A DNA stretch of 64,000 bases from Phycisphaerales bacterium (GTDB taxonomy: Bacteria > Planctomycetota > Phycisphaerae > Phycisphaerales > SM1A02). Position 1 is the first letter of the stretch; each line of letters opens with the position of its first letter. Below, piece by piece: positions 1-64,000 of the stretch. Under the pieces are notes generated by a model. That model made no database searches. It was not told the origin of the DNA and was given only the letters and a program-made list of their open reading frames with translations. The stretch covers positions 12,600 through 76,599 of the forward strand of contig JANQEQ010000091.1 in assembly GCA_028278245.1 (NCBI GenBank), given 5' to 3'. Made by a program: the position numbers and the translations under genes.

Positions 1-594
1 GGCGATGGTTGGCTCGTTGGAACCAGCACGTATGCCTCGCAGGACTTCCAGGCTCAGTATGATCAGTATGACACTGTAGCCATGGATGACTTCACGATGC
101 CCTATGATGGTACTGTTACCAGCATCGAAGCAGTCGTTGGAGGATGGAATGGCTTTGGTGGCGCGGCTGAACTGCTTGAGTATCATGTCGCGATCTACGC
201 CTCTCCCGCCGCAGCAGCTACCGGCTTGATTTCCGGTGCTTTTGCATACCTGGGAGTCGTAGCCCCTGATTCCTACGTTGTTGATTTTGAAGGTACGGGC
301 GATCTTGTTCAGTTCAATACGGCATTCGCTCTGACCGCAGGTGACTGGTGGGTCGGTGTCTTCCCCGTGAACGACTTCGGCGGACTCGATGCTGGTCAGA
401 CCGGTATCCGTGGTTCCAGCCAGGGTAACCTGAACGGTTATCAGGCCAACCCCGGTGGCGGCTTCGGCTTCCCCGGTGGCTATCAGCAGATCGATCCTGC
501 TAGCAACCTTGCTTACCGTGTACATGCTGTTCCTGCACCCGGCGCTTTGGCGTTGCTCGGACTGGCCGGCCTCATTGGACGTCGCCGTCGCTAA
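1..594 (+). CDS. Secreted protein with PEP-CTERM-like C-terminal anchor (VPAPGALALLGLAGLIGRRRR); 5' end lies outside the window
   Basis: The ORF frame is open back to base 1. The C-terminus has a Pro-rich motif, a hydrophobic helix and an RRRR tail, identical to the C-terminus of the 1327..1995 paralogue. Confidence 0.6.
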   Translation, partial: GDGWLVGTSTYASQDFQAQYDQYDTVAMDDFTMPYDGTVTSIEAVVGGWNGFGGAAELLEYHVAIYASPAAAATGLISGAFAYLGVVAPDSYVVDFEGTGDLVQFNTAFALTAGDWWVGVFPVNDFGGLDAGQTGIRGSSQGNLNGYQANPGGGFGFPGGYQQIDPASNLAYRVHAVPAPGALALLGLAGLIGRRRR

Positions 595-665
595 TCCGCA
601 ACACCGAAGTCTTGTTGTTTTCTGACGACTACGACTTCAGTTGCTACTACCGCAGTTACTTCCAG

Positions 666-700
666 CCGATCCGTGCAAACGCACGGATCGGTCCTTTTTT
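666..700 (+). terminator. Rho-independent terminator (ccgatccgtgc-aaac-gcacggatcgg followed by a T-run)
   Basis: Perfect 11-bp stem, 4-nt loop and a T6 tract directly after the stop codon. Confidence 0.65.
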
Positions 701-1326
701 ACTCACTAGGCCCACATGGTTCTTTTCTGGTGATCACTGAAGGTGAGTCTGCCAGTGAGTTCAAGCCTACTCCAACACAATTACCCGAACTGCTGCGATA
801 AAACATGAAAAAATTCCATATTTTTCAGGTTTGCCTGATTTAACATCGAAATTGGAATTTGATTGTAACATCCATTGGAACAAGAGCTTGAGTGTGTTTT
901 TGTCACGGGGAAGAGGCAGAATGTATTCACACTCTTTTTAATGTTTTTCTTGACAACGTTATGAGACAGGTCAATCTATAGGTAGCATCTTGCTGTGTGG
1001 CGGAGTCTCTGTAGAGAGAGCGTGGTTCGCATACGAGAATGCGAAGTGTTATGCCCTTGCTCGTGTTCGCTTGAAGCACTCCAGGGATGGTGAGGAAGAA
1101 GCACTCAAGCGCTACACAAATCCACACGTGGGTATGGCATCTTGTGGTGCGTACATGTGCCTTGCACACATGACTGCGCACAAGCTAATCATCTGAGAGA
1201 GAGAAATAATTCAGGCAGTGTCCCTCGCGACTGAGGTAGTCGAGGGTTTGTTCTCTGTTTTCGGTTTGTTTTCTGTTCTCGTTTTCTCAGCGAGAACGCA
1301 GGTAAGAAGATACTAGGAGAATTAGT

Positions 1327-1995
1327 ATGAAAGCACTTATTGGTTTATTGTCTGTAGCGGCACTGACGCTAACGGCAACAGCCGATCCGATCATCTTTGA
1401 TAATGGTGGTCCGGACGGTGTCAACGGCTACAGCGTTGGTGAGCACAGCTTTGGCTGGCGCGAAGTCGCTGATGATTTTGTCCTCGGTGATGAACATGAC
1501 TACTGGTATGTCACCGATGCACACTTCAGTGTCGTCTGGAACAGTAGCGGTGGTCTGGGCAACATCACTCAGGTGAATGTGAACTTCTATGAGGATACTG
1601 GTGCCGGACCGGCAATGACTCCCATGGGAATCTCACCGGGTGTCGTTAATCTTGCTGCCGAAGCCTACACTGGAGCTACCTACTTCGGCCGACAGGAAGT
1701 GGTCTACGATGTTATTTTCGATCCCGTCATGCTGGCATCAGGTGTCACCTACTGGATTTCACTGACCCCGATGGCTTGCCCGGAGAACTTGTTCTGGTTG
1801 AACTCGAACCAGGCTCCCGACATCTTTGGGAATGAATCGTATGTGGACATGGAAGGCTTACACAATAGGTGGACACCCAGTTCAGCCGCCTTCGGCACTG
1901 GCGCCGACATGTCCTTCTATCTGACAGGTGTTCCGGCACCTGGTGCTCTGGCTCTGCTCGGGCTGGCCGGCCTCATTGGTCGTCGTCGTCGCTGA
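1327..1995 (+). CDS. Secreted PEP-CTERM-like protein, paralogue of 1..594
   Basis: Signal peptide MKALIGLLSVAALTLTATA, an AGGAGA RBS, and the same 21-aa C-terminal anchor as the first gene. Confidence 0.7.
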   Translation: MKALIGLLSVAALTLTATADPIIFDNGGPDGVNGYSVGEHSFGWREVADDFVLGDEHDYWYVTDAHFSVVWNSSGGLGNITQVNVNFYEDTGAGPAMTPMGISPGVVNLAAEAYTGATYFGRQEVVYDVIFDPVMLASGVTYWISLTPMACPENLFWLNSNQAPDIFGNESYVDMEGLHNRWTPSSAAFGTGADMSFYLTGVPAPGALALLGLAGLIGRRRR

Positions 1996-2062
1996 TCCAA
2001 AGTACCGGAGTCTTGTTGTTTTCTGACGACTAAGACTTCAATTGCTACGCAATTACTTCCAG

Positions 2063-2096
2063 CCGATCCGTGCAACCGCACGGATCGGTTCTTTTT
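2063..2096 (+). terminator. Rho-independent terminator (near-identical copy of 666..700)
   Basis: ccgatccgtgc-aacc-gcacggatcgg followed by ttcttttt. Confidence 0.65.
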
Positions 2097-2240
2097 GAAT
2101 CTCATACAATCTGGATTTCCTGTGTTTCTACAAGCCGGGGTAAAGCGCAGCGCCGCCCCGGGTACCCGGGCCTGCGTTCACCATCGGTTCACTCCAACCC
2201 GGCTTGGTTTCACAATTACACAGTTGTCCTGTACATCATC

Positions 2241-3437
2241 TCACGCTAACAGTTGCTCGACAGCATTTGCCAACCGTTCATATTCCTCCGGTTGGTTGTA
2301 AATTTGACAGCAGGGTCTGATGAGCCAGTGATCCTGCCAGGGAAAGATCGGCACCTCGATGCGAAATTCGTCGTACAGCCGAACCTGAAATATCTCAGAT
2401 TCACTGAATGACTTTGCCTGCTGGGGTAGCGGAATAGAAACCATTGATCCGAGAAGCGATCCATCGAGAGGTGAGAGCGAATCTGCGTTCCATCGTTGGC
2501 AGAGTAATTGTTGAACCCAAACAGCCAGGTCATGGTTGTGTCGCCGGATTCGATCCCACCCCCATTGATTACCGAATTCGATCGCATCCGGGATGCACAG
2601 CCAACTTTCGATTCCGCGTGTGCCCTGCCAACGGAACTCCTCGGGGAATCCTTCGCCATAGAAATTGCTGATCGTGAGGGGATGAATACCCTCTTGTTTG
2701 TCCGGGTGTACCCAGAGCAATGCGGATCCGGTCGGGGCGCATACCCATTTGTGCAGGTTGCCGACGTAGTAAGCAGCACCGAGTTCTGCTGGGCTGACAT
2801 CAAACATGCCCGGTCCGTGTGCAGAATCGATCAGCACGTCGACGCCTCGTTGTTTGCAATCCTCGACTATGTCCACAACCGGGAAGATCAGTGCGGTCGG
2901 AGATGTGATGTGATCGATGACAACCAGTCGGGTGTGATCCGAAAGTGCAGATGACAAGGCGCTGCGGACTTCATCGGAATTGGTTATCGGTACAGAGATG
3001 TTGACTTCTCGGACCTTGAAGCCGTGGAATTTTGCCAGGTGGTTCACGGTATTGTTGATACCGGGATAGCCATGGTTGGTCATCACGACCTCGTCATGGG
3101 GAGACCATTGAATCGAGCGCATAACGGCATTGAACGCTTCTGTTGCATTGCTGACCAGGCCGAAATCAGCAGGGTTGATCCGAAGGAAATCCCCCACAGA
3201 TTGCTTGATATGAGCCAGCAGTTGCGGTCCATCGCGATCGAGTATCTGCACAGGATCAGCTTCGAATTCACGCACCTTCTGGATCTGTGCTTCCATCACG
3301 GATCGGGGACGAGCTCCGAACGATCCATGGTTGAGAAATGCAATTTCGGGCTTTAGTGCCCAATGCTCTTTGATGTTATCAGCCAGCGGTTCCGGGGGTG
3401 ATACATTGGTTGAAGTGGCTTGTGTGTGTGGGTTCAT
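2241..3437 (-). CDS. Aminotransferase class V (isopenicillin-N epimerase / cysteine desulfurase-like PLP enzyme)
   Basis: 398 aa. NLHKW PLP-lysine region, HGSFGARP N-terminal motif and class-V fold-type I features. Confidence 0.75.
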   Translation of the reverse strand: MNPHTQATSTNVSPPEPLADNIKEHWALKPEIAFLNHGSFGARPRSVMEAQIQKVREFEADPVQILDRDGPQLLAHIKQSVGDFLRINPADFGLVSNATEAFNAVMRSIQWSPHDEVVMTNHGYPGINNTVNHLAKFHGFKVREVNISVPITNSDEVRSALSSALSDHTRLVVIDHITSPTALIFPVVDIVEDCKQRGVDVLIDSAHGPGMFDVSPAELGAAYYVGNLHKWVCAPTGSALLWVHPDKQEGIHPLTISNFYGEGFPEEFRWQGTRGIESWLCIPDAIEFGNQWGWDRIRRHNHDLAVWVQQLLCQRWNADSLSPLDGSLLGSMVSIPLPQQAKSFSESEIFQVRLYDEFRIEVPIFPWQDHWLIRPCCQIYNQPEEYERLANAVEQLLA

Positions 3438-4197
3438 GTGGTAAGCCTATCGTCAATAGGCGTGTAAATCTCCCAGCCAGAGCTTCAGAGTAGGGGTGGT
3501 TTGAAATATTGAAAATTATCTTTTTTTGATCTTGCAATACGGTTCATGTTTGGGTAACGTATTCCGAACAAAATTGCCGATAGAAGTTCAAGGAAAAGTT
3601 CGAATCTGGTCGAGATGCCCTGCTGTGATGAACCCCAAGATTTGGGGGAGCAGAAGCGGCTTTCTACTACGGAGTGATGTATGACCCTTCCACTTGTGCA
3701 AACCGGCCCCGGAGGCAGCTACACAACCTCGTATATCCCCCAGGGATCTCGTCTCCTGGCAGTGACTGGTGGCGGCTCAGGACCGGTAGCGACGGGTAAC
3801 CCGGCTGATGCAAGCAGCAATCAGGGATCAGGGCAGGGTCATGCTCGTCAGCGGTTCGGCCATCGCAGATCTCCCGCCGATCGAACTTCGACAAGGTTCT
3901 CTCCTCAACTTCTGTTGGACCGGCTCCTGAAAATCGATCGGGTATCGCTCAGCGCCGAAGCGATGGCGCGGCAGCGTGATGGGGAGACGCTATCAGAGAA
4001 TCGATCTTCTCGGGCCAACGCAGATTCCCTGTCCATGGCTCTGCGATCGTGGTTGAACGGACAGATGTTGTCCCTTCAGCCGGTGATGACCGCCATTGCC
4101 CAACTCACCGCCTCTGCCCGCCGCTCACACCTCGTCGCCGCCGTCGTAGCGGGGAGTGTTGAGCATCGATTCGGCGAGGATGCCCAGGAGCTTCATC

Positions 4198-4815
4198 ATG
4201 AATCTCACACCCAAGCAGCTCAGGATTCTTCAACTGATTCGCGATCATCGAGTCGCGTATGGTTATTCCCCGACGATGCAGGAACTCGCCGAAGAACTCG
4301 ACATCAGCAAAGTCACCGTGTTCGAGCACGTCGAAGCACTCATCAAAAAAGGCGCGCTCCTGCGCGAAGCCAACAAGGCACGCTCTTTGTCCATTGCTGA
4401 TCATACGATTCTGCCGGACGAAACCCAGCCTTTGACGTTTCCGCTTGTGGGTAAGATTGCTGCCGGTCTTCCCATTGAAAAGTACGCCCAGTCTGATGTG
4501 CTTAATCTCGAGGATCTCTTCGGCCCGCGCATCGGCCAGAAGGGTGGCACCTTTGCGTTGAGAGTCGAAGGTGACTCCATGAAAGATGAAGGCATTCTCG
4601 ACGGCGATTACGTCATCATCGAACGTACAGAAGTCGCGAACAATGGGCAGCGGGTGGTAGCTCTCCTTCCCAACGGCGAAACGACACTCAAGACATTTTT
4701 CAAGGAATCAAATGGTCGTATTCGCCTCCAGCCGGCCAATCCCGATTTTGAGCCGATTATCGTCAAGGACTGCAAAATTCAGGGTATCGTCATCGGCGTT
4801 ATGCGTAGTTATTGA
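4198..4815 (+). CDS. lexA: LexA repressor
   Basis: N-terminus MNLTPKQLRILQLIRDH matches the LexA HTH. The C-terminal S24 peptidase has Ser in GDSM and Lys in the KTF region. The start was chosen at the Met matching the E. coli N-terminus. Confidence 0.9.
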   Translation: MNLTPKQLRILQLIRDHRVAYGYSPTMQELAEELDISKVTVFEHVEALIKKGALLREANKARSLSIADHTILPDETQPLTFPLVGKIAAGLPIEKYAQSDVLNLEDLFGPRIGQKGGTFALRVEGDSMKDEGILDGDYVIIERTEVANNGQRVVALLPNGETTLKTFFKESNGRIRLQPANPDFEPIIVKDCKIQGIVIGVMRSY

Positions 4816-4884
4816 TCGAATTGCTTGCACCACATTTCCATGTGTTGCTTATCGTCACCGAGCACCGTATGGCCATACGGTGCA

Positions 4885-5211
4885 TTATTTATTTTCAGAT
4901 TGAAGATCTTTGAGATTCGGAACCGGGCGTCGGCCGGCGAGCTGATGTCGAATCGCCAGGATCGGATGTTTTAGCAGCATACGCGGACCTGAATAGCGCA
5001 TCACCTCTCTGATCTGATCACGCCGCTCCGGTTTGTAGCAGTGGATCGGACAATGTGCACAGGTCGGTTTCTCATTTCCATAAGGGCAGCGATCCAAACG
5101 AAGTTCAGCATAATCAATCAGTTCCTGGCATTCCGGGCACAGAGTATTGCTGCCTCCGTGCTTATCCCGGCAGTACAGCGCGATCATAATCCTGATCGTT
5201 TTACGTTCCAT
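4885..5211 (-). CDS. Nitrous-oxide-stimulated promoter family protein (YgbA-like Cys-rich small protein)
   Basis: LCPECQELIDYAELRLDRCPYGNEKPTCAHCPIHCYKPERRDQIREVMRYSGPRM matches the YgbA family as recalled. The start is uncertain; the ORF extends to 5259. Confidence 0.55.
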   Translation of the reverse strand: MERKTIRIMIALYCRDKHGGSNTLCPECQELIDYAELRLDRCPYGNEKPTCAHCPIHCYKPERRDQIREVMRYSGPRMLLKHPILAIRHQLAGRRPVPNLKDLQSENK

Positions 5212-5249
5212 CCGGAGGCGACGTATTTTTCGGTTGATGGTGCGGCTGC

Positions 5250-6086
5250 TCATGTCCAACCAAGGGCGAAGAACAGCGCGGTGAAGATGAGGTCGGCGAT
5301 GATGACGGAAACAATAGTCTGCACGACAGTGTCGGTGGTTGCTCGACCGACGCCCGCCGCTCCGCCGGTGACACGCAGGCCGTTGTAGCAGGCCAATGAA
5401 CTCAGGATTAAACCGAAAACTCCTGCTTTGAGTAAACCCGTGGAAAAGTCGGCAAATTTCAACTGATCGATCGTGTTGTTTTTATAGAGTTCATAGGGCA
5501 CATCAAGAAAACCCACGGTCATCAGACCGGCAAAAACGATTGAGGTGACGTTGCCGATGATCGTCAGGAGCACAAGGCTGACGGTTGTGGCAAGGACTCG
5601 GGGTACGACGAGGAATCGAACAGGATTGAGTGCATGCGCTTCCAGTGCTTCGATTTCCTCACCCACGACCATGGTCCCGAGCTCAGCAGCAATCGATGCC
5701 CCGGCAAAACCGGTAAGGACAATCGCAGCGATCAGCGGCCCCAACTCCCGAAAGACCGCCACGGCAACGATGTTGGCAATTTTGTCTCGCTGACCGAAAT
5801 CTGCCAGTGAGGGTTCCATCTGCAACGCAAGAATAAAACCGATGCAGGCGGACACCAGCAGGACAATACCGGTCGATCGAACTCCTGCCCGGACCATCTG
5901 GGTGACGATGGCAGTCCGACCGATACGGACTCTGCGTTGAAATAGGGCACGCATCAACCACACGATCACATCCCAGATCAGGTACGACACACCCCCAACC
6001 AGGCTGAATGTGCGCACCCACAGTCCTCCCCACTGATCCAGCAGGCGGATGAAGATGTTGGGTTGTGACTCAGTTTCAACCGGCAT
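5250..6086 (-). CDS. mlaE: ABC transporter permease, MlaE/Ttg2B family
   Basis: 278 aa multi-TM protein whose conserved MlaE core includes the LGPLIAAIVLTG-like segment. Confidence 0.8.
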   Translation of the reverse strand: MPVETESQPNIFIRLLDQWGGLWVRTFSLVGGVSYLIWDVIVWLMRALFQRRVRIGRTAIVTQMVRAGVRSTGIVLLVSACIGFILALQMEPSLADFGQRDKIANIVAVAVFRELGPLIAAIVLTGFAGASIAAELGTMVVGEEIEALEAHALNPVRFLVVPRVLATTVSLVLLTIIGNVTSIVFAGLMTVGFLDVPYELYKNNTIDQLKFADFSTGLLKAGVFGLILSSLACYNGLRVTGGAAGVGRATTDTVVQTIVSVIIADLIFTALFFALGWT

Positions 6087-6109
6087 GGTTCATCTCCCGA
6101 TGCGAATCA

Positions 6110-6454
6110 TTATTGCATCGCGGTTTCCTTATCCGGGACGATGGTAAACACTGTATCGAGACGCGCGATTTCAAATATTGACATCACCTTAGCCTGCATG
6201 CAGCAGAGAATGAGTTGACCCCCGGATCGGCGGGCTGTCTGCATGGCCTCCACCAGTGTCGCCACCCCGGAGCTATCCATGTAGGGGACGTCGGCCAGGT
6301 CAATGATCAGCTTTTCGGGTTTGTGTTGCTGTACATCACAAATGTGTTCGCGCAGAGCTGGCGCACAGTTCAAATCAACTTCGCCCTGGGGACGCAGAAT
6401 AATGGTGCTGTCATGCGTTTCCGACAGGACGTTAAATTGTTCCGGATTAGCCAT
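6110..6454 (-). CDS. STAS-domain anti-sigma factor antagonist (RsbV/SpoIIAA-like)
   Basis: About 115 aa with the DLADVPYMDSSGVATL STAS motif, including the phosphorylatable Ser. It overlaps the upstream RsbW-like gene by a few nt. Confidence 0.75.
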   Translation of the reverse strand: MANPEQFNVLSETHDSTIILRPQGEVDLNCAPALREHICDVQQHKPEKLIIDLADVPYMDSSGVATLVEAMQTARRSGGQLILCCMQAKVMSIFEIARLDTVFTIVPDKETAMQ

Positions 6455-6959
6455 TTTCCGACTCGCTTTCACGTTTCAGTGAAGTCACGTTGCCAGCTCT
6501 ACCGACCTGCGCTGAGCGGTCAGCAGGTTGTACTTGCTTCCTCATGGTCAATCTCATCCCCTGTTTTTCTCGTTTCTCAAAGAGCACTTCATCCATAATT
6601 TCCCGCATGATGTGAACCCCCAGACCCCCCGGGCGAATGTCTGCCAGATCACGCGACTTGATGGCTTCCAGATCGACTTGCTCAGCCTGATCATCAATCA
6701 CAACTTTGATCTCAGATGGCTCATCATGATTTGCCCAGATGCTGATCCAGATTCTGCCATCGGATCGTTGTTGATAACCGTGCTTGATGATGTTGCAAAG
6801 TGCTTCATCTACCGCCAGGCTGATTTGTCCACATTCGATCTCACTGAATCCCAGCCGTTGAGCGATGTTGCCCACCAGGGCTCGTGCCCCGGAGAGGAAT
6901 CTCGATTGACTGAAAAGCTCAAGTCGAACATCCGGTTCGCGGTGTTGATCAGCCATCCG
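6447..6959 (-). CDS. Anti-sigma regulatory factor, Ser/Thr protein kinase (RsbW-like, HATPase_c)
   Basis: N-box EALCNIIKHG and G-box GGLGVHIM. The internal Met MADQH was chosen as start; the ORF runs to 7091. Confidence 0.7.
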   Translation of the reverse strand, partial: RMADQHREPDVRLELFSQSRFLSGARALVGNIAQRLGFSEIECGQISLAVDEALCNIIKHGYQQRSDGRIWISIWANHDEPSEIKVVIDDQAEQVDLEAIKSRDLADIRPGGLGVHIMREIMDEVLFEKREKQGMRLTMRKQVQPADRSAQVGRAGNVTSLKRESESENG

Positions 6960-7329
6960 CCCCTCCTTCCGGGGCTGCTGATTCAACATCAGGCATGGTG
7001 TATTGGTGAACCCAATTGACCCAGTTGGATATGCCGGCCTGCCGATCAACGCGTGAGAGGGTGAAATCATATCCCAATCGGTCACCGTCATTCAATTGTT
7101 GCAGACATTCGATAGCCATGAATCGCACCGCTGGATCATCAGAATCAAGCTGCTCGACGATTTTCATGAGAGTTTCCGGGCTGTGATCACCACTCTGTGC
7201 CGCTTCCGTGAGGGCGTAGAGTTTCGCTCCGGGAGTGGGGGAGTCAAAACCACCCTGGCTGGCCGGGGGAGCGCAGGCGGTGCATCCCAGCAAAACGAGC
7301 AGAAAGGAACTCATGAACTTGGCATACAT
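6949..7329 (-). CDS. Hypothetical lipoprotein (HEAT-like)
   Basis: Signal peptide plus lipobox LLGCTAC, 126 aa. Confidence 0.45.
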
Positions 7330-7423
7330 TCACAACAGGATAAGATCCATCACCAGGAAGAGCAAAACACCTCCAGCTCATCGGAACACGGTCGCTGACA
7401 TTGTGCTCAATTGGAGTTTTCTC

Positions 7424-9001
7424 ATGACGGATTCACCCCCGGCGCCGCTGACCTCACCCCACGATGAAATCATCGCAATTCTGGATTTTGGCGGCCAGTA
7501 TGTTCAGCTCATTGCTCGTCGGGTTCGTGAAGCGGGTGCCTTCAGCATGCTCCTGGCACCATCGACCTCGGTGGAGGAAATAAAACGAATCGGACCACGA
7601 GGGATCATACTCTCCGGTGGACCTGCCAGCGTATGCGATGAACAGGCTCCCAGGTGTGATCCCAAAATACTCGATCTTGATATACCCATTCTGGGCATTT
7701 GCTATGGTATGCATCTGACCTGTCAGATGCTCGGTTGCCGCCTGGAGAAAGCACCTGCCCGGGAATACGGACGAGCTCGTCTCACTATCCACGATCAATC
7801 CGATCTGCTGGCTGGCCTGCCGGCACAGACGGCTGTATGGATGAGCCACGGTGACCAGGTGCATGATCTCAGCGATCATTTCCACGTGCTTGCGGAAACC
7901 CCGACTTGTCCCAATGCTGCGGTTCGGCATCGGTCAAAACCCATTTTCGGGGTGCAGTTTCATCCGGAAGTGACACACACGCCGCATGGTGTGGATCTGT
8001 TGCGCAACTTCATCTATGACACCTGCCAGTGTGTGAACACCTGGCGTATGGCTGATTTCATGCAGACGGAAACACATCGGATCAGAGAAGCAGTGGGGGA
8101 CAAACGTGTGATCTGCGGCTTGAGTGGGGGAGTTGATTCGTCAGTCGTCGCTGCTCTGCTGTCTCAGGCAATTGGTGATCAACTCACCTGCATTTTCGTC
8201 GACAATGGCCTGCTGAGGAACAATGAACGATCACTGGTGGAGTCCACTTTCAAAGATCACTTCACCCTGGATTTGCGCGTGATCGACGCAGCCGATGAAT
8301 TTCTTGCCGATCTCAAAGGCGTTACCGATCCTCAGGAGAAGCGCAAAATCATCGGTCACCGATTCATCGATGTCTTTCAGCGCGCTGCGCGTGATATCGC
8401 AGAAGATGTGGAATATCTCGCACAGGGGACGCTTTACCCTGATGTGATTGAGTCAGGACAAGGTCACGCGGGAGAATCTGCGAATATCAAACTTCACCAT
8501 AACGTGGGGGGATTACCTGAACAATTGGGATTCAAACTTATCGAACCGTTGCGCGATCTCTTCAAGGATGAAGTACGCAAACTCGGGGAAGTACTGGGGC
8601 TGCCCGATCACATTATCCATCGTCATCCCTTTCCCGGCCCAGGCCTGGCAGTTCGCGTGCTGGGGGAGGTTACAAAGGATCGTCTGGATCTGCTGCGAGA
8701 TTGTGATGAGATTCTGTTGGAGGAAATTATCGCGAAGAATCTTTACCGCAGCACAAATCAGGTCTTTGCGGTACTCCTGCCCATCCAGGCGGTTGGGGTG
8801 ATGGGTGATGGCAGATCGTATGAATCGGTCGTGGCGATCCGTGCAGTAGAAACGCAGGATTTCATGACGGCGGACTGGGCGCGCATTCCCTATGTTGTCC
8901 TGGCAACGATTAGTAACCGCATTATCAATGAAGTGCCCGGCGTCAACCGTGTGGTGTATGACATCTCATCCAAACCACCCGCCACAATCGAATGGGAATA
9001 A
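7424..9001 (+). CDS. guaA: GMP synthase (glutamine-hydrolysing)
   Basis: Class-I glutamine amidotransferase domain followed by the ATP-pyrophosphatase PP-loop SGGVDSSV and the GMP synthase C-terminal domain ending PATIEWE. Confidence 0.9.
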
Positions 9002-9180
9002 CCCCCCCCCACACTTCCCCCCCCCACACATACCCACGACATATTGATGCATCCGTAGAAGAACAAGCCGAGGCAGGGCAAAGGGCCGCCTCGGATTCTA
9101 TATATGGGTTATTTAACTTGATCGAAGTTGACGTAATCGATGTATGTGTTTGGAGGAGGGTGTGTGGGGGGGTGGGGGGT
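9002..9180. repeat. Inverted C-tract/G-tract CACAC repeats flanking the convergent guaA terminator region
   Basis: cccccccccacacttcccccccccacaca at the left end and tgtgtgggggggtggggggtt at the right end are reverse complements. A central hairpin ccgaggc...gcctcgg lies between them. Confidence 0.55.
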
Positions 9181-11282
9181 TAACCACCGCCGGGGAATTG
9201 CAGTGAACCTGCACCCGAATCGAGTATCATTGCGAAACCGTCTTCGATTTTTAGATTCAGATCTTCAAACGTTTTGATCCGATTTGCTTCGATGTTTCCT
9301 GCAGTATCTTCAAAGAGTTTAGCAAACGCGCTGTTCCTTTGAGCTGCCGCGGCGAGCATTGCCAGCGCCTCAGCATTTCCCTGTAACATCTCAAATTCAC
9401 CGGTGTATTTTTCAGGATTCCCCATATACCACCTACCGTCCAGGCGGCTGATCGGCATCGGCATTGACATACCATTGCTCATGGCAATGTTAATCTCACC
9501 CGAGTCATCCGTCATATTTTGAAGATCCGCGGAAGTGATGCTTATCTGAACCACACCGAACATAGCAAGTTGTGATTGTAATGCAGTAACATCGTCGAGA
9601 TTCTTCCCAAATGTCTGCTGCATAACACTGTCAAGGCGAGCCATAGATCGCATCAATCGGATAGAACTACGTGATACACGCATTTCATCCTGAGATAAGC
9701 CGGTAACACGGTCAAGCGGAATCAAGAGTTCCAGTGACTGGAAATTGCTGCGAAGATCACTGGGATCACTGTTCAGTACAACATCCCGTAACTCTTCGGG
9801 TGTTGCTGCACCCTTTGTTGTTGAAGTTGCTGCCGTCGGAGAACTCGGCTGTCCTCCCGTATCACGATCCTGTGAAGGGGGTGCGAACTGACTCAGGTCA
9901 AGGCTTCCGCCGGTGAGCGCGGATAGAGATACATCCAATGATCTTGAATACTCCTCCAGTTCAATTCGATTTGGTCCGGAAGCCGGGGGCATGGTGTTCT
10001 TGGCTGTTTCAAAGGCTATCTGCGCTTCGTTCAATGCACGCTCATATTCTGCAACCGCCTGCTCATACTTCGCCTGGAAGTCTGAGGTGTCGCCTGCCAG
10101 GTCACCTGCCTGGATCAGCAAATCGTAAATCAGCCTGCGTTCATCAGCGATTCTTGCCACCCGCCAGTGATACTGACCCAGTGCTTCATTGATCTGTACG
10201 GCCACGAGTTTGGCGGCATTCTCACCGGATACGGATCCCCGATCAGCGCTGCTCCCGGTCTGACGTGCCTTGGAGACAGCTTGTTTCGCTTCACGAGCAG
10301 CCTTATCCAAATCGCTTTGTGCCGATGCATAAAGATCATTGAGTTCTCCGCCGGTCTGCTCATCCACAGCTCGCAGCAACTGGACAAACTCCTGCTTGTA
10401 TTGTTCAACCGCTCGACGAGTCTGCTCCACACTCTGAGCGATTGTCGCAGCCAACTCATCAAGATCTTCACGAGAAGCGTTGGTTGCCGCCATCGTCGCG
10501 TGCATCTGATCGACTCGTGCCTGGGCCAGATCGTGCTCCGGCTGATATTGGTAGGTCAGGTCGATATCGCGAAGTGCAATATCCCGCTCAATGAGATCTG
10601 CCTGTCGATTCAATTCGACTGATCTTTCGAAACTGGAAAAACCTGCGGTATATCCCGCTTCAGTTGATTCGCGACGGTAGTTATTGGCTTCTTCCCTCAG
10701 GCGGCTCACCTCCGTTGCATCCTGTGTGTTCTGGTGATCGCGTTCTGCGATGGGATCGTCCAGTTCAGCCAATTGCTCGCTGAAATGACTCAACATCATC
10801 TGGGCCGATGCATGAACCTGGTCCAACTGATCGCGCTGTGCATGTGTCTGGATCTTCTCCAGCGCCTGAGCGGTAGTATTCAAATCGCCGGCTGCGCGAA
10901 TCTGTCCCAGGATGTGAGCGTATTGAATGCTCTGCTCCTGTTCAACATCATCAGCGTGAGCGAGATTAATCAATGCCAGTTCGTGATAGATCGATGCGCT
11001 GAGCAAATGTCTTGCTGCCAGTTGACCCGGTGCGCCGTCGCTGAGTTTTCCGGTATCCCCTGCGAGTCGGCGTAATTTCCGCTCCCTATCAGAGAGATTC
11101 TCATCACCGGTATCGATCGGACTCACGATGATCGACGCCAATTCGGCACTAAGATTATTGAGTTGCTCCTGTATTTCGGCACGCTGTCGGGCAGATGAAT
11201 CTTCACAACCCGTGAGCAACAACAAGCCTGCAAAAAGACCAGTCAATTGAAACCTGATGAATAAATGGTGCATGATCTTCAC
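9180..11282 (-). CDS. Large coiled-coil lipoprotein, hypothetical
   Basis: 700 aa with a signal peptide and lipobox (LLLTGCEDS); the rest is extended coiled-coil rich in Q, E, A and R. Confidence 0.5.
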   Translation of the reverse strand: MKIMHHLFIRFQLTGLFAGLLLLTGCEDSSARQRAEIQEQLNNLSAELASIIVSPIDTGDENLSDRERKLRRLAGDTGKLSDGAPGQLAARHLLSASIYHELALINLAHADDVEQEQSIQYAHILGQIRAAGDLNTTAQALEKIQTHAQRDQLDQVHASAQMMLSHFSEQLAELDDPIAERDHQNTQDATEVSRLREEANNYRRESTEAGYTAGFSSFERSVELNRQADLIERDIALRDIDLTYQYQPEHDLAQARVDQMHATMAATNASREDLDELAATIAQSVEQTRRAVEQYKQEFVQLLRAVDEQTGGELNDLYASAQSDLDKAAREAKQAVSKARQTGSSADRGSVSGENAAKLVAVQINEALGQYHWRVARIADERRLIYDLLIQAGDLAGDTSDFQAKYEQAVAEYERALNEAQIAFETAKNTMPPASGPNRIELEEYSRSLDVSLSALTGGSLDLSQFAPPSQDRDTGGQPSSPTAATSTTKGAATPEELRDVVLNSDPSDLRSNFQSLELLIPLDRVTGLSQDEMRVSRSSIRLMRSMARLDSVMQQTFGKNLDDVTALQSQLAMFGVVQISITSADLQNMTDDSGEINIAMSNGMSMPMPISRLDGRWYMGNPEKYTGEFEMLQGNAEALAMLAAAAQRNSAFAKLFEDTAGNIEANRIKTFEDLNLKIEDGFAMILDSGAGSLQFPGGG

Positions 11283-11552
11283 CGATTGTCTCTCATGTAT
11301 GTTCTTGTGGATACGAATGAGAACATGATTCCTGCAAGGAAGGGAATTCCGATGGACAACGGATTCAATCGCTCATGTGCCCCTGGACCAGCCGCAGGGC
11401 TGAACATCGGGGATGACGATCTCGTCCGCCGTTTTAGAACCATGCAGTGTAGCAGTTCCACACACCTTGTGCAGGCGAGAGTGCCGTATGGATGAGAGTA
11501 TCCCGGCGTGTGAAAACCGAGATTCTTCCCCAAATTGAATGTTGTGGATGCC

Positions 11553-12995
11553 TCAGCGGGGCGTTCGCCCATCATCCTCTTCAGGAGCCACATCCACCGG
11601 CTGGTTCATCATGGGCGGCTCATATTCCACCGGATAGTCCGGCCGGGGCTGCATCATGGCCCGAATCCACTGGAGCGCGTAATCCTTGAGGCGATCATTG
11701 TGATGGCGGAAGACCGGCCTCCACCCTTTCACCTCAGGATGGGGCAAACGAGCTTGATTCTGAGGCAGGGCATATTGGATCAGCAATGACATCTCCGGAT
11801 CCTGGTAGTTGATCAGAGGCCACTCGGGATCCAGTTCCAATCGCTCCAGAATGAGGAGATTCGTGTATCGAACCCGAGGATCCTTGGCCCGGTACCGATG
11901 GAGGAATAATCGACCCGCATTGATTCCCCCGTGGCACCGGCTGGTGGCACAATTGTTCATCAGCCAGGTGTTGTGAACACGCTGGCGAAACAGGTTGAGA
12001 GCATGCGGTTCACTGAGCACGTTAATTTGGCTGTACATCTCCCGTGCGCGTAATTGAAAAATCAGCCGCGTCAGGTTGATTGGATCAGCCCGGAACATCG
12101 CGTTTCGTTCTGCCTGTGTTGCCGGGATCAACTCGCTGGTGGTGTAATTCTCAATCAATGTTCGGATCGTGTCCGGCTCGATATGCACCTTGGGCGGATT
12201 GGAGAAATCAATCTCGTAGACTCGAATCAAGTTCACATCTTCATTGCTGAGAATTTCCTGCGGAAGTAGATCCTTCACCCGTACTGGTCCACTCTTTGTC
12301 TCCGATTCATCGCTCTGTGTTGCACCTACATCGCCATTTCCAGTGCGTGATTGCGATTGATCTTTCAGGGCCAGCGAAGCCTCCACCAGCGCCAGCAGGC
12401 GTCGGGCTTCCTCGATTACCTTCTTTGAGAGAAGGTCATCCAATTCGGGCTTGGCCAGATCATACCGTCGCTCCTCCACCAGCCATCGACAAAGTGATAA
12501 TTGCTCCGTCAGCATGAACGGTTCGAGGGTTGCTTTGTAAGCAGCGTATTTCTCGTCAAAGGTGGGTTCAAGCACGACATGATGCACAACCTCGCGTTTG
12601 AGTTTGGTGCGTATGCCTTCGATTTCCAGTTTCACGTAGTCAAAATGGTCTTCCAGGATCAGCCCATCCCGGAGCTGCCCGTTGTTCAGAACCACCACGC
12701 CATGCTGATCGGGCAGAGGTTCCACCAGGCGAATGATCTCCAGGACGCGGCTTTTCGGATAACTCTGCAGTTCGCCTTCACGCGTGCGGATGACGATCAC
12801 CTGATCATCTTCCATGGCGACAAATCCTGCAGTCTGCTTGTTCCGGTTGATATTGAGTACCACGCGCGATTCGACAGCGGGCATCTCATCAGATGTGACA
12901 GGCGGCTGCTGTGGGGCTGGTTCCTCCGCCTGTGCTGCGATGACGGCAAACAGAATGTAGATAAGTATCCGAACGATCATGAGGCCAATTCTCAC
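11553..12995 (-). CDS. Hypothetical secreted protein
   Basis: 480 aa with an N-terminal signal peptide and no confidently recognised domain. Confidence 0.45.
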   Translation of the reverse strand: MRIGLMIVRILIYILFAVIAAQAEEPAPQQPPVTSDEMPAVESRVVLNINRNKQTAGFVAMEDDQVIVIRTREGELQSYPKSRVLEIIRLVEPLPDQHGVVVLNNGQLRDGLILEDHFDYVKLEIEGIRTKLKREVVHHVVLEPTFDEKYAAYKATLEPFMLTEQLSLCRWLVEERRYDLAKPELDDLLSKKVIEEARRLLALVEASLALKDQSQSRTGNGDVGATQSDESETKSGPVRVKDLLPQEILSNEDVNLIRVYEIDFSNPPKVHIEPDTIRTLIENYTTSELIPATQAERNAMFRADPINLTRLIFQLRAREMYSQINVLSEPHALNLFRQRVHNTWLMNNCATSRCHGGINAGRLFLHRYRAKDPRVRYTNLLILERLELDPEWPLINYQDPEMSLLIQYALPQNQARLPHPEVKGWRPVFRHHNDRLKDYALQWIRAMMQPRPDYPVEYEPPMMNQPVDVAPEEDDGRTPR

Positions 12996-13119
12996 CGAGT
13001 TGACGGCAATCCGTCAATATCCGCTTGCTCTCACCCTGAGATTCAGCGAAGCTGCACGTCCTATCCTAACCGGATGCGCTGATGCACCTGTCATGTTCTC
13101 CATTTTTGGGAGTAGAAAA

Positions 13120-14112
13120 ATGAAACTTGGCGTTATGGCAGCCTTATTTACCGGAATGTCCTTCGATGATGCCCTGGATTATTGTGCGGGGCTGGGGCTG
13201 GATGCCATCGAAATACCCGTGGGAGCGTACCCCGGCAAGCCCTTCTTCAATCCCACGTCGGTACTCCAGTCCACCAAAAAGCAGGAGGAGATCAAGGCTA
13301 AAATCCGTGAACGCGGCCTGGAAGTCTCCGCCCTGGCGGTGCACGGCAACCCGATCCATCCCAACAAGGCCCACGCGCGGCGGGATCACGACGCCTTTGT
13401 AACGGCCGTGAAACTCGCCCCCAAACTGGGAACAAATGTCGTCAATACCTTCTCCGGCTGCCCCGGTGGCTCCAAGACGGACAAAACGCCGAACTGGGTC
13501 ACCTGTGCCTGGCCGGACGATTACCAGGCGATCCAAGCCTACCAGTGGGATGAAGTGCTGGTGCCGTACTGGGCGCAGCAGGCCAAGTTCCTCAAGCACT
13601 ACAAGGTGAAGGTGGGGTGGGAAGCGCATCCGGGATTCTGTGTGTACAACCCCGATACGCTCATTCGCCTTTCTCAGAGAGCTTCGAAACTGGCCGGGAT
13701 CAAAGGTAAAACTCCGTTGGGGGCGAACTACGATCCGTCCCATTTCTTCTGGCAGGGGATTGATCCGGTACTGGCGGCGCGCGAGATTGCCGAAGCGGGT
13801 TTGATGTACCACGTGCATGCCAAGGATACGGAACTCGATCCCGTGCAAGGGCCGATCAACGGCTACCTCGATGCCCGACCCTACAGCAATCTGCATCAAC
13901 GGTCCTGGTCGTTCCGCACCTGTGGCTACGGCCACGGCGATGAGTTCTGGAAACCGCTCATCTCACTGCTCAAACGCTACGGCTACGAAGGCGTGCTCAG
14001 TATCGAACACGAAGATTCACTGATGAGTGTCGAAGAAGGATTTGAAAAAGCCGTCGCTTATCTTGGTCAGATCATTATCGAGGAACAGGCCGGCCAGCCG
14101 TGGTGGTGCTAA
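13120..14112 (+). CDS. Sugar phosphate isomerase/epimerase (xylose-isomerase-like TIM barrel)
   Basis: MKLGVMAALFTGMSFDDALDYCAGLGLDAIEI is a typical AP_endonuc_2 family start. The internal Met was chosen because an RBS lies upstream. Confidence 0.7.
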   Translation: MKLGVMAALFTGMSFDDALDYCAGLGLDAIEIPVGAYPGKPFFNPTSVLQSTKKQEEIKAKIRERGLEVSALAVHGNPIHPNKAHARRDHDAFVTAVKLAPKLGTNVVNTFSGCPGGSKTDKTPNWVTCAWPDDYQAIQAYQWDEVLVPYWAQQAKFLKHYKVKVGWEAHPGFCVYNPDTLIRLSQRASKLAGIKGKTPLGANYDPSHFFWQGIDPVLAAREIAEAGLMYHVHAKDTELDPVQGPINGYLDARPYSNLHQRSWSFRTCGYGHGDEFWKPLISLLKRYGYEGVLSIEHEDSLMSVEEGFEKAVAYLGQIIIEEQAGQPWWC

Positions 14113-14126
14113 GGGAGAAAAGGTAC

Positions 14127-14657
14127 CTAATACCTTTTCTTTGCCACGAGTGACTTGATAAGGGAGTGTGCTGCCACTTCGCCTTCGTGTATCCAGATAT
14201 CGTCTACGCCTCCGGTACCGTCCTCCAGATGCCGTTGAATACACGCGAACGCTTCGTCCACCTCGATTACAGAAACGCCAAAATCTATTTGGTGCTCGGT
14301 GCGGAAATTTTTAAGATCATTGTGGGCGATCCGTTTGTTCCGCGCCGTCTTGATCTTGTTGCGAAACGGCTTCAATATGGGACATAACTCACAATCGATG
14401 ACACCTTCCAAGGTCAGATTGTGGTTGCTACCTTGCGTGACCGGATCAAGTATTCGTGCCAGACCCAATAAGATATCCGTGCGAAGTGCATCCTGAAGGC
14501 ATCCGCCAGCTACATTAGATGCGCGATTGAGGGCATCAACCCCGTCGCCTTTGCCCACAAACAAACCTTTCCACAAGCCCCACTTCATGCGGAGCATGCG
14601 GTTTTCCCGCACCAAGAGATCGCGATCGTTCGCTGTTTGCGCAGGGGTACCTGTCAT
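14127..14657 (-). CDS. Hypothetical protein with HEPN-like Rx5H motif (RNKRIAHND)
   Basis: 176 aa, alpha-helical, with one R-x5-H motif. It overlaps the upstream small membrane gene in an ATGA arrangement. Confidence 0.35.
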   Translation of the reverse strand: MTGTPAQTANDRDLLVRENRMLRMKWGLWKGLFVGKGDGVDALNRASNVAGGCLQDALRTDILLGLARILDPVTQGSNHNLTLEGVIDCELCPILKPFRNKIKTARNKRIAHNDLKNFRTEHQIDFGVSVIEVDEAFACIQRHLEDGTGGVDDIWIHEGEVAAHSLIKSLVAKKRY

Positions 14658-14938
14658 GATTCAGTACCACAAGTCGCGCCTACATCGTCTTCTGGATCAT
14701 TGTTCTGTCTACTCTTCTTGACGTGGCCAAAGACCAGAGAAGCGATCCATCCGAGGACGAGTGCCGGAATCCCAGTACCAAAGAGCCAGCCCAGGAAGTA
14801 ACCACTCCCGTCACGATTGCCCTCAATAACCGCTGCCATAAACCCATAGAACGCCATTTCGGACGAACGCCAGAACGCGAGCGCACCAAGTAGAAAGACA
14901 ACAGCGAACACAATGAAGAACACCTTTTTGCGCGACAT
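14654..14938 (-). CDS. Small two-TM membrane protein
   Basis: 94 aa with two hydrophobic helices, co-operonic with the HEPN-like ORF. Confidence 0.4.
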   Translation of the reverse strand: MSRKKVFFIVFAVVFLLGALAFWRSSEMAFYGFMAAVIEGNRDGSGYFLGWLFGTGIPALVLGWIASLVFGHVKKSRQNNDPEDDVGATCGTES

Positions 14939-15201
14939 GTGTCGTTCCTTGTTAGTTTGCGAATCTGCAAAGGAATGAATGTAGGATTAGTCGAGCGACA
15001 TAGGAGCGATCCCCACCATCTTCCATTCCCCAGTCATTCCGGCGCGGGCAGGAATCCAGTAGATAGTCATTCATCGTCCAGATTAACACCGGATACCAGA
15101 TAACATCCTGCACTTTTTGCACAAATGAAGATGCAACTTCCTAGTCGGATGGTGTTTCCCAAACACAACACAACAGGAGAAGAGTTTCTGACCCCCTTGT
15201 G

Positions 15202-15870
15202 CTATGCACATTCCCATTTTTCGCCGGGTTTCATGGCCATGACTTCAACCCCTGCGGGAGTGAACGCGGAGATGTCATCGGTGAGCAACGGCCAGGTGCC
15301 GTAGTGAATGGGAATCGCTACCCTGGGTTTGATCAGTTCCGCGGCCTTGGCACCCAGTTCCGGCCCCATGGTGAAGCGATCACCCACGGGAATCATCGCG
15401 ACGTCCGGTTTATAAATCTCGCCGATCAATTTCATATCGCTGAACAAACTCGTATCGCCGCAGTGATAGATCGTGGTGCCGTCGAGATTGACGATCGCGC
15501 CGCAGGGCATGCCCATGTACTTGCCATTGAACGATGAAGAGTGGAACGCCTGGGTGAGCGCGACGAAGCCGAAGTCGGCTGCGACCTTTCCGCCCGGATT
15601 CATGGGTTCGAGTTTCCCCACCGCATGTTCGCCACAGTATTCGCAGATTTCAAACGCGCCGTAGACCGTGGCGTCGTTGGCCTTGGCGATGGCGATCGTG
15701 TCACCGAAGTGATCAGCGTGGCCGTGCGTCAGCACCACCGCCTGGCACTTGATGTCGTCCGGCTTGAGCGTGGCGACCGGATTACCGGTGAGAAAGGGAT
15801 CAATGGCGACTGCGCTGGAGCCTTCCAGCAGAAAACCCGCGTGTCCGAGGAATTGAATTGTGATTGACAT
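15202..15870 (-). CDS. Metal-dependent hydrolase, MBL fold (UPF0173-like)
   Basis: HGHADHFGD metallo-beta-lactamase motif, 222 aa. Confidence 0.8.
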   Translation of the reverse strand: MSITIQFLGHAGFLLEGSSAVAIDPFLTGNPVATLKPDDIKCQAVVLTHGHADHFGDTIAIAKANDATVYGAFEICEYCGEHAVGKLEPMNPGGKVAADFGFVALTQAFHSSSFNGKYMGMPCGAIVNLDGTTIYHCGDTSLFSDMKLIGEIYKPDVAMIPVGDRFTMGPELGAKAAELIKPRVAIPIHYGTWPLLTDDISAFTPAGVEVMAMKPGEKWECA

Positions 15871-15941
15871 GACCAGCTTCCTGTATCAGAAGAGTGTGTG
15901 GTCGCCATTGTAATATGGACAAAGGAGCCTGTGGGAAATAG

Positions 15942-15962
15942 CTGCGAGTCAACGACTCACAG
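15942..15962. repeat. REP-like palindromic element (ctgcgagtc-aac-gactcacag)
   Basis: One of four copies of the ~21-nt hairpin CTGCGAGTC-GTT-GACTCGCAG in the window; all copies are intergenic. Confidence 0.6.
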
Positions 15963-15971
15963 ATCATCAAC

Positions 15972-17198
15972 TCAATTGTGTGGGGGGGTTAGCGCCAAGT
16001 GGCAGAACATCTCAATACCGATGGGCAGGGCATCATCATTAAAATCGAACGTGGGCTGGTGCAGGCCTGGCATGGAATCCTGCGCTGGAGGCAGCAAACC
16101 CAAAAAAAAGAAGCACGAGGGAAGCGCCTGGCAGTAAAACGAGAAATCCTCCCCACCCATGATCGGATCCGTCACGCGTGCCACGCGCTCTGAGCCAAGG
16201 CTCTCGGTGGCAACTCGCTCAAACACATCGACCGCCCCCACATCATTTTCCGTGACGGGGTAACCATCAATGTACTCAACATCGATCCGGCAATCGAACG
16301 CTTTACCGATTCCCTCTGCGATTTGCTGCAACCGGTTCACCGTGGCGGTTTTTGTTTCTCTGCGCAGTGTTCTCACTGTGCCGCCCAGTTGCACGCTATC
16401 GGGAATGATGTTGTGCGTCGTGCCGCCGTGGATCTGCGTGGTGGAGACGACCACACTATCCAGCGGATCGACATTCCGCGCGGCAATGTTCTGCAGAGCA
16501 CTGATCAGGGCCGCGCTGCACACGATCGGATCGCGTCCCTTGTGGGGTAATGCTGCGTGCCCGCCGATCCCGTGTATCGTCATTTGGAATTCATCAGCCG
16601 CAGCCAGTAACGGTCCCGGACGAGTGCCAACCGATCCCAGCGGCATGTACGGCCAACCGTGAAGGCCGAACATCATCGACAACGGCGGTCCGAGTATTCG
16701 CCCATCCACACAACCATCCTCCACCATGCGTCTTCCCCCAGCCCCGCCTTCCTCCGCCGGCTGAAACAGGAAAGTGATTGGCCGGGGCAACGATGACTCC
16801 CGTGCCAGCTTACCCAGAACACGAGCCGCACCGAGCAGGATTGTCGTATGACCATCGTGGCCGCAGGCGTGCATTTTTCCAGTGGTCATTGACACATAAG
16901 GAAGATCGCTTTCTTCCTGGATCGGTAATGCGTCCATGTCCGCCCGTAAGCCGATGGCCGGCGCATCTCCCGCGGGGATGTGGCCGAGGATTCCCGTGCC
17001 TCCTGCCAGGCCGGCCCGATGAGATACACCCGCAGTCTCCAGCTCCCGGCACACCATTTCCGCCGTCCGATTTTCTTCATAACCCAGCTCCGGATTGGCG
17101 TGAAGATCGTGGCGAATTTTGATGAGATCCGGTAACTCCTGGCGGATCATTTCGCGCAAAAAATCATCAGTAATTTCAGTAGGATTTTTGATTGTCAT
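15972..17198 (-). CDS. M20/M20D family amidohydrolase (hippurate hydrolase / N-acyl-amino acid amidohydrolase-like)
   Basis: HACGHDGH metal-binding motif, 408 aa. Confidence 0.85.
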   Translation of the reverse strand: MTIKNPTEITDDFLREMIRQELPDLIKIRHDLHANPELGYEENRTAEMVCRELETAGVSHRAGLAGGTGILGHIPAGDAPAIGLRADMDALPIQEESDLPYVSMTTGKMHACGHDGHTTILLGAARVLGKLARESSLPRPITFLFQPAEEGGAGGRRMVEDGCVDGRILGPPLSMMFGLHGWPYMPLGSVGTRPGPLLAAADEFQMTIHGIGGHAALPHKGRDPIVCSAALISALQNIAARNVDPLDSVVVSTTQIHGGTTHNIIPDSVQLGGTVRTLRRETKTATVNRLQQIAEGIGKAFDCRIDVEYIDGYPVTENDVGAVDVFERVATESLGSERVARVTDPIMGGEDFSFYCQALPSCFFFLGLLPPAQDSMPGLHQPTFDFNDDALPIGIEMFCHLALTPPHN

Positions 17199-17252
17199 GT
17201 GCCTATCCTAGCTCCTTCATTTCACATGAGGATACGCCAAATCCTCATCTGA

Positions 17253-17828
17253 TTGAACAGGAGGTTCCTTGCCATGGATATGCAGGTACTTTTCGTATGC
17301 AGTTTGATCTTCTTTGCCCGGGTGATTGACGTCACCCTGGGTACGCTGCGCACCGTCTGGATTGTTGAGGGTCGCCGGTGGTCGGTGTTCCTGCTGGGAT
17401 TCATCGAAATCCTGGTCTGGATTTTTGCGGTCTCTGAAGTCATGCAGAAGATGGACAATCCGATGTACGCGATGTTCTATGCCCTGGGATTCGCCACGGG
17501 TAACTATGTTGGTATCACCCTGGAGCGATATCTGGCTTACGGCGAGCAGATCGTCCGGATCTTCTCCCGTCACGGTAACATCCTCGCCCAGGCGTTCCGT
17601 AATCTCGACTTCGGCGTCACGGTGTTTCGAGGTGACGGGCGCGATTCACAGATAGACATGTGTTTCATCGAGACCCGCCGCCGCCGAGTGCGTGAGATCG
17701 TCAAGCTCGCGCGGGAACTCGATCCCTCATGTTTTTATGTGATCGACACGGTTCAGGTGGCTTCGACCGCGAAGCCGGCCGAGGCGCGTAATCCCACCGG
17801 ATGGCGCGCTGTTCTCAAAAAGAAATAA
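17253..17828 (+). CDS. DUF2179 / UPF0316 family membrane protein
   Basis: ARVIDVTLGTLRTVWIVEGRR and GFATGNYVGITLE motifs of UPF0316. Confidence 0.55.
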   Translation: MNRRFLAMDMQVLFVCSLIFFARVIDVTLGTLRTVWIVEGRRWSVFLLGFIEILVWIFAVSEVMQKMDNPMYAMFYALGFATGNYVGITLERYLAYGEQIVRIFSRHGNILAQAFRNLDFGVTVFRGDGRDSQIDMCFIETRRRRVREIVKLARELDPSCFYVIDTVQVASTAKPAEARNPTGWRAVLKKK

Positions 17829-17842
17829 CGAAAGGCATACGT

Positions 17843-18691
17843 TTATTCTGACCATCCGTGAAGCGCCGGCTCGGCAAACTTTAACCGCTCGACCATAACC
17901 CGCATCGCTTCCTCATTATTATCTACCAGCACCGCGCTGCGCCCTTGCTGCAATGCTGCCTCACCCGTCGTCCCGCTACCGGCAAAGAAATCCAGAACGC
18001 AATCACCGGGATTGCTATGCACACGAATGATCCGATCGATCACACCTCGCGGTTTCTGTGTGGGGTAACCCGTTTTTTCCTTGCCGCTCGGGCTGACAAT
18101 CGTGTGCCACCACGTATCCGTCGGCGTTTTGCCGCGCTCCACCTTTTCCTTCGTGACTAATCCTGGTGCCATGTACGGAATGCGATCAATGTCTTCATAG
18201 CGGTACGTGTAATTTTCCGGATCCTTTGCGTACCAGAGAATGTTGTCGTGCTTGGGTGACCATCGCTTCTGCGATCTCGCGCCGTAATCATACGCCCAGA
18301 TGATTTCATTGATGAACGATGACCGGCCGAAGATCCCGTCCAGCATCACCTTGCAGTAATGCACTTCGCGGTAATCCAGATGTAGGAAAAAACTCCCCTG
18401 CGGTTTGAGCAGTCGATACGCTTCCTCCAGCCGCGGTTCAAGAAAGCCCAGGAAATCATCGAATTGATCTGCAAATGCTTTCTGCCCGAGGTGAACTGTG
18501 CGATATCGCTTGCCCTTGAAACCTGCGCGATCACCCTGATCATCCTGCAAGGTGCGAATCTGCGCGCGGCTCTGCTTCTTCCCCGTATTGAACGGCGGAT
18601 CGACATAGATGAGATCAAAACTCTCTTCAGGAAAGCTCTGGAGGATTGGCAGGTTGTCGCCGAAATGAATGTCAAGCGTCGGAGTGGTCAA
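17843..18691 (-). CDS. Site-specific DNA methyltransferase (N6-adenine/N4-cytosine, beta class)
   Basis: Motif IV DPPF (YVDPPFNTG) lies before motif I FFAGSGTTG, in N6_N4_Mtase family order, 282 aa. Confidence 0.85.
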   Translation of the reverse strand: MTTPTLDIHFGDNLPILQSFPEESFDLIYVDPPFNTGKKQSRAQIRTLQDDQGDRAGFKGKRYRTVHLGQKAFADQFDDFLGFLEPRLEEAYRLLKPQGSFFLHLDYREVHYCKVMLDGIFGRSSFINEIIWAYDYGARSQKRWSPKHDNILWYAKDPENYTYRYEDIDRIPYMAPGLVTKEKVERGKTPTDTWWHTIVSPSGKEKTGYPTQKPRGVIDRIIRVHSNPGDCVLDFFAGSGTTGEAALQQGRSAVLVDNNEEAMRVMVERLKFAEPALHGWSE

Positions 18692-18741
18692 AGTTCAGCG
18701 CGATCGAAGAATGTGTAATCCGTCATATCAACACGAACATA

Positions 18742-20187
18742 CTACCGATCTTCGATCCCATCTGCTGCATCCTTCGCCCGATAGGCGACCAGTTTGTTTC
18801 CCAGAAAAGTCGGGATGATCAACAGCCTCTGCTCGGGCACATATTCAAAATCAGCAGTATTCAAACCCACTTCCTGAAGATCCAGCACCCGGGTGATAGT
18901 GCCATCCGGCTCCACCAGATACACCTGCCCTTCCCAGTGAGACACGAACAGACGGCCATTGCCGAATGATTTGATACCGTCGATCACGCCCATACCCAGG
19001 CTCGTCAGTGTGGTTACCTTGCCGGTGTCGATGGCAACCTGCTTGATCAATCCCTCGCCGACACTTCCAACGACGAGCGTATCATCCAGTGCGAGCAGAC
19101 CGTTGCCGCGATGCGCTGTTTGCCCGGTAACCAGTGTTTCAATCTGCCCTTTCTCCAGGCGATAAATGTCAGCCGCCTCGGGATCGCGCGAGGTATCGGT
19201 GATATACACCCTGCCTTGATCGTCCGCTGCCACGTCGTTGAGGAAACTCGTATCGGGGATCTTGTGGCGGGTCATGATGGTGCCACTCACCACATCGATC
19301 TCCGCTACGGTTCCGCTGCACTCGGCGACGAAGAGATGATCATCGACCAGGGCCATGCCGCACGGCCCATCGAGATCCTCAATCCATTTCAGCTCCAGAA
19401 CCCTCCCATCAAGCCCAACCCGCGAGATAAATCCCTGGTTGGCACTCTGACGACCGAGGTGATTGAAACTGCTGACGTACAGCACCTGCCGCTGCTCGTC
19501 ATAAAGCACTGACTCAGGCACGGCAAATACATCATCCGATTCCCATACTTTTTCCAGAAAGCCAGTGGTTTTCTTAACTTGCGATAGAGGAGCGCTGGAC
19601 AGGCAGCGGAAGGTCCAGTCCTTTTCGTTTTCCTTAACCCACAGGAAGAGTTCATTCAAACCGGGTCGAAGTTGACAGTCGATGGTACTCGCTGTACCGG
19701 ACCAGATGTTCTGACCGTTGAGGAAGAAGTAGCTTTGACCGGTGGTATCAAACTGCAACGTTATTTTGACTTCTGTATCACTCACGACAGCGCGGCGAAG
19801 CATCACGACGCGCTTGGTTTCTTCTGCTGAATCTTCAGGTCTGGCCGGTAGTGTGATTCTGCCTTGCTCATCAGGTTTCGTATCCTGCCACTGGCCGTGA
19901 AAGATCATGTAGAAGTGGGGGTATTGCGTTGTGTTGACACGCTGGGCATCAAACGTGCGCGAAATCTGCCAGCCATCAACGATGATCTTCTCCACAGATC
20001 CAACTGCTGGAGATATTGTTGCTATTACCAACACCACGAGCATCATGAATTTCCATAACCACGTATGACATCGATTCCAAAGCATAATGGTGGCACAGCC
20101 GTCTCGGCTATGTAATAGAAATGACAGGCGAGACGCCTGTCCCACCGTGGGATTTGTTGTATGGGTGTTTATACGTGTAATCTCCAT
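18742..20187 (-). CDS. Beta-propeller (NHL/SMP-30-like) repeat protein, probably membrane-anchored or secreted
   Basis: N-terminal hydrophobic helix. The C-terminal half has repeated hydrophobic-G-hydrophobic beta-strand units as in a 6-bladed propeller. Confidence 0.5.
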   Translation of the reverse strand: MEITRINTHTTNPTVGQASRLSFLLHSRDGCATIMLWNRCHTWLWKFMMLVVLVIATISPAVGSVEKIIVDGWQISRTFDAQRVNTTQYPHFYMIFHGQWQDTKPDEQGRITLPARPEDSAEETKRVVMLRRAVVSDTEVKITLQFDTTGQSYFFLNGQNIWSGTASTIDCQLRPGLNELFLWVKENEKDWTFRCLSSAPLSQVKKTTGFLEKVWESDDVFAVPESVLYDEQRQVLYVSSFNHLGRQSANQGFISRVGLDGRVLELKWIEDLDGPCGMALVDDHLFVAECSGTVAEIDVVSGTIMTRHKIPDTSFLNDVAADDQGRVYITDTSRDPEAADIYRLEKGQIETLVTGQTAHRGNGLLALDDTLVVGSVGEGLIKQVAIDTGKVTTLTSLGMGVIDGIKSFGNGRLFVSHWEGQVYLVEPDGTITRVLDLQEVGLNTADFEYVPEQRLLIIPTFLGNKLVAYRAKDAADGIEDR

Positions 20188-20391
20188 CAGCTTACACCTT
20201 CTTGAATCTCTTCACGAGCTACGATCGCTATGGGGCAATAGAGAAAGTGTTCCTCTGTACCAGACCGCTCCCTCACGGTCGCGGCTCGTTGAAGATCACT
20301 GTTACACAGGCATCTCAGGATTATTCAATTTTTACTGGAGGGGGATCGTGCAGGTTGCGGTGGTAGTTTGCCTAACTCTGATGTTGTGCAT

Positions 20392-21495
20392 TCAGAACCA
20401 TGCGGAGAATGCGTAGGCAAAAGCACTGATGATACGTAAACCAATAAAATAGAGCGTGTAGAGGCTGCCCAACACGAAGAAAAACGCACATGTATACCGC
20501 CATTTCAAACGGCACCAATCAGCACTTCGATATTCAAGAAGTGGATTCTTTGTCACCCGCTCCCAACCGACTTCACTCTGCTCCTGGACAATTGATGGGC
20601 ATCTGAGTTTGAAAATTGTTGATGCGATCGCTAATGCGATAATAGCAGCAAGTTGGAATCCAAGACTTACTGGAATGGGTAGTGGAGGTAGCTTTGTGAG
20701 CCATTCAATCCACGATGGACCACCATCAGCCATTGTCTGCTCTGCCCATTGTGCAAGACCAAAAAGACCATCATTGTACCAGTGTACGAACGTGATGTAG
20801 AGCGTAAGTAAGATAACCGTAAGGTAGGACACACCAAAGAGTCGCAATTGGCCGATGGTACGAAGGAGGCTCCATTTGATGTAGTCAAGATGTTGGTGAA
20901 AGATCGTATTTTCCACGTTTACGATTTGGTCCTGGTTGATTGCTGTTGCATCGCCAAAGAGACCGTGTGTCCCCCTTAAGCAAGTCGAATACACATCCGC
21001 CGCCTGGAGATTCGCCCGGCTGAGTTTAGCTCCACAGAGGTCCGTCAATATGAGACTAGCGCAGCTGAGGTTCGCCCCAGTGAGGTTCGCTCCACGGAGG
21101 ACTGCCTCTCTGAGATTCGCATTGCTGAAATCCGCACCGACAAGGCTCGCTTCACTGAGATTTGCCCCACTGAAATCTGCCTCTACGAGGTCCGCATTGA
21201 AGAGCTTTGCTCCGATGAGTTTAGCTCCCCGGAAGTCCACCCCGCTGAGATTCGGCTTGTGCTGTGGCACTTTGAAGTCAATGATCACCAAGGGTTCGCC
21301 GGGTCTGCGCTTCGACCCGCAGAAATCGGCCAAACTAAGATCTGGATCCCACGTCGGATGTTTGTTTCGTAGAGTGTTCCATGCCTCAACCTTGCCAGCA
21401 CGAAGCATTTCAATTGCTTCTTCATTAGTAATTGGAGCGTCGTTTGATTCATCAGCCATGACAATTCCTACTGAAAGGCGAGTGACGGATTTCAA
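20392..21495 (-). CDS. Pentapeptide-repeat protein with C-terminal multi-pass transmembrane domain
   Basis: A(D/N)LxxA(D/N)L pentapeptide tandems at residues ~70-170 and four or more hydrophobic helices in the last ~170 aa. The N-terminal ~45 aa are homologous to the adjacent TIR gene. Confidence 0.7.
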   Translation of the reverse strand: MKSVTRLSVGIVMADESNDAPITNEEAIEMLRAGKVEAWNTLRNKHPTWDPDLSLADFCGSKRRPGEPLVIIDFKVPQHKPNLSGVDFRGAKLIGAKLFNADLVEADFSGANLSEASLVGADFSNANLREAVLRGANLTGANLSCASLILTDLCGAKLSRANLQAADVYSTCLRGTHGLFGDATAINQDQIVNVENTIFHQHLDYIKWSLLRTIGQLRLFGVSYLTVILLTLYITFVHWYNDGLFGLAQWAEQTMADGGPSWIEWLTKLPPLPIPVSLGFQLAAIIALAIASTIFKLRCPSIVQEQSEVGWERVTKNPLLEYRSADWCRLKWRYTCAFFFVLGSLYTLYFIGLRIISAFAYAFSAWF

Positions 21496-21497
21496 TC

Positions 21498-22634
21498 TTA
21501 GGATCGATCGTCTGTAGCTGCGGGTTCATCCTTCTTCAGATCTGTGATCAGCCAATCAACCGCTTCATTGAATTTTGCCTCATCCTGCCACTCAGTAAAA
21601 TCAGGGATGTTGTACTTACGTACTTCACGGCTAAGATTACGACCGGTATCTGGATCACTACACTTCCACATTTCGAGATCTTCATAGGGCATAAGGGAGA
21701 TTGGGAATAATGTTCGTTTACCGGTTTCATTCTGTTTCTTGACGGCTTCGGCGAGTTCGGTTTCTACCCATGAACTTTTGATGCTGTGTTCAGACAGAAC
21801 AATAAGGAGGCGATCATTCGTTCGGACTGCTAGATGTAACTCTTCAGAGGTATATCGCCCCCCACGAAGACGCTTCATTTTGGTTTGCTTCCGTGAGTAC
21901 CACACCGGCACCTTGGCATCCTCGAGTCGGGCATGGAGCTTGTCGCAGAATTCAGCATCCTGACTGCTGTGACTTAGGAAGCAGGAGTAAAACTCAAACG
22001 GTTGCATACTCGCGATGAGACTGGGTATGTAGGTAATCCAATTGTCCGGTACACCGCAACCACGAAGGAACTCCTCAGGAATCTTGCCTTTTGATTTGAT
22101 AATTGTGTCAATACCGATGGTGCTTGGATATTCGTTCCTCACCTTTTCAAGATTACGGGCTGTAGACAGATCAGTGTTGGCAAGTGTGGCCCATCCTAAA
22201 TATGCGCTCTCGAAATCTGCATTACTGACTTCAGTCCTGACAAGTTTTATTCCTGTTAAAATCGCGCTGCAAAGTCGAGATCTATTGAGATTTGCATCGA
22301 CAAGATAAGCAATCGACAAATCTGCAAAGTTCAGGTAAGCGTCACTTATATTTGCCAATGCAAGATCTGCATTGCAAAGATTTGCGAAAATGAGGTTTGC
22401 CCGTTTTAAATTTACTTTCCTTAGGAATGATCCTCCTAAATTTGCCCCACTGAGTTCGATTCCTTGTAGGTCAGTAGGATTTTCAAAAGTTGAGAGAGTG
22501 GGCTTATCCCAACATGGATGGGCTTCTCTGTACTTGTTCCATTCCTCGACACTCCGCTTGAGCATTGCGACAGCTTCATCTCTTGACAGAGCCCCATCTT
22601 CTGAATTGTTCGACATATCACCGCCCTCATACAA
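21498..22634 (-). CDS. Pentapeptide-repeat protein with C-terminal TIR domain
   Basis: Pentapeptide repeats as in the neighbour. The C-terminus has TIR motifs FYSCFLSHSSQDAEF (box 1), RYTSEELHLA (putative catalytic Glu region) and SSWVETELAEAV (alpha-C WxxxE). Confidence 0.7.
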   Translation of the reverse strand: MYEGGDMSNNSEDGALSRDEAVAMLKRSVEEWNKYREAHPCWDKPTLSTFENPTDLQGIELSGANLGGSFLRKVNLKRANLIFANLCNADLALANISDAYLNFADLSIAYLVDANLNRSRLCSAILTGIKLVRTEVSNADFESAYLGWATLANTDLSTARNLEKVRNEYPSTIGIDTIIKSKGKIPEEFLRGCGVPDNWITYIPSLIASMQPFEFYSCFLSHSSQDAEFCDKLHARLEDAKVPVWYSRKQTKMKRLRGGRYTSEELHLAVRTNDRLLIVLSEHSIKSSWVETELAEAVKKQNETGKRTLFPISLMPYEDLEMWKCSDPDTGRNLSREVRKYNIPDFTEWQDEAKFNEAVDWLITDLKKDEPAATDDRS

Positions 22635-22723
22635 TTTTGTACCCCCAAGATAGCATCAGTGGGGCAATTACATCAACACCGAGGTGATGTGAATCTCTAC
22701 CGATCCTGGAATCTCCTAACTGA

Positions 22724-23431
22724 TCAGTGCTGGGGCGTTCGTTCATCGTTGTACCACAGGTCGAGACCCTCGCGGCTGCTGAGGCCGTGACGCGCCTTGA
22801 GGGAATAATGAACGAGGAGTTTGATACCCTGCCAGGCGGTGAGGTGGCCGATCTTGCGGCCGGAGGAGGTGGCGGTTTCCTTGAGAACGACGAATTTGCC
22901 CTGGCGTTTGAGAGCCTGGCTCATCCATACTTCCTCAGAGGCAAAATACTTCTCATCAAACCCCCCCACAGATATAAATGCGTTTCGTGTGGCGAAAACG
23001 TAACAGCCCGCAGCCAGGCGAAACATCCGGTAGATGCGAATAAACAACCAGGTCAGGAACCGCGCTCCAGCGTAGCGAATTCCTTCGATGTGGACGCGAC
23101 ATCCGCCACCAACTGCACCGTTATTGACCGCCAGTACGGTGGCATTGATTAACTCGGGAGTGACTACCGTATCAGCATCAACGAAAATGAAGAGGTCACC
23201 CCGGGCGATCTTTGCCCCGGCATTGCGTACTGCTGCTATCTGGCGTAACTCGACTTCGGTAACCTTAGCACCTGCATCGCGCGCGATTTCCACAGTGCGA
23301 TCCGTGCAGGTGTCGGCTGCCACGATGATCTCATATTCATCATCCACAGGTTCACCTGCGGCAACGATGCTGGCCAGTGTTCGGCCGATCAACTCTTCCT
23401 CGTTGTGGGCGGGGATGATGAACGAGATCAT
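22724..23431 (-). CDS. Glycosyltransferase family 2
   Basis: MISFIIPAHNEE...VDADT DXD-type GT2 signature, 235 aa. Confidence 0.8.
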   Translation of the reverse strand: MISFIIPAHNEEELIGRTLASIVAAGEPVDDEYEIIVAADTCTDRTVEIARDAGAKVTEVELRQIAAVRNAGAKIARGDLFIFVDADTVVTPELINATVLAVNNGAVGGGCRVHIEGIRYAGARFLTWLFIRIYRMFRLAAGCYVFATRNAFISVGGFDEKYFASEEVWMSQALKRQGKFVVLKETATSSGRKIGHLTAWQGIKLLVHYSLKARHGLSSREGLDLWYNDERTPQH

Positions 23432-23543
23432 GGCCCCAGCTTAGGAATTTCGTGGTGACCTGTCAGCAGTATCAGGGGGACGAAGATGTCGTTTGAGGGG
23501 TTGTGTGAGCAGGGATAAATTGCTAGCATTCTGGATTCGACGT

Positions 23544-23615
23544 GCGGGTGTAGCTCAGTGGTAGAGCGTCACGTTGCCAACGTGAATGTCGAGGGTTCGA
23601 ATCCCTTCACCCGCT
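23544..23615 (+). tRNA. tRNA-Gly (anticodon GCC)
   Basis: Cloverleaf folded by hand: acceptor gcgggtg/cacccgc, anticodon loop ttGCCaa, T-loop ttcgaat and discriminator U. Confidence 0.9.
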
Positions 23616-23621
23616 TTTATA

Positions 23622-23652
23622 TGACCGTCAGCCGTCCACTGACGGTCTTTCT
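23622..23652 (+). terminator. Terminator hairpin downstream of tRNA-Gly (gaccgtcag...ctgacggtc followed by a T-run)
   Basis: 9-bp perfect stem followed by tttctc. Confidence 0.55.
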
Positions 23653-23716
23653 CATTTCCATCCATCCTTTGTCGATCCCCCCTGGATAATCACTATAAAT
23701 TTTGACTTGACTGGCG

Positions 23717-24787
23717 ATGGCAAAGTTGAAATCACAGAACAAGAAGAAGCATCCGATAATGCACGGCCGCAGGTGCAATGCTTTGATTGAAAATCTGGGG
23801 GAGTGGTTTGATCAGCAGGGGCGTGACCTTCCCTGGCGGAGGAAGCGGACGCCTTACACAGCTCTGGTCGCCGAGGCAATGCTGCAGCAGACACAGGTGC
23901 AACGTGTGCTGGAGTATTACAATCGATTCATTCGCAGATTTCCCTCACTCAAGGCGCTGGCAGATGCGAACGAACAGGAAGTCCTCGCAGCATGGCAGGG
24001 ATTGGGGTATTACCGAAGAGCACGCAATCTTCATGCAGCGGCAAAGCAGATCAGGAAATGTCACGGTGGAAGAGTGCCCCGTCGAGTTGATCAATTGATA
24101 AAACTGCCGGGGGTTGGGCGTTATACGGCCGGTGCGCTGACTTCGATTGTATTCAATCTGGCAGAGCCAGTGGTCGATGGCAATGTCAAACGTGTTCTGA
24201 CGCGGTGGCAATGCACTTCACACAGAGAGGCTAAGAAAGTTCGGGAAGCGGACATCTGGCAGTGGGCAAAGGAGCTGGTTGAACAGGCACCTCAGCCTGG
24301 CAAGTTAAATGAAGCGATGATGGAATTGGGCGCTACGATCTGCAAGCCGAGGTCACCGGCATGTGATCGTTGTCCGGTATCAGCTTGGTGCAATGCGTTC
24401 CAGACAGGGAAGCCACAACAGATCAATTTTGCCAATAAGCGGATTTCGCAGAAAAGTGTGCATCACCATTCAGTGATATTCACCCGCAGCGGCCAGGTGT
24501 TGCTGGAACAGAGGTCAAGCGATGGATTGTGGGCAAATATGTGGCAGGTGCCGACGATTGAATCGAGTTGCGAACTGGAGCCGGCCAGGTTTGTGGCGGA
24601 AATTCCCTGTTGTATGGGTACTCCGAATAAATGTGGATCATTTGTCCACCAGACGACCCATCGGAAGATCACATTTCACGTGTATCACGGCAAGACCAGG
24701 CAGCGTCGCGGCCAGTGGCGGGAACTGACGAAAATTGATGGCCTTCCCATCAGCAATGCAATGCGTAAAGTCCTCCAATTTGCCTGA
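23717..24787 (+). CDS. mutY: A/G-specific adenine DNA glycosylase MutY
   Basis: HhH-GPD region LPGVGRYTAGA, the [4Fe-4S] cluster loop C-x6-C-x2-C-x5-C (CKPRSPACDRCPVSAWC), and a C-terminal NUDIX-like domain. The true start is possibly at 23759. Confidence 0.85.
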   Translation: MAKLKSQNKKKHPIMHGRRCNALIENLGEWFDQQGRDLPWRRKRTPYTALVAEAMLQQTQVQRVLEYYNRFIRRFPSLKALADANEQEVLAAWQGLGYYRRARNLHAAAKQIRKCHGGRVPRRVDQLIKLPGVGRYTAGALTSIVFNLAEPVVDGNVKRVLTRWQCTSHREAKKVREADIWQWAKELVEQAPQPGKLNEAMMELGATICKPRSPACDRCPVSAWCNAFQTGKPQQINFANKRISQKSVHHHSVIFTRSGQVLLEQRSSDGLWANMWQVPTIESSCELEPARFVAEIPCCMGTPNKCGSFVHQTTHRKITFHVYHGKTRQRRGQWRELTKIDGLPISNAMRKVLQFA

Positions 24788-25165
24788 ATCTACAATAATG
24801 AGGGGGTGTCAGGGTGCAAACGGCTATTGAAGACATAAATAGCAGTATATAATCCCAAAATATTGTGCTCTTACATGTTTTGAGGCTTCGGGATTTTTTA
24901 CCTAAATCTTGCAATTCCATACGCTTCCCTTACACTGTTGGTGAAGGTTGCCATGGGGTATCGGTCGATTTCCATGCCCTGTCATCCTTTCAGCGAGCAC
25001 CTCCCGACATATCTTCACGCTCGCTGGGTGATCGTGATACGGATACTTTCTTCGATCTATTCGTATCTCATTTCTGATCAAGCCGCGCACGGTGGCAATC
25101 GAGGATTTGTACAGAGATTGTTCTGCCTTGCGCAAGTGGCACGCCAGAGTTGATGCTATGAGGAG

Positions 25166-26338
25166 TTGACATCCATGAAACAAAAATCATTCAAAGGCTT
25201 TACCATTATTGAATTGCTGGTGGTGGTTTCCATCATCGCGCTGCTGATCGGTATTTTGCTGCCGGCAATAGGCAAAGCGCGTGATCAGGCAAAGCTCACA
25301 CAATCCAAGACCAATCTTCGCAACCTCGGTACTGCGCACGCAACTTATGCCAGTGAATGGAACGATCGACAGATCACGTTTGTCGATGACAATATCTCGC
25401 GCTATGGTGCCGATCAGACCTCAGCCTATGCCGCATATGAGGAAGCATTGGGTATGGAACATCCCGGTATGGTGCTCGGATGGGGTCATGTAACTGAAGG
25501 CCACGTTTCAAACGGAAACTTGTGGGGCTACTGGATGAGACACCCCGGGAACCAGGGTATGTGTGAACCTATCGGCTTTCCGGGTTACTCACAGGCTCAT
25601 TTTGAAGGATTCGGCTCCTTCCGTATGGCCAATTGCAGGCAGTTCAGCCAGTATGTGAGTGGAAAGTTTTACGATCCGGTGTTTTATGCCCCTAAGGACA
25701 AGGCAGCCTGGACCGCAATTGAGGAATGTCTGGATAACCCTGCCGAATTTTGTGATGCAGGCGGCCCATCTGATTGCTACTGGACCAGTTACTGTCTCTC
25801 GCCGGCGGCCATGTTCAGCCCTGATGTCATGCGCAACGAACGCGATGGCGGGTGGCAGAGTCCTTATGCAATCAATGGCGGATTCCGATCACCTTCCATG
25901 AGTCAGGCACAGTACCCACAACTCAAAACCCACATGATCGAGCACCACTGGCTTCAAGGCGCGCGCGCTGAATGCAATCCAGCTTGGGTCGAAGGAACCT
26001 TCAACGGCTGCGAGCCTTACTACTTCAACGCCAGCCGAGATTCCACGCCCATGTCGCTGTTCTACGATGGCCACATCGAACCAATAGGTGTTCAGGAAGC
26101 TATGAAATCCAGCGCTCGAAACTATGCTCAAACACATGAACAGGGTTTTGGTTTCCACTTGTGGCACAGGTTTACCCCCTTCCAAGGTACGGATCCGGAG
26201 CAAGCCGGCAGCGGTTGGCCAGAAGGCGGTTATTTCATGGACATGATCTACGATGGCGGCAGTTCATACGATGCCATCACCAGTTTCCACATCCTGACTA
26301 CAGACGGCATCCTTGGTCGAGATAAAACAGGCGGTTAA
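25166..26338 (+). CDS. DUF1559 protein with prepilin-type N-terminal cleavage/methylation domain (Planctomycete-type)
   Basis: KGFTIIELLVVVSIIALLIGILLPAIGKAR N-terminus, 390 aa. Confidence 0.85.
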   Translation: MTSMKQKSFKGFTIIELLVVVSIIALLIGILLPAIGKARDQAKLTQSKTNLRNLGTAHATYASEWNDRQITFVDDNISRYGADQTSAYAAYEEALGMEHPGMVLGWGHVTEGHVSNGNLWGYWMRHPGNQGMCEPIGFPGYSQAHFEGFGSFRMANCRQFSQYVSGKFYDPVFYAPKDKAAWTAIEECLDNPAEFCDAGGPSDCYWTSYCLSPAAMFSPDVMRNERDGGWQSPYAINGGFRSPSMSQAQYPQLKTHMIEHHWLQGARAECNPAWVEGTFNGCEPYYFNASRDSTPMSLFYDGHIEPIGVQEAMKSSARNYAQTHEQGFGFHLWHRFTPFQGTDPEQAGSGWPEGGYFMDMIYDGGSSYDAITSFHILTTDGILGRDKTGG

Positions 26339-26351
26339 TCCCCCCCACAAT

Positions 26352-26372
26352 CTGTGAGTCGTTGACTCGCAG
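26352..26372. repeat. REP-like palindromic element copy
   Basis: ctgtgagtc-gtt-gactcgcag directly after a C7 tract. Confidence 0.6.
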
Positions 26373-26452
26373 CTACCTCCCATCGCAACACAAAACACAC
26401 AAGGCTGCGTCACTGCACGCAGCCTTGTTTCATTGTTCATCCAGTGTGGTGT

Positions 26453-27886
26453 CTATGCGGATTCCTTCGCCTTGCGTTGGGGAAGCTCAGCAAGTGCGGT
26501 TTTATTCTCCACAGCTTCTGCATCAACAAGGTATGTCACACCCGAATTTTCCATATCAGGCAGGTCATACATCATGTCGAGCATGAACTCATCCAGCACT
26601 GCCCGAAGTGCGCGGGCACCGGTCTTGCGTTCCATCGCCTGGGTTGCCAGGAGATTAAGTGCTTCATCGGTGAATTCAAGCGTTGCATTCTCCAATGTGA
26701 AGAAATGCTGGTATTGCTTGATGATTGCATTCTTCGGTTGTGTCAGAATCTGAACCATCGCGTCAAGGGTCAAAGGCATCAGCGGCGTGATAACAGGTAA
26801 GCGTCCCACCAGTTCAGGAATCAAACCGAATTGCAGGATATCTTCCGGCGTGACCTGGGAAAGGAATTTGGCAATGTCCTTTCCATCGTCAGTCTCCGCC
26901 GCATCTGTGCTGAAGCCGATGCGTTGTTTGCCCAGCCGCTTGCGGATAATTTCATCGAGACCGACGAACGAGCCGCCGCAAATAAACAGGATCTGGCTGG
27001 TATCCATCTGGATGTATTGCTGCTCCGGATGTTTGCGTCCACCCTGGGGTGGGACGTTGGCAATCGCACCTTCAAGCATTTTCAGTAAAGATTGCTGCAC
27101 ACCTTCGCCGGAGACATCTCGAGTGATGGAAACGTTTTGAGTGGTTTTACCGATCTTGTCAATTTCATCAATGTAGATGATGCCGCGTTGTGCTGTTTCC
27201 AGATCGTAATCAGCAGCCTGCAAAAGTTTGAGCAGCAGGTTTTCGACATCCTCGCCGACGTAGCCCGCTTCCGTAAGTGTGGTTGCATCGCCGATGGCAA
27301 AGGGGACGTTGAGCACACGGGCCAGCGTTTTTGCCAGCAGCGTTTTTCCCGTACCGGTCGGACCGATGAGCATGACGTTGGATTTTTCCAGCTCGACCTG
27401 CACGTCTTCATCATCAATCTGCGTCAATCGCTTGTAGTGATTGTGTACCGCAACAGAGAGTGCCTTTTTGGCCTGCCCCTGGCCGATCACGTATTGATCG
27501 AGAAATTCCTTGATCTGTCGTGGTGGGGGAATCGCAGAGAACAGTGGGCGTGCGCTTGATACGCGTCGCTGTTCCTGTCGAAAGATGTTCTGACAGAGAT
27601 CGGTGCAGTTGGAGCAGATGTAGATATCGCTGGGGCCTTCGACCATCGGTCCGACTTCGCGCGATGTCTTGCCGCAAAATGAGCAAGTTGTAATGCGGCG
27701 TCCACGGAATCCACCCCCGCCTCCATCCGAACCGCCTCCACCAGCGCCACCATCGCCGCCGCCGCCAAATTGACCACCACCTCCGGTGCTTCCTTTGCCG
27801 GAGTTTCCGCCTGATGGGCCGGTCCCTCCAGAAGCGTTGACGGGTTGGATCATCGGGGCGTCTTGCGCGTTATGGGAAGTGCTCAT
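26453..27886 (-). CDS. clpX: ATP-dependent Clp protease ATP-binding subunit ClpX, with Gly-rich N-terminal extension
   Basis: Zn-binding CSFCGK...CSNC, Walker A GPTGTGKT, and ClpX-specific motifs. A Gly/Ser-rich tract of about 60 aa precedes the Zn domain. Confidence 0.9.
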
Positions 27887-28078
27887 AGTTGCCTCAAAAA
27901 CCTGATGCGAAAATTATTTTCTCATTCAAAATACACCGGCTGGTAGTGTATCGGGTTGCTATCGAGCAGTCTAAAGATACGTCTTGAAATCCTGAGGACT
28001 ACGTGAATCATATCTGGTCTGATGGCGTCGTGAAGCCGAAACTTGTCACGATAAAACAAACTGTTCCACTTATGCGCT

Positions 28079-28417
28079 TTACGCAGAGTTCCCGGGGGTT
28101 GTTTCGGACTCTTTCTCAGATAAGTGCTCATCGGAAGTTCCGGATAACTCCTTGATCATCGCATCCCGTGCCTGCTCAAATTCTTCATCCGTGAGTTGTC
28201 CCCGCCCATGCATATCCCGCAGTTCCTGCAAAGTGAAAGGCTGTTGTCCCTTGCTTGACGATTCCGGGTCGGTCAGCTTTCGGCGGAGTAGGGTGATGAT
28301 GATTCCACCGGCAATAACGAATGCCACCAGGATCATGAGTGGAAGGAATATTTGAGAAAGATCACCTGTCGGTTGAGTCGACTGCGCTGTCAAACATAAA
28401 GCGCTCAAACTCACCAT
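28079..28417 (-). CDS. SHOCT-domain small membrane protein
   Basis: One TM helix followed by LQELRDMHGRGQLTDEEFEQARDAMI, a SHOCT-like motif. Confidence 0.5.
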   Translation of the reverse strand: MVSLSALCLTAQSTQPTGDLSQIFLPLMILVAFVIAGGIIITLLRRKLTDPESSSKGQQPFTLQELRDMHGRGQLTDEEFEQARDAMIKELSGTSDEHLSEKESETTPGNSA

Positions 28418-28496
28418 GCTCGTGGTCTCCGATTACGACTCAGTGGTGTCGTTCTCCTCATGCACTGCTCACACCCTCGGAATGAACCTCCCCGAA

Positions 28497-30143
28497 TCAT
28501 TGTTTCTTCTTGGTCTTTGATTTCTTCTTTGTTGAGGTAGTTGTTTTCTTCTTCGATGTGGTTTTTTTCGTTGAAGATTTTTTCGCTGAGGATTTTGCAG
28601 CAGGTTTCTTTGTGGTCTTTGATTTTTTCTTTGTTGTTTTCTTCTTGGTGGTTTGAATGCCCGCAGCTTCTTTTCGTGCTTCGACGAGTTTCTGCCACTC
28701 ATCTGCCGAGACTTCGGTTATCGCTGCCTGCGCGACCAGTTTATCCGCTGCCTTTTCTTCGCGGATCTGCATGGCGATGTTGTTCAACTGGCCGGATTGC
28801 GTCAGCTCGGTGCGCAATTGATCCGGACGCATTTCCCGCTGGGCGGCAATTGCAGCAATGCGGCCGTTGATCTCCTGATCATTCACATCGACGGAGAAAT
28901 GTTCCGCCAGCTTGTTCATGATGAATGTGGTTTTCAGTCGTGATCGCGCTTCCTCTTCCGATGCACTTCTTGCTTCAGCCACATGATGTTCGATCTGATC
29001 TTCGTTGAGACCACGATAGAGTAGTTCCAGTCGGTAATTTTCCAGCGATCGCTGTGCCTGTGCCGCGGTGATCTTCTCGGGGAGTTCAAAATCGATGTGA
29101 TCAGACAGCCATTCTGTGACCTGCTCACGCATGGCCGATGACTGCTCCTCCACAACCCGCTGATCCAGCGCCATCTTGATCTGTTCGTTCAGGATTTCCT
29201 CACTTGCCAGGCCGTACTGCTCCACAACTGCTTCCACCGTGGCAGGCTCGATATGCATGGCCGAGCGAATCTCATACGTCACCGTCAGATCCACACCACG
29301 GATGTCTTCTCGTTCGTGATTTTCCGGCCCGGTCGTTGTAATCGTGAGTTGATCCCCAACCTTTTTATCGTTGAGCATCCCTTCAAGGTCATCCACCATG
29401 AAGCCCAACACTTGGCCGTCGGATGTATCATCAGGATCAGGCATGTAGACCGGAATATCATCGTTGCGGAAGAACGGCTCGTCCTCGCCATCCTTTGTCA
29501 CCGTGGCATAACCCAGCAGACGATCGCCCGGCTTGAAATCAGCCTCCACCTCGCTCGGCGTTCCCAGGCGCAATCGCTGTCGCATCAATTCATCGGTGAT
29601 GTGGCCGTCTGTGATCTCCAGCATCGGCTTGTTGACCGGAATCTTTTCCAGGTCAGGCAGGTCAAACTCCGGCATCACCTCAATTTCAATCGAAAACGTG
29701 AATGGCTTGTCAGGATCAAACTCAATATCTTCGATCTTGTCTACCGGCTCCGGTTCCCCCAGAGCTTTGAGTCCGTGCTCTTCAATCGCGCTGGAATAAG
29801 CATCGGCAATCAATTGACCTTTGGCTTCATCCCGGACATTCTTCCCGAAGCGACGCTCCAGGAGATGTCGAGGCGCTTTTCCCTTACGGAAGCCGGGCAA
29901 TGCTGCCTCAACCGCCAGGGTAGAGAGGGAATCATCGATCTTCTCGGCAATCTTCTCCGGTGGGATCGTAATGTTCAAACGCTTCCGCGCCGGGCCGGCA
30001 TCTTCAATCGTGACGTTTGATGCTGATGCTTCGGTTGCTTCTGCTGGGGCATCGACCATGACCGTATATCCGTCTGCAAGGGTCTCAAATGAGGATAAAA
30101 CACCTGAACCCCACAGCATAGCACCCCCCAACACGCAATACAA
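28497..30143 (-). CDS. tig: Trigger factor with Lys/Thr-rich C-terminal tail
   Basis: GFRKGKAPRHLLERRFG ribosome-binding signature, PPIase-like middle domain and C-terminal arms. The last ~50 aa are K/T/S low complexity. The ORF starts with TTG at 30143; the true start is probably the internal Met near 30059. Confidence 0.85.
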   Translation of the reverse strand: MYCVLGGAMLWGSGVLSSFETLADGYTVMVDAPAEATEASASNVTIEDAGPARKRLNITIPPEKIAEKIDDSLSTLAVEAALPGFRKGKAPRHLLERRFGKNVRDEAKGQLIADAYSSAIEEHGLKALGEPEPVDKIEDIEFDPDKPFTFSIEIEVMPEFDLPDLEKIPVNKPMLEITDGHITDELMRQRLRLGTPSEVEADFKPGDRLLGYATVTKDGEDEPFFRNDDIPVYMPDPDDTSDGQVLGFMVDDLEGMLNDKKVGDQLTITTTGPENHEREDIRGVDLTVTYEIRSAMHIEPATVEAVVEQYGLASEEILNEQIKMALDQRVVEEQSSAMREQVTEWLSDHIDFELPEKITAAQAQRSLENYRLELLYRGLNEDQIEHHVAEARSASEEEARSRLKTTFIMNKLAEHFSVDVNDQEINGRIAAIAAQREMRPDQLRTELTQSGQLNNIAMQIREEKAADKLVAQAAITEVSADEWQKLVEARKEAAGIQTTKKKTTKKKSKTTKKPAAKSSAKKSSTKKTTSKKKTTTSTKKKSKTKKKQ

Positions 30144-30323
30144 ACCCGGTTGGCCTATTGCTTTGGGTGTGGGGGTGGGTGAAAGCCCAGCGAGGTTTCG
30201 ACGGGGTATCTTTTCATTGGATCCCAGTTACACAGAATTTGTGGCGCGGGGATCTATGCCCGCGGGTTGCCACCCGCGGCTATCCCCCACACAAAACACC
30301 TCACACGCAAACCTCCAATTCAT

Positions 30324-30344
30324 TCTGCGAGTCGTTGACTCGCA
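30324..30344. repeat. REP-like palindromic element copy (perfect)
   Basis: ctgcgagtc-gtt-gactcgcag flanked by CCCCCACAC tracts. Confidence 0.6.
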
Positions 30345-30461
30345 GCTATCCCCCCACACGAAAACCGCGATCACAGATCGCGGCTCGCCCCCACACACGA
30401 CAATCCCACACATGCGAAGACACTCACTCCAACCCTCTCCCAGAGGGAGAGGGAGAAAGCA

Positions 30462-31070
30462 TTATTCCGGGAGCTTCTCGAGTTCGGGTTTGACGTGTTT
30501 TTCGTAGCAGTCCGGGCAGACGCCGTGGCTGAACTGGGCCTGGCTGTGATGGGCGATGTAATGTTCGACCGCTTGCCAGTAGTCGTCACCTTTGCGGATA
30601 CGTTTGCAGTACGCGCAAATCGGCAACAGGCCGCTAAGACGATTCACTTCACTCAGCGCCGATTCGAGGTCACCGATGCGCGAGGCAAGTTGCGACTGCA
30701 ACTGGAGAATGCGGCAACCGGTACTCACACGTGCGCGCAGTTCATCACGGTGGAAGGGCTTGGTAACATAATCGTCCGCGCCAGCATCAAGGCCGGTGAC
30801 AATATCCTCCTTCTGTGTCTTGGCAGTGAGCAACAGGATGTAAAAATTATTACCTTCAGGAAGCGCACGTGTTAACTGGCAGAGTTCCGGGCCATCGTGT
30901 TCCGGCATCATCCAGTCGAGAATGAGTAATCGTGCCGATTCCGGCGTCTGGATTGCGTCCCATGCTTCTGCACCATCGCAGGTGACCTGCACATCGTAAT
31001 CCCACTTCAGCAGTGTTTTTTCCAATACGGTGCGTGAAACGGGATCGTCTTCTGCGATGAGGATTTTCAT
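30462..31070 (-). CDS. Response regulator (receiver) with C-terminal Cys-rich domain
   Basis: CheY-like REC domain (DD...D...K). The C-terminus is LPICAYCKRIRKGDDYWQAVEHYIAHHSQAQFSHGVCPDCYEKH. The gene overlaps the kinase stop by 4 nt. Confidence 0.8.
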   Translation of the reverse strand: MKILIAEDDPVSRTVLEKTLLKWDYDVQVTCDGAEAWDAIQTPESARLLILDWMMPEHDGPELCQLTRALPEGNNFYILLLTAKTQKEDIVTGLDAGADDYVTKPFHRDELRARVSTGCRILQLQSQLASRIGDLESALSEVNRLSGLLPICAYCKRIRKGDDYWQAVEHYIAHHSQAQFSHGVCPDCYEKHVKPELEKLPE

Positions 31071-34000
31071 GAAGCGGTCTCGGTTGTGAGTGATTTGAGC
31101 CGGGGCTCAAGCTGCATCATAACTTGTTGCAATTGATCCAATGCGTCTCGGGCTGCAGTCTGATTCTGCTCATTCGCTGCAACTTCCAGAGAAAAAGCTG
31201 CCTGTTCGGCCAGCTTAGCGTGGAAGTTGCTCAATGCGCCCTTGACTGCATGAGCGGTGCGTTCCAGCACTTCATACTCAGTTGCTTCCAGGGCGCTATG
31301 CAGTGTTCGCTGTTGGTTCGGCCACTCTTTGAGGAATACAGCCGCCAGCTCGCTGAGCAGTTCGCTATCTCCATCGAGGTGCTTCAGTGTTGCCTCCTTG
31401 TCAAAGATCAGTTGATCTGTTTCCGATGGAGGAGGTGTGATACTTGTGAAGGTTTCGGATGAAGAATGCGTTGGATCTTGTGCGTGAGGCAAGCTGTCAT
31501 CAGGGTTAATGAGGCGGCTGATCTCACCCATGAGTGTATCTGCACTGACGGGCTTGGAAACATAACCATCCATACCCGCATCCAGGCAGCGATCGCGATC
31601 ACCTTGTAGCGCGTGTGCGGTCATGGCGATGATGGGGATGCGCTGATCCGGGATCTCCTGTTCTCGGATCTTTGCCGTCGCCTCGAAACCGCCCATCCGC
31701 GGCATCTGGATATCCATCAGAATAAGATCGAACTCCTGACTGTTGATCGCCTCGATCGCCTTGAGACCATCGTCTGCAACGAAGACATCGTGGCCATGCT
31801 TCGACAGTAGGCGTACCGCAACCTCCTGATTCACCGCACTATCCTCAGCCAGAAGAATCCTGAGCGGTTTGAGAGTAGTACCGGAAATTTCACGCCCGAC
31901 CGGTGCCTGTAGAAGAATTTCCGGAATTGGAATATTCAATGCGGAGATGATCTGGTCCAGCAGATCAGTGTTACGAATCGGCTTGAGCACGTAGCCGGCC
32001 AGCTCCAGATCCTGACATCTTTGCGCATCGGATTTACGATCGAGTGAAATAATCATCATTACTACTGCGCACTTCAGAACAGCATTATTTTGCACACGTT
32101 GCGCCAGATCAAAACCATCTGATTTCACAAGGTCTGAATCGATGAGGACGAGGTCGAACAATTCACCCTTGGCAATAGCACCTTCCAGCCCCTGCCAGGC
32201 GTTGGTTTCATCGCTGACCAGCTTTGGATCCATGCCCCATGAGCGCAGCGTCTGCCTGAGATATCCGCCATTGGTGAGGTTATCATCAACGATAAGCACA
32301 CGCTTGCCTTTGAGATCATCGCGGTAGGATTCGGCAGGATCATCGTGCGCATGCGCATCCATATTCAGCAGGACAGTGAAGTGAAATGTGCTGCCCTGTC
32401 CTTCCTCACTGTGGACCCACATCCTGCCGTGCATGCGCTGCACGAGTTGTGATGAGATGGCCAGGCCCAGTCCTGTGCCGCCGAATTTGCGGGTCGTTGA
32501 ACTGTCCGCCTGACGGAAGGCGTTGAAGATAATCGATTGTTTATCTTCAGGGATACCGATACCGGTATCGCGAACGGCAAAGTGCAGAAACACCTGGCCG
32601 GACTCCGCCGGTTCCTGCGAAACGAGAATTCCGATTTCACCCTGGTCGGTGAATTTAAGTGCGTTGCCGACGAGGTTCACAATGATCTGGCGCAGGCGGA
32701 GCGGATCGCCGATCAGATTATCCGGAACATCCGGTTCGACGTGGCATATTAACTCAAGGCCTTTGCGGTGTGCGCGAACCGCCTGCAGGCTGATAGCATT
32801 GGACAAACTGTGCCGCAGACTGAATGGATCGTGATCCAGTTCGAGTTGGCCCGATTCGACTTTCGAGAAGTCGAGGATGTCGTTAATAACACGCAGCAGA
32901 GAATCGGCAGATGATTGAATCATATCCAGGTACTCGCGCTGCTCATCGGACAGTTCAGTGTCCAGGAGCAGATCGGTCATACCGACGATGCCATTCATGG
33001 GGGTGCGGATTTCATGACTCATGTTCGCCAGGAAGTCACTTTTCATACTGGATACTTCCAGCGCTGCGTCTCGTGCCTGCTGGAGTTGATCCTCAGCGTG
33101 TTTGCGCTGCGTAATGTCGGTGCAGATCCCCACAAGCCGCCAGTGTTGGGATTCTTTTCTTTCTATACTGATTTCTTCCCAGACCCAGTGGACTTTTTTA
33201 TCCTTGCCGATGATTCTGAATTCGTGGTGGTAAGCGTTCTGGCCATCGAGAATTGCTTTATGTACCGCTTTCTGACAGCGTTGGAAGTCTTCCTTATGTT
33301 TACTGCGCTTCCAGGCATGAGCGTAAGTACCGCCGTGGAATATATCCAGGGGAAGTAACTGCTGTGCCGTAGTCTCATCCTGAATTCTGAGATCCCACTT
33401 GAATTCTCCTGGCGAGCGCTGATAAACGTGCGCAGTCCACAGGATAGCCCTGGCATGGGTTGCGATGTACTGCAGCGCGCCGCGTGATCGTTCCAGTGCC
33501 GCCAAGCTCTTGTTAAGTTCTACAGTGAGTTTCGCAATTTCATCCGTTCCCCGCACAGGGAGTCGATGAGATGGATCCCCTTTGCTGGCCAGTTGCTGAA
33601 CGGCATTGCTCAAGCGCGACATGCGGCGCAGCACGACTCTTTCCAGGAGCATTAGAGTTACCGTGCCGAAGACGACGCCGCAGATCACCAGCGCCAGGGT
33701 AAAGAGCTGCAGGATTCTCCTGCTTCTTTCGTAGATGGTGCGGGGGAGATCGATCCGCATGATCACCGCAGGTTCATCCCGTACATCTTTGATGACGGTA
33801 AATCCGGAAAACCGATGCTGATCGATTGCTGCGGTGTAATCAGAACCGGTATGTGCGGATGTTAGTGCGTTGCGATAGATCTCCGGCATATCCGGCATAT
33901 CAGATCGCTCGATAGAGAGTGGCAATAATGTACGCAGGGCGAGTTGTTCCTCAGCTTGTTTATCCAGGTAGCGTCCCATGATGAGGGTTCCACGAATGGG

Positions 34001-34528
34001 ACCGCGTTTTTCACTAGTGAGGATCGGGCGGGATGTAACCAGCATCGGCCAGTCACTCAATAACACGACACCCGCATGCTGATCACCCGGTTGCTGAAAT
34101 GTAATCAGCGATGGAAAAAGCTTGGCCACCTGCCTCATCTCTGTCGGGACGGGAATCTCCCGATGGCTGTGCCAATTGAACGCTTTGGCAAAAACTATTT
34201 TGTCATTTCGATCAAGAAACAACATTAGGTTGATGTGGATATCATCAAATGTTGAGTCTACAAGATTCGACTGGATGTAATCCGGATTGGCATTTTCGAT
34301 GAACTCATACGTATCATCCCAGCCGGCGTAATCACTGTTGAGCGTTCCCAGGTCATCCAGTGCTGCGTCCAGCGAAGCTCGAGCAAGCGCAAGGCTGTCA
34401 TGCGTCTGGTTGAGTTCAAGCTCTTCGGCTGTTTTCATTACGATGTGTTGACCGGCGAAGAACAGAATAATGACGAGTCCCAACAGAGTCAGGCCGATGA
34501 TCAGTAGTGTTTTTGTGCGGAGTGTCAT
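31067..34528 (-). CDS. Hybrid sensor histidine kinase (periplasmic sensor, HAMP, PAS, HisKA, HATPase_c, two REC, HPt)
   Basis: 1153 aa with a TM anchor and sensor region, H-box [13 protein letters not shown] boxes, two receiver domains and a C-terminal HPt domain (HAVKGA). Confidence 0.85.
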
Positions 34529-34555
34529 GGGAATATTACAACACGCTTCTCAGGA

Positions 34556-35719
34556 TTATTTCATTTCAATAGGGTTAATAAGCGATCCGATCACCGGTGC
34601 CTGCACACTTACATAACCGGCCTGTTCCAGTGTAACAGGATGGCTTGTATGTGATCTACACAATCGGGACGGACCCAGCACAATTGCAGTCATGGGTTCG
34701 ATAATGGTGTCCTGACTTAATTGGGCAATCAGTTTCGATACGAATTTTACGACATCAGGTATAGTCAGGGGATCAGGTGGAAGGATGTTGATGCGGGAAG
34801 TGATGGTGAATGATCTTCTACTTTCAAAGTGCTCAGGTGTGATCAACTCCGGACCGAGGCTTATAAACTCAGGCGTTGATTGTTCTGAAGGATCAGAGAA
34901 GTACCCCAAACCAGCCAGAGTAAATCCATAGAGATGCGATAGCACGTGGTCTTCATCAACTTCCTTCATCTGGTGGCGAACGATGGCAGCCAGCCCTCCC
35001 TGGAAAAACAATGATGCACTTTGCGGGTGTTCAGCTTCATAAACGGGTTCTTCCGGGCCATAGATCGCTTTGGGGGTCAAGCTTTGCCAGGATAATTGAT
35101 CAGTGTTGGCATCGATCCACACGAAGTGACCGGGCTGCAATGGAGTCAACAATCGCTGCACTGTGCGATGCTGATTGGTGCGAAGGAATCTTTCCTTGAG
35201 TCTCATACTTTCCAGAACAGCCTTGCTGATTTCACGACGTAGTTCCTCGGGCGTGAATGGTTTGTAGAGCACAGTTTCGTGGCCCACCCGAGCCATCTTG
35301 ACCAGCGTATGATTTGGGTCGTAACCGAATCCGGTGATGAAGAGAATAGGTAATCCGTTTTGGCGAGCGCGTGCAGCGGAATATATTTCATAGCCGTTGT
35401 GATGAGGCATCAGAATATCAGTCACCACAAAATCAAATGATTCCCGTTCAATGGCTTGCATGGCCTCGGCACCATCAGCGCATACTGTGCATCGGCATCC
35501 CGCGATGTTGAGAACGGCTGTGATGAGTTTCCGCATGATCTCATCATCATCTGCCACGAGTGCGTGACGGTCTCGCAATTGCACCATCGTCTGCGCAATA
35601 TCCTCTGCGCCCGGCTCGTGATCAGGTTCCTGAAGAACGATAGCGGACTCACCCTGAGCCGGTTCACCCAGGTAGATGTGATTGTCATCAGCCAGAAAAC
35701 GAATCACCCGCATCCACAA
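34556..35719 (-). CDS. Response regulator with receiver domain and unknown C-terminal domain
   Basis: REC domain (ALVADDDEIM...DILMP...YKPF) flanked by uncharacterised regions, 387 aa. Confidence 0.6.
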   Translation of the reverse strand: MWMRVIRFLADDNHIYLGEPAQGESAIVLQEPDHEPGAEDIAQTMVQLRDRHALVADDDEIMRKLITAVLNIAGCRCTVCADGAEAMQAIERESFDFVVTDILMPHHNGYEIYSAARARQNGLPILFITGFGYDPNHTLVKMARVGHETVLYKPFTPEELRREISKAVLESMRLKERFLRTNQHRTVQRLLTPLQPGHFVWIDANTDQLSWQSLTPKAIYGPEEPVYEAEHPQSASLFFQGGLAAIVRHQMKEVDEDHVLSHLYGFTLAGLGYFSDPSEQSTPEFISLGPELITPEHFESRRSFTITSRINILPPDPLTIPDVVKFVSKLIAQLSQDTIIEPMTAIVLGPSRLCRSHTSHPVTLEQAGYVSVQAPVIGSLINPIEMK

Positions 35720-35892
35720 ACTCCGGTTGGTGGAGGAAACTGGACAATGTGCCCGATGCGCCTGACTACACCCATATCATAACGATTCCTCAACACGATG
35801 AGGAATCGCGCCCGCTATTTCCTGATGGTCAGTTGTATACCGCGGGCTCCTGATAAGCCTCACATTCTGCGGAACGATGCAGTGGTATCGCA

Positions 35893-38058
35893 TTATTCAC
35901 CGAGCAGAAGTTCAGCATAGGTGGGCAGGGTCCAGAGATCCGCAGGGATGATCGCTTCAAGCGTATCCGCCACATCCCGTGCCTGTTCCATCGCCGGGAC
36001 AAGTTCCTCACGAATGTGTTTTGCCTCCCGGGCAAGATTGGAAAGATGCTTTGATGCACATTTTTCGATCTGCCGAAGGCTTTGACGAAGATCATCGATG
36101 AGTGAGATCAGATTCTGCAGTTGATCGGCCGTCTCCGGGCAATCCAGACCTGCTGCCTGCGTGACAGTGACGGCTTCGGCCAGATCGGTCTGATACCGAA
36201 CCGCAGAAGGAAGCACATGCTTGTTGATCATTGAAACAAGTGTCCTTGCTTCGATGTTCAGCAAAGTGTTGTATGTTTCCAGGTAGACGTCAGCCCGGGC
36301 AGTGAGTTCCCTGCGTGATAGAATCTGGTACGTGCTGAACAGACTCATCGCCTTTTTACTCTTGAGTAGGGGAAGTGTTTCTGCCGCCGATCTCAGGTGG
36401 GGCAATCCACGTCGCTCAGCTTCCTCTTCCCATTTTTTGGAATAATTATCGCCGTCAAAAACCACGCGCTTGTGTTCTTTGACAACTTCCTGCAATAGCG
36501 ACATGACGGAAGATTCCAGTTTCTGTTTCGTCGGTTTCTTCCCGACACGGCGTTCAAGTTGCGTTGCCATGTAATCCAGCGACTCGGCAACGATCGTGTT
36601 GAGCACAGTGTTCGGCCAAGCGATTGAAGCCCCAGCGCCAACACTGCGGAATTCGAACTTGTTGCCCGTGAAGGCAAATGGGCTGGTGCGGTTTCGATCG
36701 CCGCTGTGCTGTGGAATCTGCGGAAGTGTGTGTGCTCCCAGATCCAGCGCGCCCCCTTTCCGTGACGATTTCAGCTTTCCTGCTGTAATCTGTTCGAGAA
36801 TGTCAGTGAGTTTTTCACCGAGGAAGATGCTGATTATTGCCGGCGGCGCTTCATTACCACCCAGACGGTGATCATTCCCTGCCGTGGCAATCGATGCTCG
36901 CACGAGATCAGCGTGCAAGTCCACCGCTCGTATCACCGACGTCAGGAACACGAGAAACTGCATGTTGGTGTACACCTCGTCACGAGGGTCGAGCAGATTA
37001 ACGCCGGTATCGGTTGCCAAAGCCCAGTTGTTGTGTTTGCCTGAGCCGTTAACTCGCGCAAATGGTTTTTCGTGCAGGAGACACACCATGCCGTGCCTGC
37101 GTGCGGTCTGGGCAAGGATGTGCATGATCAACATGCCATGATCAGTTGCGAGGTTTGCATTTTCATATGTCGGCGCAATCTCATACTGTCCCGGCGCGAC
37201 TTCCTTATGGCGGGTCTTGATAGGGATACCCAGTTCGTAAAGTTGTCTTTCAACCTCGGTCATGTAAGCCAACACGCGCTCGGGAATCGTTCCGAAGTAA
37301 TGATCATCGAGTTGATGACCCTTCGGAGGAGCAGCGCCGATCAGGGTTCGACCACAGATGCGAAGGTCCGGACGCATTGCCCAGAGTTCTTCATCGACGA
37401 GGAAATACTCCTGCTCAGCGCCGACAGTAGTCATCACCTGTGAAACACCCTCATCGCTGCCAAAGATTCGCAGTATGCGCATTGCCTGATCACTGACCGC
37501 TCGGATCGAACGAAGCAGCGGCGTCTTTTTATCGAGTGCTTCTCCGGTATATGAGACGAACACCGTGGGAATGCACAATGTTGCGCTATCCGGTTGCGAT
37601 TTCAAAATGAACGCAGGGCTGGTGGCATCCCAGGCGGTATAACCACGAGCTTCATACGTATCGCGGATTCCACCACTGGGAAAACTGCTGGCATCGGGTT
37701 CACCTCGGATGAGTTCATCGCCGGAGAATCCCGCCACCGCTTGCCCGTTCAAGCGCGGTGTGAGAAACGCATCGTGTTTCTCAGCGGTGAGTCCTGTCAG
37801 CGGCTGGAACCAGTGACAATAGTGTGTGGCACCATATTCCAGCGCCCAGTCCTTCATGGCCAGGGCAACGGTGTCGGCAATATCCGCATCAAGGGGAAGT
37901 CCCCGCTGCATCGTCTGTTGAAGCTTATCGCAAACGCTTCGGGGTAGGCGCTGGGGCAGAACTTCCCCGGTGAATGTGAGTGAACCATAGACCTCGGTGA
38001 CGGGTGAATCGGAATTATGCTTCCTGTTCATTTCGATTCCCTTGTGCGTTGATGCCAT
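35893..38058 (-). CDS. glnN: Glutamine synthetase type III
   Basis: 721 aa, the length and conserved blocks of GS-III (GlnN). Confidence 0.8.
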
Positions 38059-38190
38059 TTGTGATGCAATTTCGCTTAATGCGTGTGGGGGGGATATGGG
38101 GAGTATCGCGGACTTCGGACATCTGGCAAGTCCAGTTCATTCTGAGTCGGGAAAACCTGCAAGAAGTGGTGGTCTGCAGGATTATTTGCG

Positions 38191-39000
38191 TTAAAGACCC
38201 GCTGAGGCAGATGGATGCTGGACCAATCCCTGAGCCAGCTCGGCGACGAAGGTTGAGGCTGTCGAGGCCGGATCATCGCTCTGTTGAATCCGTCGCATCA
38301 ATGCGGAACCGATGATCGCCGCATCAGCCACTTGGGTTACCGCCGTGACATGCTCGGGCGTTGAAATACCGAATCCGACCGCCAGCGGTAGAGACGAAGC
38401 ACTCCGCAGCAGGTCAACCTGAGATGCGATCTGTGGAGTGGTGGCTTGTTCTCCAGTGATCCCCACGCGCGCCAGGACATAAACGAATCCGCGGCAACAT
38501 GCTGTGAGTTGGGCTACTCGATTCTGTGAGGTTGTCGGTGATATGAGCAGGCTGAAACTGAAATCTCGTTTATCGATCAGATCTAAAAATGAACTCAGGG
38601 ATCCGGTGTCCATATCGGGAAGGATGAAGCCGTCAAAACCTGCTTCGCCGGCCTGTTGCAGGAACTCCTCTTCCCCCATGCGATGCACAATCGAGTGACT
38701 GACCATTGCGATCAGCCCCAGACTGGTATGAGGTCGCAGTTGATGGATCATCTTGAAAATTCGCGATGGAGTTATCCCCCCAAGGAGTGCCTCGTGCATG
38801 GATGCAGCAATAACCGGCCCGTCTGCCAAGGGATCTGAAAATGGAAATCCAACTTCGACGATGCTCGCGCCAGCTTGTTCCAGCGCAGGTATGATTTCCG
38901 CGGTGATGTTCAACGAAGGAAAGCCCGCGGTGACAAACGGCATGAGCGCGGTTTGTCCATGTCGGCGGTGATCAGAAAAAATATCATCAATTCGAGACAC
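38191..39000 (-). CDS. trpA: Tryptophan synthase alpha subunit
   Basis: ALMPFVTAGFP and EVGFPFSDPLADGP signatures, 269 aa. Confidence 0.9.
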   Translation of the reverse strand: MSRIDDIFSDHRRHGQTALMPFVTAGFPSLNITAEIIPALEQAGASIVEVGFPFSDPLADGPVIAASMHEALLGGITPSRIFKMIHQLRPHTSLGLIAMVSHSIVHRMGEEEFLQQAGEAGFDGFILPDMDTGSLSSFLDLIDKRDFSFSLLISPTTSQNRVAQLTACCRGFVYVLARVGITGEQATTPQIASQVDLLRSASSLPLAVGFGISTPEHVTAVTQVADAAIIGSALMRRIQQSDDPASTASTFVAELAQGLVQHPSASAGL

Positions 39001-39064
39001 TGTTTATCTATCTCATCGTGAATACAGATTGGAACACCCTCTGGCGAGACTACTTGCGAGGGGA

Positions 39065-39370
39065 TTATTTTGTTCCCCTGGGGCCACCTTCATCGTAATA
39101 CTTTTTTGCAATCGCCTTGGTAAGATCCACCTCGGTGATATTGGCCAGTGTATTCAGCCAAGCTAATACATCGGCAAATTCCTCTTCGAGATTATCCTGA
39201 CAATCATCTCCACGTTCGTGTCGAGCGATTGCTTCAGCCAATTCACCGACCTCTTCAGTAAACCAGAGGAAGGTTCCAGGTGCACCCCGGGCGGAATCCG
39301 TCGGAAAGTACCGCTGGCGGATCAGATCCTGAAATTCAGCGATGGTGAGATCTGCAGGGGAGTTCGGCAT
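39065..39370 (-). CDS. MazG-like nucleotide pyrophosphohydrolase (small all-alpha NTP-PPase)
   Basis: EEVGELAEA...EEFADVLAW EExxE/D metal-binding motifs, 101 aa. Confidence 0.7.
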   Translation of the reverse strand: MPNSPADLTIAEFQDLIRQRYFPTDSARGAPGTFLWFTEEVGELAEAIARHERGDDCQDNLEEEFADVLAWLNTLANITEVDLTKAIAKKYYDEGGPRGTK

Positions 39371-39522
39371 AAGTCATACATCCAGTGAAAACAGGTAAAC
39401 CGGTGCGGAAGGGTACCAGATTCAATCCGGGTATGTGCAGCGAGTCCGTCGTGACGCTACAATCTGCCCCCCGAGCGGCTAATTGCTATGGTGATACGAA
39501 CCTGGACAGGAAAGGAGTTTGT

Positions 39523-41526
39523 ATGAGCAGGAAGAGGCAAAACAGAGTATCGAGACTTTCATGCCTGGTGTTGACTTGTCTGGTCACCGCTTCAGCCTGG
39601 GCCGGGCCACCTCAGCCGGCCAGTGATGAGGAGATCAAATCCCTCCTGGCCAAAGCTGGAAACGCAGAGGACTACCCCGGATCGTCTGTACTCTATGTTC
39701 TGGACGAAGCGGATGTTTATGTTCAATCCAGCGGATTGGCGACAACAGAAAGCTGTCAGATCATCAAGATTCTCACTGATGCAGGCATTCGTTCACGATC
39801 GGTACTCCGCCACGAGTTTGATCCGGATACGAACCGGGTCGCCATACGCCGCGTCGCGATTCACCGGGCTGATGGAACGATTGACGAAGTCCCACTGACT
39901 AATGTGATCGGCCAACCGACGACACAGAGCATGATCTATTGGGGTGGTGAACAGTACCTGCTCTCCATTCCCAGGCTCAGCGTCGGCGATGCACTGGAGA
40001 TTCGGCTGAGTAAAATCGGCTTCAACATCGCATATCTGGACAATAGTGGAGCATCCGTTCTGGATCCATCGGGATTGCAGCCGCCTATGCCCGGACACTG
40101 GTATGAAGTGACGGAATTTCAGACCGGTTCACCGATCATGCAGAAGCGTTATTCGGTCTACATGCCGTCAGATATGCCGGTGCAATACGAGGTGTATAAC
40201 GGATCACTGAAATCGTCACTCTGGTTTGATGAAGATCAACACGTATACACGTTCTCGGATGAGGATATCCCGCCAATTAAAAGCGAGCCGCACATGGTGG
40301 CGCGGAGTGATGTGGTGACCAAACTGGTCATGGCTACGGTGGGTGACTGGGAGGCAAAATCGCGCTGGTTTTATGAAGTCAACGAGCCGCAATTCGACGC
40401 CGACGAAGCGATACGAGCGAAAGTGGAGGAAATCACTGCTCATTTGCCTAATGAGGAAGCAAAAATCCATGCGTGTTTGCACTGGGTCGCAGATAACATT
40501 CGATACTACGGCACCAGTCGCGGACCGTGCGAAGGATTCACACTCCACACTGGTATCGAGACATTCCACGACAAGGGCGGCGTCTGCAAAGATATCGCAG
40601 GTATGCTCGTCACTATGCTCAGAGTACTGGGGCACGAAGTCTACCCCGCATTGACGATGGCCGGCTCGCGCGTCGAGGAGATACCCGCCGACCAGTTCAA
40701 TCACACCGTTACTGTTATACGGAATCCTGATGGGACTTTCCGTGTGCTCGATCCAACGTGGTCGCCTACCAGCAAAGAACTCTGGTCAAGTCGTGAAGCG
40801 CTTCAGGGTCTTGTCTATGGCACGCCCGAGGGGCAGGATCTCACGCTGTCTCCGTACTTTTCGCCGGAGGAGAATCTCCTGCGGGTGCATAGTGAATGCA
40901 CGTTAGATGAAAATGGCGATCTTCGATCTGATATGCGCATGGATATGACAGGCTATCCCTGCACGTATCTGAGACGTTACGCAAATCGTGATCGACCATT
41001 TGATCAGCGTGCTCGATTTGAGACGAATCTCAACATTGCGCCAAATGCTCAGCTTGTTCATTTGGAGCACATCGACCCACACGATTACTCACAGGACGGC
41101 TGGCTGGAGATGTCCATCACCGCCCCTGAATATGCTGCGGGGCATGACGGGCAGTATCTATTCCAGTTTCCGTTACTGAAACATCCCTTGAAGTACATGC
41201 TGCTGGGAGATTTCAATTACAACTTCAGCAGGGATAGGCGGCAATTCGGCCTGCGTATGCGGGCATCTCGACTCGTGGATTACAAGGAATCCATCACCCT
41301 CCCGGCAGGTTGGCAGATTGATGAGTTGCCCGAGGATTATTCGTTTGACTCTGATTCTGCTTCACTGGATTTCTCTGCCAGACAGGAAGGCAACACGTTG
41401 GTCTACCATTTCCGCCTGGCGGTCAAGGATCACATCATTGATCCGGACACTTACCCAGGCTTCAAAACGGTCATGGACAAGATGAATGAACTGGCAGACA
41501 CCTGGATACTCTGTATCGAGGAATGA
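39523..41526 (+). CDS. DUF3857 plus transglutaminase-like domain secreted protein
   Basis: Signal peptide. Transglutaminase-like Cys/His/Asp core (GGVCKDIAGM...NHTVTVI...VLDPTW). The start was chosen at the Met with an AAGGAG RBS. Confidence 0.65.
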   Translation: MSRKRQNRVSRLSCLVLTCLVTASAWAGPPQPASDEEIKSLLAKAGNAEDYPGSSVLYVLDEADVYVQSSGLATTESCQIIKILTDAGIRSRSVLRHEFDPDTNRVAIRRVAIHRADGTIDEVPLTNVIGQPTTQSMIYWGGEQYLLSIPRLSVGDALEIRLSKIGFNIAYLDNSGASVLDPSGLQPPMPGHWYEVTEFQTGSPIMQKRYSVYMPSDMPVQYEVYNGSLKSSLWFDEDQHVYTFSDEDIPPIKSEPHMVARSDVVTKLVMATVGDWEAKSRWFYEVNEPQFDADEAIRAKVEEITAHLPNEEAKIHACLHWVADNIRYYGTSRGPCEGFTLHTGIETFHDKGGVCKDIAGMLVTMLRVLGHEVYPALTMAGSRVEEIPADQFNHTVTVIRNPDGTFRVLDPTWSPTSKELWSSREALQGLVYGTPEGQDLTLSPYFSPEENLLRVHSECTLDENGDLRSDMRMDMTGYPCTYLRRYANRDRPFDQRARFETNLNIAPNAQLVHLEHIDPHDYSQDGWLEMSITAPEYAAGHDGQYLFQFPLLKHPLKYMLLGDFNYNFSRDRRQFGLRMRASRLVDYKESITLPAGWQIDELPEDYSFDSDSASLDFSARQEGNTLVYHFRLAVKDHIIDPDTYPGFKTVMDKMNELADTWILCIEE

Positions 41527-41592
41527 TCCTGCCGCTCGCTTATGTGCAACACTCTTCGTGAAACAAAAAACTCCTGAAAAAAGTTATCAACG

Positions 41593-43515
41593 ATGCATCA
41601 TTCAGTTTTTACCTTTCCGTTCAATCAACATCTGATTAATCGCACTATTTCTCTTCTCTGCCTGGGTCTGATGTTTGTTCTATGTCGTGTGGGAGGGGGG
41701 CAGCATGTGGATCTTTCCATCGGTTCGGACCAGTATCCGGAAGACGATGCGGTCATCCTGCGCTGGGAACAGCATTGGGAGATGTCCCCCAGCGGGCAGA
41801 TCACGCGTATTGACCACAAGTGGATCAAACTGCTGAATCGGCGGGCAATTCGGCGTTACGCAGATCCTCGGATCGACTACAGCACCGCGACCGATGAAAT
41901 GAAAATCCTGGTCGCGCGGACCCACCTTCCTGATGGAACGATTCTCCCCGTACCGGATTATTCATTCAATATCGCGTCTCCCAGCGACCTGTCCGGGTGG
42001 CCGGAGTACGTGGATTGGCAGCAGACAATCGTATCATTCAGCGGGATCGTTAACGACTGCATCCTGGAATTGGCCTATCAGGTGACGACTGAAGCGGGTG
42101 TTCTCCCATGGTTGGACGCTGACCTGCGGCTCGATAGTGACGATCCCGTTCATACAAGAATCGTGTCCGTGACAATTCCTGACGAATATGACCTGCACTT
42201 TCAAGTGAGCAATTGTGCGGATAATGGTGGGCCGAGCAATCACCGCATAGACGGAAAAACACAATTCACCTGGCGTTGGGATCGGCTGGCCGGAACACCG
42301 GGCGAACCACAATCATACCCCTGGTATCAGCGCTGCCCGCGCCTGCAATTTACTTCTTGTGACAGTGCCGGTGTATGGATCGTAAAAATTCAACAATCAG
42401 TTGATCAAGCGGCGGTGAGTAATGATGATTTGACTCAGTGGATCCAGGAAATCACAGAAGATGAACTGGATGCAGCTGCCAAGGTCGAGAAGGTGACAGA
42501 CTCACTGAAGAGCACTTTCAATTTCATTCATGCATTGCGCAGTTACAGATCGTGGAATTGCCGCAATGTAGGTGAGGTCTTTCAAACCAACTACGGCAAC
42601 CCGATGGAAGCAGCCGCGCTTCTCATGTCAGCCTATCAATCTCTGGGATTGACCTGTCGTAGCTATGTCGCAGTGGATTCCATGCGCTGGGATGATCGCG
42701 TACCGACAGGTTCCGCGTTCTCCGCAGTGGTCATTGAAGTGGATACAGGTGAGGGAACGCAATTGGTGCATCCTGAAAGGGGCATCCTGCATAACCCGGG
42801 ATCGTGGGGCCAACACACACTACTCCACCTGGATAGTCAGGGAACAACGCAGAGCATCGTTTTAGCAGATCGCAGCGATTCAGCCAGCAATATCAAAATC
42901 ACCGGCAAAGTTACATTAGCGGAAGATGGTACTGCAGCAGGAACGATTCAACTTCATTGCACCGGTGGATTCTACGATCCTGCACGTCTCGATTCTGCTG
43001 ATGCGCAGGAATCGTTCACCAAACGTTTGGTGCGCAATCTGCTCACCGGTTTTGATCTGGATCAATACTCGGTTGTGACTTTGTCAGATCAGGCACTTCA
43101 AATCGAAGCGCAGGTAAAAACATCTGAACCACTGGATCAGCTTGGTGATCACTACGTGTTGACATTTGGTAACGGTCCGGTCTCGCTTTCGACATATCCG
43201 CTCCCGTTGGAACGCTCGTACCGTCGAACTGATGTGCATCTCAAAGGCGCGTTTTCGGAATCCGTGGATCTTTATATTGAGTGGCCGGAAACATGTACGA
43301 TTGGAATTGTTCCTGCCGAATTATCCAATGTCACTGGATCCTGGGGATCGGTGGGCCAGGAGATTCACCAGGAACCAACGTTGCTGAGATTAAAACGACA
43401 TCTGGAAGTCAATACAGACCTACTCAATCCGATTGAATTCGATCAATTACGATCCGCAGTGAATGCCTTACGATCGACCGGGGCTCTCAAAATGATGTAC
43501 GGCAAGGATTCTTGA
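41593..43515 (+). CDS. DUF3857/DUF3858-like secreted protein (paralogous partner of the upstream gene)
   Basis: N-terminal hydrophobic segment, similar overall architecture and a degenerate transglutaminase-like region. Confidence 0.45.
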   Translation: MHHSVFTFPFNQHLINRTISLLCLGLMFVLCRVGGGQHVDLSIGSDQYPEDDAVILRWEQHWEMSPSGQITRIDHKWIKLLNRRAIRRYADPRIDYSTATDEMKILVARTHLPDGTILPVPDYSFNIASPSDLSGWPEYVDWQQTIVSFSGIVNDCILELAYQVTTEAGVLPWLDADLRLDSDDPVHTRIVSVTIPDEYDLHFQVSNCADNGGPSNHRIDGKTQFTWRWDRLAGTPGEPQSYPWYQRCPRLQFTSCDSAGVWIVKIQQSVDQAAVSNDDLTQWIQEITEDELDAAAKVEKVTDSLKSTFNFIHALRSYRSWNCRNVGEVFQTNYGNPMEAAALLMSAYQSLGLTCRSYVAVDSMRWDDRVPTGSAFSAVVIEVDTGEGTQLVHPERGILHNPGSWGQHTLLHLDSQGTTQSIVLADRSDSASNIKITGKVTLAEDGTAAGTIQLHCTGGFYDPARLDSADAQESFTKRLVRNLLTGFDLDQYSVVTLSDQALQIEAQVKTSEPLDQLGDHYVLTFGNGPVSLSTYPLPLERSYRRTDVHLKGAFSESVDLYIEWPETCTIGIVPAELSNVTGSWGSVGQEIHQEPTLLRLKRHLEVNTDLLNPIEFDQLRSAVNALRSTGALKMMYGKDS

Positions 43516-44210
43516 ATCACTTTTACACCTGGAATTCATCTTGAATTTGGGAATGGAGTGTGTGTGGGGTGTTGAAATAGGAAGAGTGGATGAGATGGTC
43601 AAGGCTGGTTTCCTCTCAAACGGAAATGCTTCCATGACAGGGACATAAGATCCGCATGAATTTTCGATTTTTCCGATAATATCCCTTGACGCCCCAACGC
43701 AAATCACTAAATTACCTTCTACAAACCGAGAGAGAGAGTATGTTTGAGTGAGCCTCCTAGCACTCGAACGCACACCGATGAGAGAGAGGGAACTCCTTGT
43801 CGGTGTTTCTCTTTAATGAGGCACCGTGATGTGGACCGGCGTGAGCCGGCGTTTTTATTTTTGCCTCGAGGTTTTGAAATTCGTCTGAATGGACTGCATT
43901 GTTTTCGTGGATGCATTCGTTTCATCAGCTTCGCATCTCTTTATAGCAGATTGAATTCAAGAGTGTCGTTTGGGTGCGATGGTCTAAGCGATTACGGAGC
44001 GCAGTTCACGCGATCAGGACCGCCAACGTGGCCTTCGGCATTCGTCTTAGACCACGGCACCCTCTACGTTCGAATTCAAACTGCTCTAGTTCCCCCCTTC
44101 ACCAAACTGCGATACTGTCGTAGCGATCATGCAGTCCATCGACCGCTTACGTATGCGTAACCTACGGGTACCGGACAAGCCCAATCAGGTTTACACGGAA
44201 GTTAGACAGT

Positions 44211-44774
44211 CTAAACCACATCGAAACGTATGTTGTATCGCTCCCACAGGCTCCCAACGAAGGCTCGCTCACGCTCACCTCGCAGCGAATCTAAGATTTT
44301 CTTATCCTTGGAGGTATCCACAAACAGATAAGTTACGAAGTCAAAGTCCTCGGACGCAGCGTAGACCAGACTCTGGCCAATACCCTCGCGAACAGCTGAG
44401 CCTGAATCCCCGCGTTTCACTTCGATCGCTATACGAAGGCCGTCAATTAAAACTTTGAAATCGGGACGATGCTGAGTCCCCAGAAATCTGATGTGGTTGA
44501 TTGTGGTCTTCACATCCCCTTCCCACATGAGTGAGTCTGCCGTCTTACGATGGAGAGTCTTTTTCCCAGCCTTGGGTGACAAACGAATGTGGACGTCTAT
44601 AAGACTTCGCTTGAGCAACTGGTGCATATACTGCTTGATGTATGATTCTTTTTTGTTGCGGTAGTCGAGCGTCTTGAATATTTCGTCGCTCTTCATCCCC
44701 TCAATCAGTCGTTCAACTATCCACGTTCGTCGCTCAGACTTCTGAGCCACGCCAAGAGTTAGCCTACCAGTCAT
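44211..44774 (-). CDS. Hypothetical protein with PD-(D/E)xK-like nuclease motif
   Basis: RPDFKVLIDGLRIAIEVKRGD fits a D...E-V-K restriction-endonuclease-like core. 187 aa, in an AT-rich gene-poor segment. Confidence 0.35.
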   Translation of the reverse strand: MTGRLTLGVAQKSERRTWIVERLIEGMKSDEIFKTLDYRNKKESYIKQYMHQLLKRSLIDVHIRLSPKAGKKTLHRKTADSLMWEGDVKTTINHIRFLGTQHRPDFKVLIDGLRIAIEVKRGDSGSAVREGIGQSLVYAASEDFDFVTYLFVDTSKDKKILDSLRGERERAFVGSLWERYNIRFDVV

Positions 44775-44799
44775 TCCTACCTCCTTCTATGTGGTTCAG

Positions 44800-44840
44800 A
44801 AAAAAACCTATCTCACGCTGATCTCAGCAGCGTGAGGAAC
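44800..44840 (-). terminator. Rho-independent terminator on minus strand (ctcacgctg...cagcgtgag followed by T7)
   Basis: 9-bp perfect stem followed by ttttttt when read on the minus strand. Confidence 0.45.
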
Positions 44841-45788
44841 GAACGTCAACTGGAGTGAATGAGCAAAACTTATATCAAATTCAACCTACTCTCAACCACT
44901 ACCATTCATCTGGGAGCCGTTTTTGAGATTATCCTCTCCTATCAAACTTCGTCTGTGTATCGTTGGTACATCGCCTAACAGGATTCTCGCGTTGTGTTGC
45001 GGGTGCGAAGCCTGATGGATGAGTGGGTGGTTCAAACAATAGGGAGCGGCTGACGGAAGTTTGAACGGATCGCAGGTGTAGAAAATGACTGCACTTGCAA
45101 CATTTTCCAGTCGTTCAAGTGAGGGATTTAGATTACCAAACTGGACAAGTTATGAAAGTGCATGAAAAAGCCGGCATTACACCGGCTATTTGAAGCTTCA
45201 TCATTGGAAGTGAGGGATGCTTCGCTGTTTGTAAAATAAACTTATTGTGTGTGACCTGGCGAAACATCATCCGGATGATTCACCATGTCGGGTTTTCCCG
45301 TTGCATCGCACAAGGCGATGGTGGGGAGTGTGGGGGTGTGGTGTGGGGGGATTGAATAATGCTTGTCTGTCTCTCTCCTCTTTTGGGGGGATCATGAAGT
45401 CATTGGATCAGTCCAGCTTCAACAGGCAACTCACGCGAGTAATGCACAGCACATCCGAATCTGATTCACGGCTGACTCTGATATTCCCCGCAGTTCTCTC
45501 TTCTCGTTCGGGGGTAACAATAAAAACACCAACTGCTGTTGGCAATATACACGCCGACCGATTGATTGAAAGAAAAAAAATGTCATTTTTATTCAATATT
45601 TCCGCCCATCTCAGTCTGGATGAATTACGAGCGCTTCAAGCCGGATGAGCATGATTTCTCAGGTCACAAATGCCGTGCTAAGCCAATTGCCAAGACATTA
45701 CCGGACGCATGTGATTTCTACGTGCAGTGCCTTTCCAAATGTACGGTTGGGGGGGAGTGTGGGGGGGTATGTGTGTGGGGGGGGGGAA

Positions 45789-45862
45789 CATCCGCGGCGG
45801 GACTCGAACCCACAACCCCCAGTTCCGGAGACTGGTGCTCTATCCAATTGAGCTACGCGGAC
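45789..45862 (-). tRNA. tRNA-Arg (anticodon CCG)
   Basis: Reverse complement folds into a cloverleaf with anticodon loop ctCCGga and T-loop ttcgagt. The acceptor stem has a G1-U72 wobble. Confidence 0.8.
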
Positions 45863-46266
45863 TGCGGCAAACCATCATACCCCAAATGTCGTTTTCTTGG
45901 ATTCTCTCTGTGGAATCTTTATTGCCTAAACCCTATCCATACGACTTGTAGTTGTTATTCGCGCGTCTACGGTTCATCTGAGCAGGTTGTGTTGTATCCA
46001 GAGTGCGCGGCAAAGCCGCGGCGCTTCGTGGGTTATGGCCAATCAACGCTGTTCTGCCGTCTCAATAGAATCTCGAAACGAATTAAAATCCGCATCAACG
46101 CCCCGAAATCATTGCTATTGAATGTCTCAGAGGATTATTATCGGGACACCAGTATCCGGCGATATCGAGGTATACTTCCCACACGGCATGACTCGGATGC
46201 ATGTCTGGAACTCCGACAGCGAATTGAATTCTGATACACAACTACCAACTTTGAAAGGAGCAAAAG

Positions 46267-47841
46267 ATGAGTTTGTTTCTTCTGCTCATTGGCATCATTC
46301 TTGCAGTTGCGATCATAGTGGGCGCAACCCGATTACCGTTTGCATCCAGGAGCACGGTTGCTGCGGTGCGGGGCTTTGCCGCGTTAGTCGCACTGGCAGT
46401 ATTTATCGTATTTGCCGCCCTGAGTTCGATCCGCTATGTCGCGGAAGATCAGGTGGGCATTATCGTCAAGAACTTTGGCGCCAACCTCCCGGCGGGCAAG
46501 ATCATCGCGACCGATGGGGAAAAAGGACCCCAGGCCAAAACACTCGGTCCCGGTTGGCACTTCTGGTACTTCCCGGGTTTATATGACGTGGATATCGAAC
46601 GCATCATCGAAATCCAGGCCGACGAAGTCGGGATCGTTAAAGCCAACGATGGGTTACCTTTGCCCGATGATCAGGCTTACGCTGAGGAATGGAGTCAGGC
46701 AACCTTCGGCAAAATGCTCGTGGCTGAATTCTTCCTTGGAGAAGGCAAGGGTTATAAGGGACCGCAGGCTTCCATTCTCAAGCCGGGTAAGTGGCGTCTC
46801 AATACCAAGCTTTTCACCATTGATCGTGTGCCGGTGACGAACATTGAAAAGGCGACAGTCGGCGTGGTGAAATCGAACGTCGGCAGTCCTCCTCCCGGGG
46901 TGGAACCGGGTGAGATCAATATCGTGGAAAAAGGGCAGCGAGGTATCTGGCGCACGCCGTATTCACCCCAAAAATTGTATCTCAACACCTACGCCTACGA
47001 GATTACGATGATCTCGACGATGCAGCAGATCATCCGGTATGGCGCGGGTGGTGAGGCCGATGATTCTGAAATCGAGGTCCGTACAACTGACGGCTTTACG
47101 TTCCCCGTCGACGTGCGGATTGAATATCAGATTAAACCCGAAGATGCCGCACTGGTTGTCGCCGAGTTGGGTGATGATCAGAACCAACTTCGCAAACGCC
47201 TGGCGTCGACAGTACGCGCGATCTTCCGAAACAATGCAGAGAAAGTTAAAGCGCTGGATTATGTCAAGCAGCGATCGCATCAAGAAATATCCACCCAGGA
47301 AACACTGGCTGCGGAAATGACGTTGATCGGCGTGACGGTGACGGCAGTGCGTATTGGGCAGATCGGCGATGAAGCATCACTGGGTTCCCTGCTCAAGACA
47401 CAGACCGATCGTGAGATTGCTATTCAGGAACAGCTTACCTTCCAGGAGCAGCAGAAGGCCGCGGAGCAGAAGAAGGAACTTGAACGCACCGAACAGGAAG
47501 CGCAGGAAGAGCGACGTTTGGCCACCGAAGAGTACGAAAAGAAAATGGAAGCCATTCGCGCTGAGCGTGTAGTCATCGAAGCAGAAGGCGAAGCCCAGGC
47601 CATCGAAATCAAGGCTATGGCCCAGGCGGAAGCGTACCGTGTGATCGCCGAGCAGATCGGCAAGGGAAATGCGGCGCTCATGGAACTGCTCAACATCGTC
47701 GGTGCGCAAGGCATTAATATCACCCCACGCGTGATGGTCATCGGCAGTGGGGAGGCGTCCGGCACTGGATCAGCCGAGACCACTGCTCTTATTGGCACCA
47801 TGCTTGACAGTATGGTCGAAAAGGAGACTAAAGAGGAGTAG
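46267..47841 (+). CDS. SPFH/band-7 (flotillin-like) membrane protein
   Basis: N-terminal TM helices, an SPFH domain and a C-terminal EA-rich coiled coil, with an AAAGGAG RBS. Confidence 0.8.
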   Translation: MSLFLLLIGIILAVAIIVGATRLPFASRSTVAAVRGFAALVALAVFIVFAALSSIRYVAEDQVGIIVKNFGANLPAGKIIATDGEKGPQAKTLGPGWHFWYFPGLYDVDIERIIEIQADEVGIVKANDGLPLPDDQAYAEEWSQATFGKMLVAEFFLGEGKGYKGPQASILKPGKWRLNTKLFTIDRVPVTNIEKATVGVVKSNVGSPPPGVEPGEINIVEKGQRGIWRTPYSPQKLYLNTYAYEITMISTMQQIIRYGAGGEADDSEIEVRTTDGFTFPVDVRIEYQIKPEDAALVVAELGDDQNQLRKRLASTVRAIFRNNAEKVKALDYVKQRSHQEISTQETLAAEMTLIGVTVTAVRIGQIGDEASLGSLLKTQTDREIAIQEQLTFQEQQKAAEQKKELERTEQEAQEERRLATEEYEKKMEAIRAERVVIEAEGEAQAIEIKAMAQAEAYRVIAEQIGKGNAALMELLNIVGAQGINITPRVMVIGSGEASGTGSAETTALIGTMLDSMVEKETKEE

Positions 47842-47949
47842 GAAACGTAGACTCATCGTTATGCTGAATCGCCCTGTCATTGGGAAATTTGGCTGAGTTA
47901 TGCCTGCCCGTAGTGGTTTCGCGTCAGTTCAGGGTGCTACGCTATAACC

Positions 47950-49149
47950 ATGACCACACCAGCACTCAATCAAAGAGCCGTGGATGATGTAGCTGCCCGA
48001 TGGGACGGCTTCGGCGTCACCGTCTTTGCTGAATTTACCCAACTGGCGGTGAAACACCAGGCGGTCAATCTCGGCCAGGGTTTTCCCAACTTCGATGGAC
48101 CGGTATTCATCAAGGATGCGGCGATCGATGCACTCCAGCGCGGTGAGAATCAATACGCACGTTCGCACGGTATCGTCCCCCTCAACCAGGCCATCGCTGA
48201 TCGATTTGAAGCCGACACTGGCCGCACGCTTGATCCCGATGCGGAAATCACCATCACCTCCGGCTGCACGGAAGCAATTCCCGCGACGATGCTGGGATTA
48301 CTCAATCCGGGCGATGAAGTGATCGTGTTTGAACCGTTCTACGATTCCTATCCGGCGTGCCTGGCGATGTCCGGGGCCAAACTGGTGCCCATCACCCTGC
48401 GCCCGCCTGACTTTTCCTTTGATTCCGATGAACTGCGCAGCCTGTTCAATAACAAAACGCGCGCGGTCCTGATCAACACGCCGCACAATCCGACCGGCAA
48501 AGTGTTCAGCCGGGAGGAACTGACATTGATTGCCGAGTTGTGTCAGAAGCACGACGCCCTGGCGATCACCGACGAGGTGTATGAACGATTGGTGTTTGAA
48601 GGTGAGCACATCAGGATGGCGACCTTGCCGGGCATGTGGGAGCGGACCGTTACCTTGTCATCACTGGGAAAGACTTATTCTCTGACGGGATGGAAAATCG
48701 GTTGGGCCATCGCGCCACCTAAATTATCCAAAGCTGTCCGCGCGGCTCATCAGTTCCTTACCTACGCCACGGCCACTCCATTGCAACATGGCGCTGTGGC
48801 TGCGCTGCGTGCTGACGATTCATATTACGAGGAGTTCGTTGAGGATTACCGAGCCCGGCGTGACCTGCTGATCCGTGGACTGGAAGATGTCGGATTCAAA
48901 GTGTTCCCCCCGCAGGGAACATACTTCATTCTGGCGGATCATACCCCGTTTGGATTTGCCGATGATGTTGAATTCTGCCGCCACCTGGTGAAGGAGGTTG
49001 GTGTGTGCGCGATTCCACCGTCAGCTTTTTATCATGATCCGGCCGATGGGAAAGATCTGGTGCGCTTTGCCTTCTGTAAGGATCTGGACATTATTGAACA
49101 GGCGGTGCAGCGGATGATACAGGGGTTGTCGCGTTCCGCTTCCCACTGA
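47950..49149 (+). CDS. PLP-dependent aminotransferase class I/II (methionine/kynurenine aminotransferase-like)
   Basis: SLGKTYSLTGWKIGW PLP-Lys motif, 399 aa. Confidence 0.8.
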   Translation: MTTPALNQRAVDDVAARWDGFGVTVFAEFTQLAVKHQAVNLGQGFPNFDGPVFIKDAAIDALQRGENQYARSHGIVPLNQAIADRFEADTGRTLDPDAEITITSGCTEAIPATMLGLLNPGDEVIVFEPFYDSYPACLAMSGAKLVPITLRPPDFSFDSDELRSLFNNKTRAVLINTPHNPTGKVFSREELTLIAELCQKHDALAITDEVYERLVFEGEHIRMATLPGMWERTVTLSSLGKTYSLTGWKIGWAIAPPKLSKAVRAAHQFLTYATATPLQHGAVAALRADDSYYEEFVEDYRARRDLLIRGLEDVGFKVFPPQGTYFILADHTPFGFADDVEFCRHLVKEVGVCAIPPSAFYHDPADGKDLVRFAFCKDLDIIEQAVQRMIQGLSRSASH

Positions 49150-50683
49150 TACTGACGACAAAACATACCCCTGTCGCAATCACCATTTGCCAGGGGAATG
49201 CTAACTTCTCAGGTAAACCAATCAGGGGTGCCCACTTGTCCCAGATCATCGGTTGCAGGATGAGGGTGACGAGGACGCCGGTGATCAGTGCAGCAATCAC
49301 GGTGGTGCAGTTTCCCCGTTTCGTAAGCAGTGCCGCGAGAAAGACGGCCAGCAATCCGCTGTAGGCAAAGACCATCACGCGCAGCGCGAAGTTTATTAAC
49401 TCTTCGCCACTAGCTTGCTGCCAAAAAACACAGAGAATAGCAAAGCCGGTGAGTGCGACTGACCAGCCTAAAACCGCCCAGCGCGGAGCGTTTCCATTTA
49501 TTTGACTTCTGCTCCTATCACTGTCTCCTGAGTGTGGGGGGGTGAGAAAGTCAGTAACTGTTGTTGAAGCCATGGCGTTCAGCGCGGAATCAGTACTGCT
49601 CATCGCCGCAGCAAACAGGCCAGCCATCATCAACCCCCGCAAACCGATTGGCAGTTCAATCAGCATGTATTGCATGAACACTTCGCGCCCAGCCGGGATC
49701 TCATAAGCTGGAGCAGACGCCCCCATAATGTCCGGGCGCTGGTAATAGATATACAGAAGTAGCCCAAGACACAGAAACAGAAACACGACCGGCCAGGCAA
49801 TGAGATTGCTCGCAATGACCGACCAGGAGCCACTCCGCGCCGAGCGACATGTCAAGAGTCGTTGCGTAAGATCCTGATCCGTACCAAACGCTGCGAGGTT
49901 GATCAGCATGATTCCCAACAATGCCGTCCACAGTGTGTAGTTCTTTTCTGGGCTGATGCTGAAATCGAGGCATTGGAGTTTGTTGCCCGCTGTTTCATCA
50001 TTCAGTGTGTCGATGATCTCCGTAAGGCTCAATGGAATCCTGGTGTAGAGCAACACGAGTGCGACAATCACTGAACCGACCACGACAGCCGCCTGAAGCA
50101 CGTCAGTCCAGATCACAGCACGGATACCGCCGAGCATGGTGTAGAGCGTCGCAGCCAGTGATAACAGGAGTATCGCACCAACCAGCTGGGTCGAGTTCGC
50201 TTCACCGAACACGATCATGGAAAAGGGAATCGCCATGATGAACAGGCGCGCGCCGCTGGCCAGCAATCGTCCTAGCATGAACATCGCACTGGCAGCCTGG
50301 CACGCGGGTTGACCAAATCGATCACCCAGCAATTGATAGACGCTTGTGACCTGATGTCGATAGAACGCAGGGATGAACAGCCACGCCACGATGATCACGG
50401 CCAGCAGTCCCCCCAGGTTGGCGGAGAAATACGTCAGATCGCCGCGGTAGGCCATCTCCGGTCCGCCGATGAATGTTGCCGCTGAGAGCGAGGTCGCCAG
50501 GACGGACACCGCCACTGCCCACCAGGGCATGCTACGCCCGGCCAGAAAGAATTCCTCGGAACTAGCCGCTCGCTTCCTAGCCCATAGACCGACTGCCATG
50601 ACCAGAATGAGATATCCCCCCAGGATGGCCCAATCCCAGTGGGAAAAATGATCGTTTGTCATGGCAATCATCATCTGATGCAT
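49091..50683 (-). CDS. Sodium:solute symporter family transporter
   Basis: 13 or more TM helices and SSF conserved blocks. Convergent 58-nt overlap with the aminotransferase gene. Confidence 0.75.
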   Translation of the reverse strand: MHQMMIAMTNDHFSHWDWAILGGYLILVMAVGLWARKRAASSEEFFLAGRSMPWWAVAVSVLATSLSAATFIGGPEMAYRGDLTYFSANLGGLLAVIIVAWLFIPAFYRHQVTSVYQLLGDRFGQPACQAASAMFMLGRLLASGARLFIMAIPFSMIVFGEANSTQLVGAILLLSLAATLYTMLGGIRAVIWTDVLQAAVVVGSVIVALVLLYTRIPLSLTEIIDTLNDETAGNKLQCLDFSISPEKNYTLWTALLGIMLINLAAFGTDQDLTQRLLTCRSARSGSWSVIASNLIAWPVVFLFLCLGLLLYIYYQRPDIMGASAPAYEIPAGREVFMQYMLIELPIGLRGLMMAGLFAAAMSSTDSALNAMASTTVTDFLTPPHSGDSDRSRSQINGNAPRWAVLGWSVALTGFAILCVFWQQASGEELINFALRVMVFAYSGLLAVFLAALLTKRGNCTTVIAALITGVLVTLILQPMIWDKWAPLIGLPEKLAFPWQMVIATGVCFVVSISGKRNATTPVSSAAPPVQ

Positions 50684-50778
50684 CCTTGTCAGGCTTTCTC
50701 ACATGGCCATCGGTTTAAGCTGGGCAGTTTGCCGATGTTTTCCGGTTCAGAACTGAGGGAAATGGCTCTCTGGAGCCG

Positions 50779-51435
50779 ATGCAGCAAGTATCAATCATGG
50801 CTGAAAATCACATCCTCATCATCCACACTGGCGATCTGCCTTCACTCACAGCAACGGTACTACAACCAGAGCCATCGCAGCTGGTTCTGTGGTATCCCGG
50901 GCGATCTGCTGAACAGCGCTCACGACGATGGATTGCGACAGAAGCCCTGGGCCGAATGCTTGATGTGAAACAGGTGATCTCCACAGAATCGCCGAAGCTG
51001 GGTTTGTCTGATCTTGAGGTACCGAGCGAACTGGCTCAATCTCATACCCTGCTTGAGAGTCTCGTGTTGGCACAGCAGTTGAGTTGCTCCAAGATCATCT
51101 GGCCGTTACAGGTCGGGCCGGACTTCCCCGCCCTGGGAGTCGCGGTGGATCGAGCCAACACCATGGCAGCCTTGATTGATGGCGGGGCACTCTTTGCCGT
51201 CTCGGGAGGAAGCCAGACCGCTGCTCCGATCATTGATTTGCCGGTGGTGGATCTGACTGATCCGCAATTGGTTGAGATTCTGGCCGACTGCGGTGGCCCG
51301 CTGGGGATGTTCTGGCCCTGCCAGACCGATCAGGACGAACCATGCGGCACCTGCCTGAATTGCCGACGCTGGCACAACGCCTACGAAGCCGCTGGCGTCG
51401 ATTGGCCCTGGCAAACAGCCGTATCGACGGCGTAA
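50779..51435 (+). CDS. QueC-like protein with degenerate PP-loop
   Basis: Aligns along its length to 7-cyano-7-deazaguanine synthase, including the C-terminal Zn motif CGTCLNCRRW...AG. The SGGxDS ATP-binding motif is replaced by HTGDLPS. Confidence 0.5.
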   Translation: MQQVSIMAENHILIIHTGDLPSLTATVLQPEPSQLVLWYPGRSAEQRSRRWIATEALGRMLDVKQVISTESPKLGLSDLEVPSELAQSHTLLESLVLAQQLSCSKIIWPLQVGPDFPALGVAVDRANTMAALIDGGALFAVSGGSQTAAPIIDLPVVDLTDPQLVEILADCGGPLGMFWPCQTDQDEPCGTCLNCRRWHNAYEAAGVDWPWQTAVSTA

Positions 51436-51475
51436 CCACGATCGTCAAAGTCAGGTTATTGGTGACTCGAACTGC

Positions 51476-51503
51476 TTGGCAAGGCAGTTTGGGTTGGTAT
51501 AAT
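51476..51503 (+). promoter_or_regulatory. Sigma-70-like promoter for rplU (-35 TTGGCA, 16-nt spacer, -10 TATAAT)
   Basis: Consensus hexamers about 25 nt upstream of the AGGAG RBS of rplU. Confidence 0.55.
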
Positions 51504-51528
51504 GCTCGGCTCGACTGAATCAGGAGAT

Positions 51529-51855
51529 ATGCCGGTGTACGCCATCATTGAAGACAGTGGAACCCAGATCAAAGTTGCCGAGGGCGACGAAATTGCGGTC
51601 GATATCCGCGATCTGGGCAAGAAGAAGACGATCAAATTTGATCGGGTGCTCATGGTGAGCGATCCGGAATCAGACGGCGACGCGACCATCGGCACACCCT
51701 ACGTCGAAGGTGCATCTGTCGAAGCGGAAGTCCTGGACGAGTTCAAGGACAAGAAAATCGACGTTATCAAATTCAAGCGGCGCAAAGGCTACAAACGCAA
51801 GCAGGGCCACCGTCAGCGACTGCTGCGAGTGAAGATTTCAAAGATTTCCGGTTGA
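51529..51855 (+). CDS. rplU: 50S ribosomal protein L21
   Basis: MPVYAIIEDSGTQIKV...KFKRRKGYKRKQGHRQ, a canonical L21. Confidence 0.9.
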   Translation: MPVYAIIEDSGTQIKVAEGDEIAVDIRDLGKKKTIKFDRVLMVSDPESDGDATIGTPYVEGASVEAEVLDEFKDKKIDVIKFKRRKGYKRKQGHRQRLLRVKISKISG

Positions 51856-52622
51856 AGATCGAAGTTCACGGGATGGTGGTGAACATCTAATTCGTAATCT
51901 TGATATGGGATGAAATGGGGGGAGTTTGTCTTTCTACCTCTAAGCCAGTGGTGCTCAATTGGTCTGTCCAGATCAACGAGCTTGCTGTAGCCCAGAGCGT
52001 CGGTGACGTGCTGGCTGACGGTGTACTTGAGATTGCGCGCTAGAGCATCATCGAGCTCAGCAGAAATATCCCCGGTGAGTTGTGCGGGAGTGAGCAGATC
52101 CGCAAAGCCTGCGGTCTTATCCTGCAAAGTCAGTGACGCCTGTGCTATGGAAAGGTGCGCGGTTCGTTTACCGAGTTTCCCACGGGGGACGATGAATCCC
52201 GCTCCGCCGTAGATCCCTAATTCACAATCTTCAAGGATGATATGACGGATGATGGCGTTGGTGGCAGAATCATCCATTGGCGTTTTGCCCGGTTTGGGGA
52301 CCCAGAACAATTCAATGTGCATGATCTGGCCGTGGGTTATGGTGCCCGAGAGCAGGTCATCAAGTGGAATGTCGGAAATCCAGAATGATGATTCACCGCT
52401 GACATCATGGCTATAGACAGCCTCAGTCGGTTCAAATGCGAGAATAACCGGATCAGCGTTCTGTGATTCCACCTGCAGGTCGCCCACCGATGACCAGATC
52501 GTGCATCCGCTGAGAAAACAGCTTGCCACCGAAACAACCATAATCAACATCATCCAGCGGTATCGATTCACCAGATGCTCCTTCTGTGAAATGAACATCC
52601 ATCTCAATGTACGATCGCACAT
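51813..52622 (-). CDS. Hypothetical lipoprotein
   Basis: Lipobox FLSGCT after a signal peptide, 269 aa. Its 3' end overlaps the rplU 3' end convergently. Confidence 0.45.
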   Translation of the reverse strand: MCDRTLRWMFISQKEHLVNRYRWMMLIMVVSVASCFLSGCTIWSSVGDLQVESQNADPVILAFEPTEAVYSHDVSGESSFWISDIPLDDLLSGTITHGQIMHIELFWVPKPGKTPMDDSATNAIIRHIILEDCELGIYGGAGFIVPRGKLGKRTAHLSIAQASLTLQDKTAGFADLLTPAQLTGDISAELDDALARNLKYTVSQHVTDALGYSKLVDLDRPIEHHWLRGRKTNSPHFIPYQDYELDVHHHPVNFDLQPEIFEIFTRSSR

Positions 52623-53575
52623 TATTCAGGGTTCAGGGTCGTGGCTGTGATTTCTTCGGGTGTTTGATCCACCACCACAACTTCCGGGGCAGTCGGTTCC
52701 GGCGCTGTGTTACGTTCGTGGATGATGCTTTCAATACCCAGACATGCCAGACTGTCACGCTCAACGATTGCTCTCAATTGCGATCGCGGGATGGTCGGCG
52801 ATTGTGTCCCGAGTGTATGACTGTTGATGCGATACATAGTTTCGATCGCTTTGGCAGGTGTGTCGTAGGGGAACCCGGATCCAAACATGAGTTTCGGGAT
52901 CACACCCAGACTCATTGCATCAAGCAATGCGTTGTAAAGTTGCAGTGGTTGTCGGGTCAGCCCGGACGTATCTGCAAACATATTGTCGTGCTTGCTCAAG
53001 AGAAGCAATGCTTCATCTACCCACGGATACCCCAGATGACTCAGGACGATCGGCAGTTGAGGGTAACTCCGCGCAACTTCATCCCACAGCATGGGTCTGC
53101 CGAATTCGAGCATCGCGCTGGGGGTCAGCGGATGGAGCATGGCCACAAAAATGGGAAGGGAAAGCGCCTGGCACCGCTCGTAGATGCGCATAGCCGAGGA
53201 GTGAGCAGGGTGGAATCCCTGGCATGCCGGCGAAACGGTAATACCGACCAGCCCAAGATCAATGGCAGCATCCAATTGATCGTTGGCATCATCAGCCAGG
53301 GGATCAATACCAGCAATACCGATGCGATATTTAGGAGCCTTGGCGACAAAATCAGCAATCAGTTCGTTGGGAACGTTGGCCTGGAGAAGGTCGGATCTGA
53401 ATCCCCAGATAACAGAGCCGTCAACGCAGGTCATTGCACGGTCATGGGCAACGATGGAAGCTTCAAAGCTGTCGCCGTTTGTGAGTTGGCTCTCTCTGAT
53501 GCGGGAGGCAATTTCTCCGCCGAGTTGATCGAGACTGGTCCAGATATGTGTGTGTAGATCGATAATCATGGTCAT
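52622..53575 (-). CDS. Amidohydrolase-2 family TIM-barrel metal-dependent hydrolase
   Basis: IDLHTHIW N-terminal metal-binding motif, 317 aa. Confidence 0.7.
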   Translation of the reverse strand: MTMIIDLHTHIWTSLDQLGGEIASRIRESQLTNGDSFEASIVAHDRAMTCVDGSVIWGFRSDLLQANVPNELIADFVAKAPKYRIGIAGIDPLADDANDQLDAAIDLGLVGITVSPACQGFHPAHSSAMRIYERCQALSLPIFVAMLHPLTPSAMLEFGRPMLWDEVARSYPQLPIVLSHLGYPWVDEALLLLSKHDNMFADTSGLTRQPLQLYNALLDAMSLGVIPKLMFGSGFPYDTPAKAIETMYRINSHTLGTQSPTIPRSQLRAIVERDSLACLGIESIIHERNTAPEPTAPEVVVVDQTPEEITATTLNPE

Positions 53576-53712
53576 CCACCCGGGTTTCTCGCCCGTGAGT
53601 CATAACTCGGCCATTGTAGTCACGATTCAACACAATGCACAACTGAAACCCAAACAGCAGATGATTGATAGCAGAATGAGAGGATTGAGTAGATATCCCG
53701 AGGGATGGCTTT

Positions 53713-54585
53713 TTATAGATTCGGCTTTGCCTTCTTCTGATAGCGGTCCTCAAACCGCTTGTAGTTTGGATTATCAACCATATCCCGGTATGGGCCGTCA
53801 AGGAGTCTGCTGACCGTCTCGAGACGTGTTTCGGGATGGGGGTGCGTGGAGAGGTATTCCGGCGGCCGGGCACCTTGGCTGGCATCGCTTAGGATTTCAA
53901 AGATATCGAGCATGGCGGATGGATCATACCCCGCTCGTGTCATGTATTTCAGACCCTGCGTGTCTGCTTCGGCCTCCTGATCACGACTGAAACGGAGGAG
54001 ATAGCCTTGTCCACCTGCGCCAACGATCGTACGAGTCAGATTCTCGTAATTACCCCCTGCAACAGCCCGCGTGAGAATTGAAGCGAGAACAGTGACACCC
54101 AACTCGTGACTCAGGCGTTCATCGATGTGCTGGCTCGTGACGTGGCCGATTTCGTGACCAAGCACCGCAGCGAGCTGGGCTTCATCGGAAAACTCAGTCA
54201 TCAAACCCCTACAGATAAAGACCTTCCCGCCGGGCAGGGCAAAGGCATTGATCACCGAGGAATCCAGCAAAATGAATTCCCAGGGAAGATCCTGGTATTG
54301 TGGTTCCACATGATGGGCGAGCCGATTACCGACTGAAGTCACATAGTTTCTCAACTGTGTTGAGGCGACTTCCCCGCCATATTCCTGGATCAGGCCCGGC
54401 ATAGATTGTTCGCCGATCGCGATTTCATCACTTGTTTTCAGGGTGAGAAATTGCGATCTCCCGGTTGCGGGATTGGTGGTGCAGCCGGAGAGGAAAAGAA
54501 CCACGATCAATAAGATTTGAAGCAGTCGGACATAACACATGGTTGTCTCCTTGATCTTCACGAACCGTTTGGCCATCAGCGACAT
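53713..54585 (-). CDS. M48 family metallopeptidase lipoprotein (BepA/YcaL-like)
   Basis: HEIGHVTSQH HExxH motif and lipobox LSGCTT. Confidence 0.8.
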   Translation of the reverse strand: MSLMAKRFVKIKETTMCYVRLLQILLIVVLFLSGCTTNPATGRSQFLTLKTSDEIAIGEQSMPGLIQEYGGEVASTQLRNYVTSVGNRLAHHVEPQYQDLPWEFILLDSSVINAFALPGGKVFICRGLMTEFSDEAQLAAVLGHEIGHVTSQHIDERLSHELGVTVLASILTRAVAGGNYENLTRTIVGAGGQGYLLRFSRDQEAEADTQGLKYMTRAGYDPSAMLDIFEILSDASQGARPPEYLSTHPHPETRLETVSRLLDGPYRDMVDNPNYKRFEDRYQKKAKPNL

Positions 54586-54615
54586 GGTAGCGAATTGAGC
54601 TATGATTCTGCCAGT

Positions 54616-55413
54616 ATGACACCAAAGGAAGCATCATCTTCCCCCAAGGCGTGGTCCGCCAGCGACCTCAGGGGGGATCCGCACTCGCATGAGGATAAAT
54701 CGCAGCGAGTACAGCAGATGTTTGCCGCCATTGCCCGCCGCTATGATTTGAACAACCGTCTCCATTCGCTTGGGAGGGACCAGGCATGGCGTCGGAGAGC
54801 TGTACGTATGGCTCAGGTGAAACAGACCGATGCAGTTCTGGACGTGGCCTGCGGGACGGGTGATCTTGCCGAGGCGTTTGCCTCGGGAGCAGGTGATGTA
54901 TCTCCCGCATCAGTGGTCGGTCTGGATTTTACCAAACCGATGATCGAAATCGCACAAGAGAAGGCCCAGCGGCTCAAACGCTGCTCGGGAGTGCCTACTC
55001 CAAGGTACATGGTCGGCGATGCGATGGACCTGCCATTTGAGTCAAAATCATTTGACATCGTGTCGATTGCGTTCGGCATCCGCAACGTTCAGGATCCCAA
55101 ACAGGTGCTTCGTGAGTTTTTTCGGGTCTTGAGGCCGAGGGGACGCGTGGTCATTCTGGAGTTCAGCGAGCCGAGAAATCCAGCATTTCGCTGGCTGAGC
55201 AGACTATATTGTCGAAAGATCATGCCCCGAACTGCATCTCTGTTAGCGGGAGATCGAAGTGGTGCGTACTTCTATCTCCCTCAGTCGGTGTCAACATTTC
55301 TGGATCGTGAGGCCCTGATTCAAATGATGCAAGAGGCAGGTTTTACCCGGATCGAGCAAAAACCTATGACCTGGGGTATTAGCGTGGGGTATGTGGGGAC
55401 GGTTTCGGAGTAA
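54616..55413 (+). CDS. ubiE: Demethylmenaquinone/ubiquinone methyltransferase UbiE/MenG
   Basis: RYDLNNRLHSLGRDQAWRR and the SAM motif VLDVACGTGDL. The start was chosen at the internal Met; the ORF begins at 54517. Confidence 0.8.
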   Translation: MTPKEASSSPKAWSASDLRGDPHSHEDKSQRVQQMFAAIARRYDLNNRLHSLGRDQAWRRRAVRMAQVKQTDAVLDVACGTGDLAEAFASGAGDVSPASVVGLDFTKPMIEIAQEKAQRLKRCSGVPTPRYMVGDAMDLPFESKSFDIVSIAFGIRNVQDPKQVLREFFRVLRPRGRVVILEFSEPRNPAFRWLSRLYCRKIMPRTASLLAGDRSGAYFYLPQSVSTFLDREALIQMMQEAGFTRIEQKPMTWGISVGYVGTVSE

Positions 55414-55451
55414 ATCAGGCAGCGCAACATCCGAAAAACCGGTGAAAGACG

Positions 55452-56108
55452 ATGGATGATGAGGTCTTCATGCACGGTGCAACGCGTATTCAGGAGACCG
55501 GTATGAAGGATGTCAGCGCCATGATGGACAAGAAAACTGAGGTGAAGCTGATTCGCCGAGCGAAAAAAGGCGAAGCGAAAGCCATCGAAGCGTTGATTCG
55601 TCAGCACCAGGGTGCGCTTTATGCTTTTCTTCTTCGTATGTCAGGACGTAACGATGTGGCTGAGGACATCGTGCAGGAGGCATTTGTGAGAGTTCTGAAA
55701 AGTCTGGATCGCTTCGATACCCAATACCGCTTCAGCACGTGGCTCTTCACGATTGCCCGGCGTCTGTACGTTAACTGGATTCAGAAGTGTCGGCCGGTGT
55801 ATGACTCTGAATCGATCACTTACCGCGAAGGGAAAAACTCGGATCCCGAAAAGCTCACCGCTCATGATGAGTCACTACAGCAGGTACGCGACACGGTCGC
55901 CCATGCCCTGCAGAGTCTGACGGATTTACAGCGTGAGATCATTCTCCTCTTCCATCAGCAGGAATGGTCGATCTCGGAAATTTCCGATTATTACCAGATG
56001 CCCGAGGGAACAGTGAAGAGTCACCTGCACCGCGCCCGAAAACGCATGCGTCGACTCATCCTGGCCAACAACAGCTTGTCTCAGAAAGTCGAGGAGGTCT
56101 GGGCATGA
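55452..56108 (+). CDS. ECF-family RNA polymerase sigma factor
   Basis: Sigma-70 regions 2 and 4 (FSTWLFTIARR; GTVKSHLHRARKRMR). Confidence 0.85.
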   Translation: MDDEVFMHGATRIQETGMKDVSAMMDKKTEVKLIRRAKKGEAKAIEALIRQHQGALYAFLLRMSGRNDVAEDIVQEAFVRVLKSLDRFDTQYRFSTWLFTIARRLYVNWIQKCRPVYDSESITYREGKNSDPEKLTAHDESLQQVRDTVAHALQSLTDLQREIILLFHQQEWSISEISDYYQMPEGTVKSHLHRARKRMRRLILANNSLSQKVEEVWA

Positions 56109-56560
56109 AGCACGATCGTGCCGAAAATCACGATGAGCTGACATTACCGAGTGTTGCAGAATATGTGCTGCGGCAGCCGGAAGATTCACCGGATTTCACC
56201 CGGGCTATCATGGGGCGTCTGGGGTACATGCGTGTTTCCGCAGCCGTGGCAAAGCGAGCACAACGACGCATGATGATGAGGCGAGGTTGTTTGTGCCTGG
56301 CTTTTTCCGGCTTGATGCTCTCAACTGTGTGGATGTTCCAGCAATCTGATCTCGCCCGCCGGCCACAGGGATTGACGCTACCTGACGCGGTCGATCATGA
56401 GCAGCAACGGTTCAATCGGATGATTCGCACAATTCGCCAGATCTCGCCTGTGAGGGATCGATCACCGAATTTGAAGATCCGGAATCCCGATCCGCACACC
56501 CTCCCCAACATTGATAATGATATCGATCATTCTGCAGTAGCCCCGGTACGCTGGGTATGA
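56105..56560 (+). CDS. Putative anti-sigma factor (single-pass membrane protein)
   Basis: ATGA overlap with the sigma factor stop; about 150 aa with one TM helix (CLCLAFSGLMLSTVWMF). Confidence 0.5.
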   Translation: MKHDRAENHDELTLPSVAEYVLRQPEDSPDFTRAIMGRLGYMRVSAAVAKRAQRRMMMRRGCLCLAFSGLMLSTVWMFQQSDLARRPQGLTLPDAVDHEQQRFNRMIRTIRQISPVRDRSPNLKIRNPDPHTLPNIDNDIDHSAVAPVRWV

Positions 56561-56569
56561 TGTTTCATC

Positions 56570-58189
56570 ATGTTCCGGAAGAGCCTGCTGCTGCTGATCG
56601 TAACCATTGCCTGCCCAAACGCACTGGCTGATCCTCCTGAGTCTGGCACACAGGATCTGTTTTACCAGACGCAACAGGTACCTGGTGATGTCGATCTCTA
56701 TCTGCACGTAGTTGATGCGGAAAAACTTCGTCGGGAATTGGCGGATTATCGTCTGGGCCAATGGTTCAGGTCGTACCTGGATCAGGGAGACCTGGCGAAA
56801 GTATGGGGTGAAATTGCGCAACAAGTCGACGTTCCGGGCGGTCAGTTATTTGACCTCTGTTTCGGAAAAAGTGTAATCCTGCTACAGCGAGAAATAGGAT
56901 CCATTGCCGGACAGAAAATAGAATATGAACCGCAGATTGAATGGGCATTGCTGACAGAGGTCGATCCGGATGCAATCAGTCCGGTTTTCAGGAAATTGAA
57001 CCTGAAACATCACACACCTCGGCAGGGCAAGATGATCGCAGAGCTTCCAGAACAGAGTTTGTTGCTCAGTTTTAATGAAAATCAACTCATCATCGGATCA
57101 ACGCGATCTTCAGATCTCTTCGATCAACTCATTCAACTCGGCAACGCGAATGATTCCGAAACTTTGTCAGCGAAGGAACCTCTCCGGAAATCAAATACAC
57201 TTTCCGGAGGTCGCATCGGGCTGATGATGCAACATGATCCTCCACTTGGTGGGTGGTCGTTGGCAGTGGGGGATCTTGTCGCCGGTCAGGTTGAATTGCG
57301 CTATCGTGGCCAGTTTGAGCATTCGCCCATTCAACGTGGTGTCACAAAAATCACCTGGGATGCATCACAGTTGCAACGGTTTGAAGATCAAGCAGCGCTG
57401 GTGCTGATCGAACCAACGGATATTGGAGAAAGTGCGGTCAGCCATTATCTGCAGGCGCTCATCGGCCAACCGATGTTCTCACCGGCATTTCGCAAACATA
57501 TTGGGGAAACGAGAATACTTGTGATCGATGAACAGGATCCACCGACTGATTCATTGGAGGAAGAATGGCAGGGGCCTGCAGTGAGTCTTTCCTGGCCGAT
57601 CGCTTATGATCCGGACCTTGCCGAATCACATCTGGATGAATCCTTGTGCGTGTGGATTGATGCAGTCAACGAAAAGTACAATGGCCAGCTCATCGAATCG
57701 ATGCCCCGTCATCGCGATATGATTTCAGGTCGAGCACGCCGGATTGCTCTGAACTCTGATGTGGATCTCTTCGAGGGAGCATTACTGTCATCAGGTGATC
57801 TTTCGCTGAACTGGGTCATATCACGAAGTCAACAGCAGGATTTTGCGGTTGTCGCATCGGATCCGGATCACCTGCAGCACACCATCGAGCGGCTCAGGCA
57901 ACCGGTCTCCGGTGTCTTCGGAGAAGAAGATACCTGGGCAAGCTGCGGCTTTGCCCATGGCATGCGGCTTAGCCGATATCTCAATGCCTATGGCGAGCTT
58001 GCAGAGAAATTTGTACTCGACGACAAGGAAGCACGCGAGCAATTTCAGCAGACGGTTACTTTTGCCGTTGAGTTGGCAGCTTGTATCAGATACGGCCAAT
58101 GGCGACTGCTGCGTCCCACTGAAAAAGAAGTATCCTTCACAATCGAGTTGGAACTTACTGCACAACCAACCGTTGTCGATCGGGAATAG
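56570..58189 (+). CDS. Hypothetical secreted protein downstream of sigma/anti-sigma pair
   Basis: Signal peptide MFRKSLLLLIVTIACPNALA, 539 aa. Confidence 0.5.
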   Translation: MFRKSLLLLIVTIACPNALADPPESGTQDLFYQTQQVPGDVDLYLHVVDAEKLRRELADYRLGQWFRSYLDQGDLAKVWGEIAQQVDVPGGQLFDLCFGKSVILLQREIGSIAGQKIEYEPQIEWALLTEVDPDAISPVFRKLNLKHHTPRQGKMIAELPEQSLLLSFNENQLIIGSTRSSDLFDQLIQLGNANDSETLSAKEPLRKSNTLSGGRIGLMMQHDPPLGGWSLAVGDLVAGQVELRYRGQFEHSPIQRGVTKITWDASQLQRFEDQAALVLIEPTDIGESAVSHYLQALIGQPMFSPAFRKHIGETRILVIDEQDPPTDSLEEEWQGPAVSLSWPIAYDPDLAESHLDESLCVWIDAVNEKYNGQLIESMPRHRDMISGRARRIALNSDVDLFEGALLSSGDLSLNWVISRSQQQDFAVVASDPDHLQHTIERLRQPVSGVFGEEDTWASCGFAHGMRLSRYLNAYGELAEKFVLDDKEAREQFQQTVTFAVELAACIRYGQWRLLRPTEKEVSFTIELELTAQPTVVDRE

Positions 58190-58313
58190 TGCCGGCTGGC
58201 TTTTTCCCCTTTCCTGAGCTCAATGAGAATTCCATCGCCTGAGTGTGATTCAAGATCCACAGCACCTGTTTTTGTGCCTACACTGTATCCATAGTTTTCT
58301 GCAGGAGATCGCT

Positions 58314-59528
58314 ATGGGAACTACGACCAAACCACGCGTCATACAGCCGGCTCGGCGCACCGCTGAAATCAAATACGCTGTTCGGGATATTGTCGTTTTG
58401 GCGGATGAAGCTAAAGCGGCCGGCAAACAAATGATGTATCTGAACATCGGTGATCCGAACCTCTTTGACTTCAAAACCCCCCAGCACATCATCGATGCAA
58501 CGCATGAGGCAATGTGCCGCAACGACACGGGCTATTCACCTTCCTCGGGTATTCCCGAGGCAATCGCTGCAGTTGAACGTGAAGCAAAGAGGAAAGGGAT
58601 TGAATCAATCAATCACGTCTTTATTACATCCGGAGCCAGTGAAGCAATCGAGCTGGCCATGACCGCACTGGTCAACGCAGGCGAAAATGTGCTTACTCCA
58701 TCACCGGGTTATCCGCTCTATACCGCAGTGATATCAAAGCTGGAAGCGGAGAATCGGCCGTATTACCTTGATGAGGAAAATGGCTGGCAGCCTGATGTCG
58801 AGGACATGCGCGCAAAAATCGACGAAAACACGCGCGCAATCGTTTTGATCAATCCCAACAATCCGACCGGCTCGGTGTGTAGTGATGAAACGCTCAGAGC
58901 GATCATTGATTTGGCGATCGAGCACAACCTTGTCTTGTTCTCCGATGAGATTTACGACAAGTTGCTGTATGACACTGGAAAAAGTGCTTCAACTTCAACT
59001 GCGTCTCTCTCTACCGAAGCGAAGATTATCACATTCAACGGCCTGTCCAAGTCATATCTTGTACCGGGCTTTCGTATCGGTTGGGGTGTGGTAAGCGGTC
59101 CACCGGAGGAGCTGGAGGAGTACTGTGAGGCGATACGCAAAATGGAGCGGGCCAGAGTCTGCGCCAACCATCCGGAACAGTATGCGATTACTGCCGCTCT
59201 GGAAGGAGATCAATCACACCTGACAGATATGATTCAACGCCTTGAGCGTCGCCGCGATATCTGCATGGAGCGGATCAATGCGATCGAAGGTTTGTCCTGT
59301 GTAAATCCTGGCGGCGCGTTTTACTGTTTCCCGAAAGTCGATCTGAATGTCTCGGATACAGAGTTCGTCACGCGCATCATTCGTGAAACAGGCGTCATCA
59401 TCGTGCCCGGTTCGGGCTTCGGTCAACGCCCCGGAACTGAACATTTCAGAGTTGTATTTCTGCCGCAGGAAGAAGTGCTCGAACAGGCATTTCAGAATAT
59501 TGAGCGCATTGCCCAGAGTTATCGCTAG
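58314..59528 (+). CDS. PLP-dependent aminotransferase class I/II (alanine/aspartate aminotransferase-like)
   Basis: NPNNPTG and SKSYLVPGFRIGW motifs. The start was chosen at the Met with a GGAG RBS. Confidence 0.85.
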   Translation: MGTTTKPRVIQPARRTAEIKYAVRDIVVLADEAKAAGKQMMYLNIGDPNLFDFKTPQHIIDATHEAMCRNDTGYSPSSGIPEAIAAVEREAKRKGIESINHVFITSGASEAIELAMTALVNAGENVLTPSPGYPLYTAVISKLEAENRPYYLDEENGWQPDVEDMRAKIDENTRAIVLINPNNPTGSVCSDETLRAIIDLAIEHNLVLFSDEIYDKLLYDTGKSASTSTASLSTEAKIITFNGLSKSYLVPGFRIGWGVVSGPPEELEEYCEAIRKMERARVCANHPEQYAITAALEGDQSHLTDMIQRLERRRDICMERINAIEGLSCVNPGGAFYCFPKVDLNVSDTEFVTRIIRETGVIIVPGSGFGQRPGTEHFRVVFLPQEEVLEQAFQNIERIAQSYR

Positions 59529-59560
59529 TAGAAGAAGAAAACTATATTGTGTGTGGGAGA

Positions 59561-59597
59561 AAAAAAGCGCCGGCCGAAGCCGACGCTTTTTGTTTCG
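59561..59597. terminator. Bidirectional intrinsic terminator between convergent genes (A7, gcgccggc-cgaa-gccgacgc, T5)
   Basis: GC-rich stem-loop flanked by an A-tract and a T-tract. Confidence 0.6.
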
Positions 59598-59618
59598 TTG
59601 ACCTGTTTTCACCTTTGA

Positions 59619-60098
59619 TTATGCTGCCTTGCGGTAGCGGCGAGTCTTGGTCGTCTTGGGGAACTTGTAAGCGCGGGTCGTTGTGCGCTTCTTGTTCCTG
59701 GTGGTGCGTTTCTTTGTCTTGGTGGTGGTGGTGTACTGCTTGTTCCAGAACTTGCGGAAGTAAGTCATAAACTGCTTCTGCGATCCGGCATACTTCTTGA
59801 ACTGCTCAGGTTTCACATAACCCTGTGAGAAGGACCAGTTCACGAACCACTGCCACATGTAATACTGAGTTTCCTTGGCATACTTGGCGTTGGTCTTCTG
59901 GGCATCGAAGGGCCAATAGATCCACTGACCATTAAACTTGACGCGCTGAACCACGCCAGCCTTCCAGAGGGAGTTCCACACATAGTTGGTGGTCTTCTTG
60001 TGACGCTTGGCGATGTTCTCCACCACGGTGAACCAGGGGGTTCCTCGCTTGACGGCACTCTTGAATGAGGTCGTGTAGGGAGATTTGTACTTAGTAGG
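59619..60098 (-). CDS. Small basic protein with W/Y-rich core and K/T/R-rich C-terminal tail
   Basis: About 160 aa. The tail TTTKTKKRTTRNKKRTTTRAYKFPKTTKTRRYRKAA resembles the tig tail in composition. Confidence 0.4.
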   Translation of the reverse strand, partial: PTKYKSPYTTSFKSAVKRGTPWFTVVENIAKRHKKTTNYVWNSLWKAGVVQRVKFNGQWIYWPFDAQKTNAKYAKETQYYMWQWFVNWSFSQGYVKPEQFKKYAGSQKQFMTYFRKFWNKQYTTTTKTKKRTTRNKKRTTTRAYKFPKTTKTRRYRKAA

Positions 60099-60464
60099 CA
60101 TTATTCGACTCCAAAAATTTTTGGTTCCCGCCGGATCTGATGCCGGCATAATGATCTGTCATTGCGACAGATATTCCGTGCCATGCGCATGGCACAAACA
60201 GATCCCAAAGAATCGGCCGATCAACAAGCTCAAATCAGTGAATCATTCATAGATTTGAATTTTTCGTGAATTATCGGATTGTGGATCTGTAGTGGAGATA
60301 CGCGTGGTTATTGTGTGTGGGGGGGAGAAGACGCGGATCAATTGTGAGCAGGAATACAGATACCCGGGGCGGCACTGCGCTCTACCCCGGCTTGTTACGA
60401 GAAAGGTGTTTCGAAAGCAGTGTGTGGGGGGAGTAAAAGCCCAGGCAAGGCCTTGCCTGGGTCT

Positions 60465-60485
60465 CTTGCAGTCAACGACTCGCAG
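60465..60485. repeat. REP-like palindromic element copy (inverted orientation)
   Basis: cttgcagtc-aac-gactcgcag next to a GTGTGGGGGG tract. Confidence 0.55.
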
Positions 60486-60635
60486 AGTTCTCCATGTTTA
60501 CATTGCCAAATTTTTTACAAATTATTTTGCATTTCGCGCCGAAACCGCGCATTTTTTGCATAGTTAACTATGGAAGGGGAGTTTTCTAACCCATTGTGTA
60601 TGGAGGTATTACGATGTGTAAATTGACGCAAACCC

Positions 60636-62393
60636 TTGGGTGGGGGGGCACTTACGATCATCATGGCGGCCCTCGCCATGCCTGATTCCGCCCCCGGTCA
60701 GGTAAAGGGAGCGTGTTGTCTCCCGGATGATACGTGCCAAGAGCTCACACAAATTGAATGTTCAAACGAGGGAGGAATTTATCGGGGAGATGACACAAAA
60801 TGCAGATTCGATACCTGTCAACCTTTGTATCGAGTAGTTGATCTGGGGGACATGGGGGACTTTATTCCTAGTGATTCTGACAGCTACCACGATGGAAAAT
60901 TCGGGATCAATAATCACGGCCAAGTTGTCTATGCCCGTGATTTTAATGGTGAGACACACGCAGCCCTGTGGTTACCTGTAGCAGCCTACGGTTTTATGAA
61001 TCCGGGAATCTACGACCTAGGTGAAACAGGAATCGTAAGCATTGCACGCGACATCAACATCAACGGTTTGATCATCGGCCAGGAAGGGGGAATATCTCTA
61101 TCATTCTACGGACCGGATCCAGATAAAGCGGCACTATGGACGTTGTCAGGTGGGATCGCAACAAAAACAAATCCGGATGGGCTTGATTACAGCCGGGGTC
61201 TGGCGCTCAATGATGATGCCCCGGTGTATTACATAGGAGACCGTGAGAATACCGGGCAATGTCGCAAATTCGCATCGGGTGGGGGATGTGACGATGGGGA
61301 TGGTTACACGGTTCTCCAGTCGTTCCGTTTTGATGCTGATGGTAATCCGCAACGCAACGAACTGGACTTCCTGGATGATACTGACCACTGCCACTCCAGC
61401 AGCGTTGCCCGTGATGTGAATAACAGTGGGCTTATTGTCGGGTACTCGTATCAACATGTATTCAGACCGCACTGTTCGGGCGATGTTCCTGAACTGAAAA
61501 AGGCAGGAGTCTACTGGGATCCGAACCAGAATACCCCCACCGAACTGTCCGTTCTTACAACTCCCTTGACTACGCATTTTGAAGCGCGTGGAGTGAATAA
61601 CAACGGTGAGATTGTCGGCTGGGGACCACCCACCGGAGGAGGATTAAATAAGGCATATTACTGGTCGAGCAAACTTGATGCTTCCCCGGATAATCTCAAC
61701 GCCAAAGATATGCCCCCAGACCATCCTTCAGGTCAAAATACCCGGGCGGAAGCTATCAACAATCTTGCAGAACCACACATTATCGCCACAAACGAATCCT
61801 CCCATACAGCGATGATCTGGATCAGCCAGGGGAATGATGAATGGGAAGCGTATGATCTGGATGATATCTTTCATGATCTTGATCAATATACGAGTTGCTT
61901 TCATCAGCTTCGGGAAGGACACGATATTAATGACAGTGGCTGGATCGTGGCGTGGGGCGATGACAGTAGTGATACTGGTATTCAACCCCATGCTTATGTG
62001 TTAGTCCCTGTGGTATTGGATGATTGCTATTGCGATCTTACGGGAGATGATGTCGTCAACATTGATGATGTTTTTGTAGTTTTGGGTCTGTGGGGTGATT
62101 GTGAGGAAGGTGTTATTGAATGCGATGCAGATGTGACCTTTGACTGTACTGTTGATATCGATGATATATTTGCGATTCTCGGCAATTTTAGACCATGTGG
62201 TGGATCAGCCAACGCAGGAATGGGTGGTGGTGGCGGTGTGGGGGGTGAAGGTGATCTTCTTCTCAGATGGCTGAATGCCGGAGGGTATGCTGCCATACAA
62301 TCCGGCCGCATTACCTGGAACCAGGTTGAACACTGTCTTACCGGTGAATCGAATACTGCAATCGAAAACTGCCTGAATAACCTGGTTGAATAA
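60636..62393 (+). CDS. Secreted protein with C-terminal dockerin-like Asp-rich repeats
   Basis: Repeated DxxDDVxxILG/LGxWGxC segments near the C-terminus. The start is uncertain. Confidence 0.45.
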   Translation: MGGGALTIIMAALAMPDSAPGQVKGACCLPDDTCQELTQIECSNEGGIYRGDDTKCRFDTCQPLYRVVDLGDMGDFIPSDSDSYHDGKFGINNHGQVVYARDFNGETHAALWLPVAAYGFMNPGIYDLGETGIVSIARDININGLIIGQEGGISLSFYGPDPDKAALWTLSGGIATKTNPDGLDYSRGLALNDDAPVYYIGDRENTGQCRKFASGGGCDDGDGYTVLQSFRFDADGNPQRNELDFLDDTDHCHSSSVARDVNNSGLIVGYSYQHVFRPHCSGDVPELKKAGVYWDPNQNTPTELSVLTTPLTTHFEARGVNNNGEIVGWGPPTGGGLNKAYYWSSKLDASPDNLNAKDMPPDHPSGQNTRAEAINNLAEPHIIATNESSHTAMIWISQGNDEWEAYDLDDIFHDLDQYTSCFHQLREGHDINDSGWIVAWGDDSSDTGIQPHAYVLVPVVLDDCYCDLTGDDVVNIDDVFVVLGLWGDCEEGVIECDADVTFDCTVDIDDIFAILGNFRPCGGSANAGMGGGGGVGGEGDLLLRWLNAGGYAAIQSGRITWNQVEHCLTGESNTAIENCLNNLVE

Positions 62394-62477
62394 TTAAAAA
62401 ATTCCCTCACCCTCCTCTCCCTGCCGGGGAGAAGGGTAAGGGGTGAGGGATGTTCTATTCTCATGGAGTAATATCCT

Positions 62478-63065
62478 ATGTTAATTATTAGAAATAATTT
62501 TATTATATTTACGATTTTAATCTTTTTTCTGACAACAATTTGTTACGCTGAAGTAATCGAACTTGAAGATAAGGATGCCTGGGCAAGTGCGGTTGGTGAT
62601 TTTACAACGATTGATTTTACAGGATTTCCTTTGTGGACAGTTATCACCGATCAATATGCAGACCAGGGTGTATTGTTCACTGATGGCGATGATATTATTT
62701 ATATCGATGAGTTCCTTTTCCTGAATGATAGTTATGGTCTTACTGGAAGCATCGACGATGGACCAATCATAGTAGAGTTTGATGATCCACAGTATTGGGT
62801 TGCCGTAGATTATCCCGGTGTCATTGCCTTTGAATTATTTAAAGATGATGTGCATGTATATTCCAGCATCTGGTTTTCAGGTCACATTGGTGATTTTGCC
62901 GGGCTTATTTCGACAGATTCGTTTGATAAAGTCGTGATCCATGATCCACTCAATGAATCAGTGTCCATAGACGATCTGTACTTCGGCGGTTATGTTCCCG
63001 GCGCGGGGAGTGGTGTGCTGCTGGTGTTCTCCAGTCTCTTCTGGCGCAAACGCAGACGGGAGTGA
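62478..63065 (+). CDS. PEP-CTERM-like anchored secreted protein (AT-rich gene, tandem paralogue 1)
   Basis: Signal peptide and C-terminal GGYVPGAGSGVLLVFSSLFWRKRRRE. Large blocks are identical with the next gene. Confidence 0.6.
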   Translation: MLIIRNNFIIFTILIFFLTTICYAEVIELEDKDAWASAVGDFTTIDFTGFPLWTVITDQYADQGVLFTDGDDIIYIDEFLFLNDSYGLTGSIDDGPIIVEFDDPQYWVAVDYPGVIAFELFKDDVHVYSSIWFSGHIGDFAGLISTDSFDKVVIHDPLNESVSIDDLYFGGYVPGAGSGVLLVFSSLFWRKRRRE

Positions 63066-63106
63066 ACTCCTACTCCACCCCTCTCCCCCAGGGAGAGGGG
63101 TAGGAG

Positions 63107-63727
63107 GTGAGGGGAATTATTATATGGAGTGATATTCCGATGTTGAATATAAGAATTTTATATTTCGCACTTACGGTGCCCATGTTGATCATCACGACTG
63201 CAAGTTATGCCGATGTCATTGAGCTTGAAGATAAGTTTGCTTGGGAAAGTGCAGTTGGTGACTTCACGACCATAGATTTTACTGGTTTTCCTGAATATAC
63301 CGTTATTACAGATCAGTACTCCGATCAAGGTGTGATGTTTACCGATGGTGATGATTATATTTACATAAATGAGTTTCTCTTCTTAAATGACACCTATGGC
63401 CTCTCAGGAAGCATTGACGATGGTCCAATTTCAGTAGAGTTTGATCATCCACAGTATTGGATTGCCGTGGATTACCCTGGTGTTATTGCCTTTGATTTGT
63501 ATAAAGATAATGTGTTGTTTTACTCAAGCATCTGGTTTTCAGGACACATTGGTGATTTTGCCGGTCTCATTTCGACAGATTCGTTTGATAAAGTCGTGAT
63601 CCATGATCCACTCAATGAATCAGTGTCCATAGACGATCTGTACTTCGGCGGCTACGTACCCGGCGCGGGGAGTGGTGTGTTGCTTTTATTCTCCAGCGTG
63701 TTATGGAAGAAACGCAGAAGAACGTAG
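63107..63727 (+). CDS. PEP-CTERM-like anchored secreted protein (tandem paralogue 2)
   Basis: Paralogous to 62478..63065, with the same C-terminal sorting-like motif. Confidence 0.6.
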   Translation: MRGIIIWSDIPMLNIRILYFALTVPMLIITTASYADVIELEDKFAWESAVGDFTTIDFTGFPEYTVITDQYSDQGVMFTDGDDYIYINEFLFLNDTYGLSGSIDDGPISVEFDHPQYWIAVDYPGVIAFDLYKDNVLFYSSIWFSGHIGDFAGLISTDSFDKVVIHDPLNESVSIDDLYFGGYVPGAGSGVLLLFSSVLWKKRRRT

Positions 63728-64000
63728 ATGATCGAGATCCGGACACCATATCTTCATGCGGTGCTCATCAAAGTAGTTTCATTCCTGGTGGCACCGCTCT
63801 CTGAGCGGTGAGGAATAATTCACAGGTCAGAGACCTGTGCCACCAGAAGAATGCGCGGTTCGGAGAACCGCGTTACGAGGACGACGTGGCTCGCTGGAGA
63901 TACTCTCGCAGGTAAAAAGATCCGCGATACAGTCGCAGGCTCTACCAATTCGTTGTGTACGTCTAAACGTTGATATAACAGGAGAGACCCCGGCAAAGCC

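What the first reader, a model, noticed from the sequence alone, without database searches (positions are those of the whole stretch)
20392..22634. Tandem pentapeptide-repeat genes with TIR and multi-TM C-termini: candidate defence or abortive-infection pair
Two adjacent genes are 2 nt apart on the same strand. Their N-terminal ~45 aa are homologous and both carry a long A(D/N)LxxA(D/N)L pentapeptide beta-helix, but their C-termini differ. The upstream gene ends in a TIR domain: FLSHSSQD box 1, SEEL Glu region and SSWVETEL alpha-C. The downstream gene ends in a domain of about four TM helices. Bacterial TIR domains are NAD+-degrading effectors in Thoeris and other anti-phage systems. Pairing a TIR effector with a membrane effector behind a shared pentapeptide module is not a described defence architecture as far as I know. 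From the sequence I read, the locus appears lower in GC than its surroundings (not computed). It lies 0.9 kb from tRNA-Gly and 2 kb from an orphan DNA methyltransferase.
Basis: partly seen in the sequence, partly recalled or inferred. Interest (0 to 1): 0.85.

Follow-up and report, generated by a model that had tools for sequence, protein, structure and literature searches.

The report
Pentapeptide-TIR gene beside pentapeptide-membrane gene
Two neighbouring genes do encode a pentapeptide-repeat protein ending in a TIR (NAD-cleaving type) domain and one ending in a three-helix membrane domain, but each belongs to its own widespread, uncharacterised family that elsewhere occurs without the other, so this looks like a one-off juxtaposition, not a conserved two-gene defence system.

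Summary
Gene A (22616..21498, minus strand, 372 aa) has an N-terminal cap, about 23 pentapeptide repeats, a conserved helical linker and a TIR domain. Its glutamate E287 is invariant across 32 family members and aligns with the glutamate I count as catalytic E208 of the NADase AbTIR. Gene B (21459..20392, minus strand, 355 aa) has the same type of cap and repeats, then a membrane domain with three TM helices, not four.

- A belongs to a large family (1678 hits; at least 572 loci in species-representative genomes). It has no conserved neighbour, and 0 of 80 loci carry a B-type gene.
- B belongs to a separate family (528 cluster representatives, no Pfam model). None of 12 contexts has a TIR neighbour.
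- The shared N-terminal cap is generic to both families and is not a sign of local duplication.

The window is housekeeping, with no ThsA-like or other known defence partner nearby. A is only a modest GC3 outlier (z = -1.9) and B lies within 1 SD.

Most likely A is a stand-alone TIR NADase-type module with a repeat scaffold or sensor, and B an unrelated membrane-anchored pentapeptide protein, possibly co-transcribed here. Interest is moderate to low.

The parts
21498..22616 (-). Gene A: 372-aa pentapeptide-repeat/TIR protein (P0001), ATG start at 22616; the maximal TTG ORF extends to 22634
   Evidence: ORF listing. The exact ATG-started product is in the public collection. Full-length homologues at 40-47% identity, E down to 3e-93. 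AF2 model pLDDT 86.9.
22497..22589 (-). A N-terminal helical cap (about residues 10-40; EAVAMLKRSVEEWNKYREAHPCW)
   Evidence: Conserved in the family alignment: E14, H15, G22, W26, N27, W29, R30 are nearly invariant. Two helices, 12-21 and 23-32, in the model. The same cap type occurs in B-family proteins.
22137..22484 (-). A pentapeptide-repeat beta-helix (about residues 45-160, roughly 23 repeats)
   Evidence: Pfam Pentapeptide E = 2.9e-16. pLDDT 96-98. Top Foldseek PDB hits are pentapeptide-repeat solenoids. Helix length varies from 73 to 247 aa across the family.
21993..22136 (-). A conserved helical linker (about residues 161-208; PSTIGIDTIIKSKGKIPEEFLRGCGVPDNWITYIPSL)
   Evidence: Dense run of invariant columns S165, S175, G177, I179, F183, L184, G186, G188, V189, I194. 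Helices 169-209 with pLDDT above 90. No Pfam model covers it.
21531..21992 (-). A TIR domain (about residues 209-362)
   Evidence: TIR_2 E = 1.3e-17, TIR 1.4e-6, ThsB_TIR 1.3e-5. PADLOC ThsB and PDC-S66 models hit the TIR region only. phmmer against the PDB hits AbTIR and Brucella TcpB. Foldseek: AbTir 7uxu_A, target TM-score 0.78.
21756..21758 (-). Codon of E287 (WVETEL), putative catalytic glutamate of the TIR domain
   Evidence: Invariant in 32 family members. Aligns with the Glu of AbTIR WTNYEL, which is E208 by my count of chain positions; its catalytic role is from established knowledge of AbTIR.
20392..21459 (-). Gene B: 355-aa pentapeptide-repeat protein with a C-terminal three-TM domain (P0002), ATG start at 21459; the maximal TTG ORF extends to 21495
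   Evidence: ORF listing. The exact ATG-started product is in the collection and in gene calls. AGGA lies 8-11 nt upstream of the ATG.
20965..21438 (-). B N-terminal cap (EEAIEMLRAGKVEAWNTLRNKHPTW) and pentapeptide beta-helix
   Evidence: Pfam Pentapeptide E = 1.9e-34. 35% identical to A over 165 aa. 15-nt periodic DNA repeats at 21007-21238.
20395..20883 (-). B C-terminal membrane domain: TM1 20776-20850, TM2 20605-20673, conserved loop (CPsivqEqSEvgWeRvtknPLlEYRsAdW), TM3 20419-20496
   Evidence: Kyte-Doolittle segments. Family of 528 cluster representatives with this domain at the C-terminus. Invariant W53, S68, A134, P145, W156, Y167, R178 in alignment A4. No Pfam model and no PDB sequence relative.
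20123..20141 (-). Terminator-like hairpin downstream of B; none was found between A and B
   Evidence: Consensus scan. The region's count of such sites is within what shuffles give, so it only suggests an A-B transcription unit.

Best explanation
A and B are members of two independent, widespread and experimentally uncharacterised families of pentapeptide-repeat proteins. They happen to lie next to each other, and are probably co-transcribed, in this genome. They are not a conserved two-component system.

A is a stand-alone cytoplasmic protein. A rigid pentapeptide beta-helix of rapidly varying length and a highly conserved helical linker carry a TIR domain of the AbTIR/TcpB type. Inferred mechanism: the beta-helix and linker control self-association of the TIR domains, either by binding a trigger or by scaffolding. 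The assembled TIR domains then use the invariant glutamate E287 to cleave NAD+, giving growth arrest or abortive infection. On this reading A is a single-gene conflict module.

B is a membrane-anchored pentapeptide protein. Its beta-helix faces the cytoplasm and its three-TM domain carries a conserved loop, predicted cytoplasmic, between TM2 and TM3. The role of B is unknown; the most likely is membrane tethering or scaffolding.

Shown: domain architecture, family membership, conservation of the glutamate, lack of synteny, and the housekeeping context. Inferred: NADase activity, oligomerisation control, any defence role, and co-transcription.
For: Architecture
- Pfam TIR_2 and Pentapeptide.
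- AF2 model of A, pLDDT 86.9, with beta-helix, helical linker and TIR fold.
- Foldseek hits to pentapeptide solenoids and to the AbTir TIR domain, target TM-score 0.78.
- E287 is invariant and aligns with the AbTIR glutamate I count as catalytic E208.

A family is large and self-contained
- 1678 hits, full-length at 40-47% identity.
- At least 572 loci among GTDB species representatives, mainly Acidobacteriota, Planctomycetota and Verrucomicrobiota.
- 8 of 71 assemblies have more than one locus. 10 of 80 loci have more than one TIR hit, mostly tandem pentapeptide-TIR paralogues.
- No neighbour cluster occurs in more than 9 of 80 loci. Recurrent neighbours are generic.

B family is separate
- 528 cluster representatives at E <= 1e-3, and 351 at <= 1e-10.
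- Most of the members sampled carry pentapeptide repeats N-terminal to the domain.

No co-occurrence
- 0 of 80 A loci have a B-type domain, by tblastn and by a 137-sequence profile HMM.
- 0 of 12 B contexts have a TIR gene.

Cap is generic
- B's cap is 63% identical to P0019, an A-family protein from another organism, against 44% to the window's A. Similar caps occur in B-family members P0161, P0143 and P0165.

Context
- The window is housekeeping, and no ThsA-like or other PADLOC partner is among the ten flanking genes (12979..26338).
Against: - The 38-nt gap, the same strand and the absence of a terminator-like site between the genes make co-transcription likely. Co-transcribed genes are often functionally linked.
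- Three other A-family loci (L017, L055, L056) have a membrane-anchored pentapeptide protein of a different family directly downstream. This hints at a recurring theme of TIR-pentapeptide plus membrane pentapeptide. However, the three downstream proteins are 64-76% identical to one another, so these loci count as one lineage.
- Sampling is limited. Only the 80 best of at least 572 A loci were examined, and only 12 B contexts. The closest A homologue is only about 47% identical, so conservation of the pair within the window's own lineage could not be tested.
- NADase activity and any phage phenotype are untested.
- A has a 5-residue insertion and low model confidence in the loop after beta-B (residues 243-255), and E instead of the family's near-invariant Q at position 259.
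Confidence: 0.6

Rival explanations
1. Lineage-specific two-gene abortive-infection operon. A and B associate through their similar pentapeptide beta-helices or respond to the same trigger. The cell is then killed or arrested by NAD+ depletion (A) together with membrane disruption (B).
For: - Same strand, 38-nt gap, no intervening terminator-like site, and a terminator-like hairpin after B.
- Both proteins carry the same cap and repeat module.
- Both are lower in GC than their flanks.
- Hailong's HalA is described as a pentapeptide-repeat plus channel effector, a precedent for a pentapeptide membrane effector.
- L017, L055 and L056 pair a pentapeptide-TIR gene with a different membrane pentapeptide protein.
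Against: - No co-occurrence anywhere else: 0 of 80 and 0 of 12.
- B hits no PADLOC model and no channel or other Pfam family outside the repeats.
- The cap is generic, so it is not evidence of a dedicated shared module.
- The context is housekeeping.
- B's composition is within 1 SD of the window's genes.
Confidence: 0.15
2. Neither gene is a defence gene. Both are ordinary members of the expanded pentapeptide-repeat repertoires of soil and aquatic bacteria. They act as scaffolds, with the TIR domain serving as a protein-interaction or NAD-linked regulatory domain and the three-TM domain as a membrane anchor. Tandem arrangement reflects the general tendency of pentapeptide genes to cluster.
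For: - Housekeeping neighbourhoods in the window and in several B contexts, including SRP54/Ppx/RecR, PHB metabolism and sulfatase genes.
- Adjacent pentapeptide genes are common: about 13 of the 80 A loci have another pentapeptide gene next door. The PDB holds a fusion of the two Nostoc pentapeptide proteins NP275 and NP276.
- The A family is almost absent from viral contigs, with 3 loci.
- No enrichment of a defence partner was seen.
Against: - The invariant glutamate at the catalytic position argues for enzymatic TIR function.
- Multi-copy occurrence, tandem paralogues and rapidly varying repeat number are, from general knowledge, typical of conflict genes.
- Scattered restriction-modification-type neighbours occur: N6_N4 MTase 4, ResIII 3, Mrr_cat 2, Uma2 2, NA-iREase1 2, of 129 neighbours.
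- One B context sits by DUF4145 and Schlafen-AlbA_2 genes, and another by an integrase and a transposase.
Confidence: 0.2
3. A is an orphan Thoeris-like ThsB sensor. Its TIR domain makes a signalling nucleotide for an effector encoded elsewhere in the genome, and B is irrelevant.
For: ThsB_TIR Pfam hit above its cut-off (25.9 bits against 21.2) and several PADLOC ThsB models down to E = 2.6e-9. Tandem TIR paralogues in 10 of 80 loci resemble multi-ThsB Thoeris loci.
Against: - No ThsA-like gene (SIR2, Macro or SLOG) among the window's genes or among recurrent neighbours of the family.
- The ThsB hits cover only the generic TIR core.
- The best solved-structure relatives are AbTIR and TcpB.
Confidence: 0.05

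Closest known systems
AbTIR / TcpB (BtpA)-type bacterial TIR NAD+ hydrolases
   Same: TIR fold; best solved-structure sequence matches (7uwg/8g83 AbTIR, 4lzp TcpB); Foldseek target TM-score 0.78 to 7uxu_A; a glutamate at the aligned catalytic position, invariant in the family.
   Different: Only about E = 1e-3 similarity at sequence level. A carries an N-terminal cap, a pentapeptide beta-helix and a family-specific conserved linker, not a coiled-coil N-terminus. A is a cytoplasmic protein of environmental bacteria rather than a pathogen-associated factor. Activity is untested.
Thoeris ThsB (TIR sensor of the ThsA/ThsB system)
   Same: The TIR core hits the ThsB_TIR Pfam model and PADLOC ThsB models. 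Family members form tandem paralogue arrays.
   Different: No ThsA effector nearby in the window or recurrently in 80 family loci. The pentapeptide beta-helix N-terminal to the TIR domain is not covered by the ThsB models, which match A's TIR core only.
Hailong HalA (DNA-gated channel effector; HalA/HalB system)
   Same: HalA is described as combining pentapeptide repeats with a membrane channel domain and causing membrane depolarisation (PMC13586616; PMC13434031). B likewise combines pentapeptide repeats with a membrane domain.
   Different: B has no IRK or ion-channel Pfam hit, its TM domain has no PDB sequence relative, and no HalB-like nucleotidyltransferase is adjacent. Homology of the TM domains was not shown. 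A structural comparison was impossible because B's model had pLDDT 48.
Soluble pentapeptide-repeat proteins (MfpA, Qnr, AlbG, HetL, Np275/Np276)
   Same: Right-handed quadrilateral beta-helix; top fold and sequence matches for the repeat regions of A and B. The PDB holds a fusion of the two Nostoc pentapeptide proteins NP275 and NP276.
   Different: Those proteins lack TIR or TM domains. The DNA mimics are, from my own knowledge, strongly acidic, whereas the helices of A (net -2) and B (net 0) are near neutral. All NCBIfam hits are far below their family cut-offs.
HglK-type membrane pentapeptide proteins (N-terminal TM helices plus C-terminal repeats; recalled from memory)
   Same: Membrane-anchored pentapeptide protein. 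This layout is seen in the genes downstream of A homologues in L017, L055 and L056.
   Different: B has the opposite order (repeats N-terminal, TM C-terminal) and an unrelated TM domain. HglK itself was not compared here.

Membership tests
TIR-domain NAD+ hydrolases (AbTIR/TcpB/SARM1-type) | TIR fold | tested here: met
   Pfam TIR_2 E = 1.3e-17. AF2 model plus Foldseek: AbTir 7uxu_A target TM-score 0.78, SPARTA TIR, TLR15 TIR.
TIR-domain NAD+ hydrolases (AbTIR/TcpB/SARM1-type) | Catalytic glutamate in the W-x-x-x-E-L helix | tested here: met
   E287 (WVETEL) aligns with the Glu of AbTIR WTNYEL, which I count as E208. It is invariant in 32 family members.
TIR-domain NAD+ hydrolases (AbTIR/TcpB/SARM1-type) | NAD+ cleavage activity dependent on TIR self-association | not testable with these tools
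   Requires an enzyme assay.
Thoeris (ThsA + ThsB) | ThsB-type TIR protein | tested here: met
   ThsB_TIR 25.9 bits against a cut-off of 21.2. PADLOC ThsB models down to E = 2.6e-9, covering the TIR core only.
Thoeris (ThsA + ThsB) | Adjacent ThsA effector (SIR2, Macro or TM domain with SLOG) | tested here: not met
   No such PADLOC or Pfam hit among the ten flanking genes, 12979..26338, or in the top families of the whole-window scans. Not among recurrent neighbours of 80 family loci.
Hailong (HalA + HalB) | Effector with a K+-channel-like TM domain | tested here: not met
   No IRK or Ion_trans hit for B or for 25 B-family domains. No PDB sequence hit for the TM domain.
Hailong (HalA + HalB) | Adjacent HalB nucleotidyltransferase | tested here: not met
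   The genes either side of the A-B pair are a GT2 glycosyltransferase and an SGL-like protein.
Pentapeptide-repeat proteins (PF00805) | Tandem A(D/N)LXX repeats forming a right-handed beta-helix | tested here: met
   A E = 2.9e-16, B E = 1.9e-34. Model of A pLDDT 96-98 across the helix. PDB solenoid hits.
Unnamed pentapeptide-TIR family (NCBI: 'toll/interleukin-1 receptor domain-containing protein') | Cap, pentapeptide helix, conserved linker (FLRGCGVPD) and TIR in one polypeptide, alignable end to end | tested here: met
   Full-length hits at 40-47% identity and 83-98% coverage, E down to 3e-93. A keeps all 43 invariant columns of alignment A1.
Unnamed pentapeptide / C-terminal three-TM family | C-terminal domain with three TM helices and the CP..V.E.SE..W.R....PL.EYR loop | tested here: met
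   B scores E = 7.3e-90 against a profile built from A2, an alignment that includes B's own domain. Independent support: the three homologues at 43-46% identity and 528 cluster representatives. Invariant columns in alignments A4 and A5.
Conserved two-gene defence system (A + B) | Co-occurrence of the two families in the same neighbourhood across genomes | tested here: not met
   0 of 80 A loci with a B domain (tblastn; profile HMM). 0 of 12 B contexts with a TIR gene.
Defence-island resident | Neighbourhood enriched in known defence genes | tested here: not met
   Window: housekeeping genes. The only PADLOC hits among the ten flanking genes (12979..26338) are a solitary MTase and MutY. For the family at large the result is inconclusive: scattered R-M-type neighbours, at most 4 of 129 for any one family.

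The most novel reading that the evidence does not exclude
The cap plus pentapeptide beta-helix is a portable sensor or assembly module that evolution has fused to alternative toxic outputs: a TIR NADase in the A family and a three-TM membrane domain in the B family. In this genome the two versions form a dual-effector abortive-infection operon, perhaps as a heteromeric beta-helix assembly, that couples NAD+ depletion to membrane damage. Pentapeptide-TIR proteins would then be a large unrecognised class of single-gene defence systems in Acidobacteriota, Planctomycetota and Verrucomicrobiota.
Probability: 0.12. Interest if true: 0.7.

Novelty: new variant of a known kind. Interest (0 to 1): 0.33.

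Why it matters
If pentapeptide-TIR proteins proved to be NADase defence modules, the pentapeptide beta-helix would join TPR, LRR and WD40 repeats as a sensor or scaffold for bacterial TIR effectors. A family with at least 572 loci among species-representative genomes of under-studied soil and aquatic phyla would gain a function. Its extremely conserved linker would be an obvious target for mechanism studies.

The specific pairing that made the finding look exciting is not conserved. As it stands, the locus mainly adds one more member to two catalogued but uncharacterised families.

Tried and rejected
- Structure of B. The single-sequence AF2 model had pLDDT 48 and is unusable, so no fold search for the TM domain was run. 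In hindsight the 137-sequence family alignment should have been used.
- Locus scans. The metagenome scan with the broad B alignment failed for lack of conserved stretches. The tighter alignment returned only 5 loci. Viral contigs gave 3 A-family loci and no B-family loci.
- BLAST-only synteny test. It might miss distant B relatives, so it was repeated with a profile HMM, which also gave zero.
- Apparent synteny in L017, L055 and L056. The downstream gene is a different family, with TM helices N-terminal and repeats C-terminal, and the three loci are one lineage.
- Local duplication of the N-terminal module. Rejected, because B's cap and helix are closer to A-family proteins of other organisms than to the window's A.
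- tRNA-linked genomic island. Rejected. A native-composition GT2 gene separates the pair from tRNA-Gly, and no flanking direct repeats were found.
- Restriction partner for the methyltransferase. The PADLOC 'nicking endonuclease' hit is MutY, with HhH-GPD and NUDIX_4 domains.
- DNA-mimic bait idea. The helix charge of A (-2) and B (0) is near neutral, and the family is only mildly acidic, so this is not supported here.
- Literature. No description of the pentapeptide-TIR family was found. The primary Hailong paper is not held.
Full report
**1. Observation**

The window has two minus-strand ORFs at 21498..22634 (378 aa from a TTG) and 20392..21495 (367 aa from a TTG), 2 nt apart. The exact products held in the public collection, and called on the matching public contig, start at the internal ATGs. 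These give A = 22616..21498 (372 aa, P0001) and B = 21459..20392 (355 aa, P0002). The real intergenic gap is therefore most likely 38 nt, with an AGGA 8-11 nt upstream of B's ATG.

- Pfam gives A a TIR_2 hit (E = 1.3e-17) plus TIR, ThsB_TIR and Pentapeptide. B gets Pentapeptide (E = 1.9e-34) and nothing for its C-terminal half.
- BLASTP of A against B gives 35% identity over 165 aa (E = 1e-16), including the pre-repeat cap.
- B's C-terminus has three strong hydrophobic segments, not four.
- tRNA-Gly lies 0.9 kb away and an N6_N4 DNA methyltransferase 1.7 kb away.
- GC is lower than in the flanks: A 45.3%, B 49.4%, window 52.2%. Ranked against all 57 ORFs of the window, A is only the 4th lowest in GC3 (z = -1.9), with ordinary codon usage (z = -0.8). 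B's GC3 of 0.50 is about 0.9 SD below the mean of the other ORFs.
- No flanking direct repeats mark an insertion. A GT2 gene of native composition separates the pair from the tRNA.

The description is confirmed with small corrections.

**2. Gene A**

A search of the 5.8-billion-protein collection found 1678 relatives. The top 120 are all full-length matches (83-98% coverage, 33-49% identity) with the same Pentapeptide + TIR architecture. Where named, they are called 'toll/interleukin-1 receptor domain-containing protein' or 'TIR domain/Pentapeptide repeats'.

An alignment of 32 members (A1) defines four parts:
- an N-terminal cap (MANPEHLxILKQGVExWNxWR);
- a beta-helix of variable length (73-247 aa across the family);
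- a strikingly conserved linker (GPSTIGIDTIYKSxGKIPExFLRGCGVPDxFIxYIPSL);
- the TIR domain.

The AlphaFold model built on this alignment is confident (pLDDT 86.9). It shows a cap of two helices, the solenoid, a helical linker (pLDDT above 90) and an alpha/beta TIR fold. Foldseek against the PDB returns pentapeptide solenoids and TIR domains, including AbTir 7uxu_A at target TM-score 0.78. By sequence, the TIR region's only solved relatives are the AbTIR NAD+ hydrolase and Brucella TcpB.

In that alignment the Glu of A's WVETEL pairs with the Glu of AbTIR's WTNYEL. By my count of chain positions this is E208, the catalytic residue (its role is from established knowledge of AbTIR). The residue, E287 in A, is invariant in the family. 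A does differ from the consensus by a 5-residue insertion in the loop after beta-B, where the model is unconfident (residues 243-255).

**3. Gene B**

With the word-indexed search, B's C-terminal 192 aa found only three relatives. An exhaustive HMMER search with a four-sequence profile found 528 cluster representatives at E <= 1e-3, and 351 at <= 1e-10. These are typically 300-500 aa proteins with the domain at the C-terminus, and most of the members I inspected carry pentapeptide repeats N-terminal to it.

The domain has three TM helices and a conserved loop between TM2 and TM3 (CP..V.E.SE..W.R....PL.EYR.A.W). By topology reasoning this loop should face the cytoplasm. The domain has no Pfam model, no PADLOC hit and no relative among PDB sequences. 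My single-sequence structure prediction of B was too poor to use (pLDDT 48).

**4. Is the pair a system?**

From the A side, 80 loci from species-representative genomes were fetched with 6-kb flanks.
- None contains a B-type domain, by tblastn or by a 137-sequence profile HMM run over all their ORFs.
- All-vs-all clustering of about 1,570 neighbouring ORFs found no cluster present in more than 9 of 80 loci. The recurring clusters I scanned are generic: ABC transporter, SmpB, UbiA, amidohydrolase, sigma-54 activator fragments. The exception is an MTase-Mrr fusion in 4 loci.
- What does recur is paralogy. 10 of 80 loci have more than one TIR hit, mostly tandem pentapeptide-TIR genes and up to three in a row. 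8 of 71 assemblies contribute more than one locus.
- Three loci (L017, L055, L056) have a membrane pentapeptide protein immediately downstream. It is a different family, with TM helices N-terminal and repeats C-terminal, and the three downstream proteins are 64-76% identical to one another, so they count as one lineage.

From the B side, none of 12 contexts has a TIR gene. These are three Phycisphaerales-like homologues, five metagenome loci and four further family members. Their surroundings range from SRP54/Ppx/RecR and PHB metabolism to an integrase/transposase region and a DUF4145/Schlafen-AlbA_2 region.

The shared N-terminus is not specific to the pair. B's cap is 63% identical to that of P0019, an A-family protein from another organism, against 44% to the window's A. 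B's first 165 residues match many A-family proteins better (40-44%) than the window's A (35%). The same cap occurs in unrelated B-family members. There is thus no evidence of local duplication. The cap plus helix is a promiscuous module.

**5. Context**

The 64-kb window encodes housekeeping functions, including Trp synthase, GMP synthase, glutamine synthetase III, trigger factor, ClpX, ribosomal L21, an M20 peptidase and MutY. PADLOC hits are limited to the solitary methyltransferase, a generic 'mad2' match in two proteins, and a 'nicking endonuclease' model that in fact matches MutY. No ThsA-like gene is present among the window's genes, and no HalB-like nucleotidyltransferase is adjacent. 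Neither family is meaningfully phage-borne: 3 loci for A and none for B in 2.9 million viral contigs. The organism is probably a planctomycete. This is inferred from an N-terminal-methylation-motif protein of the type abundant there and from the Phycisphaerales affiliation of B's closest relatives. It was not verified.

**6. Mechanism**

The best-supported reading is that A is a stand-alone TIR enzyme. Its invariant catalytic-position glutamate, rigid repeat helix of rapidly varying length and ultra-conserved linker suggest regulated self-association of TIR domains followed by NAD+ cleavage. That is how AbTIR-type and other bacterial TIR effectors work (established knowledge). The fold and the residue are shown here; the activity is inferred.

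Multi-copy and tandem occurrence and repeat-length variation are typical of conflict genes, and scattered R-M-type neighbours fit that. The lack of a defence-island signal and of phage association keeps a defence role unproven. A DNA-mimic bait role for the helix is not specifically supported: net charge is -2 for A and 0 for B, with a family median of -4.3 per 100 aa.

B is best described as a membrane-anchored pentapeptide protein of unknown role. The Hailong effector HalA is reported to combine pentapeptide repeats with a K+-channel-like domain and to depolarise the membrane. It is a functional precedent, but B fails the tests I could run: no channel-family hit, no HalB partner and no sequence relationship.

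The 38-nt gap, the absence of a terminator-like site between the genes and a hairpin plus T-run after B make co-transcription plausible. A lineage-specific functional coupling therefore cannot be excluded, and I give it about 15%.

**7. Novelty and verdict**

No paper in the held library describes the pentapeptide-TIR family or a pentapeptide-TIR plus membrane pair. Conflict-system surveys mention pentapeptide repeats only as generic scaffolding or variable modules. Both families are, however, already present in public databases under automatic names.

The locus is a new variant of a known kind: a bacterial TIR effector with a repeat module. The feature that made it look exceptional, a conserved dual-effector pair, is not supported. 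Interest is moderate to low for the locus itself. The pentapeptide-TIR family as a whole, with its conserved linker and its expansion in Acidobacteriota, is the more worthwhile follow-up.

Noticed in passing
window 21993-22136 (A residues ~161-208); alignment A1: The roughly 45-residue helical linker between the beta-helix and the TIR domain (GPSTIGIDTIYKSxGKIPExFLRGCGVPDxFIxYIPSL) is the most conserved part of the pentapeptide-TIR family. It is confidently modelled and has no Pfam model. It may be an uncharacterised regulatory or interaction element.
   Followed up: partly
L072 5908-9685; L024, L036, L060, L068, L070, L084, L085: Tandem arrays of two or three paralogous pentapeptide-TIR genes occur among the 10 of 80 family loci that have more than one TIR hit. 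8 of 71 assemblies carry several dispersed copies. This expansion pattern is strongest in Acidobacteriota and Verrucomicrobiota.
   Followed up: partly
L017 7272-8474; L055 7088-8356; L056 7079-8317: In one lineage the pentapeptide-TIR gene is followed about 130 nt downstream by a 400-422 aa protein with three N-terminal TM helices and C-terminal pentapeptide repeats (an HglK-like layout). It is a second, non-homologous example of a TIR-pentapeptide gene next to a membrane pentapeptide gene.
   Followed up: partly
window 17843-18691; L015 2580-4154, L020, L043, L059: An N6_N4 DNA methyltransferase, fused to an Mrr-like nuclease domain in L015, lies within about 2 kb of the pentapeptide-TIR gene in 4 of 80 family loci. 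A solitary one lies 1.7 kb from B in the window. This may be coincidence.
   Followed up: partly
window 62478-63727: Two adjacent plus-strand ORFs (62478-63065 and 63107-63727) have the lowest GC in the window (about 0.41; GC3 0.38-0.43). They are more deviant than the finding itself and could be foreign DNA.
   Followed up: no
window 43468-45648: Several short ORFs around tRNA-Arg (45789-45862) combine low GC3 with the most atypical codon usage in the window (z about -2.2 to -2.5). They may be spurious ORFs or an acquired segment.
   Followed up: no
window 23717-24787: MutY (HhH-GPD, NUDIX_4 and an FeS motif) scores E = 1.6e-31 against the PADLOC 'Type II nicking endonuclease' model PDLC03398. 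This could mislead automated defence annotation.
   Followed up: yes
L002 7317-8720; L004 7581-8984; L005 3772-5175: The Phycisphaerales-like B homologues are annotated as 239-327 aa, but the open frame extends to 467 aa, similar to the 461-aa relative P0125. Their annotated starts are probably too far downstream.
   Followed up: no
window 18742-20187: The 481-aa SGL/NHL-like ORF downstream of B probably starts further in, near 20085, at a signal-peptide-like MLWNRCHTWLWKFMMLVVLVIATISPAVG. That would leave the terminator-like hairpin at 20123-20141 in the intergenic region after B.
   Followed up: no
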